A stretch of DNA of 64,000 bases, taken from positions 173,328 to 237,327 of the forward strand of contig CACKEY010000001.1 of assembly GCA_902599315.1 (NCBI GenBank), written 5' to 3'. This document shows positions 1 through 64,000 of the stretch, piece by piece; position 1 is the stretch's first letter; every line of letters begins with the position of its first letter. A program made the position numbers and the translations under genes. Source of the stretch: an uncultured SAR86 cluster bacterium. Its GTDB lineage: Bacteria; Pseudomonadota; Gammaproteobacteria; Magnimaribacterales; D2472. The notes beneath the pieces are model-generated. The model was given only the letters and a program-made list of their open reading frames with translations, had not been told where the DNA came from and did not search any database.

Positions 1-50
1 AGGGCATCAAAACATCTAAAATTGCGAAGCTCGATTCTGGAGAAAGCCAC
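1..50 (-). CDS. recF: RecF N-terminal fragment (runs off the window)
   Basis: Hand translation of the minus strand from GTG (50-48) gives MAFSRIELRNFRCFDA, which fits the RecF N-terminal L-x-NFRN pattern. It starts 3 nt after the dnaN stop, in the canonical dnaA-dnaN-recF order. It is too short to appear in the ORF track. Confidence 0.55.
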   Translation of the reverse strand, partial: MAFSRIELRNFRCFDA

Positions 51-53
51 TAC

Positions 54-1151
54 CTATATTAGGAGTGGCATAACAACATATTTAGGGCTATCGCTACTTG
101 GCGGTGTTAGCAGGCAGCTTTTATCAGATCCAAAGAAATTTATATTGCATGTATCTGTTTGCATGTGCGACATGATTTCTTGGAGATAGGTAACATTGAA
201 AGCTATATCTAAATCTTCACCCTTGTATAAAGCTGGGAAGAATTCTTCTGCCTCTTCTTGCTCTGGATTATTAGCTGAAATTCTTACTCCATCTGATGAA
301 GTAATTAATCTAACGCCTTTATATTTTTCACTAGATAAAACAGAGACTCTACTGAGAGTTTCTGAAAATTCCTTAACGTTAATTTCTAACATGGAGCTCT
401 CGCCAGACGGAATAACCTGTTGGTAATCTGGAAACTTTCCATCAATTAATTTACTTTTAAAAATTAGATTTCCAACCAAAAGTTCTAACGAGGAATCATT
501 AATTTTGAGCTCCGCATCACCAGGTTGATCAGAAAGAAATTTGGCCATCTCATTTATAGATTTTCTTGGAATAATGCCTGAAAACGAGTGATCAGAATTT
601 ATAGCAATATTAGCTACTGCCAATCTATGAGCATCAGTTGAAACAGCAGTGATTTGTCTATCGCCAATTGAAATAAAAAGACCATTTAAATAATGTCGCC
701 AATCTTGGTTTCCCATTGCAAAAGATGTATTTTTTATAAGTTCTTGTAGGTCTTTGGCAGGAATTACTAAAGGGTTATCACCGGGATCAATATCAAAAAT
801 AGGAAAGTCTGCACTGGGGAGAGTTGATAGTGAGTACTTACCATTTTTTGTTTTAATATTCAATTTTTCAGATTTTAATGACAAACTAATTTCCTCTCCG
901 TCAGGAATTAATCTGCAAAGCTCGTTTAATTTCTTAGCAGATGTTGTTATTTTTCCAACCGATTCCATGCCTAGTATTGAACCCGTGGTAGTAACCTCTG
1001 ATTCTAAATCTGTGGCTGTTAATTTAAATGAATTTTCGTCGACTTCAAATAGCACATTAGCAAGGATCGGGAGCGTCTGTCTTTTTTCTACAACCCCTAA
1101 TGTAATGTTAAGGGCCGATACAATATCCTCTTTTTTTAGGGTTATTTCCAT
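54..1151 (-). CDS. dnaN: DNA polymerase III beta sliding clamp
   Basis: 365-aa ORF of typical clamp length with a DnaN-like N-terminus (ILANVLFEV...). It lies directly downstream of dnaA with a 0-nt gap. Confidence 0.95.
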   Translation of the reverse strand: MEITLKKEDIVSALNITLGVVEKRQTLPILANVLFEVDENSFKLTATDLESEVTTTGSILGMESVGKITTSAKKLNELCRLIPDGEEISLSLKSEKLNIKTKNGKYSLSTLPSADFPIFDIDPGDNPLVIPAKDLQELIKNTSFAMGNQDWRHYLNGLFISIGDRQITAVSTDAHRLAVANIAINSDHSFSGIIPRKSINEMAKFLSDQPGDAELKINDSSLELLVGNLIFKSKLIDGKFPDYQQVIPSGESSMLEINVKEFSETLSRVSVLSSEKYKGVRLITSSDGVRISANNPEQEEAEEFFPALYKGEDLDIAFNVTYLQEIMSHMQTDTCNINFFGSDKSCLLTPPSSDSPKYVVMPLLI

Positions 1152-2441
1152 TTAGTTTGTAAGTGCCCTATTTAAATTTCTATAGTCTTCTTCAAGGGAT
1201 GGAATTTCTTTTCTTAATTCTTTTATTTTGCTACACGCATGGAGAACGGTCGTATGATCTCTTCCATTAAAAGCCTCTCCTATTTCAGGTAGGCTGTGGT
1301 TGGTTAATGACTTTGTAAGGGCCATGGCTAATTGTCTTGGGCGGGTTATTGAGCGGCTTCTTCTTTTGGAAAGAAGATCGGATAATTTGATGTTGTAATA
1401 CTCGGCAACAGTCTTTTGTATATTGTCAATGCTTACCATCTTCGCTGATATGACAAACAAATCTTTTAATGCATCTTTCACAAAAGGTACGTCTATCTCT
1501 TGATCAGTAAACCTTGAGTTTGCAACAACCCTTTTAAGAGCTCCCTCTAACTCTCTTATATTAGATCTAATTCTTTGTGCAATATAAATAGCACAATCAT
1601 CTGGAAGCTCGACCCCCATAGAATTAGCCTTGCTAAGAAGCACTGCTGCACGAGTTTCAAGCTCAGGAGGCTCTATAATTACAGGTAAACCCCATCCAAG
1701 CCTTGATTTTAAGCGCTCTTCGAGACCATCTATCTCCTTGGGGTATTTATCACATGTAAGTATCATCTGATGATTTCTGTCTAAAAGAGTGTTAAAAGTA
1801 TGAAAAAACTCCTCTTGTGACTGTTCTTTGCCGGCAAAAAACTGAATATCATCAATTAATAAAGCGTCAGCGTTCCTATAAAATTCTTTAAACTCGCTCA
1901 TAGCGCCTAATTGCAGGGCTTTTACCATGTCTGCTACAAACTTTTCTGAATGAACATACACTATTCTTTTTGAGGTGTCTGCGCTGAGAATTTCGTTTCC
2001 GACAGCATGCATAAGATGTGTTTTTCCTAACCCAACCCCGCCGTATATGAACAGGGGGTTATAATCACCCTTAGGGTTTGCTGCCACCTGTTTTGCTGCA
2101 GCAAGGGCCATATGGTTGGATTTTCCCTCTACGAAACTACTAAATGTAAAATTTTTAACAAGGGAAGGTTTGCTTTCTTCTGAAACATTGAGTTTGTCAA
2201 CAAATGTTGACTTATCTAATGTTTTAAATTTTACAACCAGTGATTCGTTAGATTTATTAACCAGGTTTTCTATTATTTGCCCGAGATTTTCTTGAACATA
2301 ATTTAATACAAAGTCATTGGGAGCACTTATTTCTAAATTATTTTCGTTAATATCTGCTTTTAGAGGCTTAATCCAAGTGTTAAACTCTTCTTGAGATAGC
2401 TTGGCTTCAAGCTTTTCAGTACATTCAGACCAAAATTTCAA
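1152..2441 (-). CDS. dnaA: Chromosomal replication initiator DnaA
   Basis: 429-aa ORF with a TTG start. It has the AAA+ Walker A motif [13 protein letters not shown] and a C-terminal DNA-binding region ([10 protein letters not shown]). Confidence 0.97.
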
Positions 2442-2518
2442 TTTTTATATGCCTCCAGTAGAAAAGTTAGTCTAACAAAAACTAACAAGATATCTACAGC
2501 ATAACCATATGTATTTTC

Positions 2519-2527
2519 TGTGGATAA
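2519..2527 (-). promoter_or_regulatory. Perfect consensus DnaA box (TTATCCACA on the minus strand) in the dnaA-rpmH divergent intergenic region
   Basis: The plus strand reads TGTGGATAA at 2519-2527, about 80 nt upstream of the dnaA start. The position suits dnaA autoregulation or an origin element. Confidence 0.6.
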
Positions 2528-2618
2528 CTTGTTAGCATGTAATGTATCTAATTTTTGTTGTTTTTTCTTTCATTTCATACCCAATACTATATAATTTTTG
2601 GCTTAATTTTGAGTAACT

Positions 2619-2753
2619 ATGAAAAGAACATTTCAACCCAGCACACTGAAACGAAAAAGGGCTCATGGCTTTAGAGCGAGAATGGCAACCAAAGCAGGAA
2701 GGGCTGTAATTGCAAACCGAAGAAAAAAAGGTCGCAAGGTTTTAACCGCTTAA
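2619..2753 (+). CDS. rpmH: 50S ribosomal protein L34
   Basis: Hand-found 44-codon ORF, below the ORF-track cutoff: [44 protein letters not shown]. This is the near-universal L34 sequence, and rnpA follows it. Confidence 0.95.
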
Positions 2754-2847
2754 TTATTTAGGCTTCACTATTTCAAAAAAAATCTATCACTCAAACTTTG
2801 CATCAATTTTTTATGATGAAAGCTCGCCTAACGTAAAGCTTAGGATA

Positions 2848-3048
2848 GTGGTTAAAAAGAAAGACTATTCTTTGGCGGTACATCGGAATAAAATTAAGCG
2901 TTGGATTAGAGAAATTTTTCATCATAGTGGTCTCAATGGAGGATATGTTGTGGTTGTCAGATTTGGTTTTTTAGAAATGGGTTATAGAGATGTTTTTAAC
3001 GAATTTAATCCTGTCCTAGAAAAGTTTGCCAGTAAAAAGAGGGTTTAA
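2848..3048 (+). CDS. rnpA: RNase P protein component (the true start is probably upstream of the first canonical start codon)
   Basis: The RnpA RNR-motif region AVHRNKIKRWIREIF is present. The same frame is open back to 2746 and encodes more RnpA-like sequence (FTISKKIYHSNFASIFYDESSPNVKLRIVVKKK) with no ATG/GTG/TTG. GTG at 2848 is the first canonical start. Confidence 0.8.
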   Translation: MVKKKDYSLAVHRNKIKRWIREIFHHSGLNGGYVVVVRFGFLEMGYRDVFNEFNPVLEKFASKKRV

Positions 3049-3050
3049 AT

Positions 3051-3263
3051 TTGAAAAACTTTTTTATATCTATGATTAACTTTTATCAAAAATATTTAAG
3101 TTTTTTATTCGGCAAAAATTGTAGGTTTGAGCCAACATGTTCGCAATATGCAAAAGAAAGTATTGAGGCCCATGGTGTTATTGTTGGTGGTTTCAATTCT
3201 TTAATAAGGATTTTAAAATGTGGGCCATGGTCAGCTGGCGGTATTGATGAGGTAAAAAAATGA
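3051..3263 (+). CDS. yidD: Membrane protein insertion efficiency factor YidD
   Basis: 70-aa ORF with the YidD motif CRFEPTCSQYAKESIEAHG. It sits between rnpA and yidC and overlaps the yidC start by 4 nt. An alternative start is ATG at 3072. Confidence 0.85.
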   Translation: MKNFFISMINFYQKYLSFLFGKNCRFEPTCSQYAKESIEAHGVIVGGFNSLIRILKCGPWSAGGIDEVKK

Positions 3264-4831
3264 ATTGGAGATATTTTTATATAGCTTCGGTGGTTGCTTT
3301 ATCGTATGTTTTGTTTTTATCCTGGAATGCCGAAAAAGAAATCAAACAAGAGGTTGCAGAGGCAACCGCCATAGATATAAATAAAAGTCGGCAAGTTCTC
3401 CCCCCTGGAGAAACAGAAGATTTAATTGAAATACAAAACAGCAAATTAATTGTAAAGATAAGCCCTGTCACAGGAAAAATTTGGGAAGCAAGGCTTAAAG
3501 AACATACCTACCTTAACAACGATGACTCTCTGGGTGTAAGGTTGTTTGGTTTTGATAATGCCGCTGGATTTAAGTTTTATCTTAATAGTGGTTTTGCTTC
3601 TGAGGATCAAAGCTTTGAAACTGTAAATGTGCAACCCTCATCAGTTGAGCTTGCGTCTGCTGATGGCAAAATTAATAAAAATATTGCTCTTAAGGCCGAT
3701 GATTATGAGTTATTAATAAAGGATGTTTGGGTTGGAGATCTTCCTGTTGACCTGCCGGCTCCATACATTGCAATGTATAGAACAGGTGGAAGGGCGCTAG
3801 ATGCAAGGGATAATTTTTTTGAGAACAGCTCCTACACAGGGGTCGCTTTTAATACGCCTGATGAGCCGTATGCAAATAGTAGGCTTAGGTCTATTGACGA
3901 AAGAATAGAATATTTTCAACGGGGTGGCTGGGTTGCCTTTATACAAAAATATTTTATGGCGGCAATTTTAACCCCCTCAGACAGGGTCCAGGCATTGATT
4001 GCGCTTCCTCCGACCTCTGGCTCTGATACATATGTAATGGGGGCTATGTCTAGGGAGGTAAAAGCAAGCGATCTCATGTCTGGTGTAGATCATAGGGTTT
4101 TTATTGGGCCTAAAATTCGTTCTGATTTGATGAGTCGAGCGTCTGATTTAGAACTAACAATTGATATGGGTTGGTTTTGGTTTTTGGCTCAACCCCTGAT
4201 GATGCTGTTAAGCATGATCAATGCTTTTGTTGGTAACTGGGGTGTCTCAATTTTACTTTTGACAGTTTTGGTTAAGTTGCTGCTTTGGCCTATTTCCGCC
4301 AAGGGTTTTTCCAGTATGGCTAAAATGAGAACAGCGCAGCCGAAATTAAAAGAAATACAAGAGAGGTATAAAGACGATAGGACAAAGCTGGGGACAGAGA
4401 TGATGGCACTATATAAAAAAGAGGGCATAAACCCAGCCGGTGGTTGTTTTCCACTTTTTCTTCAAATGCCAGTTTTTATAGCTTTCTTTTTTTGTTTAAG
4501 AGAGAGTGTTGAGCTGAGACATGAATCATTCTTTTTTTGGATACAAGACTTGTCTGCGCCTGATCCATTTTTCATTCTTCCGGTTGTGTTTGCGGCCCTT
4601 ATGTATCTAACTCAACAACTTAACCCTCAGCCACCAGGTATGGATCCAACACAGGCACAAATTATGAAATTTATGCCGGTGATGATCGCCGTTATTTTTG
4701 TGATTATGCCGGCAGGTCTTGTTTTGTACTCTGTTGCAAACAGCGCGATATCTCTTGTTCAACAAAGAACGATGTATAAAAAATATGGCGCATCTGTTAA
4801 TGGGTCAGATGGATCTGGTGGTGGTGGTTAG
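3260..4831 (+). CDS. yidC: Membrane protein insertase YidC
   Basis: 523 aa with an N-terminal TM helix, a large periplasmic domain and the conserved C-terminal 60-kDa IMP core (WGVSILLLTVLVKLLLWPIS...GGCFPLFLQMPVFIAFF). Confidence 0.95.
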   Translation: MNWRYFYIASVVALSYVLFLSWNAEKEIKQEVAEATAIDINKSRQVLPPGETEDLIEIQNSKLIVKISPVTGKIWEARLKEHTYLNNDDSLGVRLFGFDNAAGFKFYLNSGFASEDQSFETVNVQPSSVELASADGKINKNIALKADDYELLIKDVWVGDLPVDLPAPYIAMYRTGGRALDARDNFFENSSYTGVAFNTPDEPYANSRLRSIDERIEYFQRGGWVAFIQKYFMAAILTPSDRVQALIALPPTSGSDTYVMGAMSREVKASDLMSGVDHRVFIGPKIRSDLMSRASDLELTIDMGWFWFLAQPLMMLLSMINAFVGNWGVSILLLTVLVKLLLWPISAKGFSSMAKMRTAQPKLKEIQERYKDDRTKLGTEMMALYKKEGINPAGGCFPLFLQMPVFIAFFFCLRESVELRHESFFFWIQDLSAPDPFFILPVVFAALMYLTQQLNPQPPGMDPTQAQIMKFMPVMIAVIFVIMPAGLVLYSVANSAISLVQQRTMYKKYGASVNGSDGSGGGG

Positions 4832-4842
4832 GGGTTTGTGTT

Positions 4843-6150
4843 TTGATTTTTGCATTAGCAACTCCCGTAGCTCAATCCGCAATTGCTGTGTTTCGAATAT
4901 CTGGTGAGGGTTGTTGTCAAAAATTTAATAGTGTTATTAATAAACCCATCTTAAATTTCCGGGAGGTTTTTTTAAGAGATGTTGTTTGGGAGGGGGTTTT
5001 GGTTGATAGGTGTTCTATTGTTTACTACTCAAGCCCAAGCAGTTATACAGGCGAAGACTCTATAGAGGTTTTTTGTCATGGCGGCCTCTCGGTTATAAAG
5101 TCATTAACTGAAGTTTTTTTATCATTGGGTTTTAGGGAGGCCAACCCTGGGGAATTTTCAAGGATTGCGTTTGAAAACGGTAAGCTTTCTTTAAATGAGG
5201 CTGAGGCTGTTGTTGATTTGATTAATTCAGAAGACGCCGAAAGAAGCCAGCTTTCCTCAGAGGCTGTGGCTGGCAAATTAAGTGATGTGGTTCAGGCGCT
5301 TGGTAAAGAGGTTGATGCCTTAAGGGTTTTTATTGAAGGAAGTATTGATTTTTCAGATGAAGATCATGATTTTATTGTCGCGGGAAACATTGAAGAAAGG
5401 CTGGTTAAAATAAAATTTTCTTTGGCTGATTTAATAGATAGCTCATTGGTTTCAAGTAAAAAACTATCAAAAAATAGGGTTTTGTTTTTTGGCCCCCCTA
5501 ATACAGGTAAATCATCTTTGTTTAATCGTATGCTTGGTTTTGACAGGGCTTTAGTTTCAAACATTCCTGGGACAACAAGAGATCTAATTGACTCTGAGGT
5601 TTTTTATAACAGTGTAAATATGGAGTTGGTAGATTCGGCGGGTGTTCGGGAAACGGATGATTTGATCGAGAGAAGCGGTGTTGCGCTTTCTGGTGATGAG
5701 GTTAAAAATTCTAATTTAATTCTTGTAATTTTAGATCATGATACAGAGGAGCTGTTACCAAGTTTTAAATCTAGGTTGTCTGATAAAAAACACCTGATTG
5801 TTTTTAACAAATCTGATAAGCAGCATCCAAAAAGTTGTTGTGACTGTGTTGTTTCTGCAAAGTCAGGTGATGGTGTGCGGGAGTTAAAAAAGAAAATTTT
5901 TGAATTTATACAAGAGGATAAAGATATTACAAAAAAAACATTTATTATCAGGGAACGACACCTTAAATGTTTTAGCTCAGCTTTATCAAGCCTAAATGCC
6001 TGTATTGAGAAAATTTCTAATGAGCGTGATATTGATGTTGCGGCAGAGGATTTGAGATTGGTGAGATCCTCCTTTGATGAATTTTTGGGTATCAAGCATT
6101 CTGATGATTTGCTTGGTGATATTTTTAAAGATTTCTGCATAGGGAAGTAG
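4843..6150 (+). CDS. mnmE: tRNA modification GTPase MnmE
   Basis: 435 aa with a TTG start, the G1 motif GPPNTGKSSLFN and the C-terminal CIGK motif. Confidence 0.95.
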   Translation: MIFALATPVAQSAIAVFRISGEGCCQKFNSVINKPILNFREVFLRDVVWEGVLVDRCSIVYYSSPSSYTGEDSIEVFCHGGLSVIKSLTEVFLSLGFREANPGEFSRIAFENGKLSLNEAEAVVDLINSEDAERSQLSSEAVAGKLSDVVQALGKEVDALRVFIEGSIDFSDEDHDFIVAGNIEERLVKIKFSLADLIDSSLVSSKKLSKNRVLFFGPPNTGKSSLFNRMLGFDRALVSNIPGTTRDLIDSEVFYNSVNMELVDSAGVRETDDLIERSGVALSGDEVKNSNLILVILDHDTEELLPSFKSRLSDKKHLIVFNKSDKQHPKSCCDCVVSAKSGDGVRELKKKIFEFIQEDKDITKKTFIIRERHLKCFSSALSSLNACIEKISNERDIDVAAEDLRLVRSSFDEFLGIKHSDDLLGDIFKDFCIGK

Positions 6151-6156
6151 ATAAAA

Positions 6157-6298
6157 TGTGGGTAATTTGTGATTAGTTTTTATTTTATTTTTATCCACAT
6201 CTTATTTAGTAGAAAACTACAATTTATGGTGATGGGTTTACATAACTTACTAGGTTCAGTTAGTCTTTTATATAAGGGGCTTATTAGTTTTATGCACA
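6157..6298. other. DnaA-box cluster and candidate oriC in the mnmE-mnmG intergenic region
   Basis: One perfect TTATCCACA at 6191-6199. Two one-mismatch boxes: TGTGGGTAA at 6157-6165 (opposite orientation) and TTATGCACA at 6290-6298. An AT-only tract at 6171-6190 lies just 5' of the perfect box. Confidence 0.45.
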
Positions 6299-6356
6299 AA
6301 AAAAACGCCTCTAACAATAACAACAATAATATATTGTTGTTATAACATTCTTATAT

Positions 6357-8174
6357 ATGTTTGATGTAATAGTAATAGGCGGTGGGCATGCTGGTGTTGA
6401 AGCGGCGCATGCTGTTTTTAGGCAGGGGCTTAAATGTTGTCTTGTCACCTTTAAAAAAGATGCTATTGGTCAGATGTCCTGCAATCCAGCTATAGGTGGT
6501 TTGGGAAAATCACATTTAGTTAGAGAGGTCGATGCCTTAGGGGGTATTATGGCGCAAGCTACAGACCAATCTGGCATTCAGTCGAGAACTCTAAATACAA
6601 GAAAGGGTTTTGCCGTACAAGCACTTCGAGTGCAATGCGACAGAGATAAATACAAAAAAGCAATTCAAGATGCTTTGTATAAGACAACCATTGATATTAA
6701 GGAAGGAGAGGTAGTTGACATTCTTCTTCACAATGAAACGATTAAAGGCGTTGTGTTGAAAAATGGCGAGAAAATAGAATCACTAAAGACCATTCTAACA
6801 ACAGGAACTTTTCTTAATGGGATCATGTATAAAGGCGAAGAGGTTACTCTAGGTGGGCGCGCCGGCGATGATTCATCTGTTCCGCTATCCAAAAAACTCT
6901 ATGATCTGAAACTACCGATGGGAAGGTTGAAAACAGGAACCCCCGCAAGAATCAAACTATCCAGTATTGATCTTAGTGTTATGGATGAACAACCGGGAGA
7001 TCCAAATCCGCCCTCTATGTCAGTTTTGCAACCCCCAGCAAAAACGCTCCCACAAATATCTTGCTATATCACCAGAACAAACAAAAAAACACATCAAATA
7101 ATTTCAAACAATACACACTTATCTGCCATGTATTCAGGAAAAATATCAGGAATAGGACCCCGATATTGCCCATCAATAGAAGATAAAATTAACAGGTTTA
7201 GCGAAAAAGATAGCCATCAAATATTTATAGAACCAGAAGGCCTAGATAAAGATTTAGTTTATCCAAATGGTATTTCAACAAGCTTGCCAAGCGCTGCTCA
7301 GAAAGATTTTGTAGAGTCAATAAATGGGCTTGAAAACTCAGAAATAGAAGAATTTGGTTATGCTGTTGAATATGATTTTATTGATCCAAGATCACTAAAC
7401 CCAACCTTAGAAACAAAGTTTATAGAGAGTTTTTATCTCGCAGGTCAAATTAATGGAACAACGGGTTATGAGGAGGCTGCGGCCCAGGGCTTAATTGCTG
7501 GTATAAACGCAGGCCAATCAATTTTAAAAAAACCTGAGGTCATATTCGACAGAAGCGAAGCATATATAGGTGTGTTAATAGACGACCTAACACTTAACGG
7601 AGTTACAGAACCATATAGAATGTTTACCAGCCGAGCAGAGTATCGACTCATGCTATCTCAAGATACAGCATGCCAAAGACTCACCAAAAAAGGCCGCTCT
7701 CTAGGTCTTATAAGTGATGAAGCTTTTCAATCCTTCATAGAGCTAGAAAATAAATATCAAGCATTTTTAAACCAAATAAAAAAACAAAAAGTTAACATAA
7801 ACGACAAACTAGCTTCGGGTGGCGACCTTCTAAAAAGAACCGACATTGATACAACAGAGTTAAAAAAAGTATTAAAGATTTCAAAAAAAGAAGAAAAGTT
7901 TTTCAACAGAGCATCAAACGAAATTAAATATAAGGGCTATATAGCAAAACAACAAAGAGAGGTAGAGGGCTCCAAAAAAAATGAAAAAACAAGAATACCG
8001 AAAGAAATAGATTATTCGCTTATAAAGGGTCTATCAAACGAAGTGATTGAAAAATTAAACAAACACAAACCAATATCTCTTGGGCAAGCTAGCAGGCTGG
8101 AGGGAATCACACCTGCAGCCATAAATCTACTTGCCATAACAATTAAAAAAAACCAATTACTAGAAAAGGCATAG
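6357..8174 (+). CDS. mnmG: tRNA uridine 5-carboxymethylaminomethyl modification enzyme MnmG (GidA)
   Basis: 605 aa with the N-terminal FAD-binding motif [14 protein letters not shown] and GidA-family length and sequence. Confidence 0.97.
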
Positions 8175-8256
8175 CTCAATCAAAAAACACGACCAACAAC
8201 ACAACCTCATAGAAATCTATGTAGAGGAAATACTAAAATTCAACAAAGCTCACAAT

Positions 8257-8763
8257 TTGGTTGGCCGACACACGAAAGAAGAAATCTATTCACAAGACAT
8301 CCTTGATTGTCAGATGGTTCTAAAACATATACCACCAGAAAAAAAAATACTTGATATTGGAAGCGGAGCCGGGCTCCCAGGCTTGCTTATAGCAATTCTG
8401 CAGCCCCGATCACACATAACAATGTCAGAAAAAAATCAAAAAAAAGCATATTTTATAAAAAAAACAATTCAAACGCTTGGGCTCTCTAACGCTAAAATCA
8501 AAAACAAAGCCATAAGGCCTAACACAACAACAAAAAAACTCTTTGATATTATTACAGCAAGAGCCCTAGCACCAACACCAAAAATAATTAACTGGTCAGA
8601 ACATTTGCTAGCAAAAAATGGTAAATACGTTCTTATGAAGGGAACAATAGAAAAAACAAAAGAAGAGGTTGCTCAGTTGGATAATAATACATACTCTTAC
8701 AATATCCATAAAACAAACATTAAAGACAAGCAGAGGCACATTTTAGAGATAACCAAAAAATGA
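8257..8763 (+). CDS. rsmG: 16S rRNA m7G527 methyltransferase RsmG (the true start is probably upstream)
   Basis: SAM motif ILDIGSGAGLPGL. The frame is open from 8164 and encodes RsmG-like N-terminal residues (HNLIEIYVEEILKFNKAHNL) before the first canonical start, TTG at 8257. Confidence 0.85.
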   Translation: MVGRHTKEEIYSQDILDCQMVLKHIPPEKKILDIGSGAGLPGLLIAILQPRSHITMSEKNQKKAYFIKKTIQTLGLSNAKIKNKAIRPNTTTKKLFDIITARALAPTPKIINWSEHLLAKNGKYVLMKGTIEKTKEEVAQLDNNTYSYNIHKTNIKDKQRHILEITKK

Positions 8764-9515
8764 AACACATTATCGCTATTGCCAATCAAAAAGGAGGAGT
8801 TGGAAAAACAACCACAGCAGTTAACCTTGCCGCAGCCCTCGCGGCGACTAAGCGCAAAGTTCTTTTAATTGACTTAGACCCCCAAGGAAATGCAAGCACA
8901 GCCGCGGGAGTGCCCAAAAATGAGAAAACCCTATATAAGATCTACTATGAAGACCTAAATATAGTAGAGCACATATCAAAGTCACCTAGTGGATATGACG
9001 TCATACCGGGGGGTGAGAATTTAATAGCGTTGGAGGTTTATATCAGAAGCGACAACAAACAAGGTGAACTAAAAAAACAATTAGACCCCCTAGAGTATGA
9101 GTTTATAATAATGGATACACCGCCGTCTTTAAATCAACTAACACTAGAGTCTCTTTTTGCCGCGACAGCGACACTTATACCCCTCCAATGTGAATATTAT
9201 TCCTTAGAAGGCATCTCATCTCTAATAAACACAATAAATATTCTCAAAAACAAAAACCTTACAAACAATAAGGTTTTTGGAATTGTCAGAACAATGGTTG
9301 ATATGAGAAACAATCTAGCAAAAGAGGTGTCTGAAGAGCTCGAAAAACATTTCCCATCCTTGGTTTTTAACACACTCATTCCAAGAAATGTTAAATTAGC
9401 AGAAGCGCCTAGCCATGGAACTTCGGCAATTCAATACATGCCGTCGTCATTTGGCGCAAAAGCTTATTTAGCTCTAGCTGGTGAACTTATCAGGAGAATT
9501 GAAGTTGGTGGATAA
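8760..9515 (+). CDS. parA: Chromosome partitioning ATPase ParA (Soj)
   Basis: 251 aa with the deviant Walker A motif NQKGGVGKTTTAVNLA. Its start overlaps the rsmG stop by 4 nt. Confidence 0.93.
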   Translation: MKHIIAIANQKGGVGKTTTAVNLAAALAATKRKVLLIDLDPQGNASTAAGVPKNEKTLYKIYYEDLNIVEHISKSPSGYDVIPGGENLIALEVYIRSDNKQGELKKQLDPLEYEFIIMDTPPSLNQLTLESLFAATATLIPLQCEYYSLEGISSLINTINILKNKNLTNNKVFGIVRTMVDMRNNLAKEVSEELEKHFPSLVFNTLIPRNVKLAEAPSHGTSAIQYMPSSFGAKAYLALAGELIRRIEVGG

Positions 9516-10347
9516 AATACTTAACACAGGCCTAGACGCATTATTGGGAAATGTTGCGTCTCCCAACAAACAAACCATCAAAGAAATAGAGCTATCTCAA
9601 ATTAAACCAAATCGATTTCAACCCAGGCAATCATTCGACAAGCAAAAAATCACAGAACTTTCACAATCAATTACAAAGCACGGCATTTTATCACCTATCC
9701 TTGTTAGGGAAACAGGAGCTGGAGGCTATGAGCTTATAGCTGGCGAAAGAAGATTAAGAGCAGCAAAAGAAGCTGGACTGCAAACTGCTCCATGTATGAT
9801 TGATTCGGCAGAGGATCAGCTTTCGCTTGAACTTGCCCTTATTGAAAACCTTCAAAGGGAAGACTTAAATCCAATTGAAGAGGCTAGGGGTTACGATCGT
9901 TTAAAAAAAGAGTTTTCTTTGACGCAAGATAAAATTGCAGAAGTTACAGGAAAGGCTAGAAGTTCTGTTGCTAATTCGATGAGGCTTTTAAACCTCCCAT
10001 CATCTATTATTGAGCTCTTGTACTCCGGGGACTTAGAAAAAGGACATGCAAAAATTCTTGCATCAATGGAGCCCAGCGAAGCAGAGGAGCTTGCACAAAA
10101 AATAGTTTCTTTAGGCATGACTGTAAAAGATGCTGCCTCGTCAACCAAAACTAAAAGTACAAAAAGCACCTCCAAAACAAAAAATAGAGATCTTTTAAAC
10201 ATAGAGGAGGAGCTATCTGAAAACATTGGCCACAAAACCCAAATTGATCAACAAACCTCATCAAAAGGAAAAATTTCTATTTCATACTCATCCAAGGATG
10301 AACGTGAAGCAATAATTAACAAATTATTAAAATTAAAGAAAAATTAA
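9481..10347 (+). CDS. parB: Chromosome partitioning protein ParB (Spo0J)
   Basis: ParB box GERRLRAAKEAG followed by an HTH region. The track start is GTG at 9481, which overlaps parA. Starts at TTG 9499, TTG 9505 or GTG 9508 follow GGAG at 9492-9495 and are at least as likely. Confidence 0.92.
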   Translation: MNLSGELKLVDKILNTGLDALLGNVASPNKQTIKEIELSQIKPNRFQPRQSFDKQKITELSQSITKHGILSPILVRETGAGGYELIAGERRLRAAKEAGLQTAPCMIDSAEDQLSLELALIENLQREDLNPIEEARGYDRLKKEFSLTQDKIAEVTGKARSSVANSMRLLNLPSSIIELLYSGDLEKGHAKILASMEPSEAEELAQKIVSLGMTVKDAASSTKTKSTKSTSKTKNRDLLNIEEELSENIGHKTQIDQQTSSKGKISISYSSKDEREAIINKLLKLKKN

Positions 10348-10450
10348 GCTTGTCCTACAGACCATTAATTTTTATAATCTGCCTCGTAAAAAACATACTT
10401 AGCTTAAAATTAACACTTTAAAAAATAATCGGTTATCTGCCATAGGCCTC

Positions 10451-11591
<1,141 letters not shown>

Positions 11592-11604
11592 GTCTTATTT
11601 TTAG

Positions 11605-11841
<237 letters not shown>

Positions 11842-11848
11842 ATAAATA

Positions 11849-12319
11849 ATGAATATTAACGCAACACTCTTGGGTCAAACATTAGCATTTGTTATTTTTG
11901 TAGCAATTTGTTGGAAGTATGTATGGCCTCCTATCATTGCAATAATGGAAGAAAGAGAGAAGCGTATAGCGGATGGTTTAGAGGCAGCAAAAAAAGCAGA
12001 TGATTCCTTGGAGGAAGCACAACTTGCTTTTGATCAAGAGATGAACAAGGCAAAAGCAGAGGCCGCGGAAATATTAGAAAAAGCCAACCTTAGAGCCTCT
12101 CAAATTGTTAACGATGCGACAGCAAAAGCAGAGTCAGAAGCTGAAAAGATTTTATCCTCAGCATCAAAAACCATTGAGAATGACGTCAATAAAGCTAAAG
12201 AAGAGTTAAGGCAAAAAATGTCAGAACTTATTATCGATACTTCTGAAAAAATATTGGGCGATGAAATTAGCCCAGAGAAACATCAAGAGTTGCTCAAAAA
12301 AGCAGCTTCTGAGCTATAA
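11849..12319 (+). CDS. atpF: F0F1 ATP synthase subunit b
   Basis: 156 aa with a single N-terminal TM helix and a long charged Ala/Glu/Lys-rich helix. Operon position supports the call. Confidence 0.9.
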
Positions 12320-12322
12320 AAA

Positions 12323-12859
12323 ATGATAGAACTTTCTCCACTCGCAAGACCCTACGCCAAAGCTATTTTTACGGCAGCTTTAGATGGCGGAAAGCATGAG
12401 TCGGTTGCACAGGATCTTGCCTTGCTGTCAGCTGTGTCTCAAACCAAAGAGGTTGCCAGTTTGATTCAAGATCCACAACTTTCAAAAGAAAAAATAGCCA
12501 ACACTATTATTGGTTTAGCAGACGGAGAAGTGGGTGATTTGTCTAACAAGATGCTGGAACTTCTTGCGGATAACAAAAGACTTAATCTTATTGAAGCAAT
12601 TAATGTAAGCTATCAAGAACTTTTAGAGCAATATAATAAAACTAGTTCTATACTTGTGAATGTTGCCGACCAACCTTCTGAGGATAATAAAAAAATTATC
12701 ACAGAAAAATTGCTTGCAGAACACGGAGAGGGTTCGAATATAGAATTTTCAAAGGATCCCACTATCATGGGCGGCCTGTCAATCAAAATCGGAGATGAAA
12801 CTCTGGATCTATCCATTAGAGGAAAGGTCAAAAAATTAGTAAATCAATTAAATTTTTAA
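12323..12859 (+). CDS. atpH: F0F1 ATP synthase subunit delta
   Basis: 178 aa with an OSCP-like N-terminus (ARPYAKAIF) and the GGLSIKIGD motif near the C-terminus. Operon position supports the call. Confidence 0.9.
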   Translation: MIELSPLARPYAKAIFTAALDGGKHESVAQDLALLSAVSQTKEVASLIQDPQLSKEKIANTIIGLADGEVGDLSNKMLELLADNKRLNLIEAINVSYQELLEQYNKTSSILVNVADQPSEDNKKIITEKLLAEHGEGSNIEFSKDPTIMGGLSIKIGDETLDLSIRGKVKKLVNQLNF

Positions 12860-12868
12860 GGTGAAAAA

Positions 12869-14413
12869 ATGAGCCAACTAAATCCATCAGAAATTTCCAG
12901 CGTTTTAAAGGAAAAAATTTCAGGTCTTGATCTTTCTGCAGAAAGAAAAAATGAAGGTATTATCGTTAGCGTTTCAGACGGGATTGTGAGAATTCACGGT
13001 ATGGGCGACGTCATGTATGGCGAGCTAATAGAGTTTGAAAATGGTGTTCTTGGATTGGCGCTAAATCTTGAGCAAGATTCTGTAGGAGCAGTAGTTTTAG
13101 GAGATTATTTGGGACTAATCGAAGGCCAGAAAGCTGTTTGTACTGGAAGAATTTTAGAGGTTCCAGTGGGCGAAGAGTTACTAGGTAGAGTTGTAGATGC
13201 CTTGGGTAGCCCCATTGATGGTAAGGGAGAAATTAAAACAGATATGACTGCTCCAGTAGAAGTTGTAGCCCCTGGTGTGATTGCTAGGCAGTCAGTTGAT
13301 CAACCGGTTCAAATTGGTTTAAAAGCAGTTGATGCAATGGTACCAATTGGTCGAGGTCAAAGAGAGCTTATTATTGGCGACAGACAGACAGGTAAGACCG
13401 CTGTTGCGGTTGATGCAATCATCAACCAGAAAGGAACCGGTATCAAATGTATATATGTTGCTATTGGCCAAAAACAATCAACCGTCGTTAATGTTGTTAA
13501 AAAGCTTGAAGAACATGGAGCTTTAGAACATACAATTATTGTTTCAGCATCAGCATCTGACCCTGCGCCAATGCAATATCTTTCTGCATACTCAGGTTGT
13601 TCAATGGGTGAATATTTTAGGGATAAAGGTGAAGACGCATTGATTGTGTATGATGACCTCTCCAAACAAGCCGTTGCATATAGACAAGTATCTTTACTTT
13701 TAAAAAGACCTCCAGGAAGAGAGGCCTACCCAGGAGATGTTTTTTATCTTCATTCAAGATTGCTTGAAAGAGCCGCCAGAGTAAATGCTGATTATGTAGA
13801 AAAAGCTACCAACGGAAAGGTGAAAGGAAAAACTGGATCTTTAACCGCACTTCCGATTATTGAAACACAAGCAGGAGATGTTTCAGCTTTTGTTCCAACC
13901 AACGTTATATCAATTACTGATGGTCAAATTTTCTTAGAAACCGACCTTTTTAATTCAGGCATTAGACCTGCTATTAATCCTGGTATTTCTGTTTCTAGGG
14001 TAGGTGGAGCCGCTCAAACTAAGATTATGAAAAAGCTAAGTGGAGGCGTCAGAACCGCATTAGCTCAATATAGAGAACTTGCAGCTTTTTCTCAGTTTGC
14101 ATCTGATCTAGACGATGCAACCAAAGCTCAGCTTGCTAGAGGAATAAGAATTACTGAGCTGATTAAGCAGAAGCAATATTCCCCAATGAGTGTTGCCCAG
14201 CAATCACTGAGTATTTTTGCTGCAGATAGAGGCTATATGGATGATGTTGAGGTCGAAAAGATTGGCAGCTTTGAAGAAGCATTGCATGGCTACTTTACAT
14301 CTGAAAAAGCAGACTTGGAAAAGAGCATTAATGATACCGGTGATTGGAATGATGATATTGAAAAGCAATTCACAGAAGTTGTTGAGAAGTTCAAAAAAAC
14401 ACAAACATTTTAA
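12869..14413 (+). CDS. atpA: F0F1 ATP synthase subunit alpha
   Basis: 514 aa with Walker A GDRQTGKT. The sequence is highly conserved alpha-subunit sequence throughout. Confidence 0.98.
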
Positions 14414-14423
14414 TCTATAAGTA

Positions 14424-16695
<2,272 letters not shown>

Positions 16696-16698
16696 CTA

Positions 16699-17112
16699 AT
16701 GTCCACTATAAAAGTCAGCATAGTTTCATCAAGTGAGGAAATTTACTCTGGTGAAGGCACTATGGTTTTTGCAACTGGGTCCTTGGGTGAAATAGGTATT
16801 GCACCAGGACACACACCTTTATTGACCGGTCTCGCACCTGGGCCCGTGAGAGTACAAAACGGTGATGATGAAAAAACCTTTTTTTGCTCGGGCGGATTTA
16901 TTGAAATACAGCCTGATTTGGTAACATTTTTATCTGATAGAGCAGAACGAGCTGAATCCATGGATGAGGCAGAAGCCACAAAAGCTCAAGAACTCGCTGA
17001 AAAAAACATGCGCGATAAAGAGTCAGAACTAGATTACACCAAAGCAGCTGCACAACTAGCCGAAGCTGCTGCTAGAATCAAAACCATTCAAAAATTAAGA
17101 AAAAACAAGTAA
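16699..17112 (+). CDS. atpC: F0F1 ATP synthase subunit epsilon
   Basis: 137 aa with a beta-sandwich N-terminal part and a helical C-terminus. It is the last gene of the atp operon. Confidence 0.92.
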   Translation: MSTIKVSIVSSSEEIYSGEGTMVFATGSLGEIGIAPGHTPLLTGLAPGPVRVQNGDDEKTFFCSGGFIEIQPDLVTFLSDRAERAESMDEAEATKAQELAEKNMRDKESELDYTKAAAQLAEAAARIKTIQKLRKNK

Positions 17113-17144
17113 GGTATTTGTATCTATATTAACTCGTACTTGTT

Positions 17145-18497
17145 TTGAATATTCATACTATTATCCTTGCAGCTGGTAAGGGCACTCGAATGAACACCAA
17201 TTTGCCAAAGGTTATGCAACCCCTTGGGGGGCAAACTTTAATTTCGCACGTTATTCAAACTGCAAAAGAAAGCAGTGAAAATATAACTGTTATTGTTGGC
17301 CATCAAAAAAATATCTTAAAAACTCATATAGCAAACATCGACCCTAATATAAAAACAGCAGATCAAGATGATCAGCTAGGAACAGCACACGCAGTCAAAA
17401 TGGCTTCGCATTTGATTAAGGATGATGAAAAAATATTAATTCTGTACGGCGATGTTCCCTTGATTAGCTCCAAAACTATAGAGGGACTTATGAATTCTGA
17501 ACACGAGTGCACGCTCCTAACTATGCAATTAAATGATCCAACCGGCTACGGCAGGGTGATTACAAATGGGCAAAACTTAGCTTTAAAAATTATTGAACAA
17601 AAAGATGCATCAGATGACGAACTTAAAATCGAAGAGGTTTTTACAGGTATTTTATTAATTGATGGAAGTTTGCTTAGACCTGCTTTAGAAGAAATTAAGA
17701 ACCAAAATTCAGCTAATGAATATTATCTTACAGACTTGGTGGAGATACTTTCTGGAAAAGGGGTTAAAATAAAATGTATTCATGCAAATCCTGCAGAAGT
17801 TTTGGGGGCAAACAATAAGCATGAATTACATGAGCTAGAATTAATTTTAAGAAAAATGAGCGCTAAAAAATTATTAGAACAAGGAATAACACTTATTGAT
17901 AAAACTCGTGTTGATGTTCGTGGCAAAGTCGTCGCAGGAAAAGATTGTTCTATTGATGTCAATGTTATTTTGGAAGGCGATGTTACCTTAGGCAATAACG
18001 TTACAATTAAATCAAATGTTGTTTTGCAAGATGTCCTCATTGGAGATAACTCGATCATAGAATCATTTAGCCATCTTTCATCAGCTTCAGTTGGTTCGAA
18101 TTGCAACATAGGCCCATATGCCCGCATTAGGGAGGGCACAGAGATAGGTGATAATGCAAAAATTGGTAATTTTGTCGAGACCAAAAAAACTAAACTTGGG
18201 GATGGCGCCAAAGCTAATCATTTAGCTTACTTAGGCGATGCAAACATTGGCGATAAAACTAATGTTGGCGCTGGAACCATTACATGTAATTACGATGGAA
18301 TAAATAAACATAAAACTTCTATTGGTGAAGATAGTTTCATTGGCACAAATTCTTCCTTGGTTGCACCAGTTAATATTGGTAAGGGCGCTTATGTAGGAGC
18401 CGGCTCTGTAATTACAAAAGATGTACCTGATAATGCTTTGGCTGTTGGTCGAGGCAAACAAGTTATCAAAGAAGACTGGGCAAAGAACAAAAAATAA
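17145..18497 (+). CDS. glmU: Bifunctional UDP-GlcNAc pyrophosphorylase / GlcN-1-P acetyltransferase GlmU
   Basis: 450 aa with a TTG start, the LAAGKGTRM nucleotidyltransferase motif and C-terminal hexapeptide (left-handed beta-helix) repeats. Confidence 0.95.
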   Translation: MNIHTIILAAGKGTRMNTNLPKVMQPLGGQTLISHVIQTAKESSENITVIVGHQKNILKTHIANIDPNIKTADQDDQLGTAHAVKMASHLIKDDEKILILYGDVPLISSKTIEGLMNSEHECTLLTMQLNDPTGYGRVITNGQNLALKIIEQKDASDDELKIEEVFTGILLIDGSLLRPALEEIKNQNSANEYYLTDLVEILSGKGVKIKCIHANPAEVLGANNKHELHELELILRKMSAKKLLEQGITLIDKTRVDVRGKVVAGKDCSIDVNVILEGDVTLGNNVTIKSNVVLQDVLIGDNSIIESFSHLSSASVGSNCNIGPYARIREGTEIGDNAKIGNFVETKKTKLGDGAKANHLAYLGDANIGDKTNVGAGTITCNYDGINKHKTSIGEDSFIGTNSSLVAPVNIGKGAYVGAGSVITKDVPDNALAVGRGKQVIKEDWAKNKK

Positions 18498-18498
18498 T

Positions 18499-20325
18499 AT
18501 GTGTGGAATTATAGGGGCGGCATCATCTCGCAACGTAGGAAAGTTATTAGTTCAAGGCCTTCATAAGATGGAGTATCGTGGTTATGACTCAGCAGGTATA
18601 GCCCTCCATCAAAAAGACAGTATTTTTAATTTAAGAACTTTGGGAAAAGTAAGTTTGCTTGAAGATGGAATGATTGAGCATCGGCCAAAAAGCAAACTTG
18701 GAATTGCTCACACTCGCTGGGCAACTCACGGTCAACCTTCTAAAGAAAATGCACACCCACACGCATCAAGTGGAGAGGTTCACATTGTTCACAACGGAAT
18801 TATAGAAAATTACCTTGAGCTTACAGAAAAATTAAAAAAGGCTGGATATGCTTTCCAATCTGAAACTGACTCAGAGGTCATAGCACACTTACTTCATCAA
18901 CACATACAATCAAGCGGCGATTTGCTGTCCGCTATGCATGACGCTATAAAAGAGCTTGATGGCGCTTACGCCATAGCGGCCATTCATATTAAAAATAAAA
19001 ACAGATTAGTCGTTGCAAGAAACAAAAGCCCATTATTGATTGGGCTAGGCCTAGAGGAAAATTTTGCTGCTTCGGACCCCTTAGCTTTATCACAACTTAC
19101 TAATAAGTTTGTATTTCTTGAAGATGGTGATGTTGCAGAAATAACCAAGCAAAGTTATCAAGTTTTCGACGGAAAGAGTTCCCCTGTTAAAAGAGATGTA
19201 ACTGAAATAGACATAGCAGTTAATTCGGCTACTAAAGGAGAATATTCTCACTTTATGGAGAAAGAAATATATGAACAGCCTGATGCTGTTGCCAATACCA
19301 TAAATGGGAAACTTGGAGATGAGGACGTATTAGATAATATATTTGGTTTAGGCTCATCAGAGCTTTTTAGTAAGATTAAAAGAATTCAGTTTGTTGCATG
19401 TGGAACAAGCTTACATGCAGGCAAAGTAGGAAGGTTTTGGTTTGAGCGAATAGCTAAAATTCCATGTTATGTAGATTTTGCGAGTGAGTATAGATATAGA
19501 GAGCCTCTTGTAGAAGAGGGCACATTGTTTGTTACCATTTCACAATCCGGAGAAACCGCAGATACTTTGGCTGCCCTCAAATACGCAAAAGAAAAAGACT
19601 ATTTAAGCACATTGTCAATCTGCAACGTTCCAACCAGTTCGTTGGCTAGAGAATCAGAGCATGTTCTTTTTACTAATGCTGGCCCAGAAATTGGCGTTGC
19701 ATCAACAAAGGCATTTACTACTCAGCTGGCAGGTTTGATGCTGTTAGCCATGTCTATTGCAAAAAGCTTAAATCAAGATAAAGAATTAAGAAAAAAATTG
19801 GCTAGTGAACTAAGAAATTTGCCAAAGGTGATCGATAAGACATTGAAACTATCAAATGAGATCATGAAGATCGTTCCTAATATTGCTGATAAACACAATG
19901 CTTTATTCTTAGGAAGGGGCATGTTTTTTCCAATCGTTCAAGAAGGCGCACTGAAATTGAAAGAAATTTCATACATTCACGCTGAGGCTTACCCAGCAGG
20001 AGAGTTAAAACATGGGCCACTGGCATTGGTCGACGATCAAATTCCAGTGGTGGCATTATCCCCTGAAAATACTTTAACTGAAAAACTAGTCTCCAACCTG
20101 GAGGAGGTAAAGGCAAGGGGCGGCACGCTTTATGTATTTGGTGGAGAAAATTCAAAAATTAAAATCGAAAGAGGTGAATACATTCAAATGCCAGAATGTA
20201 GCGAATTGTTAGCTCCAATTATTTATACCATTCCACTTCAAATTCTTGCATATCAAGTTGCATGCCAAAGAGGCACTGATTTAGATCAACCTAGGAACTT
20301 AGCTAAGTCAGTTACGGTGGAATGA
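18499..20325 (+). CDS. glmS: Glutamine-fructose-6-phosphate aminotransferase GlmS
   Basis: The start is set at ATG 18499 (MCGIIGA, Ntn catalytic Cys2), 1 nt after the glmU stop. The track ORF from 18421 is an upstream extension. The protein has two SIS domains and the universal C-terminus NLAKSVTVE. Confidence 0.97.
   Translation: MCGIIGAASSRNVGKLLVQGLHKMEYRGYDSAGIALHQKDSIFNLRTLGKVSLLEDGMIEHRPKSKLGIAHTRWATHGQPSKENAHPHASSGEVHIVHNGIIENYLELTEKLKKAGYAFQSETDSEVIAHLLHQHIQSSGDLLSAMHDAIKELDGAYAIAAIHIKNKNRLVVARNKSPLLIGLGLEENFAASDPLALSQLTNKFVFLEDGDVAEITKQSYQVFDGKSSPVKRDVTEIDIAVNSATKGEYSHFMEKEIYEQPDAVANTINGKLGDEDVLDNIFGLGSSELFSKIKRIQFVACGTSLHAGKVGRFWFERIAKIPCYVDFASEYRYREPLVEEGTLFVTISQSGETADTLAALKYAKEKDYLSTLSICNVPTSSLARESEHVLFTNAGPEIGVASTKAFTTQLAGLMLLAMSIAKSLNQDKELRKKLASELRNLPKVIDKTLKLSNEIMKIVPNIADKHNALFLGRGMFFPIVQEGALKLKEISYIHAEAYPAGELKHGPLALVDDQIPVVALSPENTLTEKLVSNLEEVKARGGTLYVFGGENSKIKIERGEYIQMPECSELLAPIIYTIPLQILAYQVACQRGTDLDQPRNLAKSVTVE
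20299..20325 (+). repeat. Reference copy of the repeat: the genuine last 27 nt of glmS
   Basis: TTAGCTAAGTCAGTTACGGTGGAATGA encodes L-A-K-S-V-T-V-E-stop. Confidence 0.9.
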
Positions 20326-20355
20326 GTTTGAACAGAGAATTATTAGAATAAAATT

Positions 20356-20742
20356 ATGAAAAAAATAGTTTTTTCTATATTCGCAATTCTATTCATCAAT
20401 GTTGTTAATGCAAAAACCTTGGTTCTAGAATGCAGTCAAATAACTTCAGGATTCTCTCTAAAATCAGAAGTAATAATTAATACGAACACAGGGTTTATTT
20501 CTATGCATGGTTGGATAGTAAAAGATGAATTTGCCTATTCTGAAGAAAGTGGAGAGATAGAAGCATGGGGCATCATTAAAGAGTATGGAAATGACTCTGA
20601 TTTTCGTCATATTAAATACCTTGAAAAGGAAAAAATTCTTGCCTGGTCTGACTCATTTTTTAGACCTCGAGGAGTATTCGGAGATAATCCTCCGCATAAA
20701 TATGTATCCTCAGGTAATTTCCAAATTTTGAAATGCCAATAA
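20356..20742 (+). CDS. Hypothetical secreted protein (cassette unit 1)
   Basis: 128-aa ORF with an N-terminal signal peptide (MKKIVFSIFAILFINVVNA). I recognise no family. Confidence 0.65.
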   Translation: MKKIVFSIFAILFINVVNAKTLVLECSQITSGFSLKSEVIINTNTGFISMHGWIVKDEFAYSEESGEIEAWGIIKEYGNDSDFRHIKYLEKEKILAWSDSFFRPRGVFGDNPPHKYVSSGNFQILKCQ

Positions 20743-20840
20743 AATATCTCTTTCTATTCTGCATATTTTCCATAATTTGCAGTGCAGGGAAAAGATTTTT
20801 ACCATATGAGAAACGATGGATAAAAAATCAAATCACTGTT

Positions 20841-20867
20841 TTGTTCAAGTCAGTGACGGTAGAGTAG
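20841..20867 (+). repeat. glmS 3'-end repeat, copy 1
   Basis: TTGTTCAAGTCAGTGACGGTAGAGTAG would read L-F-K-S-V-T-V-E-stop. It matches the genuine end at 18 of 27 positions by hand count. Confidence 0.75.
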
Positions 20868-20899
20868 ATTTGGAAAATGATTTATATAGGAGATACTAA

Positions 20900-21169
20900 A
20901 TGTTAATAGCAGTAAGAGCAGAAGTTGAGAGCGTTGATCACTGGAGAGAAAAATTTAAGACTCACGATGATTTATTTAAAAGTCAGGGCGTCTCTCTTGC
21001 ACATATGGGAACAGCAAATGATAAAACAGTAATTGCTGTTTTTGAAACAAACGATGTTGATAAGTTTGTAAGAATATTTAATGATCCTTTAACTGCAGAG
21101 GCAATGTCAGAGGATAAAATAACAGGCGGTGTTGAGATGTTTATTCTAGACGAGACCTTTGAATTATAA
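20900..21169 (+). CDS. Hypothetical small soluble protein (cassette unit 2)
   Basis: 89-aa ORF with an AGGAG Shine-Dalgarno 8 nt upstream. I recognise no family with confidence. Confidence 0.6.
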   Translation: MLIAVRAEVESVDHWREKFKTHDDLFKSQGVSLAHMGTANDKTVIAVFETNDVDKFVRIFNDPLTAEAMSEDKITGGVEMFILDETFEL

Positions 21170-21183
21170 AAAACAGGTTGAGT

Positions 21184-21210
21184 TTATTTCAATCAGTCAC
21201 GGTGGAGTAG
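21184..21210 (+). repeat. glmS 3'-end repeat, copy 2
   Basis: TTATTTCAATCAGTCACGGTGGAGTAG would read L-F-Q-S-V-T-V-E-stop and matches the genuine end at 19 of 27 positions. It also shares AACAGAGAAT at the same +6 offset after the stop (21216-21225 versus 20331-20340). Confidence 0.8.
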
Positions 21211-21242
21211 AACAAAACAGAGAATAAAAAGATTGAAGTAAT

Positions 21243-21521
21243 ATGAAAAAGTTTATTGGAATATTCCTGACTTCTGCATTTATATTTGCAGTTTTATTAT
21301 CTGAGTATGATAGTTATTATGGTTCTTGGTTATTTTATGCGCTGGGAATGATGATGGTTGCCCTAGGATATATTTATAAGGGTGAGGAAAATTCAACAAG
21401 TTGTTTTTGGGTTGGTTTATTCATAATGCTGATAACTTTTGTGGGCGCAAATGTTTCAGGAAAAATTTCTATCGAGACTATAGAAATCTTACGTGAGACT
21501 TTGGAAAACATAGAAGAATAG
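21243..21521 (+). CDS. Small membrane protein, paralog of 23991-24251 (cassette unit 3)
   Basis: 92 aa with about three TM helices. It aligns with the 86-aa ORF at 23991 through shared Y-x-D-x-Y, LY-x-LG, G-L-x-I-x-x-ITF-x-G and SG-x-I positions. Confidence 0.65.
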   Translation: MKKFIGIFLTSAFIFAVLLSEYDSYYGSWLFYALGMMMVALGYIYKGEENSTSCFWVGLFIMLITFVGANVSGKISIETIEILRETLENIEE

Positions 21522-21541
21522 TAAGAGTGATTTTTAAAATT

Positions 21542-22657
21542 TTAAATTACTTCCGCAAGAGAATTTAAACAATACTCAATATTCTTTTTATTGGAAGATT
21601 GTCCCATAAGTCCAATGCGCCAAACTTTTCCCGCAAGAACTCCAAGACCAGCTCCAATTTCGAGATTAAATTCGTTTAACAGTCTTTGTCTTGATTCAAG
21701 ATCATTTACACCATCAGGAATATAGATAGCATTTAATTGAGGCAATCTGTCCTCTTCTTTTACTAAAAATTCAATATTTAATTTTTCTAAGCCCTCTCGG
21801 AGTTGAAGATGGTTCTCTTTATGTCTTTTCCATGAATTTTCTAGGCCTTCTTCACTTAACATTATCAAGGCTTCATGAAGTCCATATAATGAATTTATTG
21901 GTGCAGTATGATGATAAGATCGGCCTGCTTCTCCTTCCCAATATGACATGATTAAGTTTAAATCATGAAACCAACTCTTCACTTTTGATTTTCTATTCTT
22001 AATCTTTTCTTTTGCAGCTTTACTAAAACTAATTGGCGATAAACCAGGAGAAGCGGACAAACACTTTTGTGTACCAGAATAAATTGCGTCAATTCCCCAT
22101 TCATCTACTTTTAAAGGAACTCCAGCCAAACCAGTTACAGTATCTACAATTGATAAACATCCGTGGTCATGTGCTAATTTTGTAATTGATTCTGGATCTG
22201 TAAGAGCCCCGGTAGAGGTTTCAGCATGAACTGAAGCAACAATTTTTGCATCCTTATGTTCATTTAAGGCTGATTCAATTTTATTTAAGTCTACTTTTGT
22301 TCCCCATTCATCATCAATAACTATTGGTATTCCACCAAATCGCTCAACATTCTCTTTCATTCTTTCTCCAAAGAACCCATTTTTAGCAATAATTACCTTG
22401 TCATCAGGCTCAACAAGATTCGCAAAGCAAGATTCCATACCTGCCATACCAGGTGCTGATAAGGCAAAAGTTAACTCATTCTGTGTTTGAAATGCATATT
22501 GAAGTAACTGTTTTGTTTCATCCATCATTGTTATAAAAATAGGATCAAGATGACCAATAGTTGGTCTAGCCATAGCCTCCAAAACTCTATCGCAAACGTC
22601 AGATGGACCTGGACCCATTAAAATCCTATTTGGCGGTGTGAATGAATTTATTTTCAT
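21542..22657 (-). CDS. Class V aminotransferase (alanine-glyoxylate / serine-pyruvate aminotransferase family)
   Basis: 371 aa with the N-terminal LMGPGPS motif and the PLP-lysine region SGTQKCLSASPG typical of the AGXT/SPT family. Confidence 0.85.
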   Translation of the reverse strand: MKINSFTPPNRILMGPGPSDVCDRVLEAMARPTIGHLDPIFITMMDETKQLLQYAFQTQNELTFALSAPGMAGMESCFANLVEPDDKVIIAKNGFFGERMKENVERFGGIPIVIDDEWGTKVDLNKIESALNEHKDAKIVASVHAETSTGALTDPESITKLAHDHGCLSIVDTVTGLAGVPLKVDEWGIDAIYSGTQKCLSASPGLSPISFSKAAKEKIKNRKSKVKSWFHDLNLIMSYWEGEAGRSYHHTAPINSLYGLHEALIMLSEEGLENSWKRHKENHLQLREGLEKLNIEFLVKEEDRLPQLNAIYIPDGVNDLESRQRLLNEFNLEIGAGLGVLAGKVWRIGLMGQSSNKKNIEYCLNSLAEVI

Positions 22658-22766
22658 GGCGATATGATACTAGATAAACACTTTTCTTTTGAAAAAATGG
22701 ATAGGAAAAAGTCTAAAAAAAAGTACTTAAGTATAATGGGCATAGGGTTTAATAAAGGTAGATAGT

Positions 22767-22793
22767 TTAATCTATACAGTGACGGCGGAGTAG
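22767..22793 (+). repeat. glmS 3'-end repeat, copy 3 (most decayed)
   Basis: TTAATCTATACAGTGACGGCGGAGTAG would read L-I-Y-T-V-T-A-E-stop and matches the genuine end at 16 of 27 positions. Its 17-nt core matches copies 1 and 2 at 15 of 17 positions. Confidence 0.7.
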
Positions 22794-22826
22794 AAAGATA
22801 AAATTAGCTTTTTTAGGGCTTAAATA

Positions 22827-23117
22827 ATGGAAATAAATTGGGTGATTATAGGTTGGCTAATCGACATGACTCTTAATGGTTTTGTGTGGCTTATCATTGC
22901 AGCATTTTCTTTGTTAATAATTGATGTGACTGACAAATGGACAAGAAAAGCTGTTAAGTTGATGGGTAAAGCTGATGATTGGATAAGAAAATTTATAGAA
23001 GACGACTTATTTGAATTTATTCAAAAGAAGAACCTTAAAATGCTTACTAGCATTATTTTGTTAATTATCTTTGGTATTCTGGCTCAACTAGGAATAATAC
23101 CGAAGCTTATAACTTAA
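22827..23117 (+). CDS. Hypothetical membrane protein
   Basis: 96-aa ORF with two hydrophobic helices. It starts 33 nt after repeat copy 3. Confidence 0.55.
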   Translation: MEINWVIIGWLIDMTLNGFVWLIIAAFSLLIIDVTDKWTRKAVKLMGKADDWIRKFIEDDLFEFIQKKNLKMLTSIILLIIFGILAQLGIIPKLIT

Positions 23118-23277
23118 TATATTAAGATAATGAAAGTAATTTCAAATTTAATCCGTTAGCGGGCGATAAACTTAGTAAAAAAACACGGATTACTTTTAAA
23201 ATAAAATTAAATCACCATATAAATTCTATAGTTGCAAAGTTGTTTCGTTTGCAGAATAAATTTTAGGAGTATCAAAT

Positions 23278-23964
23278 ATGGTTTTAGCAGCCGGTGCACT
23301 CATAGTTCTAGCACTAATATTCGGGCCATCTTTATGGGTGAAGCTGGTTATGAAGAGGTATTCAACTGTAAAGCCTGAAATGCCAGGCACTGGGGGAGAA
23401 CTTGCAAAGCATTTGATTGAGCGATTTTCTTTAAAAGATGTGACGGTCGAAGTAACTGAGCTGGGAGATCATTATGATCCAATTGAAAAAAAAGTTAGGC
23501 TTTTGCGAGAGCACTATGAATCCAAATCGTTAACAGCAATTGCAATTGCCGCACATGAGGTTGGACATGCCATTCAGGATCAGCAAGGTGACAAACGTCT
23601 GGCTACTAGAACAAAGATGGTACCCATTATTGATAAGGTAGCCCGTTGGAGTGCTTTAATTATCTCTTTATCGCCAGTGATCGGTATTATTACGCGGCAT
23701 CCAATGCCATTTTCTTTATTGCTTATCGTTGGGCTATCCGGATTTATCGCTCGCATGATGGTTCATGCGGTGACTCTGCCAATTGAATTTGATGCAAGTT
23801 TTTCCAAGGCTCTTCCTATATTAAGGGAGGGGAATTACGTATCGCAGTCAAACGAAAGAGCCGTTAGCAGCATTCTGAGGGCAGCGGCTCTTACTTATGT
23901 TTCGGCTGCGCTTGCCGACATTTTAAACCTTGGTCGTTGGATCGTTATTCTATCTAGGCGATGA
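23278..23964 (+). CDS. Putative neutral zinc metallopeptidase (YugP-like, Zn_peptidase_2 family)
   Basis: 228 aa with the HExxH motif (AAHEVGHAIQ), an N-terminal TM helix and C-terminal TM helices, as in this family. A GGAG Shine-Dalgarno lies upstream. Confidence 0.75.
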   Translation: MVLAAGALIVLALIFGPSLWVKLVMKRYSTVKPEMPGTGGELAKHLIERFSLKDVTVEVTELGDHYDPIEKKVRLLREHYESKSLTAIAIAAHEVGHAIQDQQGDKRLATRTKMVPIIDKVARWSALIISLSPVIGIITRHPMPFSLLLIVGLSGFIARMMVHAVTLPIEFDASFSKALPILREGNYVSQSNERAVSSILRAAALTYVSAALADILNLGRWIVILSRR

Positions 23965-23990
23965 AACAAACTAGATACTAAAGTATAGTA

Positions 23991-24251
23991 TTGATTATGC
24001 TTAAGTTTCTTCATATCACCGCAGTTATTGGGCTCGCATTATCCATCCTGTTAATGTACTTAGATAATTATTTCTCTCCATTATCTTTGTACATTTTGGG
24101 CCTTGTGTATTTGTTCATTGGATGGAGTGAGCATAAAGCACAATCCAAATCGTATAAACTCTATTTAATTGTTGGGCTGCTTATAACAGTAATTACTTTC
24201 TTAGGTGAGTTCATTTCAGGATATATATTGTTCAAAGCAAATAACTTTTAA
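23991..24251 (+). CDS. Small membrane protein, paralog of 21243-21521
   Basis: 86 aa with three TM helices. Its similarity to the 92-aa ORF at 21243 is described under that feature. Confidence 0.6.
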   Translation: MIMLKFLHITAVIGLALSILLMYLDNYFSPLSLYILGLVYLFIGWSEHKAQSKSYKLYLIVGLLITVITFLGEFISGYILFKANNF

Positions 24252-24270
24252 TTAATGGAAATTATAAAAG

Positions 24271-25359
24271 ATGAGAAGTTTTCTTGTTGATACTCCTCTG
24301 CCGGAGAGTAGATTTAAAAAAGTGTATTTAATTAGCAAAAAAATCAATGTTTTAGCTATGCTTTTCTTGTCTTTATCAGTGCTATCAGAGTCAATGACTG
24401 AGCATGCGATAAATCATGAATCAATTAATAGAACTTACTTAAAATATATTCCAGCAGACCTAGATCTTAAAAATGAAGTTGATTTATTTATTGGAATCCA
24501 CGGCTATACAGGAACAGCTACCGGATTTGAAATGCAAACCACTGGTGGATTTAATGATGCAGCAAACAAATATAAATTTTTAGCAATTTACCCACAAGGG
24601 CTTTACTTTAATAGCGTTGAGGATGACCCTAGCTCATTTGTTTCCTCCTGGAATGATCTGACAGGCTCAAAGACCCAAACACCAAATGGTGAAATATGTG
24701 CAATAGATGCAGATATTTATCCCCAGTATCCTAATTGTAGTGGAGGAGGACGTTGTGCTTGGGCAAGCTGTAGTGATGATCTTGGCTTTATAAAAAAAAT
24801 AATTGATCGCACAAAGGAAGACTATAAGATTAGAGATATATATTTATTAGGCATGAGCAATGGCGGCATGATGGCTCAAGCACTGGCCTGTAAATATCCA
24901 AGCATTTTTAGAGGTGTTGTAAATGTTGTAGGAATGCAACAAAAAGATCTTAGCTGCATTCCTAAAGAACCAGTGAATTTTATTATCTATGGAAGCGTCA
25001 AAGACACGGTCGTTCCCCCAATTAATATCAGAGCATCAGACGGTTACTTTTATGAGCCAATGGAAGATACATTCAATGCTTGGTCAAAACAATTTGGATG
25101 TAAGGCTTTCAAAAAATCAGATTTTAATTTATACGATGATTTTGAAAAAAATATAGCTTCAGATTGCAAGAATGAGGTTCAAGTTATTAGCCTTTTAAAT
25201 AAAGATGCGGGACATTTTTGGCCTGGCATTGATAGAAATGTAGGGTTTTGCTACTCGCTACCTCAATCAAACCTTGATTACTCAGAGTGCAATTTTTCAA
25301 TTGCCAATGAATGGGGCAACGATTTTTTAATAAATCTGTTATTTGACCTTAAAAATTAA
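24271..25359 (+). CDS. Secreted alpha/beta-hydrolase esterase (PHB depolymerase / LpqC-like family)
   Basis: 362 aa with the nucleophile elbow GMSNGG, several Cys pairs and an internal signal-peptide-like segment. An alternative start at GTG 24322 would yield a conventional signal peptide. Confidence 0.7.
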   Translation: MRSFLVDTPLPESRFKKVYLISKKINVLAMLFLSLSVLSESMTEHAINHESINRTYLKYIPADLDLKNEVDLFIGIHGYTGTATGFEMQTTGGFNDAANKYKFLAIYPQGLYFNSVEDDPSSFVSSWNDLTGSKTQTPNGEICAIDADIYPQYPNCSGGGRCAWASCSDDLGFIKKIIDRTKEDYKIRDIYLLGMSNGGMMAQALACKYPSIFRGVVNVVGMQQKDLSCIPKEPVNFIIYGSVKDTVVPPINIRASDGYFYEPMEDTFNAWSKQFGCKAFKKSDFNLYDDFEKNIASDCKNEVQVISLLNKDAGHFWPGIDRNVGFCYSLPQSNLDYSECNFSIANEWGNDFLINLLFDLKN

Positions 25360-25450
25360 GCTAGCAGCTTTAATGTGCCAACAAACTTGTGTTTCAGATC
25401 TAATTACATTATAAAATAAGGACTTAAATACATTCTTTCGGGGGAAAAAG

Positions 25451-27781
25451 ATGTCATCTATTTATTTAAAACCGCTTTTTGAAAAAAAAGCAGATCCAGT
25501 AACCCATATATTAAGGGATATATTCAAAGACAATAATTTTGCCTTGCCATATCTTGGCGCCTTAACACTTGGACTAGGCGTAGCTCAATCATCAAATATT
25601 TCTGCTCAGGAGAATTTAGAGGAAGTTGTTGTAACAGCGAGCAAAAGGTCAGAAAATCTGCAAGACGTTCCAATGAGCGTTCAAGCAATAGGTGCAGCTG
25701 AATTAGACCTCAAGAATGTCAAAGGTCTCGATGATATTGCAAATCTATCTCCAGCCGTTACATTGGATGCCGGCGGGCCAGGTAATTCTACTTTTTATAT
25801 CAGAGGTGTCTCAGATGGTGGATTTGGAAATCCTTCAGGAGCGGCCTCAACAACAGCCTTATATTTAGACGAGCAACCTTTGACCACGATTGGCCAAACA
25901 CCTGATTTGCATGTTTTTGACGTTGAGCGAGTAGAAATTCTTAGTGGGCCACAGGGAACTTTATATGGCTCAAGTTCAACCTCTGGAAACATAAAAATTA
26001 TTACAAAAAAACCCGATGTTACCTCTGTAGATTACGGTTTTGACCTTGAGTATGGGTCCATTGAAGATGGATCAAATGATCAATCGTTAGAAGCATATAT
26101 AAATATGCCTCTCGGTGCTAATACTGCTGTAAGAGTTAGCGCATATGATCTTCAAGATGGAGGTTGGATTGATAACGAACTGTCAACCAAAACTTTTACA
26201 AATAGCGGCTATACAATTGATAACAGCGCATTTGCAGAAGATGATTACAATGAACTTAATAAAAGTGGATATCGAATTAGATTAGCTTCAGAAATCATGG
26301 GGCAAAACCTTGATCTTTCTATGCTTGATCAAACTTCTGAATTTGGTGGATCTTGGGAGACTGATGAAGCTGTCGGTCCGAGATCAAATTCTCGATTTAA
26401 TGAAGAGTATTTTGATGATGATTTTAGTCAAATTTCATTATCATTGAGCGGCGATTTAAACGATAACGTTGAATATATTTTTACAGCCTCATCTTTTGAA
26501 AGGGATGTTGAATACACTTATGACTATTCAGAATATGTAGAATATTATAATTATGATGGTCCCACCTATACCTGTGACTATTATGACTACTATTATTATT
26601 ACAATATTTCAGGTTGCCAGGATCCAAGAATGTCATACACGCAAATCGACGATCATGAAAGAGATTCATATGAAGTAAGAATTCAATCAAAAGGCGACTC
26701 AGGTTTTCAGTGGATACTTGGCGCCTTTAGTGAATCCTCTAAAAGAGATTATGAAATTGCTTACCTGTGGCCTGGATCAAATCCAGGTAATTTGTCATGG
26801 AATGTTCCCAATGGCCAGTGGTGGAATCTTGATAACACAAGAGAGGAGGATACAGAGGCCTTTTTTGGAGAAGGTCGATTCAACCTTAATGATAAAACCA
26901 AGTTAACCTTAGGTTTTAGATCATATGATCAGGACACTATGGTAAACGCAAAAGATGGTTATTTTGGTGTATTTGATGGTGTAGATAAGGTGTTTAATTC
27001 CAGTGATTCAGGAGTTGTACCAAAAGTGAATATAGCTCACAACTTAAATGATGATGTGATGTTGTATGGAACCTACTCAGAGGGCTTTAGGGCCAGCGGT
27101 ATTAATAGGGTCAGGCCCGCTCAAACTGCTTTTATTCCTGAAACATATGACTCTGATTATTTGGAAAGTCTTGAGCTTGGATTCAAGTCAACCCTTGCAG
27201 ACGGAAAGCTTATTCTAAATGGAGCATACTTCATGATGGATTGGAGTGATTTTCAATCTACCACATATAATTTGGCATATTCCACAGTAGCCTTTGTTGA
27301 TAATGTGGGTAATGCAGAAATTAATGGTCTTGAACTTGATGCCACCTACAAACCTAATGACTCATTAACTTTGTCAGGCTATGTTGTTTCTAATGATCCC
27401 TCTTTATCAGAAGATTACTATGATGTGTCTGGAGTTCTTCAGGCTAATTCAGGAAATAGACTTGCATACGTTCCCGAGCTCTCTTATGTTTTAGGATTAG
27501 ATAAGGTGTTAAGTATCTTTGGTATGCCCGGATATGTGTCCGTTGATTACTCATATACTGGTGATAGGTACACCAGTCAGGCCAATGAGCTTAAGTTGCC
27601 GTCATATGCTATAGCCAATATGAGAGTTGGTGTTGAATCAAATAATAGGTCTATGGAAGTCTTTATTAGCAATCTTACTGATGAAAATGGATATCTATCA
27701 AGGTATAACGATTTTGGAGATATTAGAAGGACTCAAAATAGGCCAAGAGTTATTGGTTTAAGATTCAAGTATAGATACTAG
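25451..27781 (+). CDS. TonB-dependent outer-membrane receptor
   Basis: 776 aa with a signal peptide, a plug domain (EEVVVTASKR...ILSGPQGTLYGSSSTSG) and a beta-barrel ending in the terminal aromatic residues FKYRY. Confidence 0.93.
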   Translation: MSSIYLKPLFEKKADPVTHILRDIFKDNNFALPYLGALTLGLGVAQSSNISAQENLEEVVVTASKRSENLQDVPMSVQAIGAAELDLKNVKGLDDIANLSPAVTLDAGGPGNSTFYIRGVSDGGFGNPSGAASTTALYLDEQPLTTIGQTPDLHVFDVERVEILSGPQGTLYGSSSTSGNIKIITKKPDVTSVDYGFDLEYGSIEDGSNDQSLEAYINMPLGANTAVRVSAYDLQDGGWIDNELSTKTFTNSGYTIDNSAFAEDDYNELNKSGYRIRLASEIMGQNLDLSMLDQTSEFGGSWETDEAVGPRSNSRFNEEYFDDDFSQISLSLSGDLNDNVEYIFTASSFERDVEYTYDYSEYVEYYNYDGPTYTCDYYDYYYYYNISGCQDPRMSYTQIDDHERDSYEVRIQSKGDSGFQWILGAFSESSKRDYEIAYLWPGSNPGNLSWNVPNGQWWNLDNTREEDTEAFFGEGRFNLNDKTKLTLGFRSYDQDTMVNAKDGYFGVFDGVDKVFNSSDSGVVPKVNIAHNLNDDVMLYGTYSEGFRASGINRVRPAQTAFIPETYDSDYLESLELGFKSTLADGKLILNGAYFMMDWSDFQSTTYNLAYSTVAFVDNVGNAEINGLELDATYKPNDSLTLSGYVVSNDPSLSEDYYDVSGVLQANSGNRLAYVPELSYVLGLDKVLSIFGMPGYVSVDYSYTGDRYTSQANELKLPSYAIANMRVGVESNNRSMEVFISNLTDENGYLSRYNDFGDIRRTQNRPRVIGLRFKYRY

Positions 27782-27801
27782 ATATAATTCTATAAATCAA
27801 A

Positions 27802-27825
27802 AGCCTTTATCAAAAGATGAAGGCT
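27802..27825. terminator. Possible bidirectional terminator hairpin between the convergent TBDR and BCCT genes
   Basis: AGCCTT-(12 nt)-AAGGCT, a 6-bp stem. On the minus strand it is followed directly by TTTTGATTT. On the plus strand a T6 run lies 6 nt downstream. The stem is short and weak. Confidence 0.3.
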
Positions 27826-29307
27826 CTATGCTTTTTTAGTTGCAATAATATTTTTAACTATAGAAATCATCAGCAATAGATATACAAACAATAACGGAAC
27901 TGAGAATATAACCATTATCCACTTAAATGAATCAACTCCCCCAAGAAACATCAAGAGGGTAGGTTGAATAACAAGTAAGATCGCAAATATCAACCTTAAA
28001 TTACCTGAGCTCTCAATATTTGATCTTTTCATAGATGCTGAAGCTAGAATGTATGAGGTAGAGTCATAGGTTGTACATAAAAAGATAATACAAATTATTC
28101 CAAAACCAATTAAAAGAAAGTTACTAAAACTCAATGTCGATAAAGTTTTAATTATTATTTGCTCTCTATTTAGAATCCCGTCTTCTAATAGCTTGGGCGA
28201 ATTCAAAAGCTCTGATTCAAATAGATAGATTGATAAATTTGATAATACAGACATGCTTATCATGCAACCAACGCTGCCAATAAATATTACTCCTAGAATA
28301 ATAGATCTCAATGATTTGCCATTAGATATGTTAACAATGAAGGCGCCGACCATTGGGGCTAATGCCATCCACCAAGCCCAATAAAAAACCGACCAATCTT
28401 TACTGATTGCTGTACCAGTTGTGAAACTGAATTCAGGATATTGCTTAAATAAGAACAAGTAACTCTCGATTGATTTAGAAAAAATATATTGCGTTGGCCC
28501 TAGAATAAAAACCAAGACCAAAAATAATAAAACTAAAATAATATTAAAGTTACTTAGCCTCTTTATTCCTTTTTGAATTCCAAGATATGCACTGGTTGCA
28601 AATATTGACAGACAAACAGCTATCGTAAAAATATCCAGATTAAAAGTTTTTTCAATATTGAAGACATTTGATAAGATCGAAGAAATTAAAGGGAAGGACA
28701 AGCCAAGTCCAACTCCTGCTCCACAAAGTATCGCTCCAATGAACAATGAATCAAATAAAACCTCCAAGAATTTATTTTTGATATTAAATATTCCTGAAAA
28801 TGTTAATTTAGATTTTTGATTGTTTGTGATTGCCAACCCAAACGCAATTGCAGGCAAGCAATATATAGCCCAAGCAGTAAATGACCAATGAAAAATAGGA
28901 TAAGTTCTTGAATACAACAACGCGGTATCAATATCTAAGCTCTGGGATCTTAATATATTAAAATAATCTATCCATTCAATTGTTGCCCAGTACAAAAGAG
29001 CTGCGCCAATACCCGCGGCAAAGAGCATTGAACCCCATGAAAAAAATGAATGTGTTTCCTTATTCTGTAAAGAAATTTTTATATCACCATATTTTGATAG
29101 CGCAATAAAGATTAGAAAAATTAATACCGAAAAACTTCCATACATATAGGTTGGTTCAAAAATGATTGTCAAAGAGTCATATAATTTGAAAAGTAGCTTT
29201 GAACTTCCAACAGGATCAGACAACACATATATTGATAAGAGCAAAGATAGTACAATCGAAAGTGAGATAATAGTTTTATTCCATTCTGCACTTATTTTTA
29301 TAAACAT
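27826..29307 (-). CDS. BCCT family (betaine/carnitine/choline-type) transporter
   Basis: 493 aa, polytopic, with BCCT signatures (SWGSMLFAAGIGAALLYW and the Trp-rich VFYWAWWMALAPMVGAFI). Confidence 0.88.
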   Translation of the reverse strand: MFIKISAEWNKTIISLSIVLSLLLSIYVLSDPVGSSKLLFKLYDSLTIIFEPTYMYGSFSVLIFLIFIALSKYGDIKISLQNKETHSFFSWGSMLFAAGIGAALLYWATIEWIDYFNILRSQSLDIDTALLYSRTYPIFHWSFTAWAIYCLPAIAFGLAITNNQKSKLTFSGIFNIKNKFLEVLFDSLFIGAILCGAGVGLGLSFPLISSILSNVFNIEKTFNLDIFTIAVCLSIFATSAYLGIQKGIKRLSNFNIILVLLFLVLVFILGPTQYIFSKSIESYLFLFKQYPEFSFTTGTAISKDWSVFYWAWWMALAPMVGAFIVNISNGKSLRSIILGVIFIGSVGCMISMSVLSNLSIYLFESELLNSPKLLEDGILNREQIIIKTLSTLSFSNFLLIGFGIICIIFLCTTYDSTSYILASASMKRSNIESSGNLRLIFAILLVIQPTLLMFLGGVDSFKWIMVIFSVPLLFVYLLLMISIVKNIIATKKA

Positions 29308-31281
29308 ATGTCAGAGAATACCAACCTTAAGATTGCATTAGATAACGCTAGTGATTTATTTAACAATAATAATTTAAATGAATGTATAGAACAACTTGAA
29401 GAAATTTTAAATATCCATCCTTCAAACCTTAAAGCCTTGTCTTTGCTTTTAGATATCAATATAAAATTAAATAGGGCTGAGAAAGCTTTAAAAATTATCA
29501 AAAAACTAATTCAACTTGAACCTGATAGTAAGGAGCACCATGAAAAATTAGTAAAAGTTCATCAATTTCTTAATGACAACAGAGCATACGAGTCTGCATT
29601 AATTGATTTTCATAAAAAATTTCCATCCATTACAACCGCTCGTTTAATTTCAAATATTCATATTGAAAATGATAGGGAAGAGGAATCTGATCAAGTTATT
29701 CAGAGCTTCTTTGAGTCAGATAAAAAATACGGCGATTTATATAAGGGAATTAGACACGTCAAAGCAGGTAGATTAAAGCTTGCTGAAGATGCATATAAAC
29801 GAGTTCTTAAAAAAGATAAGAATAATATAGATGCTTTAAGGTTATTAGGGCTGCTTGCATTTAAAACAAAAGATTATGAGGTATCTGAGAGACTTTTTTT
29901 AAGAGTCCTTGAATTAGATCCAACTTTTTCATTAGCTTGGGATAACCTTGCAAAACTTTATAGGATTCAAAATAAACTTTCAAAGTCTGTCCCAGCATTT
30001 AAGAATCTCATTCAGTTGGATCCAAATAATTTTGAAGCATTGGTATCTTTAGGAACTGTTTATATTAAGTTATCTCAATATCAAGAAGGTATTAAATTAT
30101 ACGAAAAGTCATTAAAAATTAATCCTGAAAATCCTCGAGTCTTTCTCAGTCTTGGCCACGCATTGAAAACAGTTGGAGAGAGAAAAAGATGTGAGGATGC
30201 ATATCAAAATGCAATAAAGTATTTTCCATTATCTGGTGAGGCATATTGGAGCTTAGCAAATCTAAAGACTTATGAATTCTCAGATAAAGAAATTATTAAC
30301 ATGGAGTCATCTCTTAACAGAAACATACATCCAAAAGAGCTAATTCAGATGCACTTTGCACTCGGAAAAGCCTATGAGTCAAAAAAACATTTTGATAAAT
30401 CATTTAAACATTATGCTCAAGGGAATTGGCAACAAAGAAAGCAGCTAAGTTATAACGCCGAAGACTATAAAATTTCTATCGATAGCTTAATAGATTTTTT
30501 TGAAAGCAATCGTGATCTTTACAACTTAAAAGCTAAATCAAGTTTTGAAGATCCAATTTTTATTTTGGGTTTACCTAGATCAGGATCAACAATGATCGAA
30601 CAGATCCTTGCATCTCATTCTTTAATAGAGGGCACACAAGAATTACCAAATATTTTGGCCATTTCTAGAGATATAAAGTTAATTGATCAAGAAAATGGGT
30701 ATCCAGATAACTTATTAGTACTTGACCAATCTTCATTTGAAGAGCTAGGAGAAAAATACATTGATGAAACAAAATGGGCCAGATCTTCTAAACCATTTTT
30801 TATTGATAAAATGCCAAACAATTTTGTCCACATAGGACTTATAAAATTAATTTTACCCAAGGCTAAGATAATAGATGCAAGAAGAAATCCAATGGACGCT
30901 TGTTTTAGCTGCTTTAAACAGTATTTTGCTAAAGGCCAACATTTTACTTATGACCTAGATGATATTGCTAGATATTACAAAGACTATATTAGGCTAATGG
31001 ATTATTGGAAAAAGCTTTTTCCAGGTGAAATTTTTACAATCAATTATGAGGATGTTATCAAAAATCCTAATGAAAGAATTGCAGATCTATTAGAATTTTG
31101 TAACGTGAAGTTCGAAGAGAATTGTTTAAATTTTCATAAATCAAAACGGCCAGTAAAAACTGCAAGTTCTGAACAAGTCAGGCAGCCAATGTATAAGACC
31201 GGTTTAGATTATTGGATGAATTATGCAGATCATCTAGAAATTTTGACGAAACATTTTTGCGAGGGCGAAAAAAAAATCTAA
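29308..31281 (+). CDS. TPR-repeat protein with a C-terminal sulfotransferase domain
   Basis: 657 aa with N-terminal TPR repeats. The C-terminal domain carries the PAPS 5'-phosphosulfate-binding loop GLPRSGSTM. Confidence 0.85.
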   Translation: MSENTNLKIALDNASDLFNNNNLNECIEQLEEILNIHPSNLKALSLLLDINIKLNRAEKALKIIKKLIQLEPDSKEHHEKLVKVHQFLNDNRAYESALIDFHKKFPSITTARLISNIHIENDREEESDQVIQSFFESDKKYGDLYKGIRHVKAGRLKLAEDAYKRVLKKDKNNIDALRLLGLLAFKTKDYEVSERLFLRVLELDPTFSLAWDNLAKLYRIQNKLSKSVPAFKNLIQLDPNNFEALVSLGTVYIKLSQYQEGIKLYEKSLKINPENPRVFLSLGHALKTVGERKRCEDAYQNAIKYFPLSGEAYWSLANLKTYEFSDKEIINMESSLNRNIHPKELIQMHFALGKAYESKKHFDKSFKHYAQGNWQQRKQLSYNAEDYKISIDSLIDFFESNRDLYNLKAKSSFEDPIFILGLPRSGSTMIEQILASHSLIEGTQELPNILAISRDIKLIDQENGYPDNLLVLDQSSFEELGEKYIDETKWARSSKPFFIDKMPNNFVHIGLIKLILPKAKIIDARRNPMDACFSCFKQYFAKGQHFTYDLDDIARYYKDYIRLMDYWKKLFPGEIFTINYEDVIKNPNERIADLLEFCNVKFEENCLNFHKSKRPVKTASSEQVRQPMYKTGLDYWMNYADHLEILTKHFCEGEKKI

Positions 31282-31361
31282 ACAATTATTTTTTTAAGAT
31301 CAAATTCTTTAAATTTTTGATAAAATTAAAAATATATATCATGAGAAGGATTTATTTCCTC

Positions 31362-31389
31362 TCCAACCTGCCTACTCCGGCAAGGTGGA
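31362..31389 (+). promoter_or_regulatory. Stable imperfect hairpin in the leader of the homocysteine methyltransferase gene
   Basis: TCCAACCTGCC-TACTCC-GGCAAGGTGGA forms 10 bp with two single-nucleotide bulges. Its 5' arm (CTCCA) is also complementary to the TGGAG of the downstream Shine-Dalgarno at 31416-31420. It is not followed by a U-run. Confidence 0.3.
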
Positions 31390-31426
31390 AAAAAGATATG
31401 GCGTTCAGCAAATAATGGAGGTGTGA

Positions 31427-32377
31427 ATGTCTTTAAAAACGAAAATTAAAAAACCATTAATACTTGATTCAGCCTTGGGTACCGAGCTTGAAAATCGTGG
31501 CGAATACCTCCCAAGTTTTAAAACTTCTATTTGGTCAGCACATTGCTTAATACATAAGCCAGAAGTTATTAAACAAATACATGTTGATAACATTGAAGCT
31601 GGAGCTGATGTAATTACCACATCAAATTATCAGGCTACTCCAGAATTACTAATTAGAGATCCAAAGGCTCCCTCATATGAAGATCTTGCAAAAAAATCAC
31701 TTGAATTATGTAAAGAAGCTGTTGTTGAAACTGGAGCAAATACCAAGATCGCTGGTTGCTTTCCACCAATTCACATAACCTTTAGGCCTGATTTAAGTGC
31801 AAAGGAAAAAAAATTGAAAAAGTTTTATGCAACCCTAGGCGAAATTTACAAAGATGATGTTGATTTAATTATTTGTGAAACAATGGCATCAATTTATGAG
31901 GGTATTATTGCAGCATCAACTGCTAAAAATTTTACAGACCAAGTCTGGTTAAGTTGGACAACAAGGGGAAATAAACTTAACAGACTCCCAAGTACAGAGT
32001 TATTAGATCTTGCAATTGATGAAGGGTTAAAATTAAATGTTGATTGTCAACTGGTAAATTGTGTTCATGCAGATACTGCTAGCATGGCAATTGAAAAACT
32101 TAAAAAAGAAAAAAGTTTTGGTATATATGCAAACTCCTCTATATATAAAAAAAATAAGTTAGAGGGTTTTGTTACTGACTCTGACGAATGGCATTATCAC
32201 AATCATCAACATATCAATCATTTAGAGTATAGAGAGTTTGTTTCTGAATGGATTACTAAAGGAGCCTCAGTGATAGGCGGTTGTTGCAGAACAACAACTT
32301 CTCACATAAAAGAAATTAGGAAAATTGTTGATGCACTAGACTTTAAATTTAAAAATGTAAACGCTAAAAAATTCTAG
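31427..32377 (+). CDS. Homocysteine S-methyltransferase family protein (MmuM/BHMT-like)
   Basis: 316 aa with the motifs GADVITTSNYQAT and zinc-ligand GGCCRTT. Confidence 0.88.
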   Translation: MSLKTKIKKPLILDSALGTELENRGEYLPSFKTSIWSAHCLIHKPEVIKQIHVDNIEAGADVITTSNYQATPELLIRDPKAPSYEDLAKKSLELCKEAVVETGANTKIAGCFPPIHITFRPDLSAKEKKLKKFYATLGEIYKDDVDLIICETMASIYEGIIAASTAKNFTDQVWLSWTTRGNKLNRLPSTELLDLAIDEGLKLNVDCQLVNCVHADTASMAIEKLKKEKSFGIYANSSIYKKNKLEGFVTDSDEWHYHNHQHINHLEYREFVSEWITKGASVIGGCCRTTTSHIKEIRKIVDALDFKFKNVNAKKF

Positions 32378-32808
32378 TTATTTCTAGTTCTAATTTTTGC
32401 GCACTCCACAACATCGCAGTAGGTTTTTTCCCATCTTTCAAAAGTTTGATAATCCCCAAAATCAATATTTATTTTGAATGAGTTTTTATCGCCCATAAAG
32501 TTTGGTTTAAAGGAGATTACTTCGCCTTCAAGCGATTCAGTACTACTTTCTATAATCGTTTCGGTTACTTTCCCATCTTTAATAACATATCTGCCCTTAT
32601 TAAAGTTCATTTTATTTTCTAAATAAAAAATAATTACAAATTCTCCATTCATGTACATCTTAATCGGAGTAGGGTTTGGCACATCTTGATATTTTTCATC
32701 TACTGCATATTCAACCAGCCTCCAGGTTCCCATTAAGTCACCCTTAATAGCACTATGCCCATAAGAAAAAGAAGAAAAAATAAAAAGTAGTAGTAATATA
32801 TTTTTCAT
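32374..32808 (-). CDS. Hypothetical secreted protein
   Basis: 144 aa with a signal peptide (MKNILLLLFIFSSFSYG). It is convergent with the previous gene, and the two stops share CTAG at 32374-32377. Confidence 0.6.
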   Translation of the reverse strand: MKNILLLLFIFSSFSYGHSAIKGDLMGTWRLVEYAVDEKYQDVPNPTPIKMYMNGEFVIIFYLENKMNFNKGRYVIKDGKVTETIIESSTESLEGEVISFKPNFMGDKNSFKINIDFGDYQTFERWEKTYCDVVECAKIRTRNN

Positions 32809-32847
32809 AACGAATAACTCAATTTAATATTTATTTAAAAAGTAAGT

Positions 32848-33951
32848 TCATCTTAACTTTGTAATACTAAATATTTCATTTTTAAATTGGATTTCTTTTG
32901 ATTTATCTATGACTCTCCTTATCTTTTTTTGAAGCATTGTATTATTTTCCAATGCTTGAATATCTTTTTCTGCTATTTGACCAACATATAACATATTTGC
33001 CCATTTAGCATCTGTGTTATGGCCGAATAATTCCGTAACTGTTTTATCCGGCGCTCGTTTAAATGTGAAATAATAATTTTGAGGTTTAGAAAACTTATAA
33101 ATATTATTTTCTCCAAATGGGTTATCTTTTAAATGTTCAATGATATCTTTTGCTTTATTTGGAAAAGCTTCTTTATCTTTAAACGCTAACTTTAAGACCT
33201 TTTGAACAGAGTCTCCTCCAACTGAGTGAGTTATTAAAAGCTTTCCTGATTTATTCAATAACCTCATCAAGGGCCCAATAACATTTTTTACTTTTACGTT
33301 TACAGATGATGCCGCTCTGTATGCCTGGGATGCTAGTATCAAATCATAGTTATTGTTTTTGTAATTATTTTTCAAAAACTTCTTTAGATGTTTTTCATTG
33401 TCTTCTCTATAAACTCGGATAATGCACGGAGACGAGTATGCAGTTCGATCTTTTTTATCAATTTCTATTCCCCAATTTTTTTTAATAAAATTTCCTAAAA
33501 GATTTCCAGTTATTTGAGAATTAAAGTCAAACGAGTTGTTACTTTTAAGGACTAAATTAAATTCTTTAATTTTCTTATCTTTAATTTTATTTGAATTCTC
33601 AATTAATCCTAGTTCAGCAAATTTTACATTAGTCATCGTTATTAATAGATTTGGGTGCTCAACAAATCTATCTGGCATTTTCTCAAGTGTATTTTTTAAG
33701 TCTTCATAACTGATTTCTTTTCCAGTAATTAATAGGGAAGAGTATGGATGATATTTATGAAAGCTTTTAATAATATTAGAGAAGATTGTTCCGTCACCTG
33801 TCCCAGCATCTAAAATTCTTAAATATGATTTGTTATCAGATAAGCTTGCAATATGTGAATAAACTTTTTCAGAAATTGCTTTTTTCTCTCCTGTATTTTG
33901 AATAAACGATAAATACTTTAATCGATCATCAAAGAATCTTTTTTTGCCCAT
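32848..33951 (-). CDS. Hypothetical protein with a SAM-methyltransferase-like motif I
   Basis: 367 aa. ILDAGTGDGT resembles motif I of the class I methyltransferase fold. The rest is unrecognised and Lys/Asn-rich. Confidence 0.45.
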   Translation of the reverse strand: MGKKRFFDDRLKYLSFIQNTGEKKAISEKVYSHIASLSDNKSYLRILDAGTGDGTIFSNIIKSFHKYHPYSSLLITGKEISYEDLKNTLEKMPDRFVEHPNLLITMTNVKFAELGLIENSNKIKDKKIKEFNLVLKSNNSFDFNSQITGNLLGNFIKKNWGIEIDKKDRTAYSSPCIIRVYREDNEKHLKKFLKNNYKNNNYDLILASQAYRAASSVNVKVKNVIGPLMRLLNKSGKLLITHSVGGDSVQKVLKLAFKDKEAFPNKAKDIIEHLKDNPFGENNIYKFSKPQNYYFTFKRAPDKTVTELFGHNTDAKWANMLYVGQIAEKDIQALENNTMLQKKIRRVIDKSKEIQFKNEIFSITKLR

Positions 33952-34021
33952 TTTTTACTTTTTATGATGTTAAATTAATAATAATCTAAAATATCAGCAT
34001 AAGTAACCTTATAGAGGAATT

Positions 34022-34381
34022 ATGAAAAAGATTAACCTGCAAGATAAATTTAAGCAGTTTAGCGATCATTGGTCTCCAAAAATCATTGAAGAGATGAATG
34101 ATTATCAATTTAAACTTGTGAAAATTGAGAATGATTTTACTTGGCATAAACATGAAGACACAGATGAAACGTTCTTTGTTGTTGAAGGCAAAATGGGCAT
34201 TGAGTTTGAGGACGAAATTATAGAATTAGCTGCAGGAGAGATGATTGTTATTCCAAAAGGAAAAAAACACAAACCCTTTGCTGATGATGAGGCAAAAATT
34301 ATGCTTATTGAACCCAAAGGAATTACAAATACTGGAGATGTAGCTAACAACTTCACGGTTGCAAATGATCAATGGATCTAA
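34022..34381 (+). CDS. Cupin domain protein
   Basis: 119 aa with a cupin-like H-x-H...E core (WHKHEDTDETFFVVEG...IPKGKKH). Confidence 0.7.
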   Translation: MKKINLQDKFKQFSDHWSPKIIEEMNDYQFKLVKIENDFTWHKHEDTDETFFVVEGKMGIEFEDEIIELAAGEMIVIPKGKKHKPFADDEAKIMLIEPKGITNTGDVANNFTVANDQWI

Positions 34382-34397
34382 GGCGATATAAAACTTT

Positions 34398-34844
34398 ATG
34401 AACAACAAAATCCCCCCTCCAATAGTTACCCTAATATGCGGATTAGGGATTTACTTTTCTAGGCCGTTTTTCCCTGAATATATTCATAGCTTAAATAATA
34501 TTTTAAGTATTTTTATTTTATTAGCTGGCTTTGGCATTTTATTTATCTCAGCTGCATCTTTTAAAAAACACCAAACAACAATTAATCCTCTCAAACCTGA
34601 ACAAGCTTCATCTTTGGTTATTTCCGGAGTCTTCCGCTTTTCAAGAAATCCAATGTATCTCGGGATGGTTTTTATCTTAATATCTGTATCAATAAAATTT
34701 AATTTAATAGGAGGCTTATTGATAACCTCAATGTTTGCTTTATTCATTACAAAATTTCAAATTATTCCAGAAGAAGCAGCAATGCATAAATTGTTTCCAG
34801 AAGAATTTGCTTCTTACAAGAAAAATACTAGAAGGTGGATATAA
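34398..34844 (+). CDS. Isoprenylcysteine carboxyl methyltransferase (ICMT/PEMT-like) family membrane protein
   Basis: 148 aa with four TM helices and the motif FRFSRNPMYLGM, plus a C-terminal E-E-x-x-x-x-F-G/P-like region. Confidence 0.75.
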   Translation: MNNKIPPPIVTLICGLGIYFSRPFFPEYIHSLNNILSIFILLAGFGILFISAASFKKHQTTINPLKPEQASSLVISGVFRFSRNPMYLGMVFILISVSIKFNLIGGLLITSMFALFITKFQIIPEEAAMHKLFPEEFASYKKNTRRWI

Positions 34845-34968
34845 GCTTTTGCAGCGCTTTTAGTTCAAGATAGATGCTCAATTAAAAACACTTACCCTCT
34901 CATCTTTCAAGCAGTAAAAAATATGTTTTAATAAAAAGTATATTTTTATGCAAATTAAAGGAGAAAAT

Positions 34969-35406
34969 ATGAAAAATATTATGTTAGCTATGATCCTAGT
35001 AGCTTTTTCAAGCCCAACTTTTAGTAATGATCATGAAGGTGAGGGATTCCTTCACCTAGAAAAACGTCAGGCTGACGCGGTTATGACTGTGACCAATGTT
35101 GACATAGGAGACGAATCATCAACGATTAGTGCCACGGGAAAAATGGGAGTATATGGAACAGTCTATGTTACCTATAACCTAACTTATGTAACTAGAACCA
35201 GTGGCTTTGTTACTGGAAATGGCAGGGGTGCACTCGATGCTGATAATGTTGCTGCAGGTGCATTTAGGGGCGTGTGGAATCGAGAGGGCTCAACAATCAA
35301 GATACGTCAAATTGTTCAAATTAGTGATGGCACCCAGAATTTAGATGTAATCGATATTGATATGTTGAAAGATACATTTGTCATAAAGGCCTATATTTTA
35401 AAATAA
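34969..35406 (+). CDS. Hypothetical secreted protein
   Basis: The start is set at ATG 34969, preceded by AAGGAG, giving the signal peptide MKNIMLAMILVAFSSPTFS. The track ORF starts at 34948. Confidence 0.6.
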   Translation: MKNIMLAMILVAFSSPTFSNDHEGEGFLHLEKRQADAVMTVTNVDIGDESSTISATGKMGVYGTVYVTYNLTYVTRTSGFVTGNGRGALDADNVAAGAFRGVWNREGSTIKIRQIVQISDGTQNLDVIDIDMLKDTFVIKAYILK

Positions 35407-35409
35407 TAA

Positions 35410-35727
35410 ATGAAAAAAAAACCCAATCTACAACAATGGGAGATTAAATATCAAAATCATAATATTTTGATTTCTAATTGGTGGGGTTGGAATCTTAAGG
35501 GATCTGCAGATCTATATATTGATAATCAACATCTTGACCAGAATACAAGCATGATCCCTGATACAAGCAAGCCTTTTTTAAAAAATTATAACTTTTCTAA
35601 TGACATTGATTCAGTAGAAGTCTTTATAGGCGGATTTTTTTCTGTCAAGATTTCTGTTCTTGTAAATGGCAAAAACATATACAAAGACCCATTAAATATG
35701 ATCGACAGATTATTTATAAAAAATTAA
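35410..35727 (+). CDS. Hypothetical protein
   Basis: 105-aa ORF starting 3 nt after the previous gene. I recognise no family. Confidence 0.5.
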   Translation: MKKKPNLQQWEIKYQNHNILISNWWGWNLKGSADLYIDNQHLDQNTSMIPDTSKPFLKNYNFSNDIDSVEVFIGGFFSVKISVLVNGKNIYKDPLNMIDRLFIKN

Positions 35728-35793
35728 TTTGATATAAGTGGATAGAATTTTGCAAAGGTGAAATGTCTGTAAAATTAGTTTAATATTACAATT

Positions 35794-35838
35794 ATGTGTG
35801 AATGTTGTAGTTGCTGTACTTGCGATTGTTGCTCATAA
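35794..35838 (+). CDS. Polycysteine mini-ORF (MCECCSCCTCDCCS), either a candidate leader peptide or a metal-binding micropeptide
   Basis: Hand-found: ATG followed by 13 codons, 9 of them Cys (TGT/TGC), then TAA. There is no clear Shine-Dalgarno. An 8-bp perfect hairpin (ATTGTTGC-TCATAA-GCAACAAT, 35825-35846) encloses the stop codon. It lies 63 nt upstream of the MBL gene. Confidence 0.35.
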   Translation: MCECCSCCTCDCCS

Positions 35839-35901
35839 GCAACAATTAAGCTGGTAGTTAATATCCATCGTCTGGCGGTATCCCCCGCGCGTGTGAAATA
35901 A

Positions 35902-36699
35902 ATGCTTATTAAGCAAATACCCATAAGAAATAACCTAAAAAATTACATGTATTTATTAGCATGTGAGAAAACTCACGAGGCAATTGCAATTGATCCGTTG
36001 GATCATGCTTTATGTCTTCAAGCTGCTAAAGATAAGGGGTGGACAATAAAAACAGTTGCTAATACCCATCATCATCATGATCACATTGGCGGTAATGGCC
36101 CTGTTATTTCCGCCACAAATGCAAAATTAGTTGCTCACGTTGAAGCCATGGACGCCATTCCAAATGTTGATAGAGGTTTAAATGCTGGAGATGAGTTGAC
36201 GTGTGGAGAGCTAACTTTGAAGATAATGGATACTCCCGGTCATACAATGAGCCATATTTGTTTATATTATGAGGGTAGCGATACTGAAATGCCCGCTTTA
36301 TTTTGTGGCGACACTTTATTCAATGCAGGGGTAGGGCGATGTGATTTTGGAGGAGAACCATCAATTCTTCATAAAACATTTGAAGAGCAGATTTTTTTAC
36401 TTTCAGACAGTGTTCGCATATATCCAGGACATGATTACATTGAAAATAATTTAGAGTTTACATTAGATAGAGAGCCAGATAATCAGTCCGCTAAAAAATT
36501 AAGAGATAAGTTTAAAAGCGGTCTAGATGCTGAAAGCTTTATAAGCGATATCGGGTTAGAAAGAGAAATCAACGTTTTTTTTAGACTCGATGAGCATCAG
36601 GTTCGAGTTGGAATCGCAGATTCATTAAAAATTGATGTGAATAGTTTAGATCGTCAAAAGACCTTTATTTGCTTAAGGGGATTGCGTGACAATTGGTAA
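35902..36699 (+). CDS. MBL-fold hydrolase, hydroxyacylglutathione hydrolase (GloB)-like, possibly persulfide-dioxygenase-like
   Basis: 265 aa with the metal motif THHHHDHIGGN. GDTLFNAGVGRCDF and YPGHDY are shared with the glyoxalase II and ETHE1 families. Confidence 0.8.
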   Translation: MLIKQIPIRNNLKNYMYLLACEKTHEAIAIDPLDHALCLQAAKDKGWTIKTVANTHHHHDHIGGNGPVISATNAKLVAHVEAMDAIPNVDRGLNAGDELTCGELTLKIMDTPGHTMSHICLYYEGSDTEMPALFCGDTLFNAGVGRCDFGGEPSILHKTFEEQIFLLSDSVRIYPGHDYIENNLEFTLDREPDNQSAKKLRDKFKSGLDAESFISDIGLEREINVFFRLDEHQVRVGIADSLKIDVNSLDRQKTFICLRGLRDNW

Positions 36700-36726
36700 T
36701 CAATTAAATATACACTCACAAAAGTT

Positions 36727-37368
36727 ATGCACTTAATGCCAATAATCAAATGGACTTCCTTTAGCATCATATTTTTTACTTCTATTCTTTTGCCTTTAAT
36801 TTTTTTGGAAACCCCATTATCAACTTATGCAGATGCTGCATTGGCTTGGGCAGGAACCAATAAAATGGCCATTTCATTAATAGTAATTGGTGCGTTAACA
36901 GCAGATGTAATCTTGCCAGTGCCTAACGGTCTTACTAATACTTTGTCTGGGATGTCGCTGGGCTGGAGCTTATCTTCAATTGTAGTTTGGATAGGCCTCA
37001 ATTTAGGAGCCTGCATTGGATATTTACTTGGTAGAATTGCAGCTCGCCCAATTGCAAAGATGATTATTTCTAATGAAGAATTTAATGATGCTGAAAAAGC
37101 GTTGAAAAACTTTAATACTCTTGGATTAATCTTATCTAGACCAGTCCCGGGTTTTGCTGAGCTTATAACTTTAAGTGCAGGTTTATCTAAAATGCCTTTT
37201 AAGAATTTTATTTTTGTTGTTGGGATAACTAATTTAGGGGTTGCGATAGTTTTTTCAGGAATAGGTGCTGCAGCAATAGATAGTAACTCCTCTTTTCTTG
37301 CATTTACTGGTGCTGCGGTTTTACCTGCTTTATGTTATTTTTTTTATAACAAATTTTACAAAACTTAA
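36727..37368 (+). CDS. TVP38/TMEM64 (DedA-related, SNARE-associated) family membrane protein
   Basis: 213 aa, polytopic, with VTT-domain-like segments (LPVPNGLTNTLSG...SRPVPGF). Confidence 0.55.
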   Translation: MHLMPIIKWTSFSIIFFTSILLPLIFLETPLSTYADAALAWAGTNKMAISLIVIGALTADVILPVPNGLTNTLSGMSLGWSLSSIVVWIGLNLGACIGYLLGRIAARPIAKMIISNEEFNDAEKALKNFNTLGLILSRPVPGFAELITLSAGLSKMPFKNFIFVVGITNLGVAIVFSGIGAAAIDSNSSFLAFTGAAVLPALCYFFYNKFYKT

Positions 37369-37377
37369 TACCGCTCT

Positions 37378-37914
37378 GTGACTGAGTTTAAAAATCTTAT
37401 TGTTCTCGGCCCATTGATTTATGCTATTCATCACTTTGAAGAACATATTATTTTTAATTTTAGAGACTGGCGACTTACTTATTTTGCAGATAACAATGCG
37501 ATTGCTACAGAAGAGGTGCTTATAAGATTAATTTCATTGTTATTGATAATGGTCTTTATACACCTATTAAAAAATAACAGAGGCAGTGCCCACATTGTTC
37601 TATTCTTCTTAATGACCACTCAGGTAGTCAATGCACTGTTTCATGTCTTCTTTAGTTTTTATTTTGCTGATTTTAGCCCTGGCGCTATTACAGGTGTGTT
37701 GCTTTATCTTCCTATTAATTTCTTAATATTCAAAGCTGCATTTCAAGAAGGTTTTATTAAAAGCTATCTAGAATTATTTTTTATTTTTATTGCAGGGATG
37801 TCATGTTTCGCTTTATTTGAAATTATAGGACCACAAGTAATAGCATATACAGTCCTAATGACACCAATTTACTATATTATAATGAATAGAATTGAGAATA
37901 AGGTAACTGCATAG
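37378..37914 (+). CDS. HXXEE domain-containing membrane protein
   Basis: 178 aa with a GTG start, an N-terminal HHFEEH motif and multiple TM helices. Confidence 0.6.
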   Translation: MTEFKNLIVLGPLIYAIHHFEEHIIFNFRDWRLTYFADNNAIATEEVLIRLISLLLIMVFIHLLKNNRGSAHIVLFFLMTTQVVNALFHVFFSFYFADFSPGAITGVLLYLPINFLIFKAAFQEGFIKSYLELFFIFIAGMSCFALFEIIGPQVIAYTVLMTPIYYIIMNRIENKVTA

Positions 37915-37974
37915 CAAGCATAAAAATTACTTGTGAAAAATAATTATCTTCAATAGAATCATTCTTCGAAAATT

Positions 37975-38370
37975 ATGAATACGCAATTAAAAGCAGACAA
38001 ACTATCAATCACATTGTCGATGGCATGTATGATTCACTGCCTGTTAATGCCCTCATTTTTAATTCTGACCTCTGGTTTTCTAGCCCTCACAATTGATAAC
38101 GAGCTTATTCACAAAATCTTTTTAATATTGGTTATACCAATAAGTCTGCATGCTTTGATTTCTGGATTTCAAAACCACAAAATCACATCCTATATGTATT
38201 TAGGCATTTCAGGTCTTTGGCTCTTAATTTTTGCTGTCTTTTTTGGAGATGGCGTTTTTGGAGAGCTGGCTGAACAAATTTTAACCTTTTTAGGCTCATT
38301 AATAGTCGCTTATTCGCATTATCAAAACTTTCAAGCGTGCAGAAAACTTGATTGTGATTGTCATGATTAA
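37975..38370 (+). CDS. MerC-domain membrane protein with a Cys/His-rich tail
   Basis: 131 aa with four TM helices, a first helix carrying SMACMIHC, and the C-terminus CRKLDCDCHD. Confidence 0.65.
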   Translation: MNTQLKADKLSITLSMACMIHCLLMPSFLILTSGFLALTIDNELIHKIFLILVIPISLHALISGFQNHKITSYMYLGISGLWLLIFAVFFGDGVFGELAEQILTFLGSLIVAYSHYQNFQACRKLDCDCHD

Positions 38371-38912
38371 TGGCAAAGATTACTCTACGAAAATTTCATA
38401 AATACATTAGTCTGCTAATAGCAATCCAGTTGCTGTTGTGGACAATATCTGGCATTTATTTTTCTTTTAACAAAATAGAAAATATTCGAGGAGAGCAGTA
38501 TCTTGTAGCTTCAACAAAAGCACCAATTGATACAAGTTTTAATGCAGATAAGCTTAATTTTAACGCTGCAAAAAAAATTGTAGAAAAAAAAACAACTCTT
38601 ATTCCTCAGAGCATCGAAATAATTGAAGAATCAAAAAGAGGATCTGAATACAGGGGAAGAGAATTGCCTTTGTATAAAGTGATATCTCTTACAAAACTTG
38701 GCAAAGAGGTCAACGTTTATCAAAACCCATTTACTGGTGAAATCGTTGCCATAAGATCCTCTGAATGGCGGATTTGGGATCTGATGTGGGGCTTGCATAT
38801 AATGGATTGGGTTGACCGAGATAATATTGATAATATACTTTTAAAAATTTTTTCATTTATTGCTCTATTTACGTCTATTTCCGGTGTAATACTTTTTTTT
38901 AAAAAATCATGA
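38370..38912 (+). CDS. PepSY domain-containing membrane protein
   Basis: 180 aa with the N-terminal LRKFHKYISLL TM segment typical of PepSY-TM proteins and a C-terminal TM helix. Its start overlaps the MerC stop by 1 nt. Confidence 0.6.
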   Translation: MAKITLRKFHKYISLLIAIQLLLWTISGIYFSFNKIENIRGEQYLVASTKAPIDTSFNADKLNFNAAKKIVEKKTTLIPQSIEIIEESKRGSEYRGRELPLYKVISLTKLGKEVNVYQNPFTGEIVAIRSSEWRIWDLMWGLHIMDWVDRDNIDNILLKIFSFIALFTSISGVILFFKKS

Positions 38913-40012
38913 AATTTCTTTTACTAAAAATATTTTTTCTCCTTTCAACTTTTCTTTTTGCTGAAGTTGATTCATTAGAACATGATCATGCAATGCATGA
39001 CCATTCAGCAATGACAGAAATGGATTCAAGCCATCATTCCATGAGCCACGGCTTTATTCCAATTGGGATAATGGGAAATATGCATCATAAAGGTTTCATG
39101 TTATCCATTAAACATGGGCGAATGAAAATGGATGGCAATATTTTAGACGGAAAAAATATTAGCGACTCAGAGATTCTTAGTATGAGAAATCCCCTTAGCA
39201 CTATGCCTACCAATCTTTCCATTATTCCTAAAAACATGGACATGAAGATGACCATGATTGATGCCATGTTTGCGCCCAACAATAATTTTACTTTTATGTT
39301 GATGGCAACCTATGTTTCCAAAGACATGAACCTAAGTTCATTTTCTCCCATGATGGCAAGAAACCTAGTGGGACAATTTAGTACATCTGCAAGCGATCTT
39401 TCAAGCCTTACTCTTAGCGGTCTCTTTAATATTAGTCAAACCGATAATTCAAAATGGCATGGAGAGATTTCACTAAAAGAATCAATTGGCAAAAATGACT
39501 CTACGGCAATGGCATTAACACCTATGGGAAAAAAAATAAAAATGATCATGCCCTATGCAATGCAGCCTGGGGATGACTCTACAAGCCTAATCTTTGGTTT
39601 AACCAATTTAAGAGAATTAGGTGAAGGTATTTTCTTGGGCAATCAGCTTAAAAGAAAAAATGTTGTCTCAGAGGCAGATTGGTCTTTTGGCGATGCAACA
39701 GAGCTTAGCTCATGGGTACAATATTCATTATCAAAGATAATGTCTATCTCATCTAGACTAAAGTTTGTTGACGCAGATAGCTTGTCTGGAAGAAACCCAT
39801 TAATTATGGCCCCAGTCCAAACTGCAAATCCAAATAATTATGGTGGTAAAGAATTACACTTGGGCCTAGGTATGAATTTAAACTTGGATCTCTTACCTGG
39901 TGGCAAAGATACCATTGGCATTGAAATACTAAAACCTCTTGATCAAGATAAAAATAACCTTCAAATGAAAACAGACTATCAAATTATTATTGGATATCAA
40001 AAAAGTTTATAA
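38909..40012 (+). CDS. Secreted His/Met-rich protein, possible outer-membrane beta-barrel
   Basis: 367 aa with a signal peptide followed by EHDHAMHDHSAMTEMDSSHHSMSHG. The rest has alternating beta-strand-like character. It overlaps the PepSY gene by 4 nt (ATGA). Confidence 0.5.
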   Translation: MKFLLLKIFFLLSTFLFAEVDSLEHDHAMHDHSAMTEMDSSHHSMSHGFIPIGIMGNMHHKGFMLSIKHGRMKMDGNILDGKNISDSEILSMRNPLSTMPTNLSIIPKNMDMKMTMIDAMFAPNNNFTFMLMATYVSKDMNLSSFSPMMARNLVGQFSTSASDLSSLTLSGLFNISQTDNSKWHGEISLKESIGKNDSTAMALTPMGKKIKMIMPYAMQPGDDSTSLIFGLTNLRELGEGIFLGNQLKRKNVVSEADWSFGDATELSSWVQYSLSKIMSISSRLKFVDADSLSGRNPLIMAPVQTANPNNYGGKELHLGLGMNLNLDLLPGGKDTIGIEILKPLDQDKNNLQMKTDYQIIIGYQKSL

Positions 40013-40026
40013 GCAGGGAAATAAAG

Positions 40027-40869
40027 ATGTTTACAAAGCTAGATCATTTAATTGTTGCTGTTAAAGATTTAGAGGAGGCAGAAAACAACTATAAAAAATT
40101 ATTTGGCTTCCCTCCAGTTTGGAAGGGTACTCACAAAGATTTAGGAACAAGCAATTCACTGTTTAATTTTGAAAATACATATTTTGAACTTTTATCTGCT
40201 TCTGGCAATGGCGCGGGTGCTGATCTAGTTAATCATTATCTTGCGCAAAGTGGAGAGGGCTTGATAGGAATGGTTTTTGCAACCGAAGATATAAATTCAG
40301 CAAGGCATTCCCTTTTAGAAAAAGGATTTCTAGTTGAAGAGCCATCCAGTGGACAAGGAATAAATAATTCTGATCAACAGACAAGAAATTGGAAAAATTT
40401 ATTTTTGCCTCCTGAGCTTACTAGAGGTATATTTTCATTTGTAATAGAGCACTTAGATGAGAATCTCCCTCAATCAAAAGCGTTAAATGCCTCTTCACCC
40501 CATAAATTGGATCACGTTGTAATTAATACCAATGATGCTGACGGTTTTATTAAAATTTACAAAGATGCTTTTAATATTCGACTTGCTTTAGACAAAATCA
40601 TTGAGCACTGGAACAAACGAATGCTTTTTTTTCGACTCAATAAAACCACGATTGAGGTCATTGAGCAAAAAGATGATTTGTCATCCAATGATCAAATGTG
40701 GGGACTTGCCTGGGATGTAAAGGATATAGAAAAGGCTCACAAAAGACTCACAACTGAGGGGATTGAAGTTACACCTGTGCAAAAAGGCATCAAAGAAAAA
40801 ACCCTTGTTGCAACAATTAAATCACACAATCATAATGTGCCTACTTTACTCATTCAGCATTTAAATTAA
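40027..40869 (+). CDS. VOC (glyoxalase/bleomycin-resistance/dioxygenase) family protein, two-domain
   Basis: 280 aa with two repeats that each start with LDH-hydrophobic-V (KLDHLIVAV and KLDHVVINT), typical of VOC modules. Confidence 0.7.
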   Translation: MFTKLDHLIVAVKDLEEAENNYKKLFGFPPVWKGTHKDLGTSNSLFNFENTYFELLSASGNGAGADLVNHYLAQSGEGLIGMVFATEDINSARHSLLEKGFLVEEPSSGQGINNSDQQTRNWKNLFLPPELTRGIFSFVIEHLDENLPQSKALNASSPHKLDHVVINTNDADGFIKIYKDAFNIRLALDKIIEHWNKRMLFFRLNKTTIEVIEQKDDLSSNDQMWGLAWDVKDIEKAHKRLTTEGIEVTPVQKGIKEKTLVATIKSHNHNVPTLLIQHLN

Positions 40870-42131
40870 TGAAAAATATAACCTTATTTGTAATAACAAC
40901 CTCTTTATTGAGCTTTTCCCTTTCTTCAACTGTCAATGAAGCAACCATTCATTCTGAAAAAATTATTCTTGGATCAGGTTGTTTTTGGGGAGCTGAAAAA
41001 GGTTATGAAGCATTACCAGGAGTAATAGACGCAGTTTCTGGATATGCTGATGGAAATGGTATTCGTCCGACCTATAGAGAAATTACAAAGTTAAAAAATA
41101 AGTTTAATGTTAATAACCATGCTGAAGTAGTTGAGGTTACATACAACAAGAATATTATTTCAACAGAAAAACTTTTAATGCATTTTTTTGAATCTCATGA
41201 TCCAACTCAAATAAATAGACAAGGTAATGACATAGGAACCCAATATAGATCTATTATTTTGTACAGCAATGAAGAACAAAAGAGGATCATTGAAAGCGTA
41301 GTTCAAACCTTTCAAACACTCTTATCAAATGAAGGATATGGGGTTATCGCTACCTCAGTTAAGCCAATTGAAAAATTTTATATGGCCGAAAACTATCATC
41401 AGGATTACATTGCAAAAAATCCAAATGGATATTGCCCCGATCACTCTACAGGAGTTAAGTTTGCCAAAACTAATGAGCCATCTTTAATAGATAATTCTGA
41501 ACTATTAAAAGAAAAAAAAATAATAGTTATTGAAGCAGAAGGATTTTGTCCCTATTGTGAAAAATTTAACGTAAATGTTGTAAATAATTATGATGGTGAT
41601 ATTCCAGTTATTTTTAGATTTGCACACCAATTAGAGGGCCTTGAAATTGATTCTCCTACATGGGCCACTCCAACTATTTTATTCTTAGAAAATGGCAAAG
41701 AGGTTTTTGCTCATCAAGGATATTTAAATCCAAAGGAATTTTATCAGGCCCTTGGTTACTTTAAATTGGGAGATTCAGAGGCTTACCGAGTTGCATTTGA
41801 AAAAGGGACAGATGCAAGATTTTGCAAAGAATATGAGATATTCAAGGATACGCCTGATGGAATTTTCGTAGATAAGCTAAGCGGAGCACCATTATTTGAT
41901 ACAAAAGATAGATTTAATTCTTCCACAGGCTGGCTTTCTTTTACTAAACCTATTGAAGGATCTGTTTATTCTATGCCTGACAATAGTTATGGGATGAGAA
42001 GAACTGAAATTAGATCAGTGACTTCTGATATACACCTTGGCCATGTTTTTTCTGACGGACCAAATGGTATGCCAAGATATTGCATCAATGCTACTGTTCT
42101 TGAATTCAAACAAAGATCATCAGAAACTTAA
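40869..42131 (+). CDS. msrAB: Periplasmic methionine sulfoxide reductase fusion: MsrA, a CPYC thioredoxin/glutaredoxin-like domain, and MsrB
   Basis: 420 aa with a signal peptide. The MsrA motif is GSGCFWGAEKGY, the central segment is GFCPYCEKF, and the MsrB motifs are GWLSF and HLGHVFSDGP...RYCIN. Confidence 0.88.
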   Translation: MKNITLFVITTSLLSFSLSSTVNEATIHSEKIILGSGCFWGAEKGYEALPGVIDAVSGYADGNGIRPTYREITKLKNKFNVNNHAEVVEVTYNKNIISTEKLLMHFFESHDPTQINRQGNDIGTQYRSIILYSNEEQKRIIESVVQTFQTLLSNEGYGVIATSVKPIEKFYMAENYHQDYIAKNPNGYCPDHSTGVKFAKTNEPSLIDNSELLKEKKIIVIEAEGFCPYCEKFNVNVVNNYDGDIPVIFRFAHQLEGLEIDSPTWATPTILFLENGKEVFAHQGYLNPKEFYQALGYFKLGDSEAYRVAFEKGTDARFCKEYEIFKDTPDGIFVDKLSGAPLFDTKDRFNSSTGWLSFTKPIEGSVYSMPDNSYGMRRTEIRSVTSDIHLGHVFSDGPNGMPRYCINATVLEFKQRSSET

Positions 42132-42197
42132 TAAAACCCCTTTTTTAATTAACATCTGCTTTCATCAAATCAATTTATAGGTATAAACTATCATGTA

Positions 42198-42470
42198 ATG
42201 AATATATCTATTCTTTTGGTCCTGATATCGGCCGCACTCCTTTTTTTAGGCCACTTTACCTTAGCGTTAATTTTTTTTATATCAGCAGTTTTATTCTTTC
42301 TTATTGTTTTTGTTTTCGGGAGATTTTTTGATCATTTATATTGGGAAAACAAAAATAACACAATAAATAATGAAAGTGATTTAGATCATACTGATAATAA
42401 ACTTTCTCAGTTCCTATATGAGCAATATCTAAAAGGGGTTTATTGGAACGATAAACGAAAAAACAGATGA
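42198..42470 (+). CDS. Hypothetical small membrane protein
   Basis: 90 aa with two N-terminal TM helices. It overlaps the next gene by 4 nt. Confidence 0.5.
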   Translation: MNISILLVLISAALLFLGHFTLALIFFISAVLFFLIVFVFGRFFDHLYWENKNNTINNESDLDHTDNKLSQFLYEQYLKGVYWNDKRKNR

Positions 42471-43495
42471 TATTATCCATCACCCTTGATCGTAAAAAGG
42501 GTGGAATAGCAAACAGTTTAATCTCTTATTCTAAAGCGCTTGATTTAATTGGAGAAAAACATTTTATCATTTTGCCCAACGATGCCGCTGTGAAAGATGA
42601 CTTATTAAATTTACCAAATGTTCAAATTTTTTCTATTAAAAAATCTTTACTTTACTTTCATCTTTTAACCAAATTTATTTTTAAGCGAGACTATAAAAAT
42701 CATATTGAAGATTCTAAGTGGATATTTATTCATAACTCAAAGTTGATTAATTTTTTTAATCAATATAGTTTTAAACTCGGAATGATCAATCATTCTGGCA
42801 AGCTTCGAAATACCCTTCATAGGGCTTTTAATATATTTTTAACTCACTCGGGATATGAAAGATTTATTTCTCACTATCCTGATAATGAATCCACTAATCT
42901 CGTTATTCCACATGGATTTAAACAATTGCAGGAAGCTTTAAGCTTAAAAAAAAATAAAGTCCTAAAAGTAATTTCTGCAGGTAGATTTGTAACTAAAAAA
43001 GGTTTTAATGACTTAATAAAAGCAGCTGAAAAACTGCAAAAAGACAATTTTCCAGTACAAATAGAACTTTTTGGCTCTGGGCCACTAGAAGCGGAGTTAA
43101 GAAAAAAAATAAATGACCTGGCTTTAAAAAATATCCGATTGATTGGATGGACTGAAGATTTGCATAATGAATTTAGAAAAGCAGATGTTTTTTGTATAAC
43201 CTCTTTAGAGGAACCATTTGGTTTAATTATTGGAGAAGCAATGATGAGCGGATTGCCCGTTATTTCCACTCAAACTGACGGAGCCATGGAAATTTTTGGG
43301 ACAGAGCCAGAGAAAAAGGGCGCAATCTATGTAGATTTTTCTTCTCCTGATGAAATAAAAAATGCAATTCAAGCTCTTAGCAACGATGAAAAAAGACTTT
43401 TACTTGCTCAAAACGCACATGACAACATCAATACGAATTTTAGTTTGGAAAGATTATCGAGGAAATTGAAGGATTTATTTGAATATGCAGATTAA
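42467..43495 (+). CDS. Glycosyltransferase family 4 (GT-B, GT1-clan)
   Basis: 342 aa with the E-x7-E region EEPFGLIIGEAMMSGLPVIST. Confidence 0.85.
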   Translation: MILSITLDRKKGGIANSLISYSKALDLIGEKHFIILPNDAAVKDDLLNLPNVQIFSIKKSLLYFHLLTKFIFKRDYKNHIEDSKWIFIHNSKLINFFNQYSFKLGMINHSGKLRNTLHRAFNIFLTHSGYERFISHYPDNESTNLVIPHGFKQLQEALSLKKNKVLKVISAGRFVTKKGFNDLIKAAEKLQKDNFPVQIELFGSGPLEAELRKKINDLALKNIRLIGWTEDLHNEFRKADVFCITSLEEPFGLIIGEAMMSGLPVISTQTDGAMEIFGTEPEKKGAIYVDFSSPDEIKNAIQALSNDEKRLLLAQNAHDNINTNFSLERLSRKLKDLFEYAD

Positions 43496-44510
43496 CGTTG
43501 GCCATCTTACCGAAGGTATTTCTGGGCACGATGGCCAGGCTTTAGGGGTTATAAAAAATTTAGTTGATTCCGGTTATAACATAAATGTAACAACTATCTC
43601 TGTTGGATGGAGCATTAGGCTTACGAGGGGAATTTTAAAATTCATATCAAGAAAATTATCAAGATTTCCAAATCCAATTAATATAAATTTAATAACCAAG
43701 TGTTATGCATTTTCATCCTTTAGAAATATAGATATTTTTATATCTTCTGGTGCAAATCTTGCTCCTTTAAATTTGGCACTTACAAAACAAAACAATGCAA
43801 AAAATATTCACTTAAGCTCAAAACGAGACTGGCATATCCAAGACTTTACGGCATACATAACAACAAAAAAAATTTCACCTTTAAAAAATAATCTAAGCCC
43901 AGATATTGTGCCAAATTTATTTGATCCCGCTAAGTGCAGGCAGGCAGGACAGACTTTCATTAAAGAAAATAATTTAAATGAGGATAAGTTTTCATTATTG
44001 ATACTGGGAGGAAATGGAATTGGATATGAATATGATATGAATGAATGGGAGGAAATCTTAAGGAATTTTTCTGACTTCTGCACAAACAGTAATACAAAAC
44101 CTCTTTTCATTACCTCACCGAGGACACCTACTGAAGTTGAAAATATCATTCAATCAAAATATGACACCTCTTTTTCAGTCCTATTTCATTCTGAAAATAA
44201 AAGAGGCAGTTTTTCTCATCTTTTGTACATAGCATCTAATATATTTGTCACTGAAGATAGCTCAACAATGTTATCAGAAGCTATTTCTTCAGGAAAAAGA
44301 GTAGTATCTATATATCCTCAAAATATTCATGCCCCAGAAAAATATTCAGAAATTATACGAAAGTATGAAGCGCTTAATTTTGTTACAAGAAGGAATATCA
44401 CTGGAATTTGTGATGGCCCTTTTAATGAAATGATAGATATTTCTTTTGAAGTAAATCAAGCATTTGTTGAATTTAATAAATTATTAATTGAGTTATTGTT
44501 TGACCGGTAA
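43479..44510 (+). CDS. ELM1/DUF1022-family putative glycosyltransferase
   Basis: 343 aa. The N-terminal LTEGISGHDGQALGV resembles the ELM1-family d-G-k-x-G-x-x-x-Q-x-x-G motif. It overlaps the GT4 gene by 17 nt. Confidence 0.5.
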   Translation: MNMQINVGHLTEGISGHDGQALGVIKNLVDSGYNINVTTISVGWSIRLTRGILKFISRKLSRFPNPININLITKCYAFSSFRNIDIFISSGANLAPLNLALTKQNNAKNIHLSSKRDWHIQDFTAYITTKKISPLKNNLSPDIVPNLFDPAKCRQAGQTFIKENNLNEDKFSLLILGGNGIGYEYDMNEWEEILRNFSDFCTNSNTKPLFITSPRTPTEVENIIQSKYDTSFSVLFHSENKRGSFSHLLYIASNIFVTEDSSTMLSEAISSGKRVVSIYPQNIHAPEKYSEIIRKYEALNFVTRRNITGICDGPFNEMIDISFEVNQAFVEFNKLLIELLFDR

Positions 44511-44563
44511 ACAATCTTTTTATTAAATTTAACTCCTTGCATTTTGATATACTGATAAAACAA

Positions 44564-45154
44564 ATGAAACTTAAAACCATATTTTGTATAGGCATGTTTG
44601 CCCTAAGCAGCTTTTCATTTTCAAATGAAAAAAGTATTGCAGAATGTGCAAAAATTGAAGATCCTAATCTAAGACTAAAATGTTATGACAGTTTTCTTTT
44701 AAGTTCGCCTCCTCAGGAAAAGAAAGAAAGTGCTCCATCCATGGAAAATGCAGATAATTACTTTAAGCCTCCTCCTAATAAAATTACAGTTGAGCCGATT
44801 CAGTCTGTTGAACCCTCGCAGGAGTTAAAACAAGCTCAAATTAAAATTCAAGAGACTGAAAGTGAATTGAAAAAGGTAAAAAGCGAATTAAAAAAAGCAC
44901 AAGAAATAGAAAGGGAGTTAAGAAAAGAGGATAAAGATGTCTTAGGAACTATAGTTAGTGTAAAAAAGACAGGAAATTATAAAATTGATATTACTCTTGA
45001 TAATGGTCAGGTCTGGCGATCTGTAGAGTCTGTATATAATAGGTTGCCAGTAAAAAAATCACAAAAAGTGATTATTTCCAAAGCTGCAATTAGCGGGCAC
45101 ATTTTGAGGGTAACAGGCAAAAAGGTTGCTATCAGAGTAAGAAAAATAAGTTAA
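44564..45154 (+). CDS. Hypothetical secreted coiled-coil protein
   Basis: The start is set at ATG 44564, giving the signal peptide MKLKTIFCIGMFALSSFSFS. The track start is TTG at 44537. The central segment is charged and coiled-coil-like. Confidence 0.55.
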   Translation: MKLKTIFCIGMFALSSFSFSNEKSIAECAKIEDPNLRLKCYDSFLLSSPPQEKKESAPSMENADNYFKPPPNKITVEPIQSVEPSQELKQAQIKIQETESELKKVKSELKKAQEIERELRKEDKDVLGTIVSVKKTGNYKIDITLDNGQVWRSVESVYNRLPVKKSQKVIISKAAISGHILRVTGKKVAIRVRKIS

Positions 45155-45157
45155 TTT

Positions 45158-45997
45158 ATGACCGAAATATCTGTAAATGAAGTTTATGCCATAGGTGCCC
45201 CAATAGTCCTGACGATGATCTTTATAGAAATTCTTATTTCAAATTTTAGAAACCAGAACTTTTATAAAAGGGGTGACACACTCTGCACCATTGGCTTGCT
45301 CTCTGGAAATATAATGATTGCTTTTGCAATCAAAGGCATGGTTTTAGCTTTACATATTTATTTGTATCAGTTTAGGGTCTTTGACTTTGCAAATCAGATA
45401 CCTATTTGGATTTTATGGGTCATCACATTTATTAGTATTGATTTAGTGTTTTACGTTTATCACAGAATGTCTCATCGCGTTAGATTTCTTTGGGCTATTC
45501 ATCTTAGCCATCATTCAAGTGAGGAAATGAATTTCGCAGTTTCGTTTAGGCAGGCTTGGTTTGGACCAATTTCTAAGATACCTTTTTTTATGGTATTGCC
45601 CTTACTAGGATTTGATCCAACTATAATTGCTGTAGCAGGAGTAATAAGTACCTTGTGGGGAATAGTTGGACATACTCAAGTTATTGGTAAATTGGGACTG
45701 CTTGAATGGATTTTTAATACCCCATCCCACCATAGGGTTCACCATGGCTCAAATAAACAATACATAGATAAAAATTACGGAAATTTATTAATTATCTGGG
45801 ACCGCTTATTTGGTACCTTTGAGCCGGAAGATGAGGAAGTGAAGTTTGGACTTGTAAATAATGTTAATACTTTCAATCCAGTTAAAGTTACCTTTATGGC
45901 ATGGATGTCTATGATCAATGATTTAAAACAGAAAAATAGTTTCATTGAAATAATAAAAGTAATCTTTGGCCCACCAATTACACATACAAAAGAATAA
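45158..45997 (+). CDS. Sterol desaturase / fatty acid hydroxylase superfamily protein
   Basis: 279 aa, membrane-bound, with His boxes HRMSH, HLSHHSSEE and HHRVHHG. Confidence 0.85.
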   Translation: MTEISVNEVYAIGAPIVLTMIFIEILISNFRNQNFYKRGDTLCTIGLLSGNIMIAFAIKGMVLALHIYLYQFRVFDFANQIPIWILWVITFISIDLVFYVYHRMSHRVRFLWAIHLSHHSSEEMNFAVSFRQAWFGPISKIPFFMVLPLLGFDPTIIAVAGVISTLWGIVGHTQVIGKLGLLEWIFNTPSHHRVHHGSNKQYIDKNYGNLLIIWDRLFGTFEPEDEEVKFGLVNNVNTFNPVKVTFMAWMSMINDLKQKNSFIEIIKVIFGPPITHTKE

Positions 45998-46041
45998 TTT
46001 CGAAAAGAATTTTCTTTATCCAATCGTGAGCAAGATAAAAC

Positions 46042-46404
46042 ATGATAAATGATGTTTATAAAATATTAACTGAAGATGAATGGATGAAAGGAAAAGTTTC
46101 ATCAAAAATTATAACTAAGCTTGATCTTAAAGATGGATTTGTACATCTCTCCAAAGCATCTCAGTTGAATGCATCTCTTTCATTGTATTTTGAGAATGAG
46201 CAAAGGGTGGTTCTCCTGCAGATTAATAAATCTAAAATTAAGAATAATTTAAAATACGAATTTTCAAGCAAATCCAATGATAGGCATGGCAAATTTCCTC
46301 ATTTTTATGGGATTCTTAATACAAACATGATTTCAAAAATATGGCAGCTTGAGAGGTCAGCATTTTGCATACCACAAGAAGTTTTATTCCAAGCGGAGCA
46401 ATAA
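46042..46404 (+). CDS. DUF952 family protein
   Basis: 120 aa with the GFVHLS and FPHFYG motifs characteristic of DUF952. Confidence 0.65.
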   Translation: MINDVYKILTEDEWMKGKVSSKIITKLDLKDGFVHLSKASQLNASLSLYFENEQRVVLLQINKSKIKNNLKYEFSSKSNDRHGKFPHFYGILNTNMISKIWQLERSAFCIPQEVLFQAEQ

Positions 46405-46407
46405 GAA

Positions 46408-46770
46408 ATGGAAGACTTAGAAGTAATACTAAAAAGATTTGATCAACCCGATGAGATTACAAACTTTGCAAAAGGTAAATTTGAAAAAATTACTATCAAT
46501 AATATGGTGTTAGGAAGGGCGACATATCAACCTGGCTGGAAATGGTCTGAAGATGTTGGACCTGGTATAGGAAAACCATTTTGTGATGTTGAGCATGTTG
46601 GTATGGTTGTTTCAGGAAGTGCAACAGCGTCATTCCCAGATGGAGAAACTACAGTCATGAAAGCAGGAGACATTTTTTATGTCCCATCTAGACCACACGA
46701 TAGCTGGGTGATTGGAGATGAGCCCTATGTTTCGATTCATTTCCTCGGTGCAAATTCGTATGCTAAATAA
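46408..46770 (+). CDS. Cupin domain protein
   Basis: 120 aa of beta-rich, cupin-like sequence (EHVGMVVSG...GDIFYVPSRPHDSW). Confidence 0.65.
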   Translation: MEDLEVILKRFDQPDEITNFAKGKFEKITINNMVLGRATYQPGWKWSEDVGPGIGKPFCDVEHVGMVVSGSATASFPDGETTVMKAGDIFYVPSRPHDSWVIGDEPYVSIHFLGANSYAK

Positions 46771-46815
46771 ACAATCTATGCGTTAGAATAAATTTTTTAA
46801 TTATTTATTTATAAA

Positions 46816-47295
46816 ATGAAATTTTTTCTTACTATTTCTATCCTTGCCCTCTCAATAAATTTTATTCATGCAGGACACCATGAAGACTTGGTTATGGATG
46901 GACAAAATCCATTTATTCTCATTGCTCGCATTCAAGTAAAACCAGACATGGTGGATGATTACCTTGAGATAGCTGATGAGGTTGATAAAGCTGTTGAATT
47001 GAGTGAGCCAGGCATGCTTTTTCATAATTTCGATGCAGATCCTGATAATCCTCTAGCATTTACATGGACAGAGGTTTATTCAAACAGCAATGCTTTTATA
47101 AAACATGATGCCAACCCACCAGTACAAGAATATGTTGCAAAGCATGCTGAGTTGGCTGATGGCTTTACAATTGAAATTTACGGTAATGTTTCAAAAAGTG
47201 TCATCGATACAATCAATCGCCTTGGGATTCCACTAAAGCATTTCAAAACAACAAGAGTTGGCTATGTTCGAGAAAAAAATTTTCAAGAATACTAA
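46816..47295 (+). CDS. Secreted ABM (antibiotic biosynthesis monooxygenase-like) domain protein
   Basis: 159 aa with a signal peptide and a ferredoxin-like ABM pattern (ILIARIQVKPDMVDDYL...FTWTEVYSNSNAFIKH). Confidence 0.55.
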   Translation: MKFFLTISILALSINFIHAGHHEDLVMDGQNPFILIARIQVKPDMVDDYLEIADEVDKAVELSEPGMLFHNFDADPDNPLAFTWTEVYSNSNAFIKHDANPPVQEYVAKHAELADGFTIEIYGNVSKSVIDTINRLGIPLKHFKTTRVGYVREKNFQEY

Positions 47296-47310
47296 AAGTC
47301 TTGAAAATTT

Positions 47311-47694
47311 ATGAAAATACTTAAAGAAGAAATCAAACTCCAATGTCCAGCAAATGAATTATGGGCAATTTTATCTGATCTAAGAAGAAGTGATTGGGTC
47401 CCCTCTATTGAAGAAATTGTATTGAATGACGACTGTCGGTCCTTTGAAATGAAAGGAATGGGCAAGATCACAGAAAAAATACTTAAGTGTCATGAGCAAG
47501 AAATGATTCTTCAATATTCTGCTATTGAGACACCCGCACCAATAGAACATCATCTTGCAACTATGCAAATATTTCCAATCAATGAACAAGAGTGCTTATT
47601 GACCTGGATCACTGAGATCTCGCCAGATATTTTTGCAGAAAGCATTCATCACGGCATGCTCAGTTCAATTGATGGAATTAAAAAAATAATTTAG
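47311..47694 (+). CDS. SRPBCC (START/polyketide cyclase-dehydrase-like) family protein
   Basis: 127 aa. The N-terminal IKLQCPANELWAILSDLRRSDW is typical of SRPBCC proteins. Confidence 0.6.
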   Translation: MKILKEEIKLQCPANELWAILSDLRRSDWVPSIEEIVLNDDCRSFEMKGMGKITEKILKCHEQEMILQYSAIETPAPIEHHLATMQIFPINEQECLLTWITEISPDIFAESIHHGMLSSIDGIKKII

Positions 47695-47696
47695 AA

Positions 47697-48329
47697 ATGC
47701 TTTGCAAAATTTGTGGCTCAGAGCATGTTGAAAGCTTTCAGACCTCTGATCAAAAAACTTACTGGAACTGTCTTTATTGCAATGGCAAATTTTTAGATGA
47801 AGATTATTTGCCCTCAAGCCTTGATGAGAAAGAGCGTTATTTAGAGCACAATAATGAAATTAATGATCCTGAGTACAGATCATTTCTATCAAAGCTTGCA
47901 AGGCCCTTAAAAGAAAAAATTCTACCGAACTCCACTGGGCTTGATTTTGGATGTGGCCATGGTCCTGCGCTAGCAGACATTTTAAAAAAAGATGGCTTCA
48001 ATGTTTCTTTATATGATCCATTCTTTTATCCAAACAAAGATGTTTTGACCAAGCAATACGATTTTATAACTTGCACAGAAACTGTAGAGCACTTCCATAA
48101 TCCTTGGAATGAATTTAATACACTAAACGCCCTTCTTAAGCCAAATGGGTGGTTGGGTATTATGACTTCATTTTTAACCTCAGACGTAATGTTTGAAAAT
48201 TGGTATTATCGAAGAGATCCAACACATGTAACCTTTTATTGTGAAAAAACTTTTGAAGTGATAGCTTCACAAAGGAATTGGATTTGTGAGATAAGATCGA
48301 AAGATATAGCGCTTATAAGAAAAAAATAA
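47697..48329 (+). CDS. Class I SAM-dependent methyltransferase with an N-terminal zinc ribbon
   Basis: 210 aa with CKICGS...CLYCNG followed by SAM motif I GLDFGCGHG. Confidence 0.75.
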   Translation: MLCKICGSEHVESFQTSDQKTYWNCLYCNGKFLDEDYLPSSLDEKERYLEHNNEINDPEYRSFLSKLARPLKEKILPNSTGLDFGCGHGPALADILKKDGFNVSLYDPFFYPNKDVLTKQYDFITCTETVEHFHNPWNEFNTLNALLKPNGWLGIMTSFLTSDVMFENWYYRRDPTHVTFYCEKTFEVIASQRNWICEIRSKDIALIRKK

Positions 48330-49642
48330 TGAATAAAACACCATCTACTTTAATGCAGCGTTTAAAATTTATTGGGCCTAGCATTATTGTAACTGGCAGT
48401 GTTGTGGGGAGCGGTTCAATTGCTTTATCGCCATTGCTTGGTGCTGCAACCGGCTTCACCTTACTTTGGTGGCTTTTATTAAGTCTTTGGAGCAAACCAC
48501 TCATTCAAGCTGAAATAAGTCGATATGTAATTGCCACAAATAAGACTTTTTTAGAAGCTTTTTCAGATATGCCTGGGCCAAAAACAAATTTCAGAGGTAA
48601 ACAAGCCTCTTGGCTAGTTTGGTTTATGTTCATAGGTGTAGTGCCCTCTGTTGCAGGCATGGGCGGTCTTGCAGGAGCTGTTGCAGAAGCTGGGCACATG
48701 ATGGTACCGATATTAAGCGTAGAAACATGGGTTATAGCAGCATGTTTTATTACCTGGTTTATTTTATATCTTGGAACTTATCAAACACTGGAGAAACTTC
48801 TTCTCGGCATGGTTTTCTTTTTTTCAGTGGTGACATTGGTGATTGCTATTGCAATGCAATCTACTCCATATGCAATTACTGGCTCTCAAATTCTAGGCGG
48901 CTTCTCGTTTACGTTTCCATTTGAACATGCAGCACTGGCTTTAGCAGTTTTTGGCTTCACTGGAATAAGTTACGGAGAAATTATGGCGTACACCTATTGG
49001 TGTCTAGAGAAAGGCTATGCCAAACATGGCGATGATTTAAACCAACTGAAAGCTTGGATTAAAGTCATGCAAACAGATGTTTGGGCAACAGTCTTTTTTG
49101 TAACCATTGGCACTCTTCCATTTTTTCTTTTAGGTGCAGCTGTCCTAAATACATTAGGTTTATATCCGCCACCAGATGGCGACATTATTCAAACTCTCTT
49201 GAATATGTTTACTTCTATCTTGGGAACCTGGGCCAAATGGTTTTTTATTCCTCTCGCCTTCTTTGTTCTTTTTTCTACTCTACTTTCAGGGACTGCGGCA
49301 TTTACAAGAACTATTTCAGACTATTTAATCTCAATTGGATTTGTTGATGAGCAAAAAAATACCCGCAAGCATTTAATTAAAATTATTGCATTAGTTGTAC
49401 CTTTATTTTCTTGCATTGCTTATTTTTTGCTTCCTAATCCAATCACTCTATTATTGATCGCAGGAATTTGGGCAGCAGTTGGTCTTCCAATAATAAATAT
49501 AGGTGCTATATATCTTACAAGTAAATTAAGCATGGAATTGCAGCCCAAACCAGTTACAAGGATTATTTTATGGATCACTTTGATCTTACAAGTTTCCATG
49601 GCATTCCTAATTTTATTCAGTCAGATAGTTGGCTTTGGCTAG
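48329..49642 (+). CDS. Nramp-family divalent metal cation transporter
   Basis: 437 aa with about 11 TM helices. The N-terminal GPSIIVTGSVVGSGSIALSPLLGAATGFTLLWW resembles Nramp TM1 and TM2. Its start overlaps the previous stop by 1 nt. Confidence 0.7.
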   Translation: MNKTPSTLMQRLKFIGPSIIVTGSVVGSGSIALSPLLGAATGFTLLWWLLLSLWSKPLIQAEISRYVIATNKTFLEAFSDMPGPKTNFRGKQASWLVWFMFIGVVPSVAGMGGLAGAVAEAGHMMVPILSVETWVIAACFITWFILYLGTYQTLEKLLLGMVFFFSVVTLVIAIAMQSTPYAITGSQILGGFSFTFPFEHAALALAVFGFTGISYGEIMAYTYWCLEKGYAKHGDDLNQLKAWIKVMQTDVWATVFFVTIGTLPFFLLGAAVLNTLGLYPPPDGDIIQTLLNMFTSILGTWAKWFFIPLAFFVLFSTLLSGTAAFTRTISDYLISIGFVDEQKNTRKHLIKIIALVVPLFSCIAYFLLPNPITLLLIAGIWAAVGLPIINIGAIYLTSKLSMELQPKPVTRIILWITLILQVSMAFLILFSQIVGFG

Positions 49643-49705
49643 ACTTAGATTTTTAAAAGTCGCCTTAATAACATAAAATGCCCGACTAGATTAAGGATAA
49701 CTAAG

Positions 49706-50365
49706 ATGAGCAAATTAAATACCAAAAGACCTTTTATACATCCCGAAGGATGGAAGTTTGCAGCAATATTCTTTGTAATCTCAGTTTCTGTATACCCATT
49801 TTTTATAACTCTTTCAGTTATCGGTTTCATGCTTACTATTTTTACTCTTTGGTTTTTTCGTGATCCAGAAAGAAATACACCACAGGACTCAAACTTAATT
49901 ATCAGCTCGGCAGATGGAAAGGTTTGTTTAATTGATGAAGCATACCCCCCAGAAGAGCTGCCAATAGAACCACAAAAAATGAAGCGCATCTGTGTTTTTA
50001 TGAACGTTTTCAATGTTCATGTAAATAGAAGCCCCGTTCAGGGTAATGTTGATCATATTGTGTATAAAGAAGGTAAATTTTTAAATGCTAGCTTAGACAA
50101 AGCAAGCGACAAGAATGAAAGAAGCAGTTTAGTTTTAAATACTCAAAATGGAACAAAAATTATAGTTGTTCAAATTGCAGGCTTAATTGCTAGGAGAATT
50201 CTTGGGTTTATATCCCTGAATCATAATCTTGCCCAAGGCGAGAGATTTGGACTAATAAGATTTGGTTCGCGTGTTGATATATACATACCAATTGATGCAA
50301 TTATAAAATGTAAGGTTGGAGATAAGGTTACTGCAGGAGAATCAGTTTTGGCATCTTTTCAATAA
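49706..50365 (+). CDS. psd: Phosphatidylserine decarboxylase proenzyme (short form)
   Basis: 219 aa with N-terminal TM helices and a C-terminal self-cleavage-type motif FGSRVD. pssA is adjacent. Confidence 0.85.
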   Translation: MSKLNTKRPFIHPEGWKFAAIFFVISVSVYPFFITLSVIGFMLTIFTLWFFRDPERNTPQDSNLIISSADGKVCLIDEAYPPEELPIEPQKMKRICVFMNVFNVHVNRSPVQGNVDHIVYKEGKFLNASLDKASDKNERSSLVLNTQNGTKIIVVQIAGLIARRILGFISLNHNLAQGERFGLIRFGSRVDIYIPIDAIIKCKVGDKVTAGESVLASFQ

Positions 50366-50370
50366 TCTGC

Positions 50371-51111
50371 ATGAAAAAAATAGATTTCAAAGTTTTACTG
50401 CCTAATGTTATTACCCTTGCTGGGCTAAGTTTTGGTTTAAGTGCAATAAGATTTGCTTTGGAAGGAAACTTTAATTTAGCAATTGTTAACATTTTATTCG
50501 CTGGTATCTGTGACGTATTAGATGGAATGCTGGCTAGACTGCTGCGCAGTGAGTCTGATCTTGGCGCTCAACTAGACTCACTTTCAGATTTTTTGAGCTT
50601 TGGCATTGCCCCTGGACTTCTGATTTACATGTCTATTTTTAGTCAGAGCAGCAGCATAGGTGCCTTTGCGTGCTTAGCTTTTATTATTTTTTCATGCTTA
50701 AGACTGGCTCTTTACAATGTTAGGCTTGAATCATCCAAGGCATTAGATGAAGCTACTGAGCACTTTTTTATTGGAGTACCGACCCCCATGGGAGCAGTAC
50801 TGATTCTCCTCCCTTTAACTCATTCATTTATGGGCTATAACTGGGCTTTCGAAAACCTGAACTTTGTTGCTGGTTATATTATTTTAATTAGTGGTCTGCT
50901 TGTGAGCAGAATTCCAACTTTTTCAATCAAAAGAAAGCAGTTTTTCATTCATTCAAAGCTTGGCTTTTTAGTCTTATTTTCTTTAGTTTCGTTAAGTATG
51001 ATTAATTTTTTATGGGCCACTCTTAATCTTTTTGCTTTAATTTATTTATTGACGATCCCATTTTCTGTTATAGCTTGGCAAAGTGGGTCTAATAGAGGCT
51101 CCACTCAATAA
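50371..51111 (+). CDS. pssA: CDP-diacylglycerol-serine O-phosphatidyltransferase
   Basis: 246 aa with the CDP-alcohol phosphatidyltransferase motif DVLDGMLARLL...GAQLDSLSD. Confidence 0.88.
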   Translation: MKKIDFKVLLPNVITLAGLSFGLSAIRFALEGNFNLAIVNILFAGICDVLDGMLARLLRSESDLGAQLDSLSDFLSFGIAPGLLIYMSIFSQSSSIGAFACLAFIIFSCLRLALYNVRLESSKALDEATEHFFIGVPTPMGAVLILLPLTHSFMGYNWAFENLNFVAGYIILISGLLVSRIPTFSIKRKQFFIHSKLGFLVLFSLVSLSMINFLWATLNLFALIYLLTIPFSVIAWQSGSNRGSTQ

Positions 51112-51142
51112 AGCGGAGCCATTCTTTTTTACAATCAGTAAA

Positions 51143-51751
51143 TTAGTTCTTAGGAGAAGACTCGGGTTGATAAGAGTAATAACCAACTAACGGTATCATG
51201 AGGTGTGCGTAAGGAGAGCCTTTGAACATTACATATGGTGCTCCAGTGGTGTAGTCAGTAGATTGACCATCTAACGATGCGGGGTCTTTAGGCATAAGCA
51301 TCATATGAGGACCAGATTCTATATAGTGCATATGTCCAGCATCTTTTTGTCCGTCTGTCCCGACAGTAAAATTATCTACGCCCAAGTCACCATGTATCAT
51401 CCACATCCACCCATCACCTTCCATTTCAGGAATAGTTCCAGCTTTGTATGCATTGGCCCATGCCACAGAGTTTTTATCGGAACATGCAGGCGCAGCATCA
51501 TGAGGATTTTTAAAGCCATTTTCTGGCATTGGCATAAAAGCCTCACACCTCCATCCATTTGTCCCCTCTCTTATAACTGACCCATCTGCACCAATTACGG
51601 TTGCAAAGTCACCAATAAAATCTGGAGCAGCTGAAGTATAGGCCCATATTTGCCATTTTTCAGAAGCATGTGATCCATATGGCTCATTTGCAGAAAGATT
51701 AATCGAGATAGAAATGATCAACAACGAAAATAAGTTTAATTTTTTATACAT
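51143..51751 (-). CDS. Hypothetical secreted protein
   Basis: The start is set at ATG 51751, giving the signal peptide MYKKLNLFSLLIISISINLSA. The track ORF extends to 51790. I recognise no family. Confidence 0.6.
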   Translation of the reverse strand: MYKKLNLFSLLIISISINLSANEPYGSHASEKWQIWAYTSAAPDFIGDFATVIGADGSVIREGTNGWRCEAFMPMPENGFKNPHDAAPACSDKNSVAWANAYKAGTIPEMEGDGWMWMIHGDLGVDNFTVGTDGQKDAGHMHYIESGPHMMLMPKDPASLDGQSTDYTTGAPYVMFKGSPYAHLMIPLVGYYSYQPESSPKN

Positions 51752-51799
51752 TTTGGTTTCTCCAATAAAAACTTTATAGTTACATAGCATATTTAAACT

Positions 51800-52102
51800 A
51801 TGAAAACTTTCCTTAAAATTATTGCATATTTTTGCATTGGTACAACTCCTTTTCAGATTCTAATTGTTTTATGGGCTATTCAAATTGTACTTTCATCTGA
51901 GTACAACCTTTTTTCATTATCAAATATAGAATTTATAAGAAATCACTTCTCATTATTAATTCCTGTGGTTGATTGGTTCTATTCTTGGTTTTGGAATTTT
52001 TGGCTGGATTTTGTATTTTCACTATCTCTAATTTTATCCCAGACATTCAAAGCAGTTGTTAGTACATTGTTAGGTTTGTGGATACTTAAAAAAATTAACT
52101 AA
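51800..52102 (+). CDS. Hypothetical membrane protein
   Basis: 100 aa with three hydrophobic helices. It ends 3 nt upstream of the SMR gene. Confidence 0.5.
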   Translation: MKTFLKIIAYFCIGTTPFQILIVLWAIQIVLSSEYNLFSLSNIEFIRNHFSLLIPVVDWFYSWFWNFWLDFVFSLSLILSQTFKAVVSTLLGLWILKKIN

Positions 52103-52105
52103 AAA

Positions 52106-52429
52106 ATGTCACCATACTTATCTTTATTAGGAGCAATTGTTTTTGAGGTTGCAGGCACTCTAATGCTTCCAATGACAAAAGAATTTACTGAAAAAATTCC
52201 TACAATTTTTATGAGTATTTTTTACTTTGCTTCATTTTATTTTTTAACTCTTGCGCTTAGAGCAATACCCCTGGCGATTGTATATGCCTGCTGGAGTGGT
52301 CTGGGCGTTCTCTCGATTGCTATTCTTTCTTACTTTCTTTACGGACAAGCCCTGAGTTGGCAGGCAATAGCCGGACTTTTTCTTATAGTAAACGGTGTGA
52401 TTCTTGTTAACATATATTCCACTAACTAA
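52106..52429 (+). CDS. Small multidrug resistance (SMR) family transporter
   Basis: 107 aa with four TM helices and the essential TM1 glutamate in GAIVFEVAGT. Confidence 0.85.
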   Translation: MSPYLSLLGAIVFEVAGTLMLPMTKEFTEKIPTIFMSIFYFASFYFLTLALRAIPLAIVYACWSGLGVLSIAILSYFLYGQALSWQAIAGLFLIVNGVILVNIYSTN

Positions 52430-52446
52430 TTTTATATATTAAAACC

Positions 52447-53151
52447 ATGGCTGAAAAACTAGCGACCCTTTCTCAAGAGAGCGATATATCAATAATTAAA
52501 CTTGATGACGGAAAAGCAAATGCTTTTTCATTTGAAATGCTTACTAAAGTTAACGAATTACTTTCACAAGTACCGAGAGATACTGGCGCGCTTGTTATTA
52601 CTGGTAGAAGTGGATTGTTTTCTGGAGGGTTTGACTTAAAAACGATGGCTACTGGTGACATGGAAAAGATTACAAAGATGGTTCAGATGGGCTATCGTTT
52701 GCTTTTGGAGCTTTATTCATTTGATCGACCAATAATTGCAGCGGTTTCGGGTCACTCAATCGCATTAGGTTTATTTGTTACATGCTCAGCAGATTATCGG
52801 ATTGCAATAGATGGTGAGTATATATGTCAGGCAAACGAAGTTCGAAATAACATGGACATTCCAACACCAATAATGGAAATCCTTAAGGCTAGAATTAATA
52901 AGAACTACTTTTATCCTGCTGTTTATCATTCTGATGCTTATTCTATGCAGAAATCAATTGCGGTTGGCTTTATTGATGAGGTTGTCCCTCACACTGAGTT
53001 CATGAATAGAGTAATGGAAAAAGCAAAAGAACTGGCATCTCTACCTCATCCATTTTATGCAAATACAAAAAAATCTGCTCAAGAAGATGTAAGAAAAAAA
53101 ATATCAAATGCCATAGATAAATATGAAAATTTAACTGGCCTCAAAAATTAG
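52447..53151 (+). CDS. Enoyl-CoA hydratase/isomerase (crotonase) family protein
   Basis: 234 aa with crotonase-fold motifs (GKANAFS...TGRSGLFSGGFDL...IAAVSGHSIALG). Confidence 0.8.
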   Translation: MAEKLATLSQESDISIIKLDDGKANAFSFEMLTKVNELLSQVPRDTGALVITGRSGLFSGGFDLKTMATGDMEKITKMVQMGYRLLLELYSFDRPIIAAVSGHSIALGLFVTCSADYRIAIDGEYICQANEVRNNMDIPTPIMEILKARINKNYFYPAVYHSDAYSMQKSIAVGFIDEVVPHTEFMNRVMEKAKELASLPHPFYANTKKSAQEDVRKKISNAIDKYENLTGLKN

Positions 53152-53184
53152 AACTAGATACTAAAACCATATAGACTACTCCAA

Positions 53185-53775
53185 ATGAGTAAATATAAAA
53201 CTTTTATTCCTCAGCATTTACGTGCATACAGACCAAGACCACTAAGATGGCTTGGTAAAATACTAATGAAACTAACTGGCTGGAAAACAACTGGGCATCT
53301 TCCTAAAGATGAGCGAGTGGTGCTTATTGCTGGTCCACACACTTCAAATTGGGACTTTGTTCTTGCAATGTCACTTATCTTAAGTCTAGATGTTCATATT
53401 CATTGGGTAGGCAAGCACTCTATATTTAAAAAAGGTTTTCGCAGACTGCTGAGAAAAATGGGAGGAATTCCTGTAAATAGAGCTAATCCTCAAGCTTTAA
53501 AGCAAGAAATTCATAACATAACTGAAAAATATAAAGGATTTGTTATTGCCATTTCCCCTGAGGGAACAAGAAAAAAAGTTGAAAGATTAAAAACTGGATT
53601 TTTGCGAATTGCAAACGAAACAAATAGCAGGATTATGATGGCAGGAATTGACTTTTCAAATAAAACTGTTGAACTCGGGGATTTTTTTAGTCCCACTGGC
53701 GATGTTGAGAAGGACCTCGAATTTATAAAAGAATACTTTGCTAACTTTGCTGGAAAGCGCCCAGAATTATCTTAA
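53185..53775 (+). CDS. Lysophospholipid (1-acyl-sn-glycerol-3-phosphate-type) acyltransferase family protein
   Basis: 196 aa with the H-x4-D motif (HTSNWD) and a PEGTR block. Confidence 0.75.
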   Translation: MSKYKTFIPQHLRAYRPRPLRWLGKILMKLTGWKTTGHLPKDERVVLIAGPHTSNWDFVLAMSLILSLDVHIHWVGKHSIFKKGFRRLLRKMGGIPVNRANPQALKQEIHNITEKYKGFVIAISPEGTRKKVERLKTGFLRIANETNSRIMMAGIDFSNKTVELGDFFSPTGDVEKDLEFIKEYFANFAGKRPELS

Positions 53776-53808
53776 CCGCTCAAATAGTTGTATTTTGAGT
53801 AAAAAAAT

Positions 53809-54309
53809 ATGAATACCAATTATAGATTGAGTTCTTTTAATATCTCTAATTGTTGTCAATTTGAAATTGACGCAATATTTAAACTTAACCAGCAAAATAC
53901 TCCCAAGGTTGGGTCGCTTGAATCTATCGAGCATCTAAAAAGGTTAATCGAACTTAGTGCATATAATTTATTGATGCTTCATGACAAAGAAATTGTTGGA
54001 TTTATAATTTGTATGAGAGAAGGTTCTATATATGAATCAGAAAATTATAAATTTTTTAAACAGAGACTAAAAAAATTTCTTTACGTCGATAGAGTTGCGA
54101 TTGATGAGAATCACAGAAGATCGGGTTTAGGTATAGCTATCTATAAAAATATCTTTGCTCATGCCAACAATGAAAATTTACCTATAGCATTGGAGGTCAA
54201 TACTCAGCCTGTAAATCAACCCTCATTAAACTTTCATGAGAAGATGGGTTTTGTGAGAATCGGTAGACGAGATTTTGATGATCATAGCGTCGCGTATTTT
54301 TTAAAATAA
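53809..54309 (+). CDS. GNAT family N-acetyltransferase
   Basis: 166 aa with acetyl-CoA motif A RRSGLGIAIY. Confidence 0.8.
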   Translation: MNTNYRLSSFNISNCCQFEIDAIFKLNQQNTPKVGSLESIEHLKRLIELSAYNLLMLHDKEIVGFIICMREGSIYESENYKFFKQRLKKFLYVDRVAIDENHRRSGLGIAIYKNIFAHANNENLPIALEVNTQPVNQPSLNFHEKMGFVRIGRRDFDDHSVAYFLK

Positions 54310-54313
54310 CATA

Positions 54314-55036
54314 ATGAAATCTATCTTTTCATTTTTCTTATTAATATTTTTGCTAGCAGGATGCAGTGACACCTCTTTGCCTCCAATTAAGATAAGTGAT
54401 TTTGAAAATGATACTTCTGTTAAAAATTTAGGCATTAGGTTGATGGATCTTCCTTATGGTTTGAATTCGATGGAGCCAAGTTTAGCTGAAGTTCAGGAAA
54501 TATTTATCTCAGTACATGGAGGAAATAGTGAAGGTTATGAATGGATATACCCTTTAAAAAAAATAAATACAAAATTGAGGCATATGTATTTTTATCGCTG
54601 GCCCGATAATAGCTGTTTTCAAAACTCTGTAAAAAAGTTAAAGGATGAAATTACTAGTATTTTGAATCAAGATAAGTCCATAAAAAAAATTTCTTTAATA
54701 GGGCATAGTTACGGAGGTATATTAGTTACTCAGCTCCTAAAAGATTGGAATCTTTCGACTCCCATTGAAATTCACGTTATAGCATCACCTTTGTTAGGCA
54801 CCCCAATGTTAAATTCAATGTGTGCCTATGAACCTATTTCAGCAATACCAAAAAAATCAGTTCTTTATGAGTGGAGAACTCAATTTCAGCTTGATAATGT
54901 ATTTAAAAATCTAAATGAAGATCCTCAAAGAATTGAACTTAATGGAAGTTTGGTAACAACACTTCCAGATACTTATAAAGGTAATAGATTAGGACATAAT
55001 TGGTCAATCAGCTGGGTTGCAGATGAGGCTTTCTAA
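54314..55036 (+). CDS. Lipoprotein, alpha/beta-hydrolase-like
   Basis: 240 aa with a lipobox (LLAGC) and the nucleophile elbow GHSYGG. Confidence 0.65.
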   Translation: MKSIFSFFLLIFLLAGCSDTSLPPIKISDFENDTSVKNLGIRLMDLPYGLNSMEPSLAEVQEIFISVHGGNSEGYEWIYPLKKINTKLRHMYFYRWPDNSCFQNSVKKLKDEITSILNQDKSIKKISLIGHSYGGILVTQLLKDWNLSTPIEIHVIASPLLGTPMLNSMCAYEPISAIPKKSVLYEWRTQFQLDNVFKNLNEDPQRIELNGSLVTTLPDTYKGNRLGHNWSISWVADEAF

Positions 55037-55101
55037 TCACTCAAGTGCTATTTAATGTTACAGAAGCTTCAGTTAAACTTACTTTTTCAAAAGGACTCAA
55101 T

Positions 55102-56076
55102 ATGACACTGCCAAAAATTTTACAAGATAATTTATCAATACCAGTTATTGGCGCTCCACTTTTTTTAGTATCAGGTCCTGAATTAGTCATTGCACAATGC
55201 AAGGCCGGAATTGTTGGCTCCTTTCCTGCTTTGAATGCCCGGCCTCAACATGTACTTGAAGAATGGCTGATAAGAATTAAAGAGGAATTGGCTCAAGCAA
55301 AAATTGATAATCCTAGTTTACCAGTTGCCCCCTTTGCAGTGAATCAAATCTGTCATGGTTCAAATGATAGATTAATGGGAGACATGGAGCTGTGTGTTAA
55401 ACACGAAGCCCCAATTATTATTACATCATTAAGACCGCCTGAAGAAATAGTTACTGCCGCTCATTCATATGGTGGACTTGTTTATCATGATGTTATCAGT
55501 GTTAGACACGCTAAGAAAGCTGCAGAGCAGGGAGTTGATGGTTTAATTTTAGTTTGTGCAGGAGCTGGAGGTCATGCTGGCACATTATCACCTTTTGCAT
55601 TAGTTCGAGAGGTAAGGGAATTTTTCGATGGAACTATAATTCTATCGGGCTCAATAAGCTCTGGAAGTGCAGTTGCATCTAGCCTAGCTTTAGGTGCTGA
55701 TCTTGCATATCTAGGAACGAGATTTATTGCTACTGAAGAAGCAAATGCTGATCAAGGCTACAAACAAATGCTCATTGAAAGCGCTGCAGATGATATTGTG
55801 TATTCTTCATTGTTTACAGGAGTTCACGGTAACTATCTAAAAGGATCGGTTGAAAATGCAGGATTAGATCCTAACAACCTTCCTGAGGCTGACAAATCCT
55901 CAATGAATTTTGGTTCTGGTGGCAATACAGACGCAAAAGCTTGGAAAGATATCTGGGGATCTGGTCAAGGCATTGGCTCAATCAAAGACTCACCATCAGT
56001 TCAAACTTTGGTCAATAAATTAACCTCAGAATTTAAAGAGGCAGTTGACGATTTAAAGCAAAAATCTGTTTATTAG
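55102..56076 (+). CDS. Nitronate monooxygenase (2-nitropropane dioxygenase, NMO) family protein
   Basis: The start is set at ATG 55102 (MTLPKIL...), preceded by AAAGGA. The track start is 55045. FMN-binding TIM-barrel motifs are present (GAPLFLVSGPEL...CAGAGGHAG...LGTRF). Confidence 0.85.
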   Translation: MTLPKILQDNLSIPVIGAPLFLVSGPELVIAQCKAGIVGSFPALNARPQHVLEEWLIRIKEELAQAKIDNPSLPVAPFAVNQICHGSNDRLMGDMELCVKHEAPIIITSLRPPEEIVTAAHSYGGLVYHDVISVRHAKKAAEQGVDGLILVCAGAGGHAGTLSPFALVREVREFFDGTIILSGSISSGSAVASSLALGADLAYLGTRFIATEEANADQGYKQMLIESAADDIVYSSLFTGVHGNYLKGSVENAGLDPNNLPEADKSSMNFGSGGNTDAKAWKDIWGSGQGIGSIKDSPSVQTLVNKLTSEFKEAVDDLKQKSVY

Positions 56077-56088
56077 ATTTAATTTAAG

Positions 56089-56505
56089 TTATAAGTCTCC
56101 ATCTTTTCTATGCTCACTGCGATCAACTTCAAATTTTTCTCCATACCTTGCTTCAAGTTTATCTTGGTTTTCCTTAATGACTTCATATGGATCAAGTTTT
56201 AATGCCATGCAGGCAGTAACCCAGTACCACATAATATCGCCAAGCTCTCTTTTCATATGAAAAATATTTTCTTCTGATGATGGCTTTCCCTGAAGAAACA
56301 TCTTTTTTACTATTTCCACAAACTCACCTGTTTCGCTTCCCAATCCAAGTGCAGCTGTTAATAGTCTTGTAGACTCTATTTGAGATGAAGAATCAATTTC
56401 CTTCATGCGAGCATCTAAACTCCCTTGATCCAGGCTTGGCTCACTTGTTACCTTGGTAACAAAATCTCCATAACTATTTAAAAACTCTTTTACTTCAGTG
56501 CTCAT
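56089..56505 (-). CDS. MazG-like nucleotide pyrophosphohydrolase
   Basis: 138 aa with the all-alpha NTP-PPase motifs ETGEFVE and RELGDIMWYW. Confidence 0.8.
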   Translation of the reverse strand: MSTEVKEFLNSYGDFVTKVTSEPSLDQGSLDARMKEIDSSSQIESTRLLTAALGLGSETGEFVEIVKKMFLQGKPSSEENIFHMKRELGDIMWYWVTACMALKLDPYEVIKENQDKLEARYGEKFEVDRSEHRKDGDL

Positions 56506-56522
56506 AAATTTCTCCTATTTTC

Positions 56523-57518
56523 TTAAAGCGGATTAATTTTCCAATCAAGAGATTCAAGAAAGCTAGATTCGGTAGCTTTTTCTATATCTAAAACTAAGTT
56601 ATTTTTTAAATCTATGCCGCTGATTAAAGCATAGTCTTCTAGAGATCTCTCCTTACCAAGGCTCAAAGGTTCTTCAACCTTGTCAGCAAATAAATCATCG
56701 AGCCTATTTAAACTTTTCTTATCTAATTCGGTCCATTTAACAGCTCTCTTTTGATCATCCTCTGGATCCCAATGCAGCTTTCTTGGTATATCGCTGGTAT
56801 CCGTATAAAGATGAAATAAAGGAACATCAGGGATATGGAAAAATGAGTAACCATTAGTAAATGCCCTCATTGCTAGTGAAAGTTCCTCCCCATAAAAATA
56901 GTAATTTGGATCATATGGAATTTCTTTGACAAAGGCGCCTTTGGTAAAGATACAGCCTGCGGCCAATAATATTGCATGAGTAATGTCAGTATGTTTTGTT
57001 GGAATGCCTATTTGTCTTGAAAATGAGCCTTTTAAAAATAAACTATCTTTTCTGTAAGTTATCACTTGGGTATGCTTATCTCCAGTGTTAAGTTCGAATA
57101 AACCCTTTTCAAAATCCAAGACTTTAAAGCTTCTAGGATAGGAGGTAATAATTGGTTTTTTAAAATACTCATCAATTTCTTGGTTGGCAGATATTTTTTC
57201 AAGCTGCTTGATAAAAATGGAATCCCATTCAGGCGCAAATTGTGTATGGGAGTCAACCTGCAAAAAGAAATCTTCTTCGTTAAAAAAACTTTGAGCTCTA
57301 TGTCGGGCCCAACATGGGCCTTTTGAAAACAAAGGATCTACATGATCATAATGAATTTGATCTGAAAATGTTACTCCATTAATATCAATCGTATTATCTG
57401 ATTGATCGCAGATGCTAAAAATCAGATCATTTTTATTCTCAGCGTTTTCATAGGCACTAAAAATTGTCGATACCAATAAAGGGTCTTGATAAGAGGCGAT
57501 TGAAATAAATATACTCAT
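56523..57518 (-). CDS. Glycosyltransferase of the GlcNAc family (Skp1 hydroxyproline GlcNAc-transferase Gnt1-like)
   Basis: The N-terminal IFISIASYQDPLLVSTI...LIFSICDQ matches my recollection of the family hallmark (FVSIASYRD...I.WQ). The start is set at ATG 57518 (MSIFISIAS). The track ORF extends to TTG at 57551. Confidence 0.55.
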   Translation of the reverse strand: MSIFISIASYQDPLLVSTIFSAYENAENKNDLIFSICDQSDNTIDINGVTFSDQIHYDHVDPLFSKGPCWARHRAQSFFNEEDFFLQVDSHTQFAPEWDSIFIKQLEKISANQEIDEYFKKPIITSYPRSFKVLDFEKGLFELNTGDKHTQVITYRKDSLFLKGSFSRQIGIPTKHTDITHAILLAAGCIFTKGAFVKEIPYDPNYYFYGEELSLAMRAFTNGYSFFHIPDVPLFHLYTDTSDIPRKLHWDPEDDQKRAVKWTELDKKSLNRLDDLFADKVEEPLSLGKERSLEDYALISGIDLKNNLVLDIEKATESSFLESLDWKINPL

Positions 57519-57520
57519 TT

Positions 57521-57550
57521 TGTATGCGTTCTCTACTTTCTTAGCATACA
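57521..57550. promoter_or_regulatory. Inverted repeat (candidate operator) in the GT / P4H divergent intergenic region
   Basis: TGTATGC-(16 nt)-GCATACA, with perfect 7-bp arms, lies within the 45 nt between the divergent starts at 57518 and 57564. Confidence 0.35.
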
Positions 57551-57563
57551 ATTATTTCTACTA

Positions 57564-58202
57564 ATGACTAAGGAATATCCAAAAAAAATTGCTGATAATG
57601 TGATAATGCATGCGGCTGACCCAATTCTGTATGTCGTTGATAGCTTTTTAAGTAATGATGAATGCGAGGCTTTTATCAAGGCTTCTGAGGGTAAACTCAA
57701 GCCTTCAACAGTAATAAGCCCTGATAAACATGTCCAACATGAAAGCAGAACAAGTGAGAATTGCTGGATAGAGCATGATGCGAATGAAATTATTCATGAA
57801 GTAAGTAAAAGATTCTCGATTTTAGTCCAAATGCCAATAAGAAATGCTGAACAGTATCAGCTTGTTTATTATAGAAAGGGAGCTCAATATAAACCCCATT
57901 TTGACTCATTCGATTATGAAACTGAAGATGGAAAAAATAACTGGGAGCCAGGTGGCCAGAGAATGGTAACGGTTATTGCATATTTAAATGATGTGGAGGA
58001 GGGAGGTGAAACAGGTTTTCCAGAGCTTGATATTAATGTTCCAGCAAAAAAAGGAGATGTAGTTGTTTTTCATAATACCCTCCTAAATGATTCAGCAACT
58101 TATCCAAAGATTAATCCAAAATCACTTCATGGGGGCATGCCCGTAATTATGGGTGAAAAGTGGATGGTAAATCTTTGGTTTAGAGAAAACCTCAGATACT
58201 AG
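57564..58202 (+). CDS. Prolyl 4-hydroxylase (2-oxoglutarate/Fe(II)-dependent oxygenase, P4Hc type)
   Basis: 212 aa with the H-x-D facial triad (KPHFDSF), the distal His (SLHGGMPV) and a 2OG-binding Lys (GEKWMVNLW). Confidence 0.85.
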   Translation: MTKEYPKKIADNVIMHAADPILYVVDSFLSNDECEAFIKASEGKLKPSTVISPDKHVQHESRTSENCWIEHDANEIIHEVSKRFSILVQMPIRNAEQYQLVYYRKGAQYKPHFDSFDYETEDGKNNWEPGGQRMVTVIAYLNDVEEGGETGFPELDINVPAKKGDVVVFHNTLLNDSATYPKINPKSLHGGMPVIMGEKWMVNLWFRENLRY

Positions 58203-59045
58203 TTACTTTAACTTTAAAGAACTCTGACTAGTTACAATATTAAACAAATGATCCTGAGCTTCTGGCTTAAGTTGAGCCACTCCAACCGCCAAAACATCAA
58301 TAATTGCCATGTAAGCTAGTCTTGAGGTTAGCGGTCTAGTTAATCTTGCATTTTCTCCAACATCAATATCTAGAGAAATATCGCATATTCTTGAAAGGGG
58401 AGTATTTGAGGGCATTAGGCCAATTACAATAACTCCAGAGCTTTTAACTGTTTTTATGCTCTCAACCAAAGCCGCTGTGTTGCCAGATTGAGATATTGCC
58501 ACAACCACATCTCTATTATTAAGAGAGTTTGCTGACATAAACTGAATGTGAGGATCAGAAATACAGGAGGAGGGTATTTTTAGTCGAAAAAATTTGTGTT
58601 GAGCGTCCATGGCTATTGGTACCGAACCTCCAAAAGCATAGAATTCAACTCTTTTAGCATTAGCCAATGTCTCAATTGCCTCTTCAAGTGAAGTTTGATC
58701 GAGCTGCGATCTAACATTCAAAATTTCACTGATGGTGCTATCGAATACTTTTTCAGTTAGCTCTTGAATAGAATCTTCAGGATTTATTTCATATGAATTA
58801 AAATAATCATCTGCAGCAAGTTGTTGAGCAAGAGTCAATTTAAACTTTTGAAAACCATCGAAATTTACGGCTTTACAAAACCTTATTAAGGTTGGCTCGC
58901 TGATTCCTATCTCCTCAGATGCTTGTGCAGTTGTTAGCTCAATAATTGCACTTGGCTTATTTAAAATAAATTCAGCAACTTTCACTTCAGACTTTCTTAA
59001 GTTAGGAAGTGCAATTTTAATTTCTCTTAATAATTTAGTTTGCAT
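58203..59045 (-). CDS. RpiR/HexR family transcriptional regulator (HTH plus SIS domain)
   Basis: 280 aa with an N-terminal HTH_6 region (SEEIGISEPTLIRFCKAV) and a C-terminal SIS domain (ISQSGNT). Its stop abuts the P4H stop with 0 nt between them. Confidence 0.85.
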   Translation of the reverse strand: MQTKLLREIKIALPNLRKSEVKVAEFILNKPSAIIELTTAQASEEIGISEPTLIRFCKAVNFDGFQKFKLTLAQQLAADDYFNSYEINPEDSIQELTEKVFDSTISEILNVRSQLDQTSLEEAIETLANAKRVEFYAFGGSVPIAMDAQHKFFRLKIPSSCISDPHIQFMSANSLNNRDVVVAISQSGNTAALVESIKTVKSSGVIVIGLMPSNTPLSRICDISLDIDVGENARLTRPLTSRLAYMAIIDVLAVGVAQLKPEAQDHLFNIVTSQSSLKLK

Positions 59046-59087
59046 AAAGGTTAGAATAGGCTTCTTAGACTAAAAAATGAACCCCTA

Positions 59088-61262
59088 ATGGATGTTTCTC
59101 ACATACTAGAAAATTTAAATGATCCGCAGCGAGATGCTGTTACCTCGGAAGATCAAAGTCTTTTGGTTTTGGCAGGAGCGGGCTCAGGTAAGACCAGGGT
59201 ATTAGTTCATAGAATCGCATGGAGTGTAGAGGCGATGGGTCTGAACCCATCATCTATTATGGCTGTAACCTTTACTAACAAAGCAGCTCAAGAAATGCAA
59301 TCAAGAATTCAAGAGTTACTTCAATCACCAGTCGGTGATATGTGGTGTGGAACTTTTCATGGTCTTGCGCACAGAACACTTAAGCGATTTTATAAAGATG
59401 CAGGACTTATTTCTGGATTTACAATTCTTGATAGCGATGACCAATTACGAATTGTGAAGCGCTTGATTAAAGAAGCTGGTCTCGATGATGGTGCATGGCC
59501 TCCCAAACAAATACAGTGGCAAATTAATAGCTGGAAGGATGAGGGAATTCGCGCTGATAAAGTTAACGACAATGGCGATTTTTATGCTCAAACAGTAAAA
59601 GGTATTTATAAACGTTACGAAGAGGCTTGCTTAAATGATAGTTTGGTAGATTTTGCTGAGTTATTACTCAAGGCTTATGAGTTAGTTAAAGAAAACAAAA
59701 CCGTTAAAGAATTTTTTCACAACAGATTCAAAGCTATCTTGGTAGATGAATTTCAGGATACCAATACCATTCAATATAACTGGCTGAAAGAGATAGCTTC
59801 GGATATATCTTCCATCACTGCTGTTGGAGACGATGATCAATCTATATATGGTTGGCGGGGAGCAAAAGTTGAGAATGTTTCATCTTTTGAGGCAAGTTTT
59901 AAAAAAGCTAAAATTATTCGATTAGAACAAAATTATCGTTCAACAAGTGTAATTTTAAGTGCAGCCAATGCCTTGATTGATAACAATCAAAATCGTTTAG
60001 GAAAAAATCTATGGACTGATTCTCTCGAGGGTGAACCCATAACTCTTTATCAAGCATACAACGAGCAGGATGAGGCAAGATTTATTGCTGGCACCATTAA
60101 AAATTGGATGGACAGCGGCGAATTTTATCAAGATGTGGGAATTGTTTATAGATCTAATGCGCAGTCAAGAGCTTTAGAAGAAGCACTATTGCGAATCAAT
60201 ATTCCTTATCGAATTTATGGTGGTCTAAGGTTTTATGAGCGCATGGAAATTAAAAACGCTATGAGTTATTTAAAGGTGGTCTTTAATCCACATGATAACC
60301 CTGCGTTTGAGCGTTCTATCGCAAATCCAACTAGAGGCATTGGAGTGAAATCTCAGGCAAAAATTAGAGAAGCCGCTAAATCATACAACCTTTCTTATAT
60401 TAAGGCAGCGGCTAAATTACTAGATGAAGGTAAAATGGGTGGAAAAGCTGGTCAAGGCTTAAGGGCATACCTGGAATTTATTACCAATTGCATAGAACTT
60501 CTTGATACAACTCCTTTGTCTGATTTGATGGAACTTATCATACAAAAATCTGGTCTTTATCAGTATCATAAAAAAGAAGCAGGCGAGAAGGGTAAAACTA
60601 GAATAGAAAACTTAGAAGAACTAGTCACCTCTGCAAAAAACTTTGAGCAATCATTTGAAAAAGAAAAGTCTCATAAAGAGATTGCAGAAATTTTCTTAGA
60701 TACTGTTTCATTGGATGCTGGAGATACCCAAGCTGACGAGTTTCAAGATGCCGTTCAGCTAATGACTTTACATTCAGCCAAAGGTTTAGAATTCCCATTG
60801 GTTTTTATTACGGGTCTAGAGGAAACTCTTTTTCCTCACGGGCGATCAATTGAATCTCCATCTCAACTTGAGGAGGAGAGAAGGCTCTGCTATGTGGGAA
60901 TTACTCGTGCCATGAAAAAGCTTTATTTAACCCATGCAGAATCAAGGAGGCTCCATGGATCTGACGTGTTCAATCCCGCTTCAAGATTTTTAAAAGAAAT
61001 TCCCCCTGTTTTTATTGAGGAAATAAGACCTCGAGCTTCTGTGACAACTTCATATGTTCGAAAACCAAAAAAATCAACCATGGACTTTAAAAAGGAAGTT
61101 GGCATTGGATTAGGGCAAAAAGTAGTTCATCCTACCTTTGGACTCGGTGTCGTTTTAAACTATGAGGGATCGGGTGAATCAGCAAGAGTTCAAATTAATT
61201 TTGAAAAAGCTGGTAGTAAATGGTTGGTACTTGCTTTTGCTAAATTGGAGATGTTGGGATGA
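59088..61262 (+). CDS. uvrD: DNA helicase II (UvrD), SF1 family
   Basis: 724 aa with Walker A AGAGSGKT, DEFQDT and the remaining SF1 helicase motifs. The length matches UvrD rather than Rep. Confidence 0.88.
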   Translation: MDVSHILENLNDPQRDAVTSEDQSLLVLAGAGSGKTRVLVHRIAWSVEAMGLNPSSIMAVTFTNKAAQEMQSRIQELLQSPVGDMWCGTFHGLAHRTLKRFYKDAGLISGFTILDSDDQLRIVKRLIKEAGLDDGAWPPKQIQWQINSWKDEGIRADKVNDNGDFYAQTVKGIYKRYEEACLNDSLVDFAELLLKAYELVKENKTVKEFFHNRFKAILVDEFQDTNTIQYNWLKEIASDISSITAVGDDDQSIYGWRGAKVENVSSFEASFKKAKIIRLEQNYRSTSVILSAANALIDNNQNRLGKNLWTDSLEGEPITLYQAYNEQDEARFIAGTIKNWMDSGEFYQDVGIVYRSNAQSRALEEALLRINIPYRIYGGLRFYERMEIKNAMSYLKVVFNPHDNPAFERSIANPTRGIGVKSQAKIREAAKSYNLSYIKAAAKLLDEGKMGGKAGQGLRAYLEFITNCIELLDTTPLSDLMELIIQKSGLYQYHKKEAGEKGKTRIENLEELVTSAKNFEQSFEKEKSHKEIAEIFLDTVSLDAGDTQADEFQDAVQLMTLHSAKGLEFPLVFITGLEETLFPHGRSIESPSQLEEERRLCYVGITRAMKKLYLTHAESRRLHGSDVFNPASRFLKEIPPVFIEEIRPRASVTTSYVRKPKKSTMDFKKEVGIGLGQKVVHPTFGLGVVLNYEGSGESARVQINFEKAGSKWLVLAFAKLEMLG

Positions 61263-62356
61263 AAAATTTTTTAATAATTGGCTTAACTTTAAGCTTCCTA
61301 TTGTCCTGTGGACAAGCGGATCAAAATACTAAGAGCGAGGTAAAGGTTCAAAATTATTCATGGTCATTGGTAACTACTTGGCCAAAGAACTATCCTGGAC
61401 TTGGAATGGCTCCAGAGCGTTTTAGTAAACTGGTAAATGAAATGTCGCAAGGTCAGCTCAAAGTTACAGTTTATGGAGCTGGAGAATTTGTTCCTGCTAT
61501 GGGTGTCTTTGATGCGGTCTCTTCAGGTGCTGTCGAAATGGGGCATGGCGGTGCTTATTACTGGAAGGGTAAAGTTCCAGCCGCTCAGTTTTTTGCAGGA
61601 GTCCCATTCGGTTTTACTGCTGATGAAATCAATGCTTGGGTAAATCGAGGAGGTGGTCTAGAGCTATGGGAAGACCTATATAAACCCTTCAACATGAAGC
61701 CACTTCCAGGTGGTAATACTGGCACTCAAATGTTTGGTTGGTTTAATAAAGAGATTAACTCTCTTGAAGACATCAAGGGATTAAAAATGCGTTTTCCTGG
61801 ATTTGGGGGCGAAGTTTTTAGGAGAGCTGGCGGAATTCCGGTAAATATTCCCGGAGGGGAGTTGTACACTGCCATGCAAACAGGCACCATCGATGCAGTT
61901 GAATGGGTAGGTCCATACAACGATCTTGCTTTTGGATTTCAGCAAGTCGCAAAATATTATTATTATCCTGGCTGGCATGAACCGGGTTCCATGTTGGAAT
62001 TCACCATTAATTTAGATGCCTGGAATTCCTTACCACCTCATCTTCAATCTATTGTTACGGTAGCAGCCAAAGCTGTTAATCAAGATTTACTCGATGAGTA
62101 CACGGCGTCAAATAACAGAGCTTTACAGGACTTGATAACCAAACATGATGTTAAATTAAGAAAACTACCAGATGATGTAATTAATGAATTCCGTAACATT
62201 TCTGAGGAGATTTTAGAAACCTCCGCAGCCACTGATCCAGCTGTAAGAAAAGTTTATGATTCATTTAAAACCTTTATGGCAGAAGTAAAGAGCTTTCATG
62301 CCATAGCTGAGGATGCGTTTGTTGAGGCGCGAACTAATAGTGACGAAGATTCCTGA
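61259..62356 (+). CDS. TRAP transporter substrate-binding lipoprotein (DctP family); no DctQM partner in the window
   Basis: 365 aa with a lipobox (LLSCG) and DctP-like sequence (WSLVTTWPKN...MFGWFNKEI...GGELYTAMQTGTIDAVEW). Confidence 0.8.
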   Translation: MKNFLIIGLTLSFLLSCGQADQNTKSEVKVQNYSWSLVTTWPKNYPGLGMAPERFSKLVNEMSQGQLKVTVYGAGEFVPAMGVFDAVSSGAVEMGHGGAYYWKGKVPAAQFFAGVPFGFTADEINAWVNRGGGLELWEDLYKPFNMKPLPGGNTGTQMFGWFNKEINSLEDIKGLKMRFPGFGGEVFRRAGGIPVNIPGGELYTAMQTGTIDAVEWVGPYNDLAFGFQQVAKYYYYPGWHEPGSMLEFTINLDAWNSLPPHLQSIVTVAAKAVNQDLLDEYTASNNRALQDLITKHDVKLRKLPDDVINEFRNISEEILETSAATDPAVRKVYDSFKTFMAEVKSFHAIAEDAFVEARTNSDEDS

Positions 62357-62945
62357 ATTTCTTGATTTAGGTGAGCAAGCTTATGAGGATACTTATGAGC
62401 AAATGCGCTCTCTTATAAAAGCTCAGTCTTTTAAAGATCAGGTTTGGTTATTAGAGCATCCTTCAGTTTTTACTTTAGGCACAGCGGCAAATCCATCGAA
62501 TGTGTTAAATCCGGGTGATATTCCTGTTATACAAACTGATAGAGGTGGTGAAGTAACATTTCATGGACCGGGCCAACTTGTTATTTATTTCTTACTTGAT
62601 ATTAAATCAAAAAAAATAGGTCCAAAAACCATGGTTGCAAATTTACAATTGATCATCCAAAAAGTTTTGCGGCATTACTCAATTGAAAGCTCTTTTATCG
62701 AAGGAGCTCCCGGAGTTTATGTAGAAAATAAAAAAATAGCATCCATCGGATTGAGATTTTCAGGCGGGAGAAGTTATCACGGCATCAGTATAAATGTTGA
62801 CATGAACTTAACTCCCTTTAGCTTAATTAATCCATGCGGATATAAAGGTTTAGAAGTTGTACAAATTAGCGATTTTGATTCAAATGTTACTCTTGAAGAT
62901 GTAAAATCTGTCGCAATAAAAGAAATACAAACAGTATTTAGTTAA
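62313..62945 (+). CDS. lipB: Octanoyltransferase LipB
   Basis: LipB motifs are present ([31 protein letters not shown]). The track start at ATG 62313 overlaps the previous gene by 44 nt. GTG at 62340, with GAGG 12 nt upstream, is a plausible alternative. Confidence 0.88.
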
Positions 62946-63928
62946 TGGAAATAATACCAACACAAAAGATCATTAATAGAGATGGCATTAAAGCTATTAA
63001 AAATGGTCAAAAGGTCAACAAGTATTCATCTGTACCAAATCAGAAGAAGCCTGAGTGGATAAGAGTTAAAGCTTCCTCTAATGGTAATTTTAGTTCTGTC
63101 AAACAACAGGTAGAAGATAAACGCCTCAATACTGTATGTGAAGAGGCCATGTGCCCTAACATATCGGAATGTTGGTCTGCAGGAACTGCAACTTTTATGT
63201 TGATGGGTTCAGTTTGTACCAGAGCTTGCAAATTTTGTTCAGTCGATACAGGAAATCCAAAAGGCTGGCTCGATCTTGACGAACCCATGCATACTGCCAA
63301 AGCCGTTAAAACCATGGGGCTTAAATATGTGGTTCTAACTTCGGTAAATAGAGACGATTTAGAGGATGGTGGAGCTGAGCACTATGCACAAACGGTTAAA
63401 GCCATTAAAGAACTCAATCCCAATACCGCAGTTGAGGCATTAACCCCAGATTTCAAAGGCCTATCCTCATCCATTGAGACTTTAGTTAATTGTGGGCTGG
63501 AAGTTTTTGCTCAAAATGTGGAGACAGTGAAACGACTTACCCATCCGGTAAGAGATATAAGAGCAGGGTACGAACAGACTCTTGGGGTTTTGGCAGAATC
63601 AAAAAGAATTAATCCAAATGTTCTTACAAAGACAAGTTTAATTCTTGGTCTGGGAGAAACAGAGCAAGAAATTGAAGAAACTATGGATGATTTAATTGCT
63701 CACAAAGTGGACATCTTAACTTTAGGTCAATATTTGAGACCAACTCTCAATCATCTTCCGGTTGAAAGATGGGTTACTCCCAAAGAATTTGATCGCTATC
63801 GTGAGATAGGATTGAAAAAAGGATTCTTGGAAGTTGTTTCCGGACCTATGGTCAGATCAAGCTATCGTGCTGAAAGAGCGTTAGAGAAAAATAATGCAGG
63901 TCTTAATCTTGCTAGTGGGCAAAGTTAA
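62945..63928 (+). CDS. lipA: Lipoyl synthase LipA
   Basis: 327 aa with the radical-SAM motif CTRACKFC plus an N-terminal [12 protein letters not shown] cluster. Its start overlaps the lipB stop by 1 nt. Confidence 0.96.
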
Positions 63929-64000
63929 AGATTGTTACAAAAAGAATTCCTGTTCCCAAAACTCCAGTAATACAGATTAAAAAATCCACAAAGAAAACTT
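63912..64000 (-). CDS. Possible C-terminal fragment of a membrane protein (gene continues beyond the window)
   Basis: Hand translation of the minus strand gives ...[28 protein letters not shown]-stop. The stop at 63914-63912 overlaps the lipA 3' end by 17 nt. Only 29 codons are visible. Confidence 0.25.

What the first reader, a model, noticed from the sequence alone, without database searches (positions are those of the whole stretch)
20299..22793. Three displaced copies of the glmS 3' terminus partition the DNA downstream of glmS into tiny cassette-like units
The last 27 nt of glmS are 20299-20325, TTAGCTAAGTCAGTTACGGTGGAATGA, encoding LAKSVTVE-stop. They recur three times in the same orientation within the next 2.5 kb.
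- 20841-20867: TTGTTCAAGTCAGTGACGGTAGAGTAG
- 21184-21210: TTATTTCAATCAGTCACGGTGGAGTAG
- 22767-22793: TTAATCTATACAGTGACGGCGGAGTAG

By hand count these match the live end at 18, 19 and 16 of 27 positions. Their 17-nt cores (CAGTNACGGNNGAGTAG) match one another at 15 of 17. Copy 2 also shares AACAGAGAAT at exactly +6 after the stop with the live locus, and copy 1 shares 12 of 20 positions after the stop. The repeat unit therefore spans the stop codon and is roughly 45 nt.

A GC-rich motif recurring unidirectionally, and as far as I could see only next to its parent gene, in an AT-rich sequence is unlikely to be chance. Displaced copies of a target gene's 3' end are the classic scar of site-specific integration into that end. 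Known examples are tRNA/tmRNA islands and tandem SCC elements at rlmH. Each newcomer supplies a replacement end and pushes the old one downstream.

glmS is well known as the Tn7 attachment locus. Tn7, however, inserts after the stop without duplicating the gene end, and no tns genes or Tn7-type ends are present here.

The delimited units are only 542, 343 and 1583 bp (1, 1 and 2 genes). No integrase lies in the 64 kb. This looks like either a cassette array serviced by a recombinase in trans or the eroded trace of serial integrations. I do not know of a described glmS-3'-end cassette system.
Basis: partly seen in the sequence, partly recalled or inferred. Interest (0 to 1): 0.8.

Follow-up and report, generated by a model that had tools for sequence, protein, structure and literature searches.

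The report
Serine-recombinase gene-cassette array at glmS
The repeated copies of the glmS gene end are real recombination sites that bound small mobile gene cassettes. In the abundant marine bacterium SAR86 these cassettes pile up behind glmS, most likely inserted by a large serine recombinase carried on a small circular element, and no paper describing this was found.

Summary
The window is SAR86. glmS (18499-20325) is followed by three same-strand copies of its last codons, ending at 20867, 21210 and 22793, and the motif occurs nowhere else in the 64 kb.

In 80 other SAR86 species genomes I found 191 displaced sites. All lie downstream of glmS on the glmS strand. None lies on that strand in 851 kb upstream.

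The sites bound 192 cassettes. Median length is 689 bp, most carry one ORF, and 85% of ORFs are co-oriented with glmS.

- Shared cassettes are about 97% identical between species whose glmS genes are about 73% identical, and they usually have different neighbours.
- Each cassette's two ends are reverse complements. Joined in a circle they would form a roughly 54-bp dyad-symmetric site centred on an invariant AC, which is where linkage analysis places the crossover.
- In relatives, the unit next to glmS is sometimes a 5.5-10 kb element with a rolling-circle Rep gene and a large serine recombinase (LSR) abutting such a site.
- Circularly permuted contigs (LSR-attP-Rep, no glmS) also exist.
- 51 of 63 LSR relatives (30-73% identity) with enough downstream sequence have a glmS-end site just downstream of the gene.

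The window carries no LSR, and the arms of its second and third cassettes are eroded. The closest analogues are SCC/Ccr at rlmH and integrons. I found no published description.

The parts
18499..20325 (+). glmS (glutamine-fructose-6-phosphate aminotransferase, 608 aa). Its last codons form the left half of the chromosomal attachment site.
   Evidence: ORF. 98% aa identity to SAR86 AG-337-O06 (L001) and 63-92% to 79 other SAR86 loci. Pfam GATase_6/7 + SIS on orthologues.
20288..20341 (+). Live attachment site (attL-type). The left half is glmS coding sequence. From about position -9 the right half (GGTGGAATGA + gtttgAACAGAGAAtt) is supplied by the first cassette. The inferred crossover dinucleotide AC lies at 20314-20315.
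   Evidence: PWM score 27. Wobble positions are linked to the upstream unit up to -12 and to the downstream unit from -9/-3. The attP/attL/attR triad of the P0039 element gives the same position.
20316..20857 (+). Cassette 1 (542 bp). One co-oriented ORF at 20356-20742, 128 aa, starting MKKIVFSIFAILFINVVNA (read by eye as a likely signal peptide; no predictor run). No Pfam family. Its ends are partly complementary (9/16) and belong to the common TCACTGTT / AACAGNGA arm class.
   Evidence: The 3' site region is 84-89% identical to cassette ends in L032, L042, L045 and L048. Absent from L001.
20830..20883 (+). Displaced site 1 (stop codon ends at 20867; AC at 20856-20857).
   Evidence: Exact motif hit. 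PWM score 29.4.
20858..21200 (+). Cassette 2 (343 bp). One co-oriented ORF at 20900-21169, 89 aa, no significant Pfam family. The outer arms are eroded (5/16 complementary).
   Evidence: The ORF is 86% identical at nucleotide level to L032:14790-15072, which is preceded there by a decayed site.
21173..21226 (+). Displaced site 2 (stop codon ends at 21210; AC at 21199-21200). It is followed by the right arm aacaaAACAGAGAAta.
   Evidence: Exact motif hit. PWM score 32.5, the best in the window.
21201..22783 (.). Unit 3 (1583 bp), probably two fused cassettes.
- 3a: a 92-aa membrane-like ORF at 21243-21521 (+), specific to this window.
- 3b: a class-V aminotransferase at 21542-22657 (-), shared with L001, L006, L008 and L011.
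- No recognisable site remains between them. The outer arms are eroded (6/16).
   Evidence: Aminotran_5, E = 1.5e-25. Homology to L001 starts at 21533 (95.6%). In L011 the aminotransferase unit starts directly after a strong site. The split into 3a and 3b is an inference.
22756..22809 (+). Displaced site 3 (stop codon ends at 22793; AC at 22782-22783). It is the most degenerate copy and the last recognisable site of the array.
   Evidence: Exact motif hit. PWM score 20.3.
22827..23964 (+). Conserved right border of the array: a 96-aa 'MEINW...' membrane protein gene (22827-23117) and a Zn_peptidase_2 gene (23278-23964). A possibly decayed further site, AATCCGTTAGCGGGCGATAA, lies between the two genes at 23151-23170.
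   Evidence: The MEINW gene follows the last site in many SAR86 loci. Zn_peptidase_2 E = 2.2e-61. The decayed site was read by eye (14/20 to consensus) and is not significant on its own.

Best explanation
**What it is.** The 3' end of glmS is the fixed chromosomal attachment site of a family of large serine recombinases (LSRs). These enzymes are carried on small (about 5.5-10 kb) episomes with a rolling-circle-type Rep gene. In SAR86 the same site has become the head of an array of small, mostly single-gene cassettes.

**How a cassette looks when free (inferred).** Each cassette is a circle carrying a roughly 54-bp dyad-symmetric attP. Its layout is: 16-nt arm, 10-nt inner half, AC, 10-nt inner half, 16-nt arm. 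The right inner half mimics the last three glmS codons plus the stop codon.

**How insertion works.** Recombination at the invariant, non-palindromic AC inside the threonine codon of ...S-V-T-V-E-stop inserts the circle.
- The newcomer supplies the new ...V-E-stop and the 3' flank of glmS.
- The previous end is pushed downstream as a displaced copy.
- The non-palindromic AC explains why all sites point the same way.

**What follows from repeated insertion.** Insertion at the glmS-proximal site, together with excision between neighbouring sites, builds and shuffles the array. Cassettes without a recombinase are moved in trans by an LSR that is only transiently present in the cell.

**This window.** It shows three (probably four) LSR-less cassettes. 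The distal ones have eroded arms and are probably fixed.

**Shown:**
- the sites, their confinement to the DNA downstream of glmS, and their single orientation;
- cassette boundaries at the core;
- the crossover interval (-12 to -9);
- complementarity between the two ends of the same cassette;
- recent transfer of single cassettes between species;
- LSR elements integrated at glmS, and circularly permuted LSR-attP-Rep contigs.

**Inferred:**
- that the LSR is the enzyme acting on the small cassettes;
- that it accepts the hybrid glmS|P' site as a target;
- that cassettes exist as free circles.
For: 1. **Site distribution.** 191 displaced sites lie on the glmS strand in 654 kb downstream of glmS in 80 SAR86 loci. 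None lies on that strand in 851 kb upstream.
2. **Shared segments end at the sites.** BLAST segments shared between arrays start at -22 to -11 and end at -1 to +3 relative to the stop codon.
3. **Linkage of wobble positions.** Position -12 goes with the upstream unit (0.67 against a 0.27 baseline). Position -9 does not (0.29). Position -3 goes with the downstream unit (0.90 against 0.53).
4. **Arm complementarity.**
   - The right arm at a cassette's start and the left arm at its end match as reverse complements at a mean of 9.5 of 16 positions; 71 of 188 cassettes reach 13 or more.
   - Arms flanking the same site match at 6.25 of 16, which equals random pairs (6.16).
   - Mann-Whitney p = 3e-13.
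   - The dyad axis falls on AC at -11/-10.
5. **Recent transfer.** Across 91 inter-species cassette pairs, median identity is 97.1%, against 72.6% for the adjacent glmS. In 64 of 91 pairs both neighbours differ.
6. **Cassette properties.** Median length is 689 bp. 111 of 192 cassettes have one ORF. 235 ORFs are co-oriented with glmS against 41 that are not. 276 ORFs fall into 179 protein clusters.
7. **LSR elements at glmS.**
   - L050, L081 and L085 carry, directly after glmS, an element ordered Rep ... LSR with the LSR stop 43-60 nt before a displaced site.
   - Pfam domains are Resolvase + Recombinase + Zn_ribbon.
   - The conserved serine motif and four invariant cysteines are present.
8. 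**One LSR, six contexts.** The identical LSR protein P0039 sits on six contigs. The sequence is constant through ...CCGTTAC and diverges from -9 onward. One junction (L090) joins to the element's own left end.
9. **Circular permutation.** L113 and L121 run LSR-attP-Rep-orf66-orf67 without glmS. The L113 arms are complementary at 16 of 16.
10. **Breadth of the LSR family.** 51 of 63 LSR relatives (30-73% identity, marine and freshwater) with at least 120 nt of sequence after the gene have a glmS-end site within 250 nt after it. In 9 loci where glmS is visible, no site lies between glmS and the LSR unit.
11. **Arms matching LSR lineages.** 37 of 192 cassette left arms lie within 4 of 16 mismatches of the arm of a sampled LSR element, spread over 11 lineages.
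Against: - **No LSR nearby in most arrays.** There is none in the 64-kb window, and only 1 of 80 SAR86 species loci has one within 10 kb of glmS. Trans action therefore rests on association, not demonstration.
- **Largest arm class has no partner.** The class AAATCACTGTTCAAA (about 89 sites, single-linkage) matches no LSR in my sample.
- **Canonical LSRs do not do this.** They do not recombine attP with attL-type hybrid sites, nor hybrid sites with each other, without a directionality factor. The model needs a permissive enzyme (as reported for CcrAB, from my own knowledge) or an accessory factor.
- **Arm specificity is hard to reconcile.** Different LSR lineages have unrelated outer arms yet all target the same glmS left half.
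- **Circle junctions are not proof of circles.** They could equally be tandem copies. No contig was closed (no terminal overlaps), and L090 gives only 16 nt beyond the junction.
- **This window's distal cassettes look eroded.** Cassettes 2 and 3 have arms at random level (5-6 of 16).
- **Co-orientation is ambiguous.** It may partly reflect leading-strand bias, since cumulative GC skew rises across the whole window.
Confidence: 0.75

Rival explanations
1. The small units are only fossils. Each displaced copy would mark a past integration of a complete LSR-bearing element that later lost its recombinase and backbone by deletion. Nothing would be mobilised in trans.
For: - LSR elements do integrate at glmS and leave exactly such repeats.
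- The ends of a deleted element would still be mutually complementary.
- The distal cassettes of this window have eroded arms.
- LSR genes are rare in arrays.
Against: - The same LSR-less cassettes recur with identical boundaries, at about 97% identity, in species whose glmS genes are about 73% identical, and with different neighbours on both sides. One example is the 1.5-kb two-gene sulfotransferase cassette, found in 9 species.
- No cassette contains remnants of the Rep or LSR backbone.
- Cassette lengths cluster at one gene.
Confidence: 0.14
2. An integron-like system. A tyrosine recombinase would recombine folded single-stranded hairpin sites, recognising the variable but complementary arms by structure, as with attC.
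For: - Arm sequences vary widely while complementarity is kept.
- Units are single-ORF, co-oriented cassettes.
- The helper element has a rolling-circle Rep, so single-stranded DNA intermediates are plausible.
Against: - No tyrosine recombinase motif was found in any of the 80 loci or the window. This was a regex screen that I could not validate.
- The genes upstream of the array are the atp operon, glmU and glmS, not intI.
- The crossover lies at AC inside GTNAC|NGT, not at G|TT of a GTTRRRY core.
- The only recombinase physically linked to the sites, across many lineages, is an LSR.
Confidence: 0.04
3. No dedicated recombinase is involved. The copies would be spread by homologous recombination or gene conversion using the conserved core as microhomology, or the motif would be a regulatory or terminator element downstream of glmS.
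For: - glmS on the left and the conserved MEINW and Zn-peptidase genes on the right could serve as anchors for replacing whole arrays.
Against: - Homologous recombination or a regulatory role gives no reason for a cassette's two ends to be reverse complements while arms at the same site are not.
- The motif occurs only after glmS.
- The copies keep the glmS reading frame and stop codon with synonymous differences.
- There are no Rfam matches.
- The core is only about 18-20 nt.
Confidence: 0.04
4. Tn7-type events: the copies would be TnsD-binding decoys or remnants of Tn7-like insertions at attTn7.
For: - glmS is the classical Tn7 attachment locus.
- In Pseudidiomarina (L091) a Tn7-like element with TnsA and TnsB lies directly after a displaced glmS end.
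Against: - The whole 2.5-kb region contains only the small cassette ORFs and one aminotransferase, which leaves no room for tns genes. I did not run a dedicated search for Tn7 ends or 5-bp target duplications.
- Tn7 inserts downstream of the stop codon and does not duplicate the gene end (established knowledge).
- In L091 the Tn7-like element is a separate neighbour of an LSR element.
Confidence: 0.01

Closest known systems
SCC elements (SCCmec and relatives) with Ccr large serine recombinases at the 3' end of rlmH/orfX in staphylococci
   Same: - A large serine recombinase integrates a circle into the 3' end of a conserved housekeeping gene and regenerates that end.
- Direct repeats of the target end bound each unit.
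- Tandem composite arrays form.
- Recombinase-less units sit in the same arrays and are thought to be moved in trans.
- The best NCBIfam similarity of the SAR86 LSR is to CcrB.
   Different: - The target is glmS, not rlmH.
- The hosts are marine and freshwater bacteria. The ones identified by record title are Gammaproteobacteria (SAR86, Porticoccaceae-labelled MAGs, Pseudidiomarina).
- The LSR is not a Ccr: 80.8 bits against a cut-off of 900.
- The helper is a 5.5-10 kb Rep-bearing episome.
- Units are tiny (median 689 bp, one gene) and very diverse.
- Each unit has its own dyad-symmetric site with lineage-specific arms.
Integrons (IntI tyrosine recombinase, attI, attC gene cassettes)
   Same: - There is a fixed capture site at the head of an array.
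- Cassettes are mostly single, co-oriented ORFs.
- Cassette sites are imperfect palindromes whose sequence varies while symmetry is kept.
- The same cassettes occur in different positions and hosts.
- LSR-bearing units were always found at the proximal site.
   Different: - The associated enzyme is a serine, not a tyrosine, recombinase, and it is not encoded next to the array.
- The capture site is the end of an essential gene.
- The crossover is at AC, with no GTTRRRY core.
- There is no evidence for single-stranded substrates or for a dedicated cassette promoter.
Tycheposon-shaped islands of Prochlorococcus and 'additive' flexible genomic islands with repeated tRNA 3' ends (bioRxiv 10.1101/2020.12.28.424599; PMC10872708)
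   Same: - These are streamlined oceanic or freshwater bacteria.
- Islands grow by serial site-specific integration into one gene end, leaving recurring partial copies of that end.
- Elements combine an integrase with replication genes.
- A minority of the integrative elements catalogued in that preprint (tycheposons plus cryptic elements) use large serine recombinases.
   Different: - Those elements target tRNA or tmRNA genes and mostly use tyrosine recombinases.
- Their units are kilobases to tens of kilobases.
- The preprint text does not mention glmS or SAR86.
Tn7 and Tn7-like transposons at attTn7
   Same: Same chromosomal landmark: the conserved glmS C-terminal coding sequence is the recognition element.
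   Different: - Tn7 uses transposition by TnsABC+D, about 25 bp downstream of the stop codon, with 5-bp duplications (established knowledge).
- It does not duplicate the gene end.
- No tns genes were seen here.

Membership tests
Integrative elements driven by a large serine recombinase (general class) | A recombinase with an N-terminal resolvase catalytic domain, a recombinase domain and a zinc-ribbon domain | tested here: met
   - L050:16176-17831 has Resolvase (6e-24), Recombinase (1e-11) and Zn_ribbon_recom (2.8e-4).
- The motif YTRVSTxxQ and invariant cysteines C285, C288, C310 and C332 are conserved in 23 homologues.
- PDB relatives are SPbeta SprA/YokA, TP901-1 and PhiC31 integrases.
- This feature is met in relatives only. 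The window has no such gene.
Integrative elements driven by a large serine recombinase (general class) | Short (about 40-55 bp) imperfectly dyad-symmetric att sites centred on a non-palindromic crossover dinucleotide | tested here: met
   - The dyad axis of cassette and element ends falls on the invariant AC at -11/-10.
- Linkage analysis and the attP/attL/attR triad place the exchange between -12 and -9.
- The 2-bp staggered cut itself is not testable in silico.
Integrative elements driven by a large serine recombinase (general class) | A circular form with attP, and an integrated form flanked by hybrid sites that duplicate the target | tested here: met
   - Integrated forms: L050, L081, L085, L101, L127, L131, L155 and L174.
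- Circularly permuted forms: L113, L121 and L104.
- Tandem copies cannot be excluded as an alternative to circles.
Integrative elements driven by a large serine recombinase (general class) | Catalytic dependence of the observed rearrangements on the recombinase | not testable with these tools
   This needs a recombination assay with the expressed LSR and defined att substrates.
SCC / Ccr family | The recombinase belongs to CcrA, CcrB or CcrC | tested here: not met
   NCBIfam scores are CcrB 80.8 bits (cut-off 900), CcrA 60.3 (cut-off 700) and CcrC 45.2 (cut-off 900).
SCC / Ccr family | Integration into the 3' end of rlmH (orfX) | tested here: not met
   The target is the glmS 3' end in all loci examined.
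Integron | An intI tyrosine recombinase gene adjacent to attI at the head of the array | tested here: not met
   - The genes upstream are atpC, glmU and glmS.
- A motif screen for tyrosine recombinases found none in 81 loci. The regex was not validated.
Integron | attC sites with R''-L''/L'-R' boxes and crossover at G|TT of GTTRRRY | tested here: not met
   The sites have a glmS-derived core, TCNGTNAC|NGTNGARTAR, with the crossover at or next to AC.
Integron | An array of mostly single-ORF, co-oriented, individually mobile cassettes | tested here: met
   - 111 of 192 cassettes have one ORF, and 85% of ORFs are co-oriented with glmS.
- The same cassette appears in different contexts at about 97% identity.
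Tn7-like transposon at attTn7 | tnsA/B/C(/D) genes, TnsB-binding end repeats and a 5-bp target duplication downstream of the glmS stop | tested here: not met
   - The 2.5-kb region holds only small ORFs and one aminotransferase.
- The units are bounded by copies of the gene end instead.
- Tn7 end repeats and 5-bp duplications were not searched for specifically.
- A true Tn7-like element was seen only in L091.

The most novel reading that the evidence does not exclude
SAR86, and perhaps other streamlined aquatic bacteria, has a functional analogue of the integron built on a serine recombinase.
- The glmS stop region serves as the permanent capture site.
- A large pool of single-gene cassettes circulates between species. 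Each cassette carries its own roughly 54-bp palindrome-like site whose arms co-vary.
- The recombinase is not resident. It visits on a small rolling-circle episome.

This would be a principal route of gene flow in one of the most abundant heterotrophs of the surface ocean.
Probability: 0.5. Interest if true: 0.9.

Novelty: new variant of a known kind. Interest (0 to 1): 0.82.

Why it matters
**Gene exchange in SAR86.** SAR86 is among the most abundant uncultured heterotrophs of the surface ocean. Its genome is streamlined, and how it exchanges genes is largely unknown. This locus gives a concrete, testable mechanism.
- There is a single hot spot behind an essential gene.
- Single genes from a very diverse pool are inserted there and exchanged between species. 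The pool includes restriction-modification genes, HNH and GIY-YIG nucleases, methyltransferases, sulfotransferases, and many proteins of unknown function, some of which look secreted or membrane-bound.

**Recombinase biology.**
- It adds a large, uncharacterised clade of large serine recombinases with a defined, highly conserved natural target, the end of glmS, which is present in most bacteria. That could be useful as a genome-engineering landing site.
- It raises a mechanistic question: how can an LSR use hybrid sites, and how can sites with unrelated outer arms all work against the same target half?

**Annotation.** The short ORFs ending in ...SVTVE* downstream of glmS, such as 20733-20867 here, are site relics and not genes.

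Tried and rejected
- **Chance or regulatory motif.** Rejected by shuffles and by the absence of the motif anywhere except downstream of glmS.
- **Structured RNA.** There are no Rfam matches in the window at 18-26 kb (E up to 0.1) or in L005 and L014 at gathering score.
- **Tyrosine or serine recombinase motifs.** A screen of all loci found only the L050 LSR. The tyrosine pattern could not be validated because no known Xer or Int gene lies in the sequences held.
- **LSR in the window.** An LSR profile search of the six-frame ORFs found none.
- **Accessory ORFs of the element.** orf66, orf67, orf83r, orf130r, orf212r, orf245 and orf75 have no Pfam or NCBIfam hit. PHROGs gives only an unknown-function family for orf130r. 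No directionality factor could therefore be named.
- **Filamentous phage.** I saw no ORF of the size of a Zot-like morphogenesis protein in the L085 element, and no capsid or coat family matched. The Rep hit is marginal (PF23343, 28.7 bits against a cut-off of 27.8).
- **Closed circular contigs.** None of the metagenomic contigs has terminal overlaps.
- **Annotated relatives.** PLSDB plasmids and INPHARED phages hold nothing above about 30% identity.
- **Literature.** Searches on SAR86 + glmS, serine recombinase + glmS, glmS + attachment site, SAR86 islands, and tycheposons found no description of this system.
- **Not attempted.**
  - Structure prediction was not tried.
  - A dif/Xer-type site comparison was considered, but no search was run.

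Full report
**1. The observation**

The window is from a SAR86 gammaproteobacterium. Its GlmS is 98% identical to that of SAG AG-337-O06 and 63-92% identical to 79 other SAR86 loci.

glmS runs from 18499 to 20325, behind the atp operon and glmU. The hand counts of 18, 19 and 16 of 27 are reproduced.

All three copies keep the reading sense of the glmS end (VLFKSVTVE*, SLFQSVTVE*, SLIYTVTAE*), differing from it largely at synonymous positions.

The 17-nt core occurs three times in 64 kb against 0.08 expected. A codon-degenerate version finds only the live end and the three copies.

**2. The pattern is general in SAR86**

I fetched glmS with 10-kb flanks from 80 SAR86 species genomes.
- A peptide-level scan found 126 displaced ...SVTVE* ends. 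All but two lie on the glmS strand, and none lies upstream of glmS.
- A position-weight matrix of the last 20 nt found 191 displaced sites on the glmS strand in 654 kb downstream. It found none on that strand in 851 kb upstream, and four on the opposite strand.
- 51 of 60 loci with more than 5 kb of downstream sequence have between 1 and 9 sites, all within about 7 kb.
- The array ends before a conserved 96-aa membrane-protein gene and a Zn-peptidase gene. In the window these are at 22827-23117 and 23278-23964.

**3. The sites bound mobile units**

*Boundaries.* Segments shared between arrays of different species begin at -22 to -11 and end at -1 to +3 relative to the stop codon. They therefore end at the conserved core.

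*Size and content.* The 192 units have a median length of 689 bp. 111 carry a single ORF of at least 50 aa. 235 ORFs are co-oriented with glmS and 41 are not. The 276 ORFs fall into 179 clusters, of which 135 are singletons. Recurrent families occupy different array positions.

*Functions.* Pfam shows HNH and GIY-YIG nucleases, DNA methylases, Mrr, a type III restriction-modification pair, HIT, DUF805, sulfotransferases and others.

*Recent transfer.* In 91 inter-species pairs of the same cassette, median identity is 97.1%, while the adjacent glmS genes are 72.6% identical. In 64 of the 91 pairs both neighbours differ. This is recent horizontal movement of single cassettes, not vertical inheritance.

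*Presence and absence at the core.*
- Empty L073 and three-cassette L075 share the same native flank immediately after the core.
- The window and L001, despite 98% GlmS identity, lose homology at the glmS end. Homology resumes only at 21533, in the aminotransferase unit.

**4. Anatomy of the site and position of the crossover**

*Linkage.* I compared sites that share one flank but not the other. Position -12 is linked to the upstream unit (0.67 against a baseline of 0.27). Position -9 is not (0.29). Position -3 is linked to the downstream unit (0.90 against 0.53), with weaker linkage at -6 and -9.

*Direct mapping.* Six contigs encode an identical recombinase. On all six the sequence is constant through ...CCGTTAC and differs from -9 onward. 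The exchange therefore occurs at or next to the invariant AC at -11/-10. In the window these are 20314-20315, 20856-20857, 21199-21200 and 22782-22783.

*Outer arms.* Outside the core there are 16-nt arms.
- The arm after the previous site (+1 to +16) and the arm before the next site (-37 to -22) of the same cassette are reverse complements. The mean is 9.5 of 16, and 71 of 188 cassettes reach 13 or more.
- The two arms around one site are no more complementary than random pairs (6.25 against 6.16; p = 3e-13).
- The mirror axis is the AC.

*Consequence.* Each cassette, if circularised, would carry a roughly 54-bp dyad-symmetric site: arm, inner 10, AC, inner 10, arm. The right inner half is the ...V-E-stop of glmS.

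*Symmetry of the native target.* The native chromosomal flank AGAAAGATTTCTCGGTTGGTC mirrors the glmS codons for DQPRNLA. The match is 13-17 of 21 against 8.2 for controls, based on 6 sites only. On that small sample the empty target looks dyad-symmetric as well.

**5. The recombinase**

*Discovery.* A motif screen of all loci gave one hit, a 551-aa large serine recombinase in L050. It has Resolvase, Recombinase and Zn-ribbon domains. It lies at the far end of a 6-kb first unit that also encodes a rolling-circle-type Rep (a marginal Pfam hit). Its stop codon is 43 nt before a displaced site.

*Homologues at glmS.* Homologues are common in marine metagenomes. In L081 and L085 they lie in the same kind of element directly after glmS. 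In L084 the contig ends just upstream of the LSR gene, so glmS is not visible, but the LSR is again followed by a site. The gene order is Rep, orf66, orf67, orf83r, orf130r, orf212r, orf245..., LSR.

*Circular permutation.* Contigs L113 and L121, and more briefly L104 and L090, run LSR, then an attP with complementary arms, then Rep, orf66 and orf67, with no glmS. This is the arrangement expected for the excised or episomal form, or for tandem copies.

*Breadth.*
- Among relatives from metagenomes and IMG/VR (30-73% identity, AT-rich and GC-rich), 51 of the 63 with at least 120 nt of sequence after the gene have a glmS-end site within 250 nt after it. In several others the LSR converges on glmS itself.
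- Wherever glmS is visible, no site lies between glmS and the LSR-bearing unit, even when further cassettes follow it.
- LSRs that are at least 90% identical share their arms (15.4 of 16). LSRs under 50% identical do not (5.3 of 16).
- 37 of 192 cassette arms resemble the arm of one of 11 sampled LSR lineages.

*Classification.* The enzyme is a genuine LSR (PDB: SPbeta SprA, TP901-1, PhiC31). It is not a Ccr. It has no close relative in annotated plasmids or phages.

**6. Most likely mechanism**

An LSR carried on a small Rep-bearing episome recombines a dyad-symmetric attP with the glmS end at the AC. The incoming DNA supplies the last codons, the stop and the 3' flank of glmS. The old end moves downstream.

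The non-palindromic AC fixes the orientation, which explains the strictly unidirectional copies.

Small cassettes carry the same kind of site and are, by inference, inserted and excised in trans. This produces an array headed by glmS.

The steps that are inferred rather than shown are:
- trans action on LSR-less cassettes;
- use of the hybrid glmS|P' site as a target;
- excision between hybrid sites. Canonical LSRs do not catalyse this without a directionality factor, although CcrAB is reported to be permissive (my own knowledge).

**7. Weak points**

- The window has no LSR.
- Only 1 of 80 species loci has one near glmS.
- The largest arm class has no known LSR partner.
- No contig was closed into a circle.

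**8. The window itself**

- Cassette 1 (20316-20857) carries a 128-aa ORF that starts with what looks by eye like a signal peptide. It has recognisable arms of the common class (9 of 16).
- Cassette 2 (20858-21200) carries an 89-aa ORF. Its arms are at random level.
- Unit 3 (21201-22783) also has arms at random level. It looks like a fusion of a 92-aa membrane-protein cassette and an older aminotransferase cassette shared with L001, L006, L008 and L011.
- The 44-aa ORF at 20733-20867 that ends in ...KSVTVE* is a relic of the site and not a gene.

**9. Comparison with known systems**

- *SCC/Ccr at rlmH* is the closest mechanistic analogue. It also has an LSR, the 3' end of a housekeeping gene, tandem arrays and recombinase-less units. 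Membership fails on both the recombinase family and the target.
- *Integrons* match the array logic but not the enzyme or the site.
- *Tycheposon islands and additive islands* with repeated tRNA ends are the ecological parallel.
- *Tn7* shares only the landmark.

Seven literature searches found no description of LSR integration into the glmS end or of this cassette array, and reading three of the retrieved papers added none. The library does not hold most subscription journals.

**10. Verdict**

It is a new variant of a known kind, namely a site-specific additive island of the SCC type. It has integron-like properties that would be new for a serine recombinase if trans mobilisation is confirmed.

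Noticed in passing
L018, L023, L027, L028, L040, L059 (immediately after a site); glmS positions -42 to -22: In 6 sites, the presumably native flank AGAAAGATTTCTCGGTTGGTC is the reverse complement of the glmS codons for DQPRNLA. The match is 13-17 of 21 against 8.2 for controls. On this small sample the empty chromosomal target looks like an inverted repeat. In some arrays this flank sits at an internal position rather than the last one.
   Followed up: partly
L018:12106/12130, L026:13631/13655, L070:11851: Pairs of sites lie only 24 nt apart, forming 'empty' units. The right arm AACAGTGAC followed by NGNGGAGTAG makes a second pseudo-site. This may reflect secondary crossovers inside the arm.
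   Followed up: no
L043:12054 (-), L008:12913 (-), L007/L008:5695 (-): A few good sites lie on the opposite strand. One sits 227 nt after glmS in L043. Two sit about 6.1 kb upstream of glmS, at the same place in L007 and L008. They could be inverted cassettes or chance matches inside genes.
   Followed up: no
L005:12777-14327 and equivalents in L014, L020, L026, L049, L051, L067, L068, L069: A 1.5-kb two-gene cassette (249 aa + 232 aa, weak sulfotransferase hits) is about 98% identical in nine species whose glmS genes are about 65% identical. In the examples inspected (L005, L014, L020, L026) it starts with a conserved leader, gggagttgacgtctgtttaagcacattcacattgtt. That leader has no Rfam match in L005 and L014.
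   Followed up: partly
L091 (Pseudidiomarina taiwanensis PIQG01000004.1) 10001-13600: A 37%-identical LSR sits next to a type I restriction-modification system. It is followed by a glmS-end-like remnant (ACAGTGGAATAA). Directly after that come a Tn7-like end with repeated GGAATAAAGTNGNTGAC motifs and the TnsA and TnsB genes. Two different glmS-targeting mobile elements are stacked here.
   Followed up: partly
L152, L153, L158, L160, L161, L173: In a subfamily of LSRs (33-35% identity, not SAR86), the LSR gene converges on glmS itself. The recombinase therefore sits at the glmS-proximal end of the element rather than the distal end.
   Followed up: partly
L062:13172-18069; L092/L093:6634-8586; L081:5380-6990; cassette set A1: Defence-type cargo is frequent in the units behind glmS. 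Examples are a type III restriction-modification pair, a NACHT/STAND NTPase, a C5 DNA methylase, Mrr, and HNH and GIY-YIG nucleases. L092 and L093 also carry a heavy-metal resistance block upstream of the LSR.
   Followed up: no
L024:12062-12094: A displaced copy retains the longer glmS-derived peptide RNLAKSVTVE*, only 267 nt after the live end. This is a larger duplication of the gene end than in other sites.
   Followed up: no
window 28000-34000 and 42000-45000: G+C content drops to 0.28-0.33, against about 0.36-0.40 elsewhere in the window. This may mark another flexible region. I did not examine it.
   Followed up: no
cassettes with minus-strand ORFs, e.g. after L014:12960, L020:13312, L002:4007: A recurrent hairpin, ttttaaCCCCGCattctGCGGGGtttc, lies right after the site. 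By its position it is probably the terminator of the reverse-oriented gene (Exo_endo_phos family) in that cassette.
   Followed up: no

What the first reader, a model, noticed from the sequence alone, without database searches (positions are those of the whole stretch)
20299..22793. Three displaced copies of the glmS 3' terminus partition the DNA downstream of glmS into tiny cassette-like units
The last 27 nt of glmS are 20299-20325, TTAGCTAAGTCAGTTACGGTGGAATGA, encoding LAKSVTVE-stop. They recur three times in the same orientation within the next 2.5 kb.
- 20841-20867: TTGTTCAAGTCAGTGACGGTAGAGTAG
- 21184-21210: TTATTTCAATCAGTCACGGTGGAGTAG
- 22767-22793: TTAATCTATACAGTGACGGCGGAGTAG

By hand count these match the live end at 18, 19 and 16 of 27 positions. 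Their 17-nt cores (CAGTNACGGNNGAGTAG) match one another at 15 of 17. Copy 2 also shares AACAGAGAAT at exactly +6 after the stop with the live locus, and copy 1 shares 12 of 20 positions after the stop. The repeat unit therefore spans the stop codon and is roughly 45 nt.

A GC-rich motif recurring unidirectionally, and as far as I could see only next to its parent gene, in an AT-rich sequence is unlikely to be chance. Displaced copies of a target gene's 3' end are the classic scar of site-specific integration into that end. Known examples are tRNA/tmRNA islands and tandem SCC elements at rlmH. Each newcomer supplies a replacement end and pushes the old one downstream.

glmS is well known as the Tn7 attachment locus. 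Tn7, however, inserts after the stop without duplicating the gene end, and no tns genes or Tn7-type ends are present here.

The delimited units are only 542, 343 and 1583 bp (1, 1 and 2 genes). No integrase lies in the 64 kb. This looks like either a cassette array serviced by a recombinase in trans or the eroded trace of serial integrations. I do not know of a described glmS-3'-end cassette system.
Basis: partly seen in the sequence, partly recalled or inferred. Interest (0 to 1): 0.8.

Follow-up and report, generated by a model that had tools for sequence, protein, structure and literature searches.

The report
Gene-cassette array anchored in glmS end
The three copies of the glmS gene end are real and mark a swappable array of small gene cassettes found downstream of glmS throughout this order of tiny marine bacteria, working much like an integron but with no recombinase gene of its own in sight.

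Summary
The 17-nt core occurs three times in the window (0 of 100 shuffles reach this). In the 1.44-Mb genome it occurs nowhere else except the live glmS end. A fourth, decayed copy lies at 23152-23169.

It is not a local oddity. All 51 related loci read across four families, and most of the 266 genomes of the order (probably SAR86), carry same-strand arrays of these copies behind glmS. They separate 83 bp-6 kb units, mostly one promoterless ORF on the glmS strand, with very diverse cargo.

Copies vary almost only at third codon positions of S-V-T-V-E-stop. Most cassettes with well-kept ends carry their own covarying inverted arms abutting the core. A circularised cassette would therefore hold a ~50-bp palindrome.

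The same cassette sits directly behind live glmS or behind and before many different neighbours in metagenomes. Homology breaks exactly at the core. Linkage maps the exchange to the invariant AC of the Thr codon, the palindrome's centre.

Among the recombinase families searched, the genomes encode only XerC and XerD as a rule. The dif site looks nothing like this site.

Best reading: an integron-like, site-specific cassette array served in trans by an unidentified enzyme. No description was found in the literature searched.

The parts
18499..20325 (+). glmS (609 codons with stop), ending LAKSVTVE-TGA. It anchors the array.
   Evidence: Translation. It was used to find glmS in 110 of 139 family genomes. 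The upstream genes are dnaN, dnaA, yidC, mnmE, mnmG, rsmG, parA, parB, the atp operon and glmU.
20308..20325 (+). Live core TCAGTTACGGTGGAATGA (S-V-T-V-E-stop). It plays the attB-like role. The inferred exchange point is the AC at 20314-20315.
   Evidence: The exchange point comes from linkage in 223 junctions.
20326..20867 (+). Cassette 1 (542 bp). ORF 20356-20742, 128 aa, signal-peptide-like N-terminus by eye, no Pfam family. Start arm about 20320-20345, end arm about 20825-20849, partly complementary.
   Evidence: arm duplex -10.0 kcal/mol. One metagenome contig joins 20342 to 20851, skipping it.
20850..20867 (+). Displaced core copy 1, TCAGTGACGGTAGAGTAG.
20868..21210 (+). Cassette 2 (343 bp). 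ORF 20900-21169, 89 aa, no Pfam family. Its arms are weak in this genome.
   Evidence: The identical protein lies on 7 metagenome contigs. It sits directly behind a live glmS end (L080), behind at least 3 other upstream cassettes, and before 3 different downstream cassettes. Joint 20841>21191 has a net skip of 343 bp and appears in three runs of three studies.
21193..21210 (+). Displaced core copy 2, TCAGTCACGGTGGAGTAG.
21211..22793 (+). Unit 3 (1583 bp), composite. ORF 21243-21521 (92 aa, + strand, membrane-like by eye) plus a class-V aminotransferase at 21542-22657 on the minus strand. The start and end arms do not match each other.
   Evidence: Aminotran_5, 1.5e-25; arm duplex -5.1 kcal/mol. 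A metagenome variant replaces 21210-21539 with 38 nt that begin ATTTTAAACAGTGATT. L080 shows the same alternative.
22776..22793 (+). Displaced core copy 3, ACAGTGACGGCGGAGTAG.
22794..23169 (+). Cassette 4 (376 bp). ORF 22827-23117, 96 aa, membrane-like by eye, no Pfam family.
   Evidence: The identical protein lies on 21 metagenome contigs with several different downstream contexts.
23152..23169 (+). Decayed fourth core TCCGTTAGCGGGCGATAA. It marks the distal end of the array in this genome.
   Evidence: Intact at the homologous place in L086 (TCCGTTACTGCGGAATAA) and L089 (CCCATTACGGTGGAATAG), where a further cassette follows. A loose end at 23158 in run X6 agrees.

Best explanation
The DNA behind glmS is a site-specific gene-cassette array.

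**Anatomy.** Each cassette consists of a start arm, usually one promoterless ORF on the glmS strand, an end arm that is the inverted complement of the start arm, and a copy of the last 18 nt of glmS.

**Shown.**
- Cassettes are discrete units that occur in many orders and neighbourhoods.
- Junctions always lie in the core.
- The left part of each core (to position -13, counting back from the first base after the stop) travels with the upstream cassette. The right part (from -10) travels with the downstream cassette.
- The exchange therefore happens at the invariant A(-12) C(-11) of the Thr codon. This is also the centre of symmetry of the arms.

**Inferred.**
- A cassette moves as a circle. 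Its joined ends form a palindrome of about 50 bp: two arms of about 21 bp around an asymmetric centre of about 10 nt, GTNACNGT plus one variable base on each side.
- A recombinase exchanges strands at the AC between this site and any core, most consequentially the live glmS end.
- The incoming cassette then supplies codons from the Thr wobble base through Val-Glu-stop. GlmS stays intact and the old end is pushed downstream.
- The need to be able to finish GlmS, or recognition that reads only the invariant bases, keeps codon positions 1 and 2 of every copy conserved.

**The enzyme.** It acts in trans and is not identified. It is not encoded in or beside the arrays. In these genomes the only recognisable site-specific recombinases are XerC and XerD. 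A sharp central crossover at a non-palindromic dinucleotide flanked by freely varying bases fits two chemistries better than a classical tyrosine integrase with a 6-8 bp overlap that must be identical in both partners. One is a serine-recombinase-like 2-bp exchange. The other is a single-strand cut-and-join on a folded hairpin.
For: **Restricted to the locus and non-random.**

**Arrays in every relative read.**
- 96 forward against 9 reverse hits in 20 same-genus loci.
- 80 against 1 in 20 loci of nine other genera.
- The same architecture in the other three families of the order and in two genomes outside it.
- Clustered same-strand hits in 205 of 266 genomes and 22 of 22 genera, with controls near zero.

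**Codon-like conservation.** Under an unweighted search there are 124 forward and 7 reverse sites. Mismatches number 254 at the five wobble positions against 78 at eleven others (p = 2e-64).

**Cassette-specific inverted arms.**
- Duplex energy of a cassette's own two ends is -10.6 against -6.0 kcal/mol for mismatched pairs (p = 2e-13). Junction pairs equal the control.
- In 37 further cassettes it is -17.2 against -8.7 kcal/mol.
- In fixed register, Watson-Crick pairing is 0.55-0.69 against 0.31-0.50 in shuffles, with 3-4 pair types per position.
- Reconstituted junctions fold into 20-31 bp stems.

**Mobility.**
- 123 cassettes fall into 99 DNA clusters. The same families occur in different genera and at different array positions.
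- The identical 89-aa cassette lies behind live glmS or behind several other cassettes, with homology breaking at the core.
- One cassette end has about 17-20 different right neighbours on 30 metagenome contigs.
- Repeat-bounded joints occur in contigs from three studies.

**Crossover at AC.**

**Cassette anatomy.** 182 of 220 ORFs lie on the glmS strand. 53 of 99 cassettes hold a single ORF, with gaps of about 30 nt on each side. There are no intergenic terminator-like sites and no excess of promoter-like sites.

**No cis recombinase.**
Against: - No enzyme is identified.
- No circular junction was found. There were 0 hits for one cassette in JGI metagenome contigs. One ambiguous 'goes back' contig is the only hint.
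- In the window itself only cassette 1 has convincing arms. Units 2-4 may be old and fixed.
- Arms that differ between cassettes are unusual for protein-recognised sites. Their role, whether folding, cruciform or RNA, is inferred.
- Related genomes are not independent. The p-values overstate the number of independent events.
- The genome is 89.8% complete, so a recombinase gene could sit in the missing part. Against this, closed genomes of the order with arrays also have only two tyrosine recombinases and no resolvase-family gene. Only six recombinase or transposase families were searched, so absence holds for these families alone.
Confidence: 0.72

Rival explanations
1. Scars of serial integration (accretion) by larger integrase-bearing elements that target the glmS 3' end. 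These would be phages, satellites or tycheposon/CIME/SCC-like islands. Their integrase modules were later deleted, leaving cargo between att repeats.
For: Duplication of a target gene's 3' end is the classical signature of such elements (established knowledge; tycheposon preprint 10.1101/2020.12.28.424599). Some viral contigs of other taxa abut glmS. One (L101) holds a truncated AKSVTVE copy. A trans-acting, non-resident enzyme would explain why the genomes lack one.
Against: - None of the 51 arrays read holds a recombinase or phage gene among the listed Pfam matches.
- No tyrosine or serine recombinase lies near glmS in the genomes whose places were listed. Nearly all 266 genomes have only XerC and XerD.
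- Units are mostly 0.2-2 kb with one ORF.
- Most well-kept cassettes have their own matched inverted arms. Deletion remnants would not keep these.
- Cores are not eroding at non-wobble positions.
- Scans of viral contigs found no matching attP.
Confidence: 0.12
2. Miniature inverted-repeat transposons (MITE-like or casposon-like) mobilised by a transposase in trans. They would insert into the glmS end and duplicate the target, so that the 'cores' are target-site duplications.
For: Terminal inverted repeats that directly abut direct repeats are the textbook transposon anatomy. Casposons likewise target gene 3' ends with long duplications (own knowledge).
Against: - The two cores flanking one cassette are no more alike than random pairs. 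The central 8-mer is identical in 12% against 8% expected, and no wobble position is enriched.
- The left half of a core is linked to the upstream cassette and the right half to the downstream one. This is what reciprocal exchange gives, not duplication.
- The genome has no rve, IS110, Y1 or TniQ genes.
Confidence: 0.05
3. No dedicated enzyme. Arrays are shuffled between cells by uptake of DNA and homologous or short-homology recombination. The conserved glmS gene would serve as one anchor and the 18-nt cores as micro-homology. The arms would serve RNA processing or stability of a read-through transcript, not DNA recombination.
For: glmS is 70-99% identical across the order and would be a good anchor. 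No recombinase was found. The inverted arms bracket each cassette as the processing stalks of rRNA genes do (own knowledge). There are no terminators between cassettes.
Against: - Exchange is concentrated between -13 and -10 and not spread over the core or the flanks.
- It does not explain how each new gene acquired a core and matched arms.
- Stem mismatches show no G-T excess on the transcribed strand: 14 top-strand, 26 bottom-strand, 68 transversions.
- No Rfam family matches.
Confidence: 0.08
4. Host XerC/XerD perform the exchange, as they do for IMEX elements and pdif modules.
For: They are the only site-specific recombinases present in essentially all array-bearing genomes. Xer enzymes are known to act on folded single-stranded substrates, for example CTX phage (own knowledge).
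Against: The genome has a canonical dif, AGTTCGCATAATATATATTATGTTAAAT, at G000:C5:87075. The glmS core and inner arms show no likeness to either Xer arm. G502 has a cassette but no strong XerC/XerD-type match.
Confidence: 0.1

Closest known systems
Integrons (sedentary chromosomal integrons; CALIN clusters of attC sites lacking an integrase)
   Same: - An array of many small, mostly single-ORF, promoterless cassettes, co-oriented behind one fixed site.
- Each cassette carries an imperfect palindromic site whose sequence varies while its symmetry is kept.
- Very diverse cargo, mostly of unknown function.
- The same cassettes occur in different orders in different genomes.
   Different: - There is no intI anywhere in the genomes.
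- The attachment site is the coding 3' end of an essential gene, not an attI beside intI.
- The crossover is at the centre of the palindrome. Its two arms are therefore split to the two ends of the integrated cassette. In attC the crossover lies at the R' box and the site stays contiguous.
- A conserved 18-nt core mimics S-V-T-V-E-stop.
Tandem accretion of integrative elements at a gene's 3' end (tycheposons at tRNA genes in Prochlorococcus, CIME/ICE accretion, SCC elements at rlmH)
   Same: There are repeated partial copies of the target gene's end. The newcomer supplies a replacement end and pushes older units downstream. This too is in a streamlined marine bacterium with few other mobile elements.
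   Different: Those elements are kilobases long and carry, or recently carried, their own recombinase. Here the units are 0.1-2 kb, none has a recombinase, and each has matched inverted arms.
Tn7 and Tn7-like elements at attTn7 (glmS)
   Same: The same gene end is exploited, because its sequence is conserved and insertion behind it is harmless.
   Different: Tn7 recognises the glmS end with TnsD but inserts about 25 bp downstream, with a 5-bp duplication and no copy of the gene end. No TniQ/TnsD or rve transposase is present.
Xer-dependent modules (IMEX elements, pdif modules of Acinetobacter plasmids)
   Same: Small gene modules without a recombinase gene of their own, moved by enzymes encoded elsewhere in the cell.
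   Different: Those modules are bounded by dif-like 28-bp sites. The site here is unlike the genome's own dif.
att sites of serine recombinases
   Same: An imperfect palindrome of about 40-50 bp with exchange at a central, non-palindromic dinucleotide. The bases next to it need not match between the partners.
   Different: Serine-recombinase arms are sequence-specific and constant. Here they differ between cassettes. A resolvase-family gene is found in only 5 of 76 near-complete genomes of the order, and never near glmS.

Membership tests
Integron | An intI tyrosine recombinase gene adjacent to the array. | tested here: not met
   The only PF00589 matches in the genome are XerD (TIGR02225, 357 bits) and XerC (333 bits), 54 kb away or on another contig. 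The same holds across the genus and nearly all of the order.
Integron | attC sites: a contiguous imperfect palindrome at the 3' end of each cassette, with crossover in the R' box (G/TT). | tested here: not met
   The palindrome is split between the cassette's two ends, and exchange maps to its centre, the AC of GTNACNGT. An attC covariance model (IntegronFinder) was not available.
Integron | An array of compact, co-oriented, mostly promoterless single-gene cassettes with variable content. | tested here: met
   182 of 220 ORFs lie on the glmS strand. 53 of 99 cassettes hold a single ORF, with flanks of about 30 nt. There are 99 DNA clusters among 123 cassettes. Promoter-like sites show no excess.
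Tn7-like transposon at attTn7 | TnsD/TniQ target selector and a TnsB (rve) transposase, with insertion downstream of glmS and a 5-bp duplication. | tested here: not met
   PF06527 and PF00665 are absent from the genome. Junctions lie inside the last codons, and the gene end is copied.
Integrative element accretion (tycheposon / CIME / SCC type) | Direct repeats of the target gene's 3' end bound each unit. | tested here: met
Integrative element accretion (tycheposon / CIME / SCC type) | At least some units carry the cognate integrase or recombinase. | tested here: not met
   No recombinase family appears among the listed Pfam matches of 118 representative cassette ORFs (only the top 25 families per set are shown). 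No integrase or resolvase lies near glmS in the genomes whose places were listed.
Xer-dependent element (IMEX / pdif module) | Bounded by dif-like XerC/XerD binding sites. | tested here: not met
   The canonical dif lies at G000:C5:87075. By eye, it shows no likeness to the core or the inner arms.
TIR transposon / MITE / casposon | A target-site duplication, identical on both flanks of an element. | tested here: not met
   Flanking cores are no more alike than random pairs.
Serine-recombinase att site | Exchange at a central dinucleotide of an imperfect palindrome. | tested here: inconclusive
   The exchange lies between -13 and -10, that is at A-12 C-11, the symmetry centre. Linkage cannot tell a 2-bp staggered cut from a single-strand nick.
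Serine-recombinase att site | A serine recombinase is encoded. | tested here: not met
   PF00239 is absent from the genome and present in only 5 of 76 near-complete genomes of the order.

The most novel reading that the evidence does not exclude
This is a previously undescribed cassette-capture platform, a functional analogue of the integron. It is conserved across a whole order of very abundant, genome-streamlined marine bacteria. Its docking site is the last codons of the essential glmS gene, next to the replication origin. Its cassettes carry split palindromic arms. Its recombinase belongs either to an unrecognised family or is a housekeeping enzyme used in a new way.
Probability: 0.4. Interest if true: 0.92.

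Novelty: new variant of a known kind. Interest (0 to 1): 0.85.

Why it matters
**What it would explain.** The order with these arrays is probably SAR86 (Magnimaribacterales), one of the most abundant bacterial groups of the surface ocean. Its genomes are about 1-1.7 Mb and almost free of recognisable mobile elements. How such cells exchange genes is therefore an open question.

A universal docking site would be a main route of gene flux and micro-diversity for the group. It would accept single genes from a large shared pool without disturbing an essential gene. The cargo seen here includes restriction-modification parts, metal regulators, small membrane and secreted proteins, and many unknowns.

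**Mechanistic interest.**
- The system appears to work without any cognate recombinase gene in the array or, among the families searched, in the genome.
- Its site combines a coding-sequence mimic with structure-like, sequence-free arms.
- Identifying the enzyme could reveal a new recombinase, or a new use of a known one. It could also give a compact tool for insertion at glmS, a site already prized for Tn7-based engineering.

**Testability.** A cultured SAR86 isolate with a closed genome now exists (10.1101/2024.03.17.584874), so the model can be tested directly.

Tried and rejected
**Searches that gave nothing useful**
- My first family-wide pattern used the wrong Ser codon (ACN) and found only noise.
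- Viral contigs scanned with the cassette-type site gave 10 hits, all an unrelated phage coding repeat.
- Viral contigs scanned with the last 7 glmS codons plus the stop gave 42 hits. Nearly all were full glmS ends of other taxa beside prophages, or viral glmS genes. One truncated copy (L101) was found, and none were SAR86-like.
- A metagenome scan for the circular or tandem junction of the widespread ATAGAACTGTCC cassette gave 0 hits.
- A look-up of the exact GlmS protein found no record.
- Rfam gave no match at E <= 1 across the array.

**Enzyme searches**
- In the window's own genome, resolvase, Y1 transposase, IS110, rve and TniQ were all absent.
- 'Third' integrases in G063, G126, G129, G112, G001 and G502 are far from glmS.
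- Two large serine recombinases, in G101 and G112, are not near glmS.

**Tests that were negative or inconclusive**
- The RNA-stem idea was tested by mismatch type. There was no G-T excess on the transcribed strand, which is inconclusive.
- The idea of a hairpin across array junctions failed. Junction pairs are no more stable than random pairs.
- The target-site-duplication idea was rejected.

**Contig evidence treated with caution**
- Depth differences between cassettes were seen in laid contigs. They are not used as evidence, as the tool advises.
- The 'goes back 327' joint rests on one contig with unknown letters between its two sides. It more likely shows the 89-aa gene behind a different start arm than a circle.

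**Literature**
- Seven full-text searches ran: SAR86 with glmS; with genomic island and hypervariable; with gene cassettes; with flexible genomic islands; glmS with gene cassettes, inverted repeats and marine; tycheposon; and Magnimaribacter. None found a description of this array.
- The name of the organism could not be obtained from the tools.

Full report
**1. The observation**

The window carries dnaN, dnaA, yidC, mnmE, mnmG, rsmG, parA, parB, the atp operon, glmU and glmS. glmS ends at 20325 with LAKSVTVE-TGA.

Every number it gave is right: 18, 19 and 16 of 27; 15 of 17; 12 of 20; units of 542, 343 and 1583 bp.

The 17-nt core occurs three times in the window, against 0.08 expected, and 0 of 100 shuffles reach three. 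In the whole 1.44-Mb assembly (17 contigs, 89.8% complete) a looser pattern finds only the live end and these three copies on the forward strand. It also finds one 1-mismatch hit elsewhere. Each copy still reads S/T-V-T-V/A-E-stop.

A fourth copy at 23152-23169 is decayed in this genome. It is intact at the same place in metagenome contigs that carry the identical 96-aa gene.

**2. The arrays are general**

I located glmS in 110 of 139 species genomes of the family and read the DNA behind it.

- In 20 loci of the same genus there were 96 forward and 9 reverse matches.
- In 20 loci from nine other genera there were 80 and 1.
- Ten more loci from the other three families of the order, and from two genomes outside it, look the same.
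- A strict pattern gives clustered, same-strand hits in 205 of 266 genomes and 22 of 22 genera of the order. The reversed-pattern control stays near zero.
- Among 397 other Gammaproteobacteria sampled, nearly all have one hit, the live end. Only G583 (1.1 Mb) and G502 (1.9 Mb, closed) show small arrays with the same anatomy. One of the 397 sampled genomes, G302, is flagged as unpublished. No specific claim rests on it.

The order has four families, genomes of 0.6-1.8 Mb and low GC, and the window's DNA is held by marine metagenomes. This fits SAR86/Magnimaribacterales as described in 10.1101/2024.03.17.584874. The tools never gave the name, so this is an inference.

**3. Anatomy of a unit**

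Positions are counted from the first base after the stop, which is 0.

Across 125 displaced copies the conserved bases are A-20, T-18, C-17, GT, AC, GT, GA and TA. These are the first two positions of each codon.

I then searched with equal weight on all 18 positions, allowing up to 5 mismatches. This gave 124 forward and 7 reverse sites. Mismatches fell 254 times on the five wobble positions and 78 times on the eleven others (p = 2e-64).

Directly after the stop, each cassette begins with about 15-25 nt. These are the reverse complement of the stretch of about 15-25 nt that ends just before the next core.

- These arms differ between cassettes, and the two arms of one cassette change together.
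- Duplex energy of a cassette's own two ends is -10.6 against -6.0 kcal/mol for mismatched ends (p = 2e-13). The end of one cassette and the start of the next pair no better than chance.
- In an independent set the values are -17.2 against -8.7 kcal/mol.
- In fixed register about the -12/-11 axis, pairs from (-23, 0) to (-37, +14) are Watson-Crick in 0.55-0.69 of 99 non-redundant cassettes. Shuffles give 0.31-0.50, and each position shows 3-4 pair types.
- The innermost pairs (C-17:G-6, T-18:A-5, A-20:T-3) are constant.

Joined head to tail, a cassette would thus carry a palindrome of about 50 bp around an asymmetric centre of about 10 nt (GTNACNGT plus one base each side). Such junctions fold into 20-31 bp stems.

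Cassettes range from 83 bp to 6.4 kb, and most are 0.2-2 kb. Of 99 non-redundant cassettes, 53 hold one ORF, with about 30 nt before it and about 34 nt after it. 182 of 220 ORFs lie on the glmS strand. The window's array shows no intergenic terminator-like site and no excess of promoter-like sites.

The 220 ORFs fall into 145 protein clusters. Their Pfam matches are scattered accessory functions. They include sulfotransferase, HNH and Mrr nucleases, DNA methylases, reductases, methyltransferases, CsoR- and TetR-type regulators and beta-lactamase-fold proteins. None is a recombinase or transposase among the listed matches.

In the window itself only cassette 1 has clearly matching arms. Unit 3 is composite: a 92-aa ORF plus a reverse-strand class-V aminotransferase.

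**4. Cassettes are mobile units and the exchange point is mapped**

The 123 cassettes form 99 DNA clusters. Shared families turn up in different genera, families and array positions.

The identical 89-aa protein of window cassette 2 lies on seven metagenome contigs.
- In one it follows a live glmS end directly.
- In others it follows at least three different cassettes.
- It is followed by three different cassettes.
- In every case similarity starts or stops at the core.

One common cassette end plus core was found on 30 metagenome contigs, with about 17-20 different sequences after the stop.

Contigs from marine metagenomes of three studies join 20841 to 21191. The net skip is 343 bp, the length of cassette 2. 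Others skip cassette 1, or replace 21210-21539.

In 223 distinct junctions, I compared pairs that share the upstream cassette but not the downstream one.
- They agree at -19, -16 and -13 (0.77, 0.74, 0.63; background 0.30, 0.46, 0.27).
- They do not agree beyond background at -10 and later positions.

Pairs that share only the downstream cassette agree at -10, -7, -4 and -1 (0.71, 0.69, 0.91, 0.92; background 0.41, 0.54, 0.64, 0.53), but not at -13 and earlier (first pass).

The exchange therefore lies at the invariant A-12 C-11, which is the symmetry centre of the arms. The two cores flanking one cassette are no more alike than random pairs. The cores are therefore not target-site duplications.

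**5. The enzyme is missing**

- The genome has two tyrosine recombinases, XerD and XerC by NCBIfam.
- It has a canonical dif on another contig that looks nothing like the core.
- It has no resolvase, Y1 transposase, IS110, rve or TniQ match.
- Every genome of the genus, and nearly every genome of the order, has exactly two PF00589 matches or fewer. This includes the closed genomes G069, G145, G244 and G254.
- Extra integrases, where present, are far from glmS.
- Resolvase-family genes occur in 5 of 76 near-complete genomes, none near glmS.
- Two scans of viral contigs found no matching attP.

**6. Interpretation**

Shown:
- a locus-restricted, order-wide array of discrete cassettes;
- reciprocal-type exchange at one dinucleotide inside a mimic of the glmS end;
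- cassette-specific inverted arms;
- shuffling in present-day populations.

Inferred:
- a circular intermediate;
- folding or cruciform formation of the palindrome;
- a trans-acting recombinase.

A sharp central exchange flanked by freely varying bases argues against a classical integrase with a 6-8 bp identical overlap. It fits a 2-bp serine-type exchange, or a single-strand cut-and-join on a hairpin whose loop carries the conserved bases.

The rivals are integrase-element scars, TIR transposons with duplications, enzyme-free short-homology exchange with RNA-level arms, and Xer. Each conflicts with at least one test. None is fully excluded.

**7. Comparison and novelty**

The system works like an integron but fails its defining tests. 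There is no intI, the attachment site lies in a coding end, the palindrome is split and the crossover is central. It also fails the tests for Tn7, Xer modules, integrase-borne accretion and TSD transposons.

Seven full-text searches found no description of it. These covered the recent SAR86 isolate and comparative-genomics papers. The library does not cover all journals, so prior description cannot be ruled out.

Noticed in passing
window 54-10347: The window starts with dnaN and dnaA on the minus strand. Then come yidC, mnmE, mnmG, rsmG, parA and parB, and cumulative GC skew rises from about 2-3 kb. The glmS array therefore lies only about 18 kb from dnaA and the likely replication origin, co-oriented with replication. 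This gives high gene dosage and early replication.
   Followed up: partly
G000:C5:87075-87102 (own genome, outside the window): A canonical 28-bp dif site, AGTTCGCATAATATATATTATGTTAAAT, with 2 mismatches to the E. coli dif. It places the terminus on contig 5.
   Followed up: partly
G633 (loci L060, L063, L065-L069): A 2.6-Mb gammaproteobacterium outside the order carries 134 copies of a palindromic repeat. The long stems covary between copies. The constant loop, TCTGTCACCGTAGAGTGA, resembles that genome's own glmS end (GCTGTTACCGTAGAGTAG, 14 of 18). No transposase is adjacent. This may be a dispersed relative of the cassette site, or coincidence.
   Followed up: partly
L073, L074, L077, L078 (genome contigs): The 89-aa protein of window cassette 2 has 63-84% identical homologues in MAGs labelled Pseudomonadales, SAR92, Gammaproteobacteria and Henriciella, with no core nearby. 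The gene therefore also exists outside arrays. In L075 (GC 0.49, labelled Vicinamibacteraceae) it sits directly behind a glmS end and before a displaced core.
   Followed up: partly
window 20733-20867: A 44-aa ORF runs through the end arm of cassette 1 into core copy 1 and ends ...LFKSVTVE-stop. This is a by-product of the core keeping the glmS reading frame and is probably not a gene.
   Followed up: no
window 21210-21540: In some metagenome contigs the segment with the 92-aa ORF is replaced by 38 nt beginning ATTTTAAACAGTGATT. There the aminotransferase unit has its own start arm. The 92-aa segment lacks a core at its 3' side, so unit 3 is a fusion or an insertion without a core.
   Followed up: partly
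L102, L116, L126 (viral contigs): Three viral contigs begin or end a few dozen bases inside a glmS end. They share the same sequence right after the stop (ATTTCGTAATATAAAATGTGAGGATGTTGATTACGG). This may be an element of another taxon inserted just behind glmS.
   Followed up: no
L101 (viral contigs), 767-790: A truncated AKSVTVE-stop copy preceded by stop codons, in a GC 0.47 viral contig. This is a displaced glmS end in an unrelated organism, as expected for a phage or island that integrates into the glmS 3' end.
   Followed up: no
G502 (closed 1.9-Mb genome outside the order): It has one cassette with matched arms behind glmS. Its best PF00589 matches are weak (E 5e-21 and worse), so it may lack canonical XerC/XerD.
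   Followed up: no

What the first reader, a model, noticed from the sequence alone, without database searches (positions are those of the whole stretch)
20299..22793. Three displaced copies of the glmS 3' terminus partition the DNA downstream of glmS into tiny cassette-like units
The last 27 nt of glmS are 20299-20325, TTAGCTAAGTCAGTTACGGTGGAATGA, encoding LAKSVTVE-stop. They recur three times in the same orientation within the next 2.5 kb.
- 20841-20867: TTGTTCAAGTCAGTGACGGTAGAGTAG
- 21184-21210: TTATTTCAATCAGTCACGGTGGAGTAG
- 22767-22793: TTAATCTATACAGTGACGGCGGAGTAG

By hand count these match the live end at 18, 19 and 16 of 27 positions. Their 17-nt cores (CAGTNACGGNNGAGTAG) match one another at 15 of 17. 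Copy 2 also shares AACAGAGAAT at exactly +6 after the stop with the live locus, and copy 1 shares 12 of 20 positions after the stop. The repeat unit therefore spans the stop codon and is roughly 45 nt.

A GC-rich motif recurring unidirectionally, and as far as I could see only next to its parent gene, in an AT-rich sequence is unlikely to be chance. Displaced copies of a target gene's 3' end are the classic scar of site-specific integration into that end. Known examples are tRNA/tmRNA islands and tandem SCC elements at rlmH. Each newcomer supplies a replacement end and pushes the old one downstream.

glmS is well known as the Tn7 attachment locus. Tn7, however, inserts after the stop without duplicating the gene end, and no tns genes or Tn7-type ends are present here.

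The delimited units are only 542, 343 and 1583 bp (1, 1 and 2 genes). No integrase lies in the 64 kb. This looks like either a cassette array serviced by a recombinase in trans or the eroded trace of serial integrations. I do not know of a described glmS-3'-end cassette system.
Basis: partly seen in the sequence, partly recalled or inferred. Interest (0 to 1): 0.8.

Follow-up and report, generated by a model that had tools for sequence, protein, structure and literature searches.

The report
Gene cassette arrays docked at glmS
In a family of small-genome marine bacteria, the DNA just after the essential gene glmS holds a changeable row of one- or two-gene modules, each ending in a copy of glmS's last codons. 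Strains gain, lose and shuffle these modules, which makes this a new integron-like way of collecting genes that has no integrase anywhere in the genome.

Summary
Window 20299-20325 is the 3' end of glmS (encoding LAKSVTVE-stop). Copies at 20841-20867, 21184-21210 and 22767-22793 match it at 18, 19 and 16 of 27 positions. The motif occurs nowhere else in the 1.44-Mb genome. The similarity sits at protein-coding level: all copies encode xxxSVTVE-stop in frame, and they vary mainly at third codon positions, even where in-frame stops show they are not translated. The same organisation recurs after glmS across four families of the same order of streamlined marine gammaproteobacteria, probably the SAR86 lineage. 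Each has up to about 10 same-orientation copies with 1-2-gene units between them. Unit content differs between strains and between natural populations, and the breakpoints fall at the copies. The type of each copy travels with the gene upstream of it, not the one downstream. So each unit is a cassette, leader + gene(s) + a glmS-end-like site at its 3' end, and new cassettes sit next to glmS. This is formally like an integron cassette array with glmS as the insertion site. No integrase, transposase or TniQ was found; the genome encodes only XerC and XerD. Calling it a site-specific integron-like system is inference; the enzyme is unknown.

The parts
18499..20325 (+). glmS (GlmS, glutamine-fructose-6-phosphate aminotransferase), the anchor gene; its 3' end is the array's insertion site
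   Evidence: Pfam SIS + GATase; C-terminus LAKSVTVE*
20299..20342 (+). Chromosomal site: glmS 3'-end core (SVTVE*-encoding) plus about 17 nt including an AACAGAGA arm; shared with the closest relative up to +17 after the stop
   Evidence: metagenome contigs diverge at 20323
20343..20867 (+). Cassette A: leader + lipoprotein (128 aa, no Pfam; 20356-20742) + 3' site copy 1 (L-arm TCACTGTT 20833-20840, core 20841-20867 LFKSVTVE*); absent from most of the natural population
   Evidence: metagenome depth about 0 over 20405-20767
20868..21210 (+). Cassette B: leader + c16 gene (89 aa, no Pfam; 20900-21169) + 3' site copy 2 (21184-21210, LFQSVTVE*); the same cassette with the same LFQ-type 3' site occurs in two close relatives; population variant lacks it
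   Evidence: joint 20841->21191; inverted repeat I4 bounding it
21211..22793 (.). Cassette C: leader + 92-aa membrane protein (21243-21521, +) + class V aminotransferase PhnW/BhcA-like (21542-22657, -) + 3' site copy 3 (22767-22793, LIYTVTAE*); the aminotransferase plus its LIY(S/T)-type site recurs in relatives
22827..23170 (+). Oldest cassette: 96-aa membrane protein (22827-23117) and a degenerate, truncated site at 23143-23170 (CAAATTTAATCCGTTA-GCGG); relatives keep an intact QIQSVTVE* site here plus about 820 bp more

Best explanation
The region is a mobile gene-cassette array docked at the 3' end of glmS. Each cassette is a short leader with a ribosome-binding site, one or two small genes (mostly unknown small or membrane proteins, sometimes enzymes or HNH nucleases), and a recombination site of about 50 bp at its 3' end. 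The site's core mimics glmS's last six codons (SVTVE-stop) and is often flanked by an 8-bp inverted pair, TCACTGTT ... AACAGTGA. New cassettes are most likely added by recombination between a cassette's site and the chromosomal glmS end. That puts the newest cassette next to glmS and pushes older ones downstream, as integron cassettes are added at attI. Recombination between sites inside the array can lose or excise cassettes. Cassettes are presumably expressed by read-through from the glmS operon or from their own promoters (not tested). Shown: the array structure; the linkage of each site to the cassette upstream of it; variation at site boundaries between strains and in natural populations; codon-structured conservation of untranslated sites; and spread across four families of one order. 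Inferred: that the process is site-specific recombination and which enzyme does it. No integrase, transposase or TniQ is encoded; only XerC/XerD, whose use is untested.
For: Motif confined to the glmS locus genome-wide. 2-10 co-oriented copies per genome in the first ~6 kb after glmS in 16 genus relatives, in 4 genomes of other genera, and family-wide and order-wide by exact pattern, with a reversed-pattern control of 0-1 per genome. Copies cluster only after glmS and are absent after glmS in about 65 other bacteria. Gene content between copies varies and recurs in new combinations. Copy type follows the upstream gene (80% vs 68% identity, permutation p<0.0005). Population contigs show unit B absent with a junction at the copies, plus loose ends at the glmS stop (20323), inside copy 2 (21191) and before the next unit (22825). 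Internal copies keep codon positions 1-2 (4.6% and 4.3% mismatch) but not position 3 (41.8%), although many are preceded by in-frame stops. The only other described glmS-end recognition, TnsD, likewise reads the conserved non-wobble positions of the last 36 bp of glmS (PMC2918618). This suggests the sites are kept for recognition by a protein. Sites carry inverted arms 10-20 times more often than random. The c16 cassette gene occurs in hundreds of marine metagenome contigs, and in another lineage it sits at a different position.
Against: No recombinase could be identified. The genome has only XerC/XerD, no resolvase, rve transposase or TniQ, and no attC-like conserved fold. Junction positions are not fixed: glmS-end divergence is at +17 after the stop, the copy-1 divergence is mid-core, and the population variant's junction is just before the core. 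This suggests homologous or microhomology-driven exchange rather than a fixed crossover point. Some boundaries lack a site (c2/c28-c3; loose end at 21538). Only one weak contig hints at a circular or tandem form (joint 21227->20901, 33 letters on the short side).
Confidence: 0.5

Rival explanations
1. One reading: capture by homologous or homology-facilitated illegitimate recombination (for example after natural transformation). Incoming DNA pairs over the long glmS coding sequence and joins downstream by microhomology, so each insertion leaves the recipient's previous glmS end displaced downstream.
For: Junction points vary. No recombinase is encoded. Some copies exactly match glmS-end variants more often than chance (4/66 vs null 0.6).
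Against: This model predicts that each copy is tied to the cassette downstream of it (the old glmS end that sat before it). The data show the opposite: copies are tied to the upstream cassette and are random relative to the downstream one. Copies share glmS-likeness over only about 6 codons, not further into glmS.
Confidence: 0.2
2. Tn7-like, TnsD-guided transposition of small non-autonomous elements. TnsD recognises glmS ends and the elements carry a TnsD-site mimic.
For: Tn7's TnsD reads exactly the conserved non-wobble positions of the glmS 3' end and inserts about 20-25 bp past the stop (PMC2918618). The OWN/L013 divergence is +17 after the glmS stop.
Against: No TniQ/TnsD in 139 family genomes, though the control genomes also lack it. 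No rve/DDE transposase. Units of 250-1600 bp have no room for Tn7 ends and show no target-site duplications. Target immunity would block serial insertion.
Confidence: 0.1
3. The arrays are not currently mobile. They are an old, vertically inherited region that decays by recombination between its similar repeats (deletions), with the copies being relics.
For: Long shared blocks between close relatives. One clear deletion in OWN at a degenerate site.
Against: Untranslated copies keep codon-structured conservation across genera. Cassettes recur in new positions and combinations across genera. The newest-looking position next to glmS is the most variable.
Confidence: 0.15

Closest known systems
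Integron gene-cassette arrays (IntI integrase, attI site, cassettes with attC)
   Same: Promoter-proximal insertion point; units of 1 (to 2) genes with a recombination site at each cassette's 3' end; co-oriented arrays whose first cassette varies most; cassette pools widespread in the environment
   Different: No IntI or other integrase in the genome. The sites are not folded attC hairpins but mimics of a protein-coding sequence (glmS C-terminus). The attI equivalent is the 3' end of an essential gene.
Tn7 attTn7 targeting by TnsD at the glmS 3' end
   Same: The same target: the conserved last codons of glmS, recognised at non-wobble positions (PMC2918618). Insertion just downstream of the glmS stop.
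   Different: No TnsA/B/C/D or TniQ. No Tn7 ends or target-site duplications. Multiple tandem insertions each carrying a glmS-end mimic, where Tn7 shows target immunity.
Serial integration at att sites in the 3' ends of genes (tRNA islands; SCCmec tandem insertions at rlmH/orfX)
   Same: Repeated copies of a gene's 3' end mark the boundaries of tandem inserted units.
   Different: Units here are tiny and carry no integrase or recombinase. Each copy belongs to the unit upstream of it rather than being a hybrid att of two neighbouring elements.
XerCD-exploiting mobile elements (IMEX, Acinetobacter pdif modules)
   Same: Small modules flanked by recombination sites with inverted arms, moved by host enzymes in trans
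   Different: The sites do not resemble this genome's dif (C5:87074): arms are 8 bp with a 32-bp centre, not 11-bp arms with a 6-8-bp centre

Membership tests
Integron (chromosomal/sedentary) | intI integrase gene beside attI | tested here: not met
   Only XerC/XerD tyrosine recombinases in the genome and in 31 genus genomes; none near glmS
Integron (chromosomal/sedentary) | Cassettes = gene + attC at the 3' end, co-oriented, newest next to attI | tested here: met
   Site copy tied to the upstream gene; co-oriented arrays; the cassette next to glmS differs in almost every genome
Integron (chromosomal/sedentary) | attC sites fold as imperfect hairpins with extrahelical bases and R boxes | tested here: not met
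   No consensus structure; only short L-arm/core hairpins, and one full site at z -4.4
Tn7 family transposon | tnsA/B/C and tnsD/tniQ genes | tested here: not met
   No TniQ in 139 family genomes; no rve in the genome
Tn7 family transposon | Terminal ends with TnsB binding sites and a 5-bp target-site duplication | not tested
   Units are 250-1600 bp, mostly coding sequence; no TSD search was done
Serial integrative elements at a gene 3' end | Element-encoded integrase | tested here: not met
   No integrase in any examined array
XerCD-dependent modules (IMEX/pdif) | dif-like sites: XerC/XerD 11-bp arms around a 6-8-bp centre | tested here: not met
   Arms TCACTGTT/AACAGTGA are 32 bp apart and unlike the genome's dif

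The most novel reading that the evidence does not exclude
A dedicated cassette-capture system without an integrase, widespread in an abundant ocean bacterial order (probably SAR86). Its recombination sites are mimics of the conserved coding sequence of the essential gene glmS. A host or trans-acting recombinase, possibly XerCD or an enzyme not yet identified, recognises them by the amino-acid-determining codon positions, which lets cassettes be exchanged between distantly related strains whose glmS ends differ only at wobble positions.
Probability: 0.3. Interest if true: 0.85.

Novelty: new variant of a known kind. Interest (0 to 1): 0.7.

Why it matters
If real, this is a way of storing and exchanging gene cassettes in one of the most abundant groups of surface-ocean bacteria, and it works without an integron integrase. 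It uses the universally conserved glmS 3' end, the classic Tn7 'safe haven', as the docking site. That would explain how streamlined genomes of about 1.2 Mb keep a flexible accessory gene pool. Two open questions become testable: how recombination sites can be kept as protein-like code (third-position-variable) without being translated, and which enzyme drives integron-like capture in genomes that lack IntI.

Tried and rejected
Exact search of viral contigs for the 17-mer core: the 17 hits were random, with no glmS context, so it told nothing about phage involvement. RNA consensus folding of 31 site regions: no conserved structure, so an attC-type folded site was rejected. Promoter/terminator consensus scan: counts at chance level, with no terminator after glmS. 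Resemblance to dif/Xer sites: rejected on arm spacing and sequence. TniQ search: no hit in 139 genomes, but also no hit in the control genomes, so the absence is only suggestive. A search for resolvase and rve transposases in the own genome found none. Lay-reads on metagenome contigs gave one 'goes back' joint (21227->20901) with only 33 letters on its short side; it is too weak to claim a circular cassette. Comparing 27-mers of internal copies with glmS-end variants was only mildly informative (4/66 exact matches vs null 0.6).
Full report
Observation. The stated coordinates are exact. glmS is the 634-aa ORF ending at 20325 (real start MCGIIG near 18499), with a C-terminus ...RNLAKSVTVE*. The three downstream copies match the glmS end at 18, 19 and 16 of 27 positions. 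All three are in the glmS frame and encode LFKSVTVE*, LFQSVTVE* and LIYTVTAE*. Copy 1 ends a 44-aa ORF (20733-20867); copies 2 and 3 follow in-frame stops, so they are not C-termini of proteins. DNA similarity is confined to about 30-40 nt around the stop. The genome is 1.44 Mb, 34.7% GC, in 17 contigs. A weight-matrix scan finds only these four sites genome-wide (scores 30-37, next 15.6). So a genome-wide regulatory motif is ruled out.

Taxonomy. The closest named genomes by GlmS are marine single-cell and metagenome-assembled genomes: AH-558-F20 at 91%, and MED709, AG-435-A22, MED-G81 and a SAR92-cluster genome at 60-67%. Relatives are 0.7-1.8-Mb streamlined genomes. Public runs holding the region are marine metagenomes. 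This fits the SAR86 lineage (genome size 1.25-1.7 Mb per PMC3358033), but the assignment is inference.

Comparative anatomy. In 16 genus relatives, glmS is followed by 2-8 same-orientation sites within about 6 kb. Between them are 1-2-gene units whose content differs between genomes and recombines into new orders. There is a partly conserved distal block (aminotransferase, 96-aa membrane protein, Zn peptidase). Arrays of the same design follow glmS in genomes of other genera. An exact pattern encoding SVTVE* finds co-oriented clusters of up to 10 sites in most genomes of the family and of three further families of the order; the reversed-pattern control gives 0-1 per genome. No copies follow glmS in about 65 other bacteria, including alphaproteobacteria and other gammaproteobacteria.

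What is a unit? For copies outside glmS, pairs from different genomes that share the gene upstream are 80% identical over the 27-mer. Pairs that share only the downstream gene are 68%, the same as random (67%); permutation p<0.0005. For example, the c16 gene (window 20900-21169) is followed by an LFQSVT(V/A)E* site in all three genomes that carry it, while the site before it differs each time. The aminotransferase is followed by an LIY(S/T)xxxE* site wherever it occurs. The leader before c16 travels with c16. So a cassette is leader + gene(s) + 3' site. The chromosomal glmS end is the equivalent of an integron's attI, and the cassette next to glmS is the most variable. Sites often carry an 8-bp inverted arm pair: TCACTGTT at -8 (17/62) and AACAGTGA at +32 (22/62), against 1.5% for random positions. 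The L-arm pairs with the CAGTGA of the core as a small hairpin; one full site folds at z -4.4. There is no consensus attC-like fold. A 19-nt inverted repeat brackets cassette B exactly (I4).

Constraint. Over 47 internal copies, mismatch to the consensus by codon position is 4.6%, 4.3% and 41.8%. 30 of 47 encode exactly SVTVE*, although the consensus internal copy begins with a stop, *IYSVTVE*. This is the conservation pattern of a coding sequence, kept in DNA that is not translated. It matches how Tn7's TnsD recognises glmS ends at non-wobble positions (PMC2918618). It suggests either ongoing selection for recognition or continual renewal from glmS ends; 4/66 copies exactly match a glmS-end variant, against 0.6 expected.

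Population variation. Metagenome contigs from two studies lack cassette B. They join 20841 to 21191 through a novel 6-nt stretch that forms a '*T*SVTVE*'-type site. Contigs diverge exactly at the glmS stop (20323), inside copy 2 (21191) and just before the next unit (22825, with another SVTVE* site in the loose end). Cassette A has near-zero depth in several runs. One contig joins 21227 back to 20901, a possible tandem or circular form, but with only 33 letters on the short side. The c16 gene has 472 close homologs in marine metagenome contigs. In another lineage it lies downstream of the Zn peptidase, preceded by a degenerate site. In OWN, the site after the 96-aa cassette is degenerate (23143-23170) where a relative keeps an intact site plus about 820 bp.

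Machinery. The genome encodes only XerC and XerD tyrosine recombinases. It has no serine resolvase, rve transposase or TniQ; no TniQ was found in 139 family genomes. The dif site (C5:87074) is canonical and unlike the cassette sites. Cassette genes are mostly unknown small proteins, with some methyltransferases, HNH nucleases and other enzymes.

Interpretation. The best reading is an integron-like cassette-capture system anchored at glmS, with cassette-borne glmS-end-mimic sites, driven by an unidentified enzyme acting in trans (confidence about 0.5). In that model, each insertion displaces the host's old glmS end, recombining through homology or microhomology (about 0.2). A Tn7/TnsD route lacks every Tn7 part (about 0.1). 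An immobile ancient array is hard to reconcile with the constraint and the mosaic arrangements (about 0.15). The array structure, the cassette unit, and its spread across the order and through natural populations are shown. The recombination mechanism is inferred.

Noticed in passing
window 20733-20867 (+): A 44-aa ORF starting inside the end of the lipoprotein gene reads through copy 1 and ends LFKSVTVE*. It is the only copy that is the C-terminus of an ATG-started ORF.
   Followed up: partly
window 23143-23170: A degenerate, truncated site (CAAATTTAATCCGTTA-GCGG) where the closest relative keeps an intact QIQSVTVE* site plus about 820 bp. Likely a deletion in this genome.
   Followed up: yes
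window 20833-20851 / 21205-21223: An imperfect 19-nt inverted repeat brackets cassette B exactly.
   Followed up: partly
G000:C5:87074: A near-canonical gammaproteobacterial dif site (3 mismatches from E. coli dif).
   Followed up: no
arrays in relatives (alignment A3 members): Some cassettes encode HNH endonucleases, methyltransferases and a beta-lactamase-fold protein. HNH nucleases could point to homing-type movement in part of the cassettes.
   Followed up: no
window 18421-18498: The glmS ORF as called starts 26 codons upstream of the canonical MCGIIG start. In the relatives' search, some GlmS matches have an internal stop, probably in this upstream extension.
   Followed up: no
L133 (GCA_902626385.1 contig) 3880-4010: In another lineage the c16 cassette gene sits after the Zn peptidase and an acetyltransferase, preceded by a degenerate IYTVMIE* site. 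This suggests the same cassette gene occupies different positions in different lineages.
   Followed up: partly

What the first reader, a model, noticed from the sequence alone, without database searches (positions are those of the whole stretch)
20841..21210. The pseudo-termini keep the SVTVE-stop reading frame through synonymous-only substitutions
Inside the S-V-T-V-E-stop codons, every difference among the live end, copy 1 and copy 2 is synonymous or a stop-for-stop change.
- TCA / TCA / TCA
- GTT / GTG / GTC
- ACG / ACG / ACG
- GTG / GTA / GTG
- GAA / GAG / GAG
- TGA / TAG / TAG

The codons just upstream have diverged (LAK, LFK, LFQ). Only copy 3 carries replacements (TVTAE).

That pattern is what purifying selection at the protein level leaves behind. 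It implies that copies 1 and 2 were once functional glmS ends, in other lineages or carried on incoming elements, rather than random look-alikes or a DNA-level protein-binding motif. The three displaced copies are more like each other (GAGTAG) than like the current end (GAATGA). This is consistent with the current end being the most recent arrival.
Basis: partly seen in the sequence, partly recalled or inferred. Interest (0 to 1): 0.6.

Follow-up and report, generated by a model that had tools for sequence, protein, structure and literature searches.

The report
Mobile gene cassettes stacked behind glmS
The repeated look-alikes of the end of the essential gene glmS are scars left each time a small mobile gene cassette plugged into the last codons of that gene, bringing its own spare copy of them; the same cassette system, most likely run by a large serine recombinase, is shared by SAR86 and other ocean bacteria.

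Summary
The live glmS end (20308-20325) and displaced copies at 20850, 21193 and 22776 differ almost only at third codon positions or stop-for-stop. A fourth, decayed copy lies at 23152.

The copies are not isolated relics. They bound a tandem array of four small cassettes. The same architecture follows glmS in all 20 SAR86 reference loci that have downstream sequence, in at least 120 marine metagenome contigs, in Porticoccaceae, and as one AT-rich cassette in a 62%-GC Gemmatimonadota.

Each cassette carries matching inverted arms. Joined end to end, they form a 54-bp dyad-symmetric site centred on the invariant A7-C8. Identical cassettes occur with different neighbours.

Some arrays hold an autonomous element with the same ends that encodes a large serine recombinase (LSR). 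An attP-type junction of that element was also found.

Best reading: an SCC-like, LSR-driven cassette platform targeting the glmS terminus.

It does not hold for the left third, which travels with the upstream cassette. The motif is also a recombinase site.

No description was found in the searchable literature. Nothing here was tested experimentally.

The parts
18499..20325 (+). glmS (608 aa, begins MCGIIGA). It is the target gene, and its last 18 nt form the left boundary of the array.
   Evidence: Pfam finds GATase_6/7 plus two SIS domains. The start was read from the translation. The atp-glmU-glmS synteny is seen.
20308..20325 (+). Live glmS terminus TCAGTT-AC-GGTGGAATGA (attL-type site). 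The inferred crossover dinucleotide AC is at 20314-20315. Bases from 20314 on are inferred to have arrived with cassette 1.
20326..20849 (+). Cassette 1. Right arm GTTTGAACAGAGAATT (20326-20341); ORF 20356-20742 (128 aa, no Pfam hit); left arm AAATCACTGTTTTGTT (20830-20845); spacer CAAG (20846-20849).
   Evidence: The two arms match only 10 of 16.
20850..20867 (+). Displaced terminus, copy 1: TCAGTG-AC-GGTAGAGTAG.
20868..21192 (+). Cassette 2. ORF 20900-21169 (89 aa). The identical protein is found on 6 metagenome contigs with 5 different upstream and 3 different downstream neighbours.
21193..21210 (+). Displaced terminus, copy 2: TCAGTC-AC-GGTGGAGTAG.
   Evidence: The same 18-mer is a live end in L019 and L044.
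21211..22775 (+). Cassette 3, composite. It holds a 92-aa ORF (21243-21521, +) and a class-V aminotransferase (21542-22657, minus strand). This distal block is shared with L001, L002, L003, L005, L006 and L013.
22776..22793 (+). Displaced terminus, copy 3: ACAGTG-AC-GGCGGAGTAG (TVTAE*). Its position is conserved in relatives and it is decaying there too.
22794..23151 (+). Cassette 4. ORF 22827-23117 (96 aa, no Pfam hit).
23152..23169 (+). Fourth, decayed displaced terminus: TCCGTTA|GCGGGCGATAA. Homology to L002 and L003 is perfect up to position 7 and ends there.

Best explanation
The pseudo-termini are attachment-site scars of a tandem array of small mobile gene cassettes. The cassettes integrate by conservative site-specific recombination into the last codons of glmS.

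**Shown**
- Every cassette begins with '(AC)N GTN GAR stop + right arm' and ends with 'left arm + 4 nt + TCN GTN'.
- Joined head to tail, these ends form a site of about 54 bp: 16-bp arm, 10 bp, AC, 10 bp, 16-bp arm. It has dyad symmetry around the invariant, non-palindromic A7-C8.
- Integration replaces the end of glmS with a synonymous copy carried by the cassette and pushes the old end downstream.
- Repetition stacks cassettes. Identical cassettes occur at different ranks and with different neighbours. Empty and occupied alleles coexist.

**Inferred**
- The enzyme is a large serine recombinase (LSR) that cuts at the AC.
- The LSR is encoded by rare autonomous elements that have the same ends and sit in the same place (L170, L175, L161). 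It acts in trans on the many cassettes that encode no recombinase.
- Cassette genes are expressed by read-through from glmS.

**Why the copies look synonymous**
- The right part must restore T-V-E-stop of an essential enzyme whenever its cassette sits first. That is protein-level selection on the cassette.
- The whole core must also stay recognisable to a recombinase whose natural target varies only at wobble positions. That is a DNA-level constraint.
For: **Arrays**
- Pseudo-ends on the glmS strand follow glmS in all 20 SAR86 loci with more than 1 kb of downstream sequence.
- At least 120 metagenome contigs carry them. In all 35 contigs that captured a glmS sequence, glmS lies immediately upstream of the first site.

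**Cassette-specific inverted arms**
- Arms of the same cassette match 10.2 of 16. Arms flanking the same site match 8.3, and random pairs 8.2.
- 61.6% of cells are paired against 49.6±1.1 in shuffles and 33-42% in slid registers. There are 218 compensatory cells against 127 expected, and 0 of 500 shuffles reached this.
- In 258 distinct cassettes, Watson-Crick pairing is 59.6% in register and 25-33% out of register.

**Mobility**
- The same 89-aa cassette occurs in 6 contexts, including directly behind a live end.
- Shared cassettes sit at different ranks in different arrays.

**Crossover position**
- Positions 3 and 6 are linked to the upstream cassette (0.90 and 0.68).
- Positions 9, 12 and 15 are linked to the downstream cassette (0.57, 0.79 and 0.83).
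- Porticoccaceae alleles with identical GlmS diverge right after TCCGTCAC.
- Window homology with L002 and L003 breaks after position 7.
- The symmetry axis falls between A7 and C8.

**Empty versus occupied sites**
- Gemmatimonadota relatives have TCGGTCACGGTGGAGTGA followed directly by dtd.
- L100 has a 168-bp AT-rich cassette between TCGGTGACGGTGGAGTAG and TCGGTAACGGTGGAGTGA.

**Recombinase**
- An LSR (Resolvase + Recombinase ± Zn ribbon, YTRVSTAEQ motif) lies at the glmS end in L161, L164, L166 and L168.
- 30%-identical homologues (to that Porticoccaceae LSR) lie in the SAR86-type contigs L099, L143 and L147.
- In SAR86 genome L170, a 7.7-kb LSR element is the first cassette. Its two arms are complementary at 18 of 18 positions.
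- L175 shows the same arrangement with a 50%-identical LSR.
- L099 is the circular permutation of the L170 element, that is, an attP-type junction.

**Geometry and selection**
- The site geometry matches published LSR attP sites: 25-bp half-sites, about 50 bp contacted, a central dinucleotide (PMC3783163).
- The non-stop TGG is avoided.

**Cassette design**
- 289 distinct cassettes, median 569 bp.
- In 89% the longest ORF runs in the same direction as glmS. ORFs start a median of 32 nt after the core.
- There is no excess of promoter-like or terminator-like sites.
Against: - No recombinase gene lies in the 64-kb window or within 10 kb downstream of glmS in the 24 reference loci. Action in trans is therefore assumed.
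- The link between the LSR and the small cassettes rests on shared end architecture and location. No activity was demonstrated.
- Canonical LSRs recombine only attP with attB (PMC3783163). Here, repeated insertion must use a site that is already half attP-like.
- The arms covary well beyond one binding consensus. A single DNA-binding specificity does not predict that, and it would suit a folded-DNA substrate better.
- Position 9 is poorly linked to either side.
- The window's own cassettes 1 and 2 have weakly matched arms.
- The L099 junction could also come from two tandem copies rather than a circle.
Confidence: 0.78

Rival explanations
1. Integron-like mechanism. The cassette ends fold as single-stranded hairpins (arms as stem, glmS mimic in the loop). 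A tyrosine recombinase or an HUH nuclease encoded elsewhere recombines them with the glmS end.
For: - Arm sequences differ widely between cassettes but stay complementary. This is structure-like conservation, as in attC sites.
- Cassettes are short, single-ORF, co-oriented and promoterless.
- Most arrays have no recombinase nearby.
Against: - No tyrosine recombinase or HUH gene was seen in any array examined.
- Elements with the very same ends encode an LSR, and an LSR sits at the site in three host groups.
- Exchange maps to the centre of the would-be loop, not to a stem as in attC.
- The sites have no R''/L''-L'/R' boxes or GTTRRRY core, by inspection of the site sequences. Rfam gave no hit, but it was not shown to hold an attC model.
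- The G·T versus A·C mismatch test for a preferred strand was inconclusive.
Confidence: 0.1
2. Each whole 18-mer is a former complete glmS terminus, kept synonymous only by protein-level purifying selection. It has no role as a DNA site.
For: - Synonymous changes far outnumber non-synonymous ones.
- TGG is avoided.
- The variants occur as live ends.
Against: - The left six bases are inherited with the upstream cassette, not with glmS.
- Displaced copies are not translated as GlmS, yet they stay conserved together with a conserved A two bases upstream of the core and with the flanking arms. Together these form a dyad-symmetric site.
- The copies bound mobile units.
Confidence: 0.05
3. Transposition with target-site duplication, for example a Tn7-like element guided to attTn7. 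On this view the copies are duplicated target sequence.
For: - glmS's 3' end is the classic Tn7 target (own knowledge).
- The cassettes have terminal inverted repeats.
Against: - The flanking copies differ from each other, and each half travels with a cassette across different hosts. A target duplication would give identical, host-derived copies.
- In the Gemmatimonadota case the stop is TAG in the live copy and the host's TGA in the displaced copy.
- No Tns or DDE genes belong to the arrays.
- Tn7 inserts downstream of glmS with a 5-bp duplication and does not replace codons (own knowledge).
Confidence: 0.03
4. A chance or regulatory repeat, such as a terminator or a binding site for a glmS regulator, unrelated to mobility.
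For: The copies lie in intergenic positions on the sense strand. Neighbouring arms of the common type could pair in mRNA.
Against: - 5 hits against 1.13 expected.
- No excess of terminator-like sites.
- Complementarity follows the cassette, not the site.
- Cassettes shuffle between contexts and occur in three phylogenetically distant host groups.
Confidence: 0.02

Closest known systems
Staphylococcal cassette chromosome (SCC / SCCmec) with Ccr large serine recombinases
   Same: - Integration into the 3' end of a conserved gene near oriC.
- The replaced codons differ in sequence but encode the same peptide.
- Elements are bounded by direct repeats that contain the integration site, and by terminal inverted repeats.
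- Elements stack in tandem, and both repeats can serve as sites for the next element.
- Elements without recombinase genes coexist with recombinase-bearing ones.

(PMC3780952.)
   Different: - The target is glmS, not orfX/rlmH.
- The hosts are marine Gram-negative oligotrophs (SAR86, Porticoccaceae) and a Gemmatimonadota, not staphylococci.
- Cassettes are tiny (median 0.57 kb, usually one co-oriented ORF). Most arrays have no recombinase at all.
- The autonomous element pairs one LSR with a small resolvase-type recombinase, rather than CcrA/CcrB.
- Orthology to Ccr was not tested.
Integrons (IntI, attI, attC cassette arrays)
   Same: - Arrays of short, promoterless, co-oriented single-gene cassettes at one fixed site.
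- Turnover mainly at the proximal end.
- Cassette sites are imperfect palindromes whose arms covary.
   Different: - No IntI tyrosine recombinase.
- No attC box structure.
- The attachment site is inside an essential gene's last codons.
- Exchange occurs at the centre of the palindrome.
- The associated enzyme is a serine recombinase.
Tn7 / attTn7 (TnsD recognition of the glmS 3' end)
   Same: Both exploit the same universally conserved glmS C-terminal coding sequence as a safe, host-independent landing site. In both, recognition must tolerate wobble variation (own knowledge of Tn7).
   Different: Tn7 is a DDE/TnsABC+D transposon. It inserts downstream of the stop with a 5-bp duplication. It neither replaces codons nor leaves copies of the gene end.
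Serine-recombinase genomic islands stacked at ssrA in Dehalococcoides, and integrase islands at tRNA/tmRNA genes in general
   Same: The target gene's 3' end is regenerated by the island and the displaced fragment marks the island end. Tandem accretion occurs (PMC3146451 and PMC4383910, abstracts seen).
   Different: Those targets are RNA genes, so no codon-level signature arises. The islands are kilobases long and normally carry their own integrase.

Membership tests
LSR-driven, SCC-type cassette integration | A large serine recombinase (catalytic Resolvase domain with the active-site Ser motif, Recombinase domain, zinc ribbon, coiled coil) is encoded by elements at the site. | tested here: met
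   Met in related loci, not in the window.
- L161: Resolvase + Recombinase + Zn_ribbon_recom.
- L099: Resolvase + Recombinase, YTRVSTAEQ motif, a Cys cluster and a long heptad-rich stretch.
- L170 and L175 carry homologues.
- No LSR in the window.
LSR-driven, SCC-type cassette integration | An attP of about 50 bp that is pseudo-palindromic around a non-palindromic central dinucleotide. | tested here: met
   The joined cassette ends give 16 + 10 + AC + 10 + 16 = 54 bp. Complementarity is 0.92 at offsets 5, 6 and 8, and 0.5-0.72 across the arms. The centre AC is 98-99% invariant. An intact example is L099 1845-1898. Reference geometry: PMC3783163.
LSR-driven, SCC-type cassette integration | Strand exchange occurs at the central dinucleotide. 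| tested here: inconclusive
   Comparative mapping places exchange between positions 6 and 9. Breakpoints fall after position 7 or 8.
LSR-driven, SCC-type cassette integration | Elements are flanked by direct repeats holding the target gene's 3' end, have inverted termini, and stack in tandem. | tested here: met
LSR-driven, SCC-type cassette integration | The target gene's end is replaced by element sequence that encodes the same peptide. | tested here: met
   52 of the 54 ends scored as live read SVTVE-stop; all 24 in the genome loci do. The right half is linked to the first cassette. Porticoccaceae alleles with identical GlmS protein have different terminal nucleotides.
LSR-driven, SCC-type cassette integration | The recombinase actually integrates and excises the cassettes. 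| not testable with these tools
   This needs an in vitro or in vivo recombination assay.
Staphylococcal SCC proper | ccrAB or ccrC genes and integration at rlmH (orfX). | tested here: not met
   The target is glmS. The hosts are Gammaproteobacteria and Gemmatimonadota. Orthology of the LSR to Ccr was not tested.
Integron | An IntI tyrosine recombinase gene next to the attachment site. | tested here: not met
   Upstream of the arrays lie glmU-glmS and the atp operon. No Phage_integrase-type hit was found among the window ORFs or array ORFs scanned.
Integron | attC sites with R''/L''-L'/R' boxes and crossover in the GTTRRRY core. | tested here: not met
   The conserved part is the central 18-mer, not the outer boxes. 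The arms (for example GTTTAAAC or GTTTGAAC) do not fit GTTRRRY. Exchange maps to the centre of the site.
Integron | An array of short, promoterless, co-oriented cassettes. | tested here: met
   Median cassette length 569 bp and 89% co-oriented. No promoter excess.
Tn7-like transposon at attTn7 | tnsABCD-type genes, Tn7 ends, insertion downstream of glmS with a 5-bp duplication. | tested here: not met
   No such genes were found in the arrays. Insertion replaces codons and leaves 18-nt copies whose halves are not duplicates of each other.

The most novel reading that the evidence does not exclude
A so far undescribed ocean-wide gene-cassette exchange platform. Hundreds of different miniature cassettes, almost all without a recombinase of their own, plug into the universally conserved last codons of glmS. 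Each carries a spare copy of the gene end. They are moved in trans by a family of large serine recombinases.

On this reading they circulate between phyla, from AT-rich SAR86 to a 62%-GC Gemmatimonadota. The platform would play, for streamlined marine bacteria, the role that integrons play elsewhere. The unexplained covariation of the arms could mean that recognition depends on DNA structure rather than sequence, which would be new for serine recombinases.
Probability: 0.45. Interest if true: 0.85.

Novelty: new variant of a known kind. Interest (0 to 1): 0.72.

Why it matters
- SAR86 is among the most abundant bacteria of the surface ocean and has a small, streamlined genome. A dedicated hot spot next to the replication origin that collects and swaps hundreds of different single-gene cassettes would be a main route for its flexible gene content. 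It would also be a marker locus for strain-level population studies.
- The system shows how a mobile element can use an essential gene safely. It carries a synonymous replacement for the codons it removes, and the stop codon is kept even in displaced copies.
- Nearly the whole recognised target lies in the conserved coding sequence DQPRNLAKSVTVE-stop. The host range could therefore be very broad. This bears on horizontal transfer between phyla. It also bears on the search for serine integrases with a ready-made landing site in many bacteria.
- For annotation: short ORFs that end in ...SVTVE behind glmS, such as window 20733-20867, are artefacts of these scars.

Tried and rejected
- **Rfam on the array**: no match.
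- **Viral contig scans** for the site and for the LSR: nothing. There is no support for a phage origin.
- **Search for an integrase or transposase by Pfam**, among 40 window ORFs and 20 ORFs in related arrays: none. The cargo includes HNH nucleases, methyltransferases, a DNA methylase, sulfotransferases and similar genes. Twenty more large metagenome cassette ORFs were read by eye and none looked like a recombinase.
- **Extension of the arm helix into the 4-nt spacer and the stop codon**: 57% complementary but no covariation. I now read this as dyad symmetry of a binding site, not as pairing.
- **Test for a folding strand** by comparing G·T with A·C mismatches: A·C was more frequent, but the out-of-register controls varied as much. 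Inconclusive.
- **XerCD/dif-like site:** only a loose resemblance (TGTTTAAA against TGTTAAA), recalled from memory. The geometry does not fit. Dropped.
- **HUH nuclease nicking before AC in a loop:** considered because of the GTN|AC resemblance to Rep nick sites. Dropped once the LSR elements were found.
- **Exact look-up of the window's GlmS**: not on record.
- **PDB sequence search with the LSR**: no hit.
- **Literature searches**: no paper on glmS-linked cassette arrays or on LSRs that target glmS.

Full report
**1. The observation**

The window is from a SAR86 gammaproteobacterium. It starts at dnaN/dnaA and runs through parAB, the atp operon and glmU to glmS (18499-20325).

- Live end: 20308-20325.
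- Copy 1: 20850-20867.
- Copy 2: 21193-21210.
- Copy 3: 22776-22793.

The motif is over-represented: 5 hits against 1.13 expected. A fourth, decayed copy lies at 23152-23169. No tRNA gene lies in the window. Pfam scans of 40 of its ORFs and a tblastn with the LSR found no recombinase.

**2. The copies bound cassettes, and this is general**

I fetched glmS loci from 24 SAR86 species representatives. Every locus with more than 1 kb of downstream sequence (20 of 20) carries 1-8 displaced ends on the glmS strand.

Each displaced end has the form: left arm (about AATCACTGTTTAAAC), 4 nt, TCNGTNACNGTNGARTRR, right arm (about GTTTAAACAGTGATT).

The right arm after one site is complementary to the left arm before the next site. 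So each inter-site segment has its own inverted ends.
- Same-cassette arms match 10.2 of 16. Arms around one site match 8.3, and random pairs 8.2.
- I aligned the head-to-tail junctions of 65 distinct cassettes. 61.6% of cells pair, against 49.6% in shuffles and 33-42% in shifted registers. There are 218 compensatory cells against 127 expected.
- In 258 distinct cassettes, in-register Watson-Crick pairing is 59.6% against 25-33%.

Cassette properties:
- 289 distinct cassettes, median length 569 bp.
- In 89% the longest ORF points the same way as glmS.
- ORFs start a median of 32 nt after the core.
- The window region has no excess of promoter-like or terminator-like sites.

**3. The cassettes move**

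The identical 89-aa protein of window cassette 2 is encoded on six metagenome contigs. These show five different upstream neighbours and three different downstream neighbours. On one contig (L027) the cassette lies directly behind a live glmS end.

Homologous cassettes occupy different ranks in different genomes. Most cassettes are unique to one genome. In the window's close relatives the distal block is shared and the proximal cassettes differ.

**4. Where the exchange happens**

I compared sites that share only the upstream cassette or only the downstream cassette.
- Wobble positions 3 and 6 follow the upstream cassette (0.90 and 0.68; background 0.37 and 0.25).
- Positions 9, 12 and 15 follow the downstream cassette (0.57, 0.79 and 0.83).

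Three independent breakpoints agree with this.
- Porticoccaceae alleles with identical GlmS diverge right after TCCGTCAC.
- The window's fourth copy loses homology to L002 and L003 after position 7.
- In a Gemmatimonadota, the host's TGA stop stays with the displaced copy, while the live copy carries the cassette's TAG.

The symmetry axis of the arms falls exactly between A7 and C8. These two bases are 98-99% invariant, and the pair is not a palindrome. The inner region is also symmetric: T1/A14, C2/G13, and the conserved A two bases upstream of the core with T16, each 0.92 complementary. This explains why the spacer and stop looked complementary without covarying.

**5. The enzyme**

No recombinase is found in most arrays.

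In a Porticoccaceae population with one identical GlmS protein, there are three kinds of contig.
- Four contigs carry a 586-aa large serine recombinase abutting the glmS end.
- Five contigs have a flank with no displaced end, the likely empty allele.
- One contig has a third flank.

A tblastn with that protein then found 30%-identical homologues in the SAR86-type contigs L099, L143 and L147. These have Resolvase and Recombinase domains, the YTRVSTAEQ active-site motif, a Cys cluster and a coiled-coil-like stretch. Each is paired with a small Resolvase+HTH_7 recombinase.

Further examples:
- In SAR86 genome GCA_028339505.1 (L170), a 7.7-kb element ending in this gene pair is the first cassette behind glmS. 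Its two arms are complementary at 18 of 18 positions. Five recombinase-less cassettes with their own matched arms follow.
- L175 shows the same arrangement with a 50%-identical LSR and yet another arm sequence.
- L099 and L143 carry the LSR, then an intact arm-core-arm site, then the start of the element. This is a circular permutation of the integrated L170 element, that is, an attP-type junction.

The family has 161 homologues at E<1e-20, mostly on 2-10 kb contigs.

The 54-bp dyad site with a central dinucleotide matches what is published for LSR attP sites (PMC3783163).

**6. Host range**

Contigs with the same cassette architecture follow glmS genes that are only 45-70% identical to the window's.
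- L044, with seven sites, is Porticoccaceae.
- L100 and L034, at 62% GC, are marine Gemmatimonadota. They hold one 168-bp AT-rich cassette. Relatives with 92-93% identical GlmS have the empty site.
- Some hosts write the Ser codon as AGY, while incoming elements carry TCN.

**7. What this means for the finding**

The right part of each copy (from AC on) arrives with a cassette and becomes the working end of glmS. Its stop function is visibly selected: TGG occurs 4 times against 16.9 expected (p=7.6e-7), and position 15 is a purine in 207 of 208 sites.

The left six bases arrive with the upstream cassette and are never part of glmS under this crossover. Yet they show the same wobble-only variation (synonymous 337, non-synonymous 77). 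That part of the pattern is best explained at the DNA level. The recombinase must recognise natural glmS ends, which vary only at wobble positions, so cassette sites are free to drift at exactly those positions.

Protein-level and DNA-level constraints are therefore superimposed.

**8. Comparison with known systems**

The closest known system is the staphylococcal cassette chromosome. The shared features are (PMC3780952):
- Ccr large serine recombinases;
- a target at the 3' end of orfX near oriC;
- direct repeats plus inverted repeats;
- tandem stacking;
- 15 bp of orfX replaced with the peptide unchanged.

The system here differs in target gene, hosts, miniature cassette size, the rarity of recombinase-bearing members, and the pairing of an LSR with a small serine recombinase.

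It works like an integron in its cassette logic, but it fails the integron's defining features. It shares only the choice of target with Tn7.

I found no description of it in the searchable literature. That is not proof that none exists.

**9. Open points**
- Why the arms covary beyond a single consensus.
- How an LSR can reuse a site that is already half attP-like.
- The weak linkage of position 9.
- The role of the small recombinase.
- The poorly matched arms of the window's cassettes 1 and 2.

None of the mechanism has been tested experimentally.

Noticed in passing
window 23152-23169: A fourth, decayed pseudo-terminus (TCCGTTAGCGGGCGATAA) lies after the 96-aa ORF. It is homologous to intact copies in L002 and L003, and the homology ends exactly after position 7 of the core.
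   Followed up: yes
window 23243-23262: 'tttcgtttgcagaataaatt', just upstream of the Zn_peptidase_2 gene, resembles the right arm 'tttcgtttgcagaatta' that follows live or displaced ends in L006, L007, L008, L010 and L011. It may be an older scar or the ancestral flank.
   Followed up: no
window 54-2441 relative to 20308: The array lies about 18 kb from dnaN/dnaA, in the origin-proximal region and on the strand with positive GC skew. SCC occupies the equivalent 'oriC environ' in staphylococci.
   Followed up: partly
window 20733-20867: The 44-aa ORF that ends in ...SVTVE* is an artefact created by copy 1. Gene callers may annotate such ORFs behind glmS.
   Followed up: partly
L140, L142, L127 and L175 live glmS ends: These hosts encode the Ser of SVTVE with AGY, while integrated elements carry TCN in their left half. 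Positions 1-3 of the host site therefore seem not to be needed for recombination.
   Followed up: partly
L013 11986 (minus strand) and 12273 (plus strand): Two copies of an unusual core (CCCATCACGGTGGAGTAR) face each other in inverted orientation about 270 bp apart. This may be an inversion within an array.
   Followed up: no
L173 3970-4023 (MAG GCA_030746975.1, labelled Alphaproteobacteria): A 46%-identical LSR with its small recombinase sits next to a longer glmS-tail remnant (DQPRNLVITVTVE*). There is also a direct repeat of about 60 bp around a 1.4-kb insert. glmS itself is off the contig.
   Followed up: partly
L001 11311-12240, L010 10927-11862, L002 12738-13499: Three unrelated HNH endonuclease cassettes occur among 24 arrays, two of them in the first cassette. 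Other cargo includes an N6/N4 DNA methylase, T5orf172, Exo_endo_phos, DUF6994, MORN-repeat proteins and sulfotransferases.
   Followed up: partly
window 32848-33951 (-) and 38909-40012 (+): Two 367-aa ORFs have no Pfam match.
   Followed up: no
L014 and L016 (record titles): Contigs with 93% SAR86-type glmS are deposited in MAGs labelled Neomarinimicrobiota and Flavobacteriaceae. This is probably a binning error.
   Followed up: no
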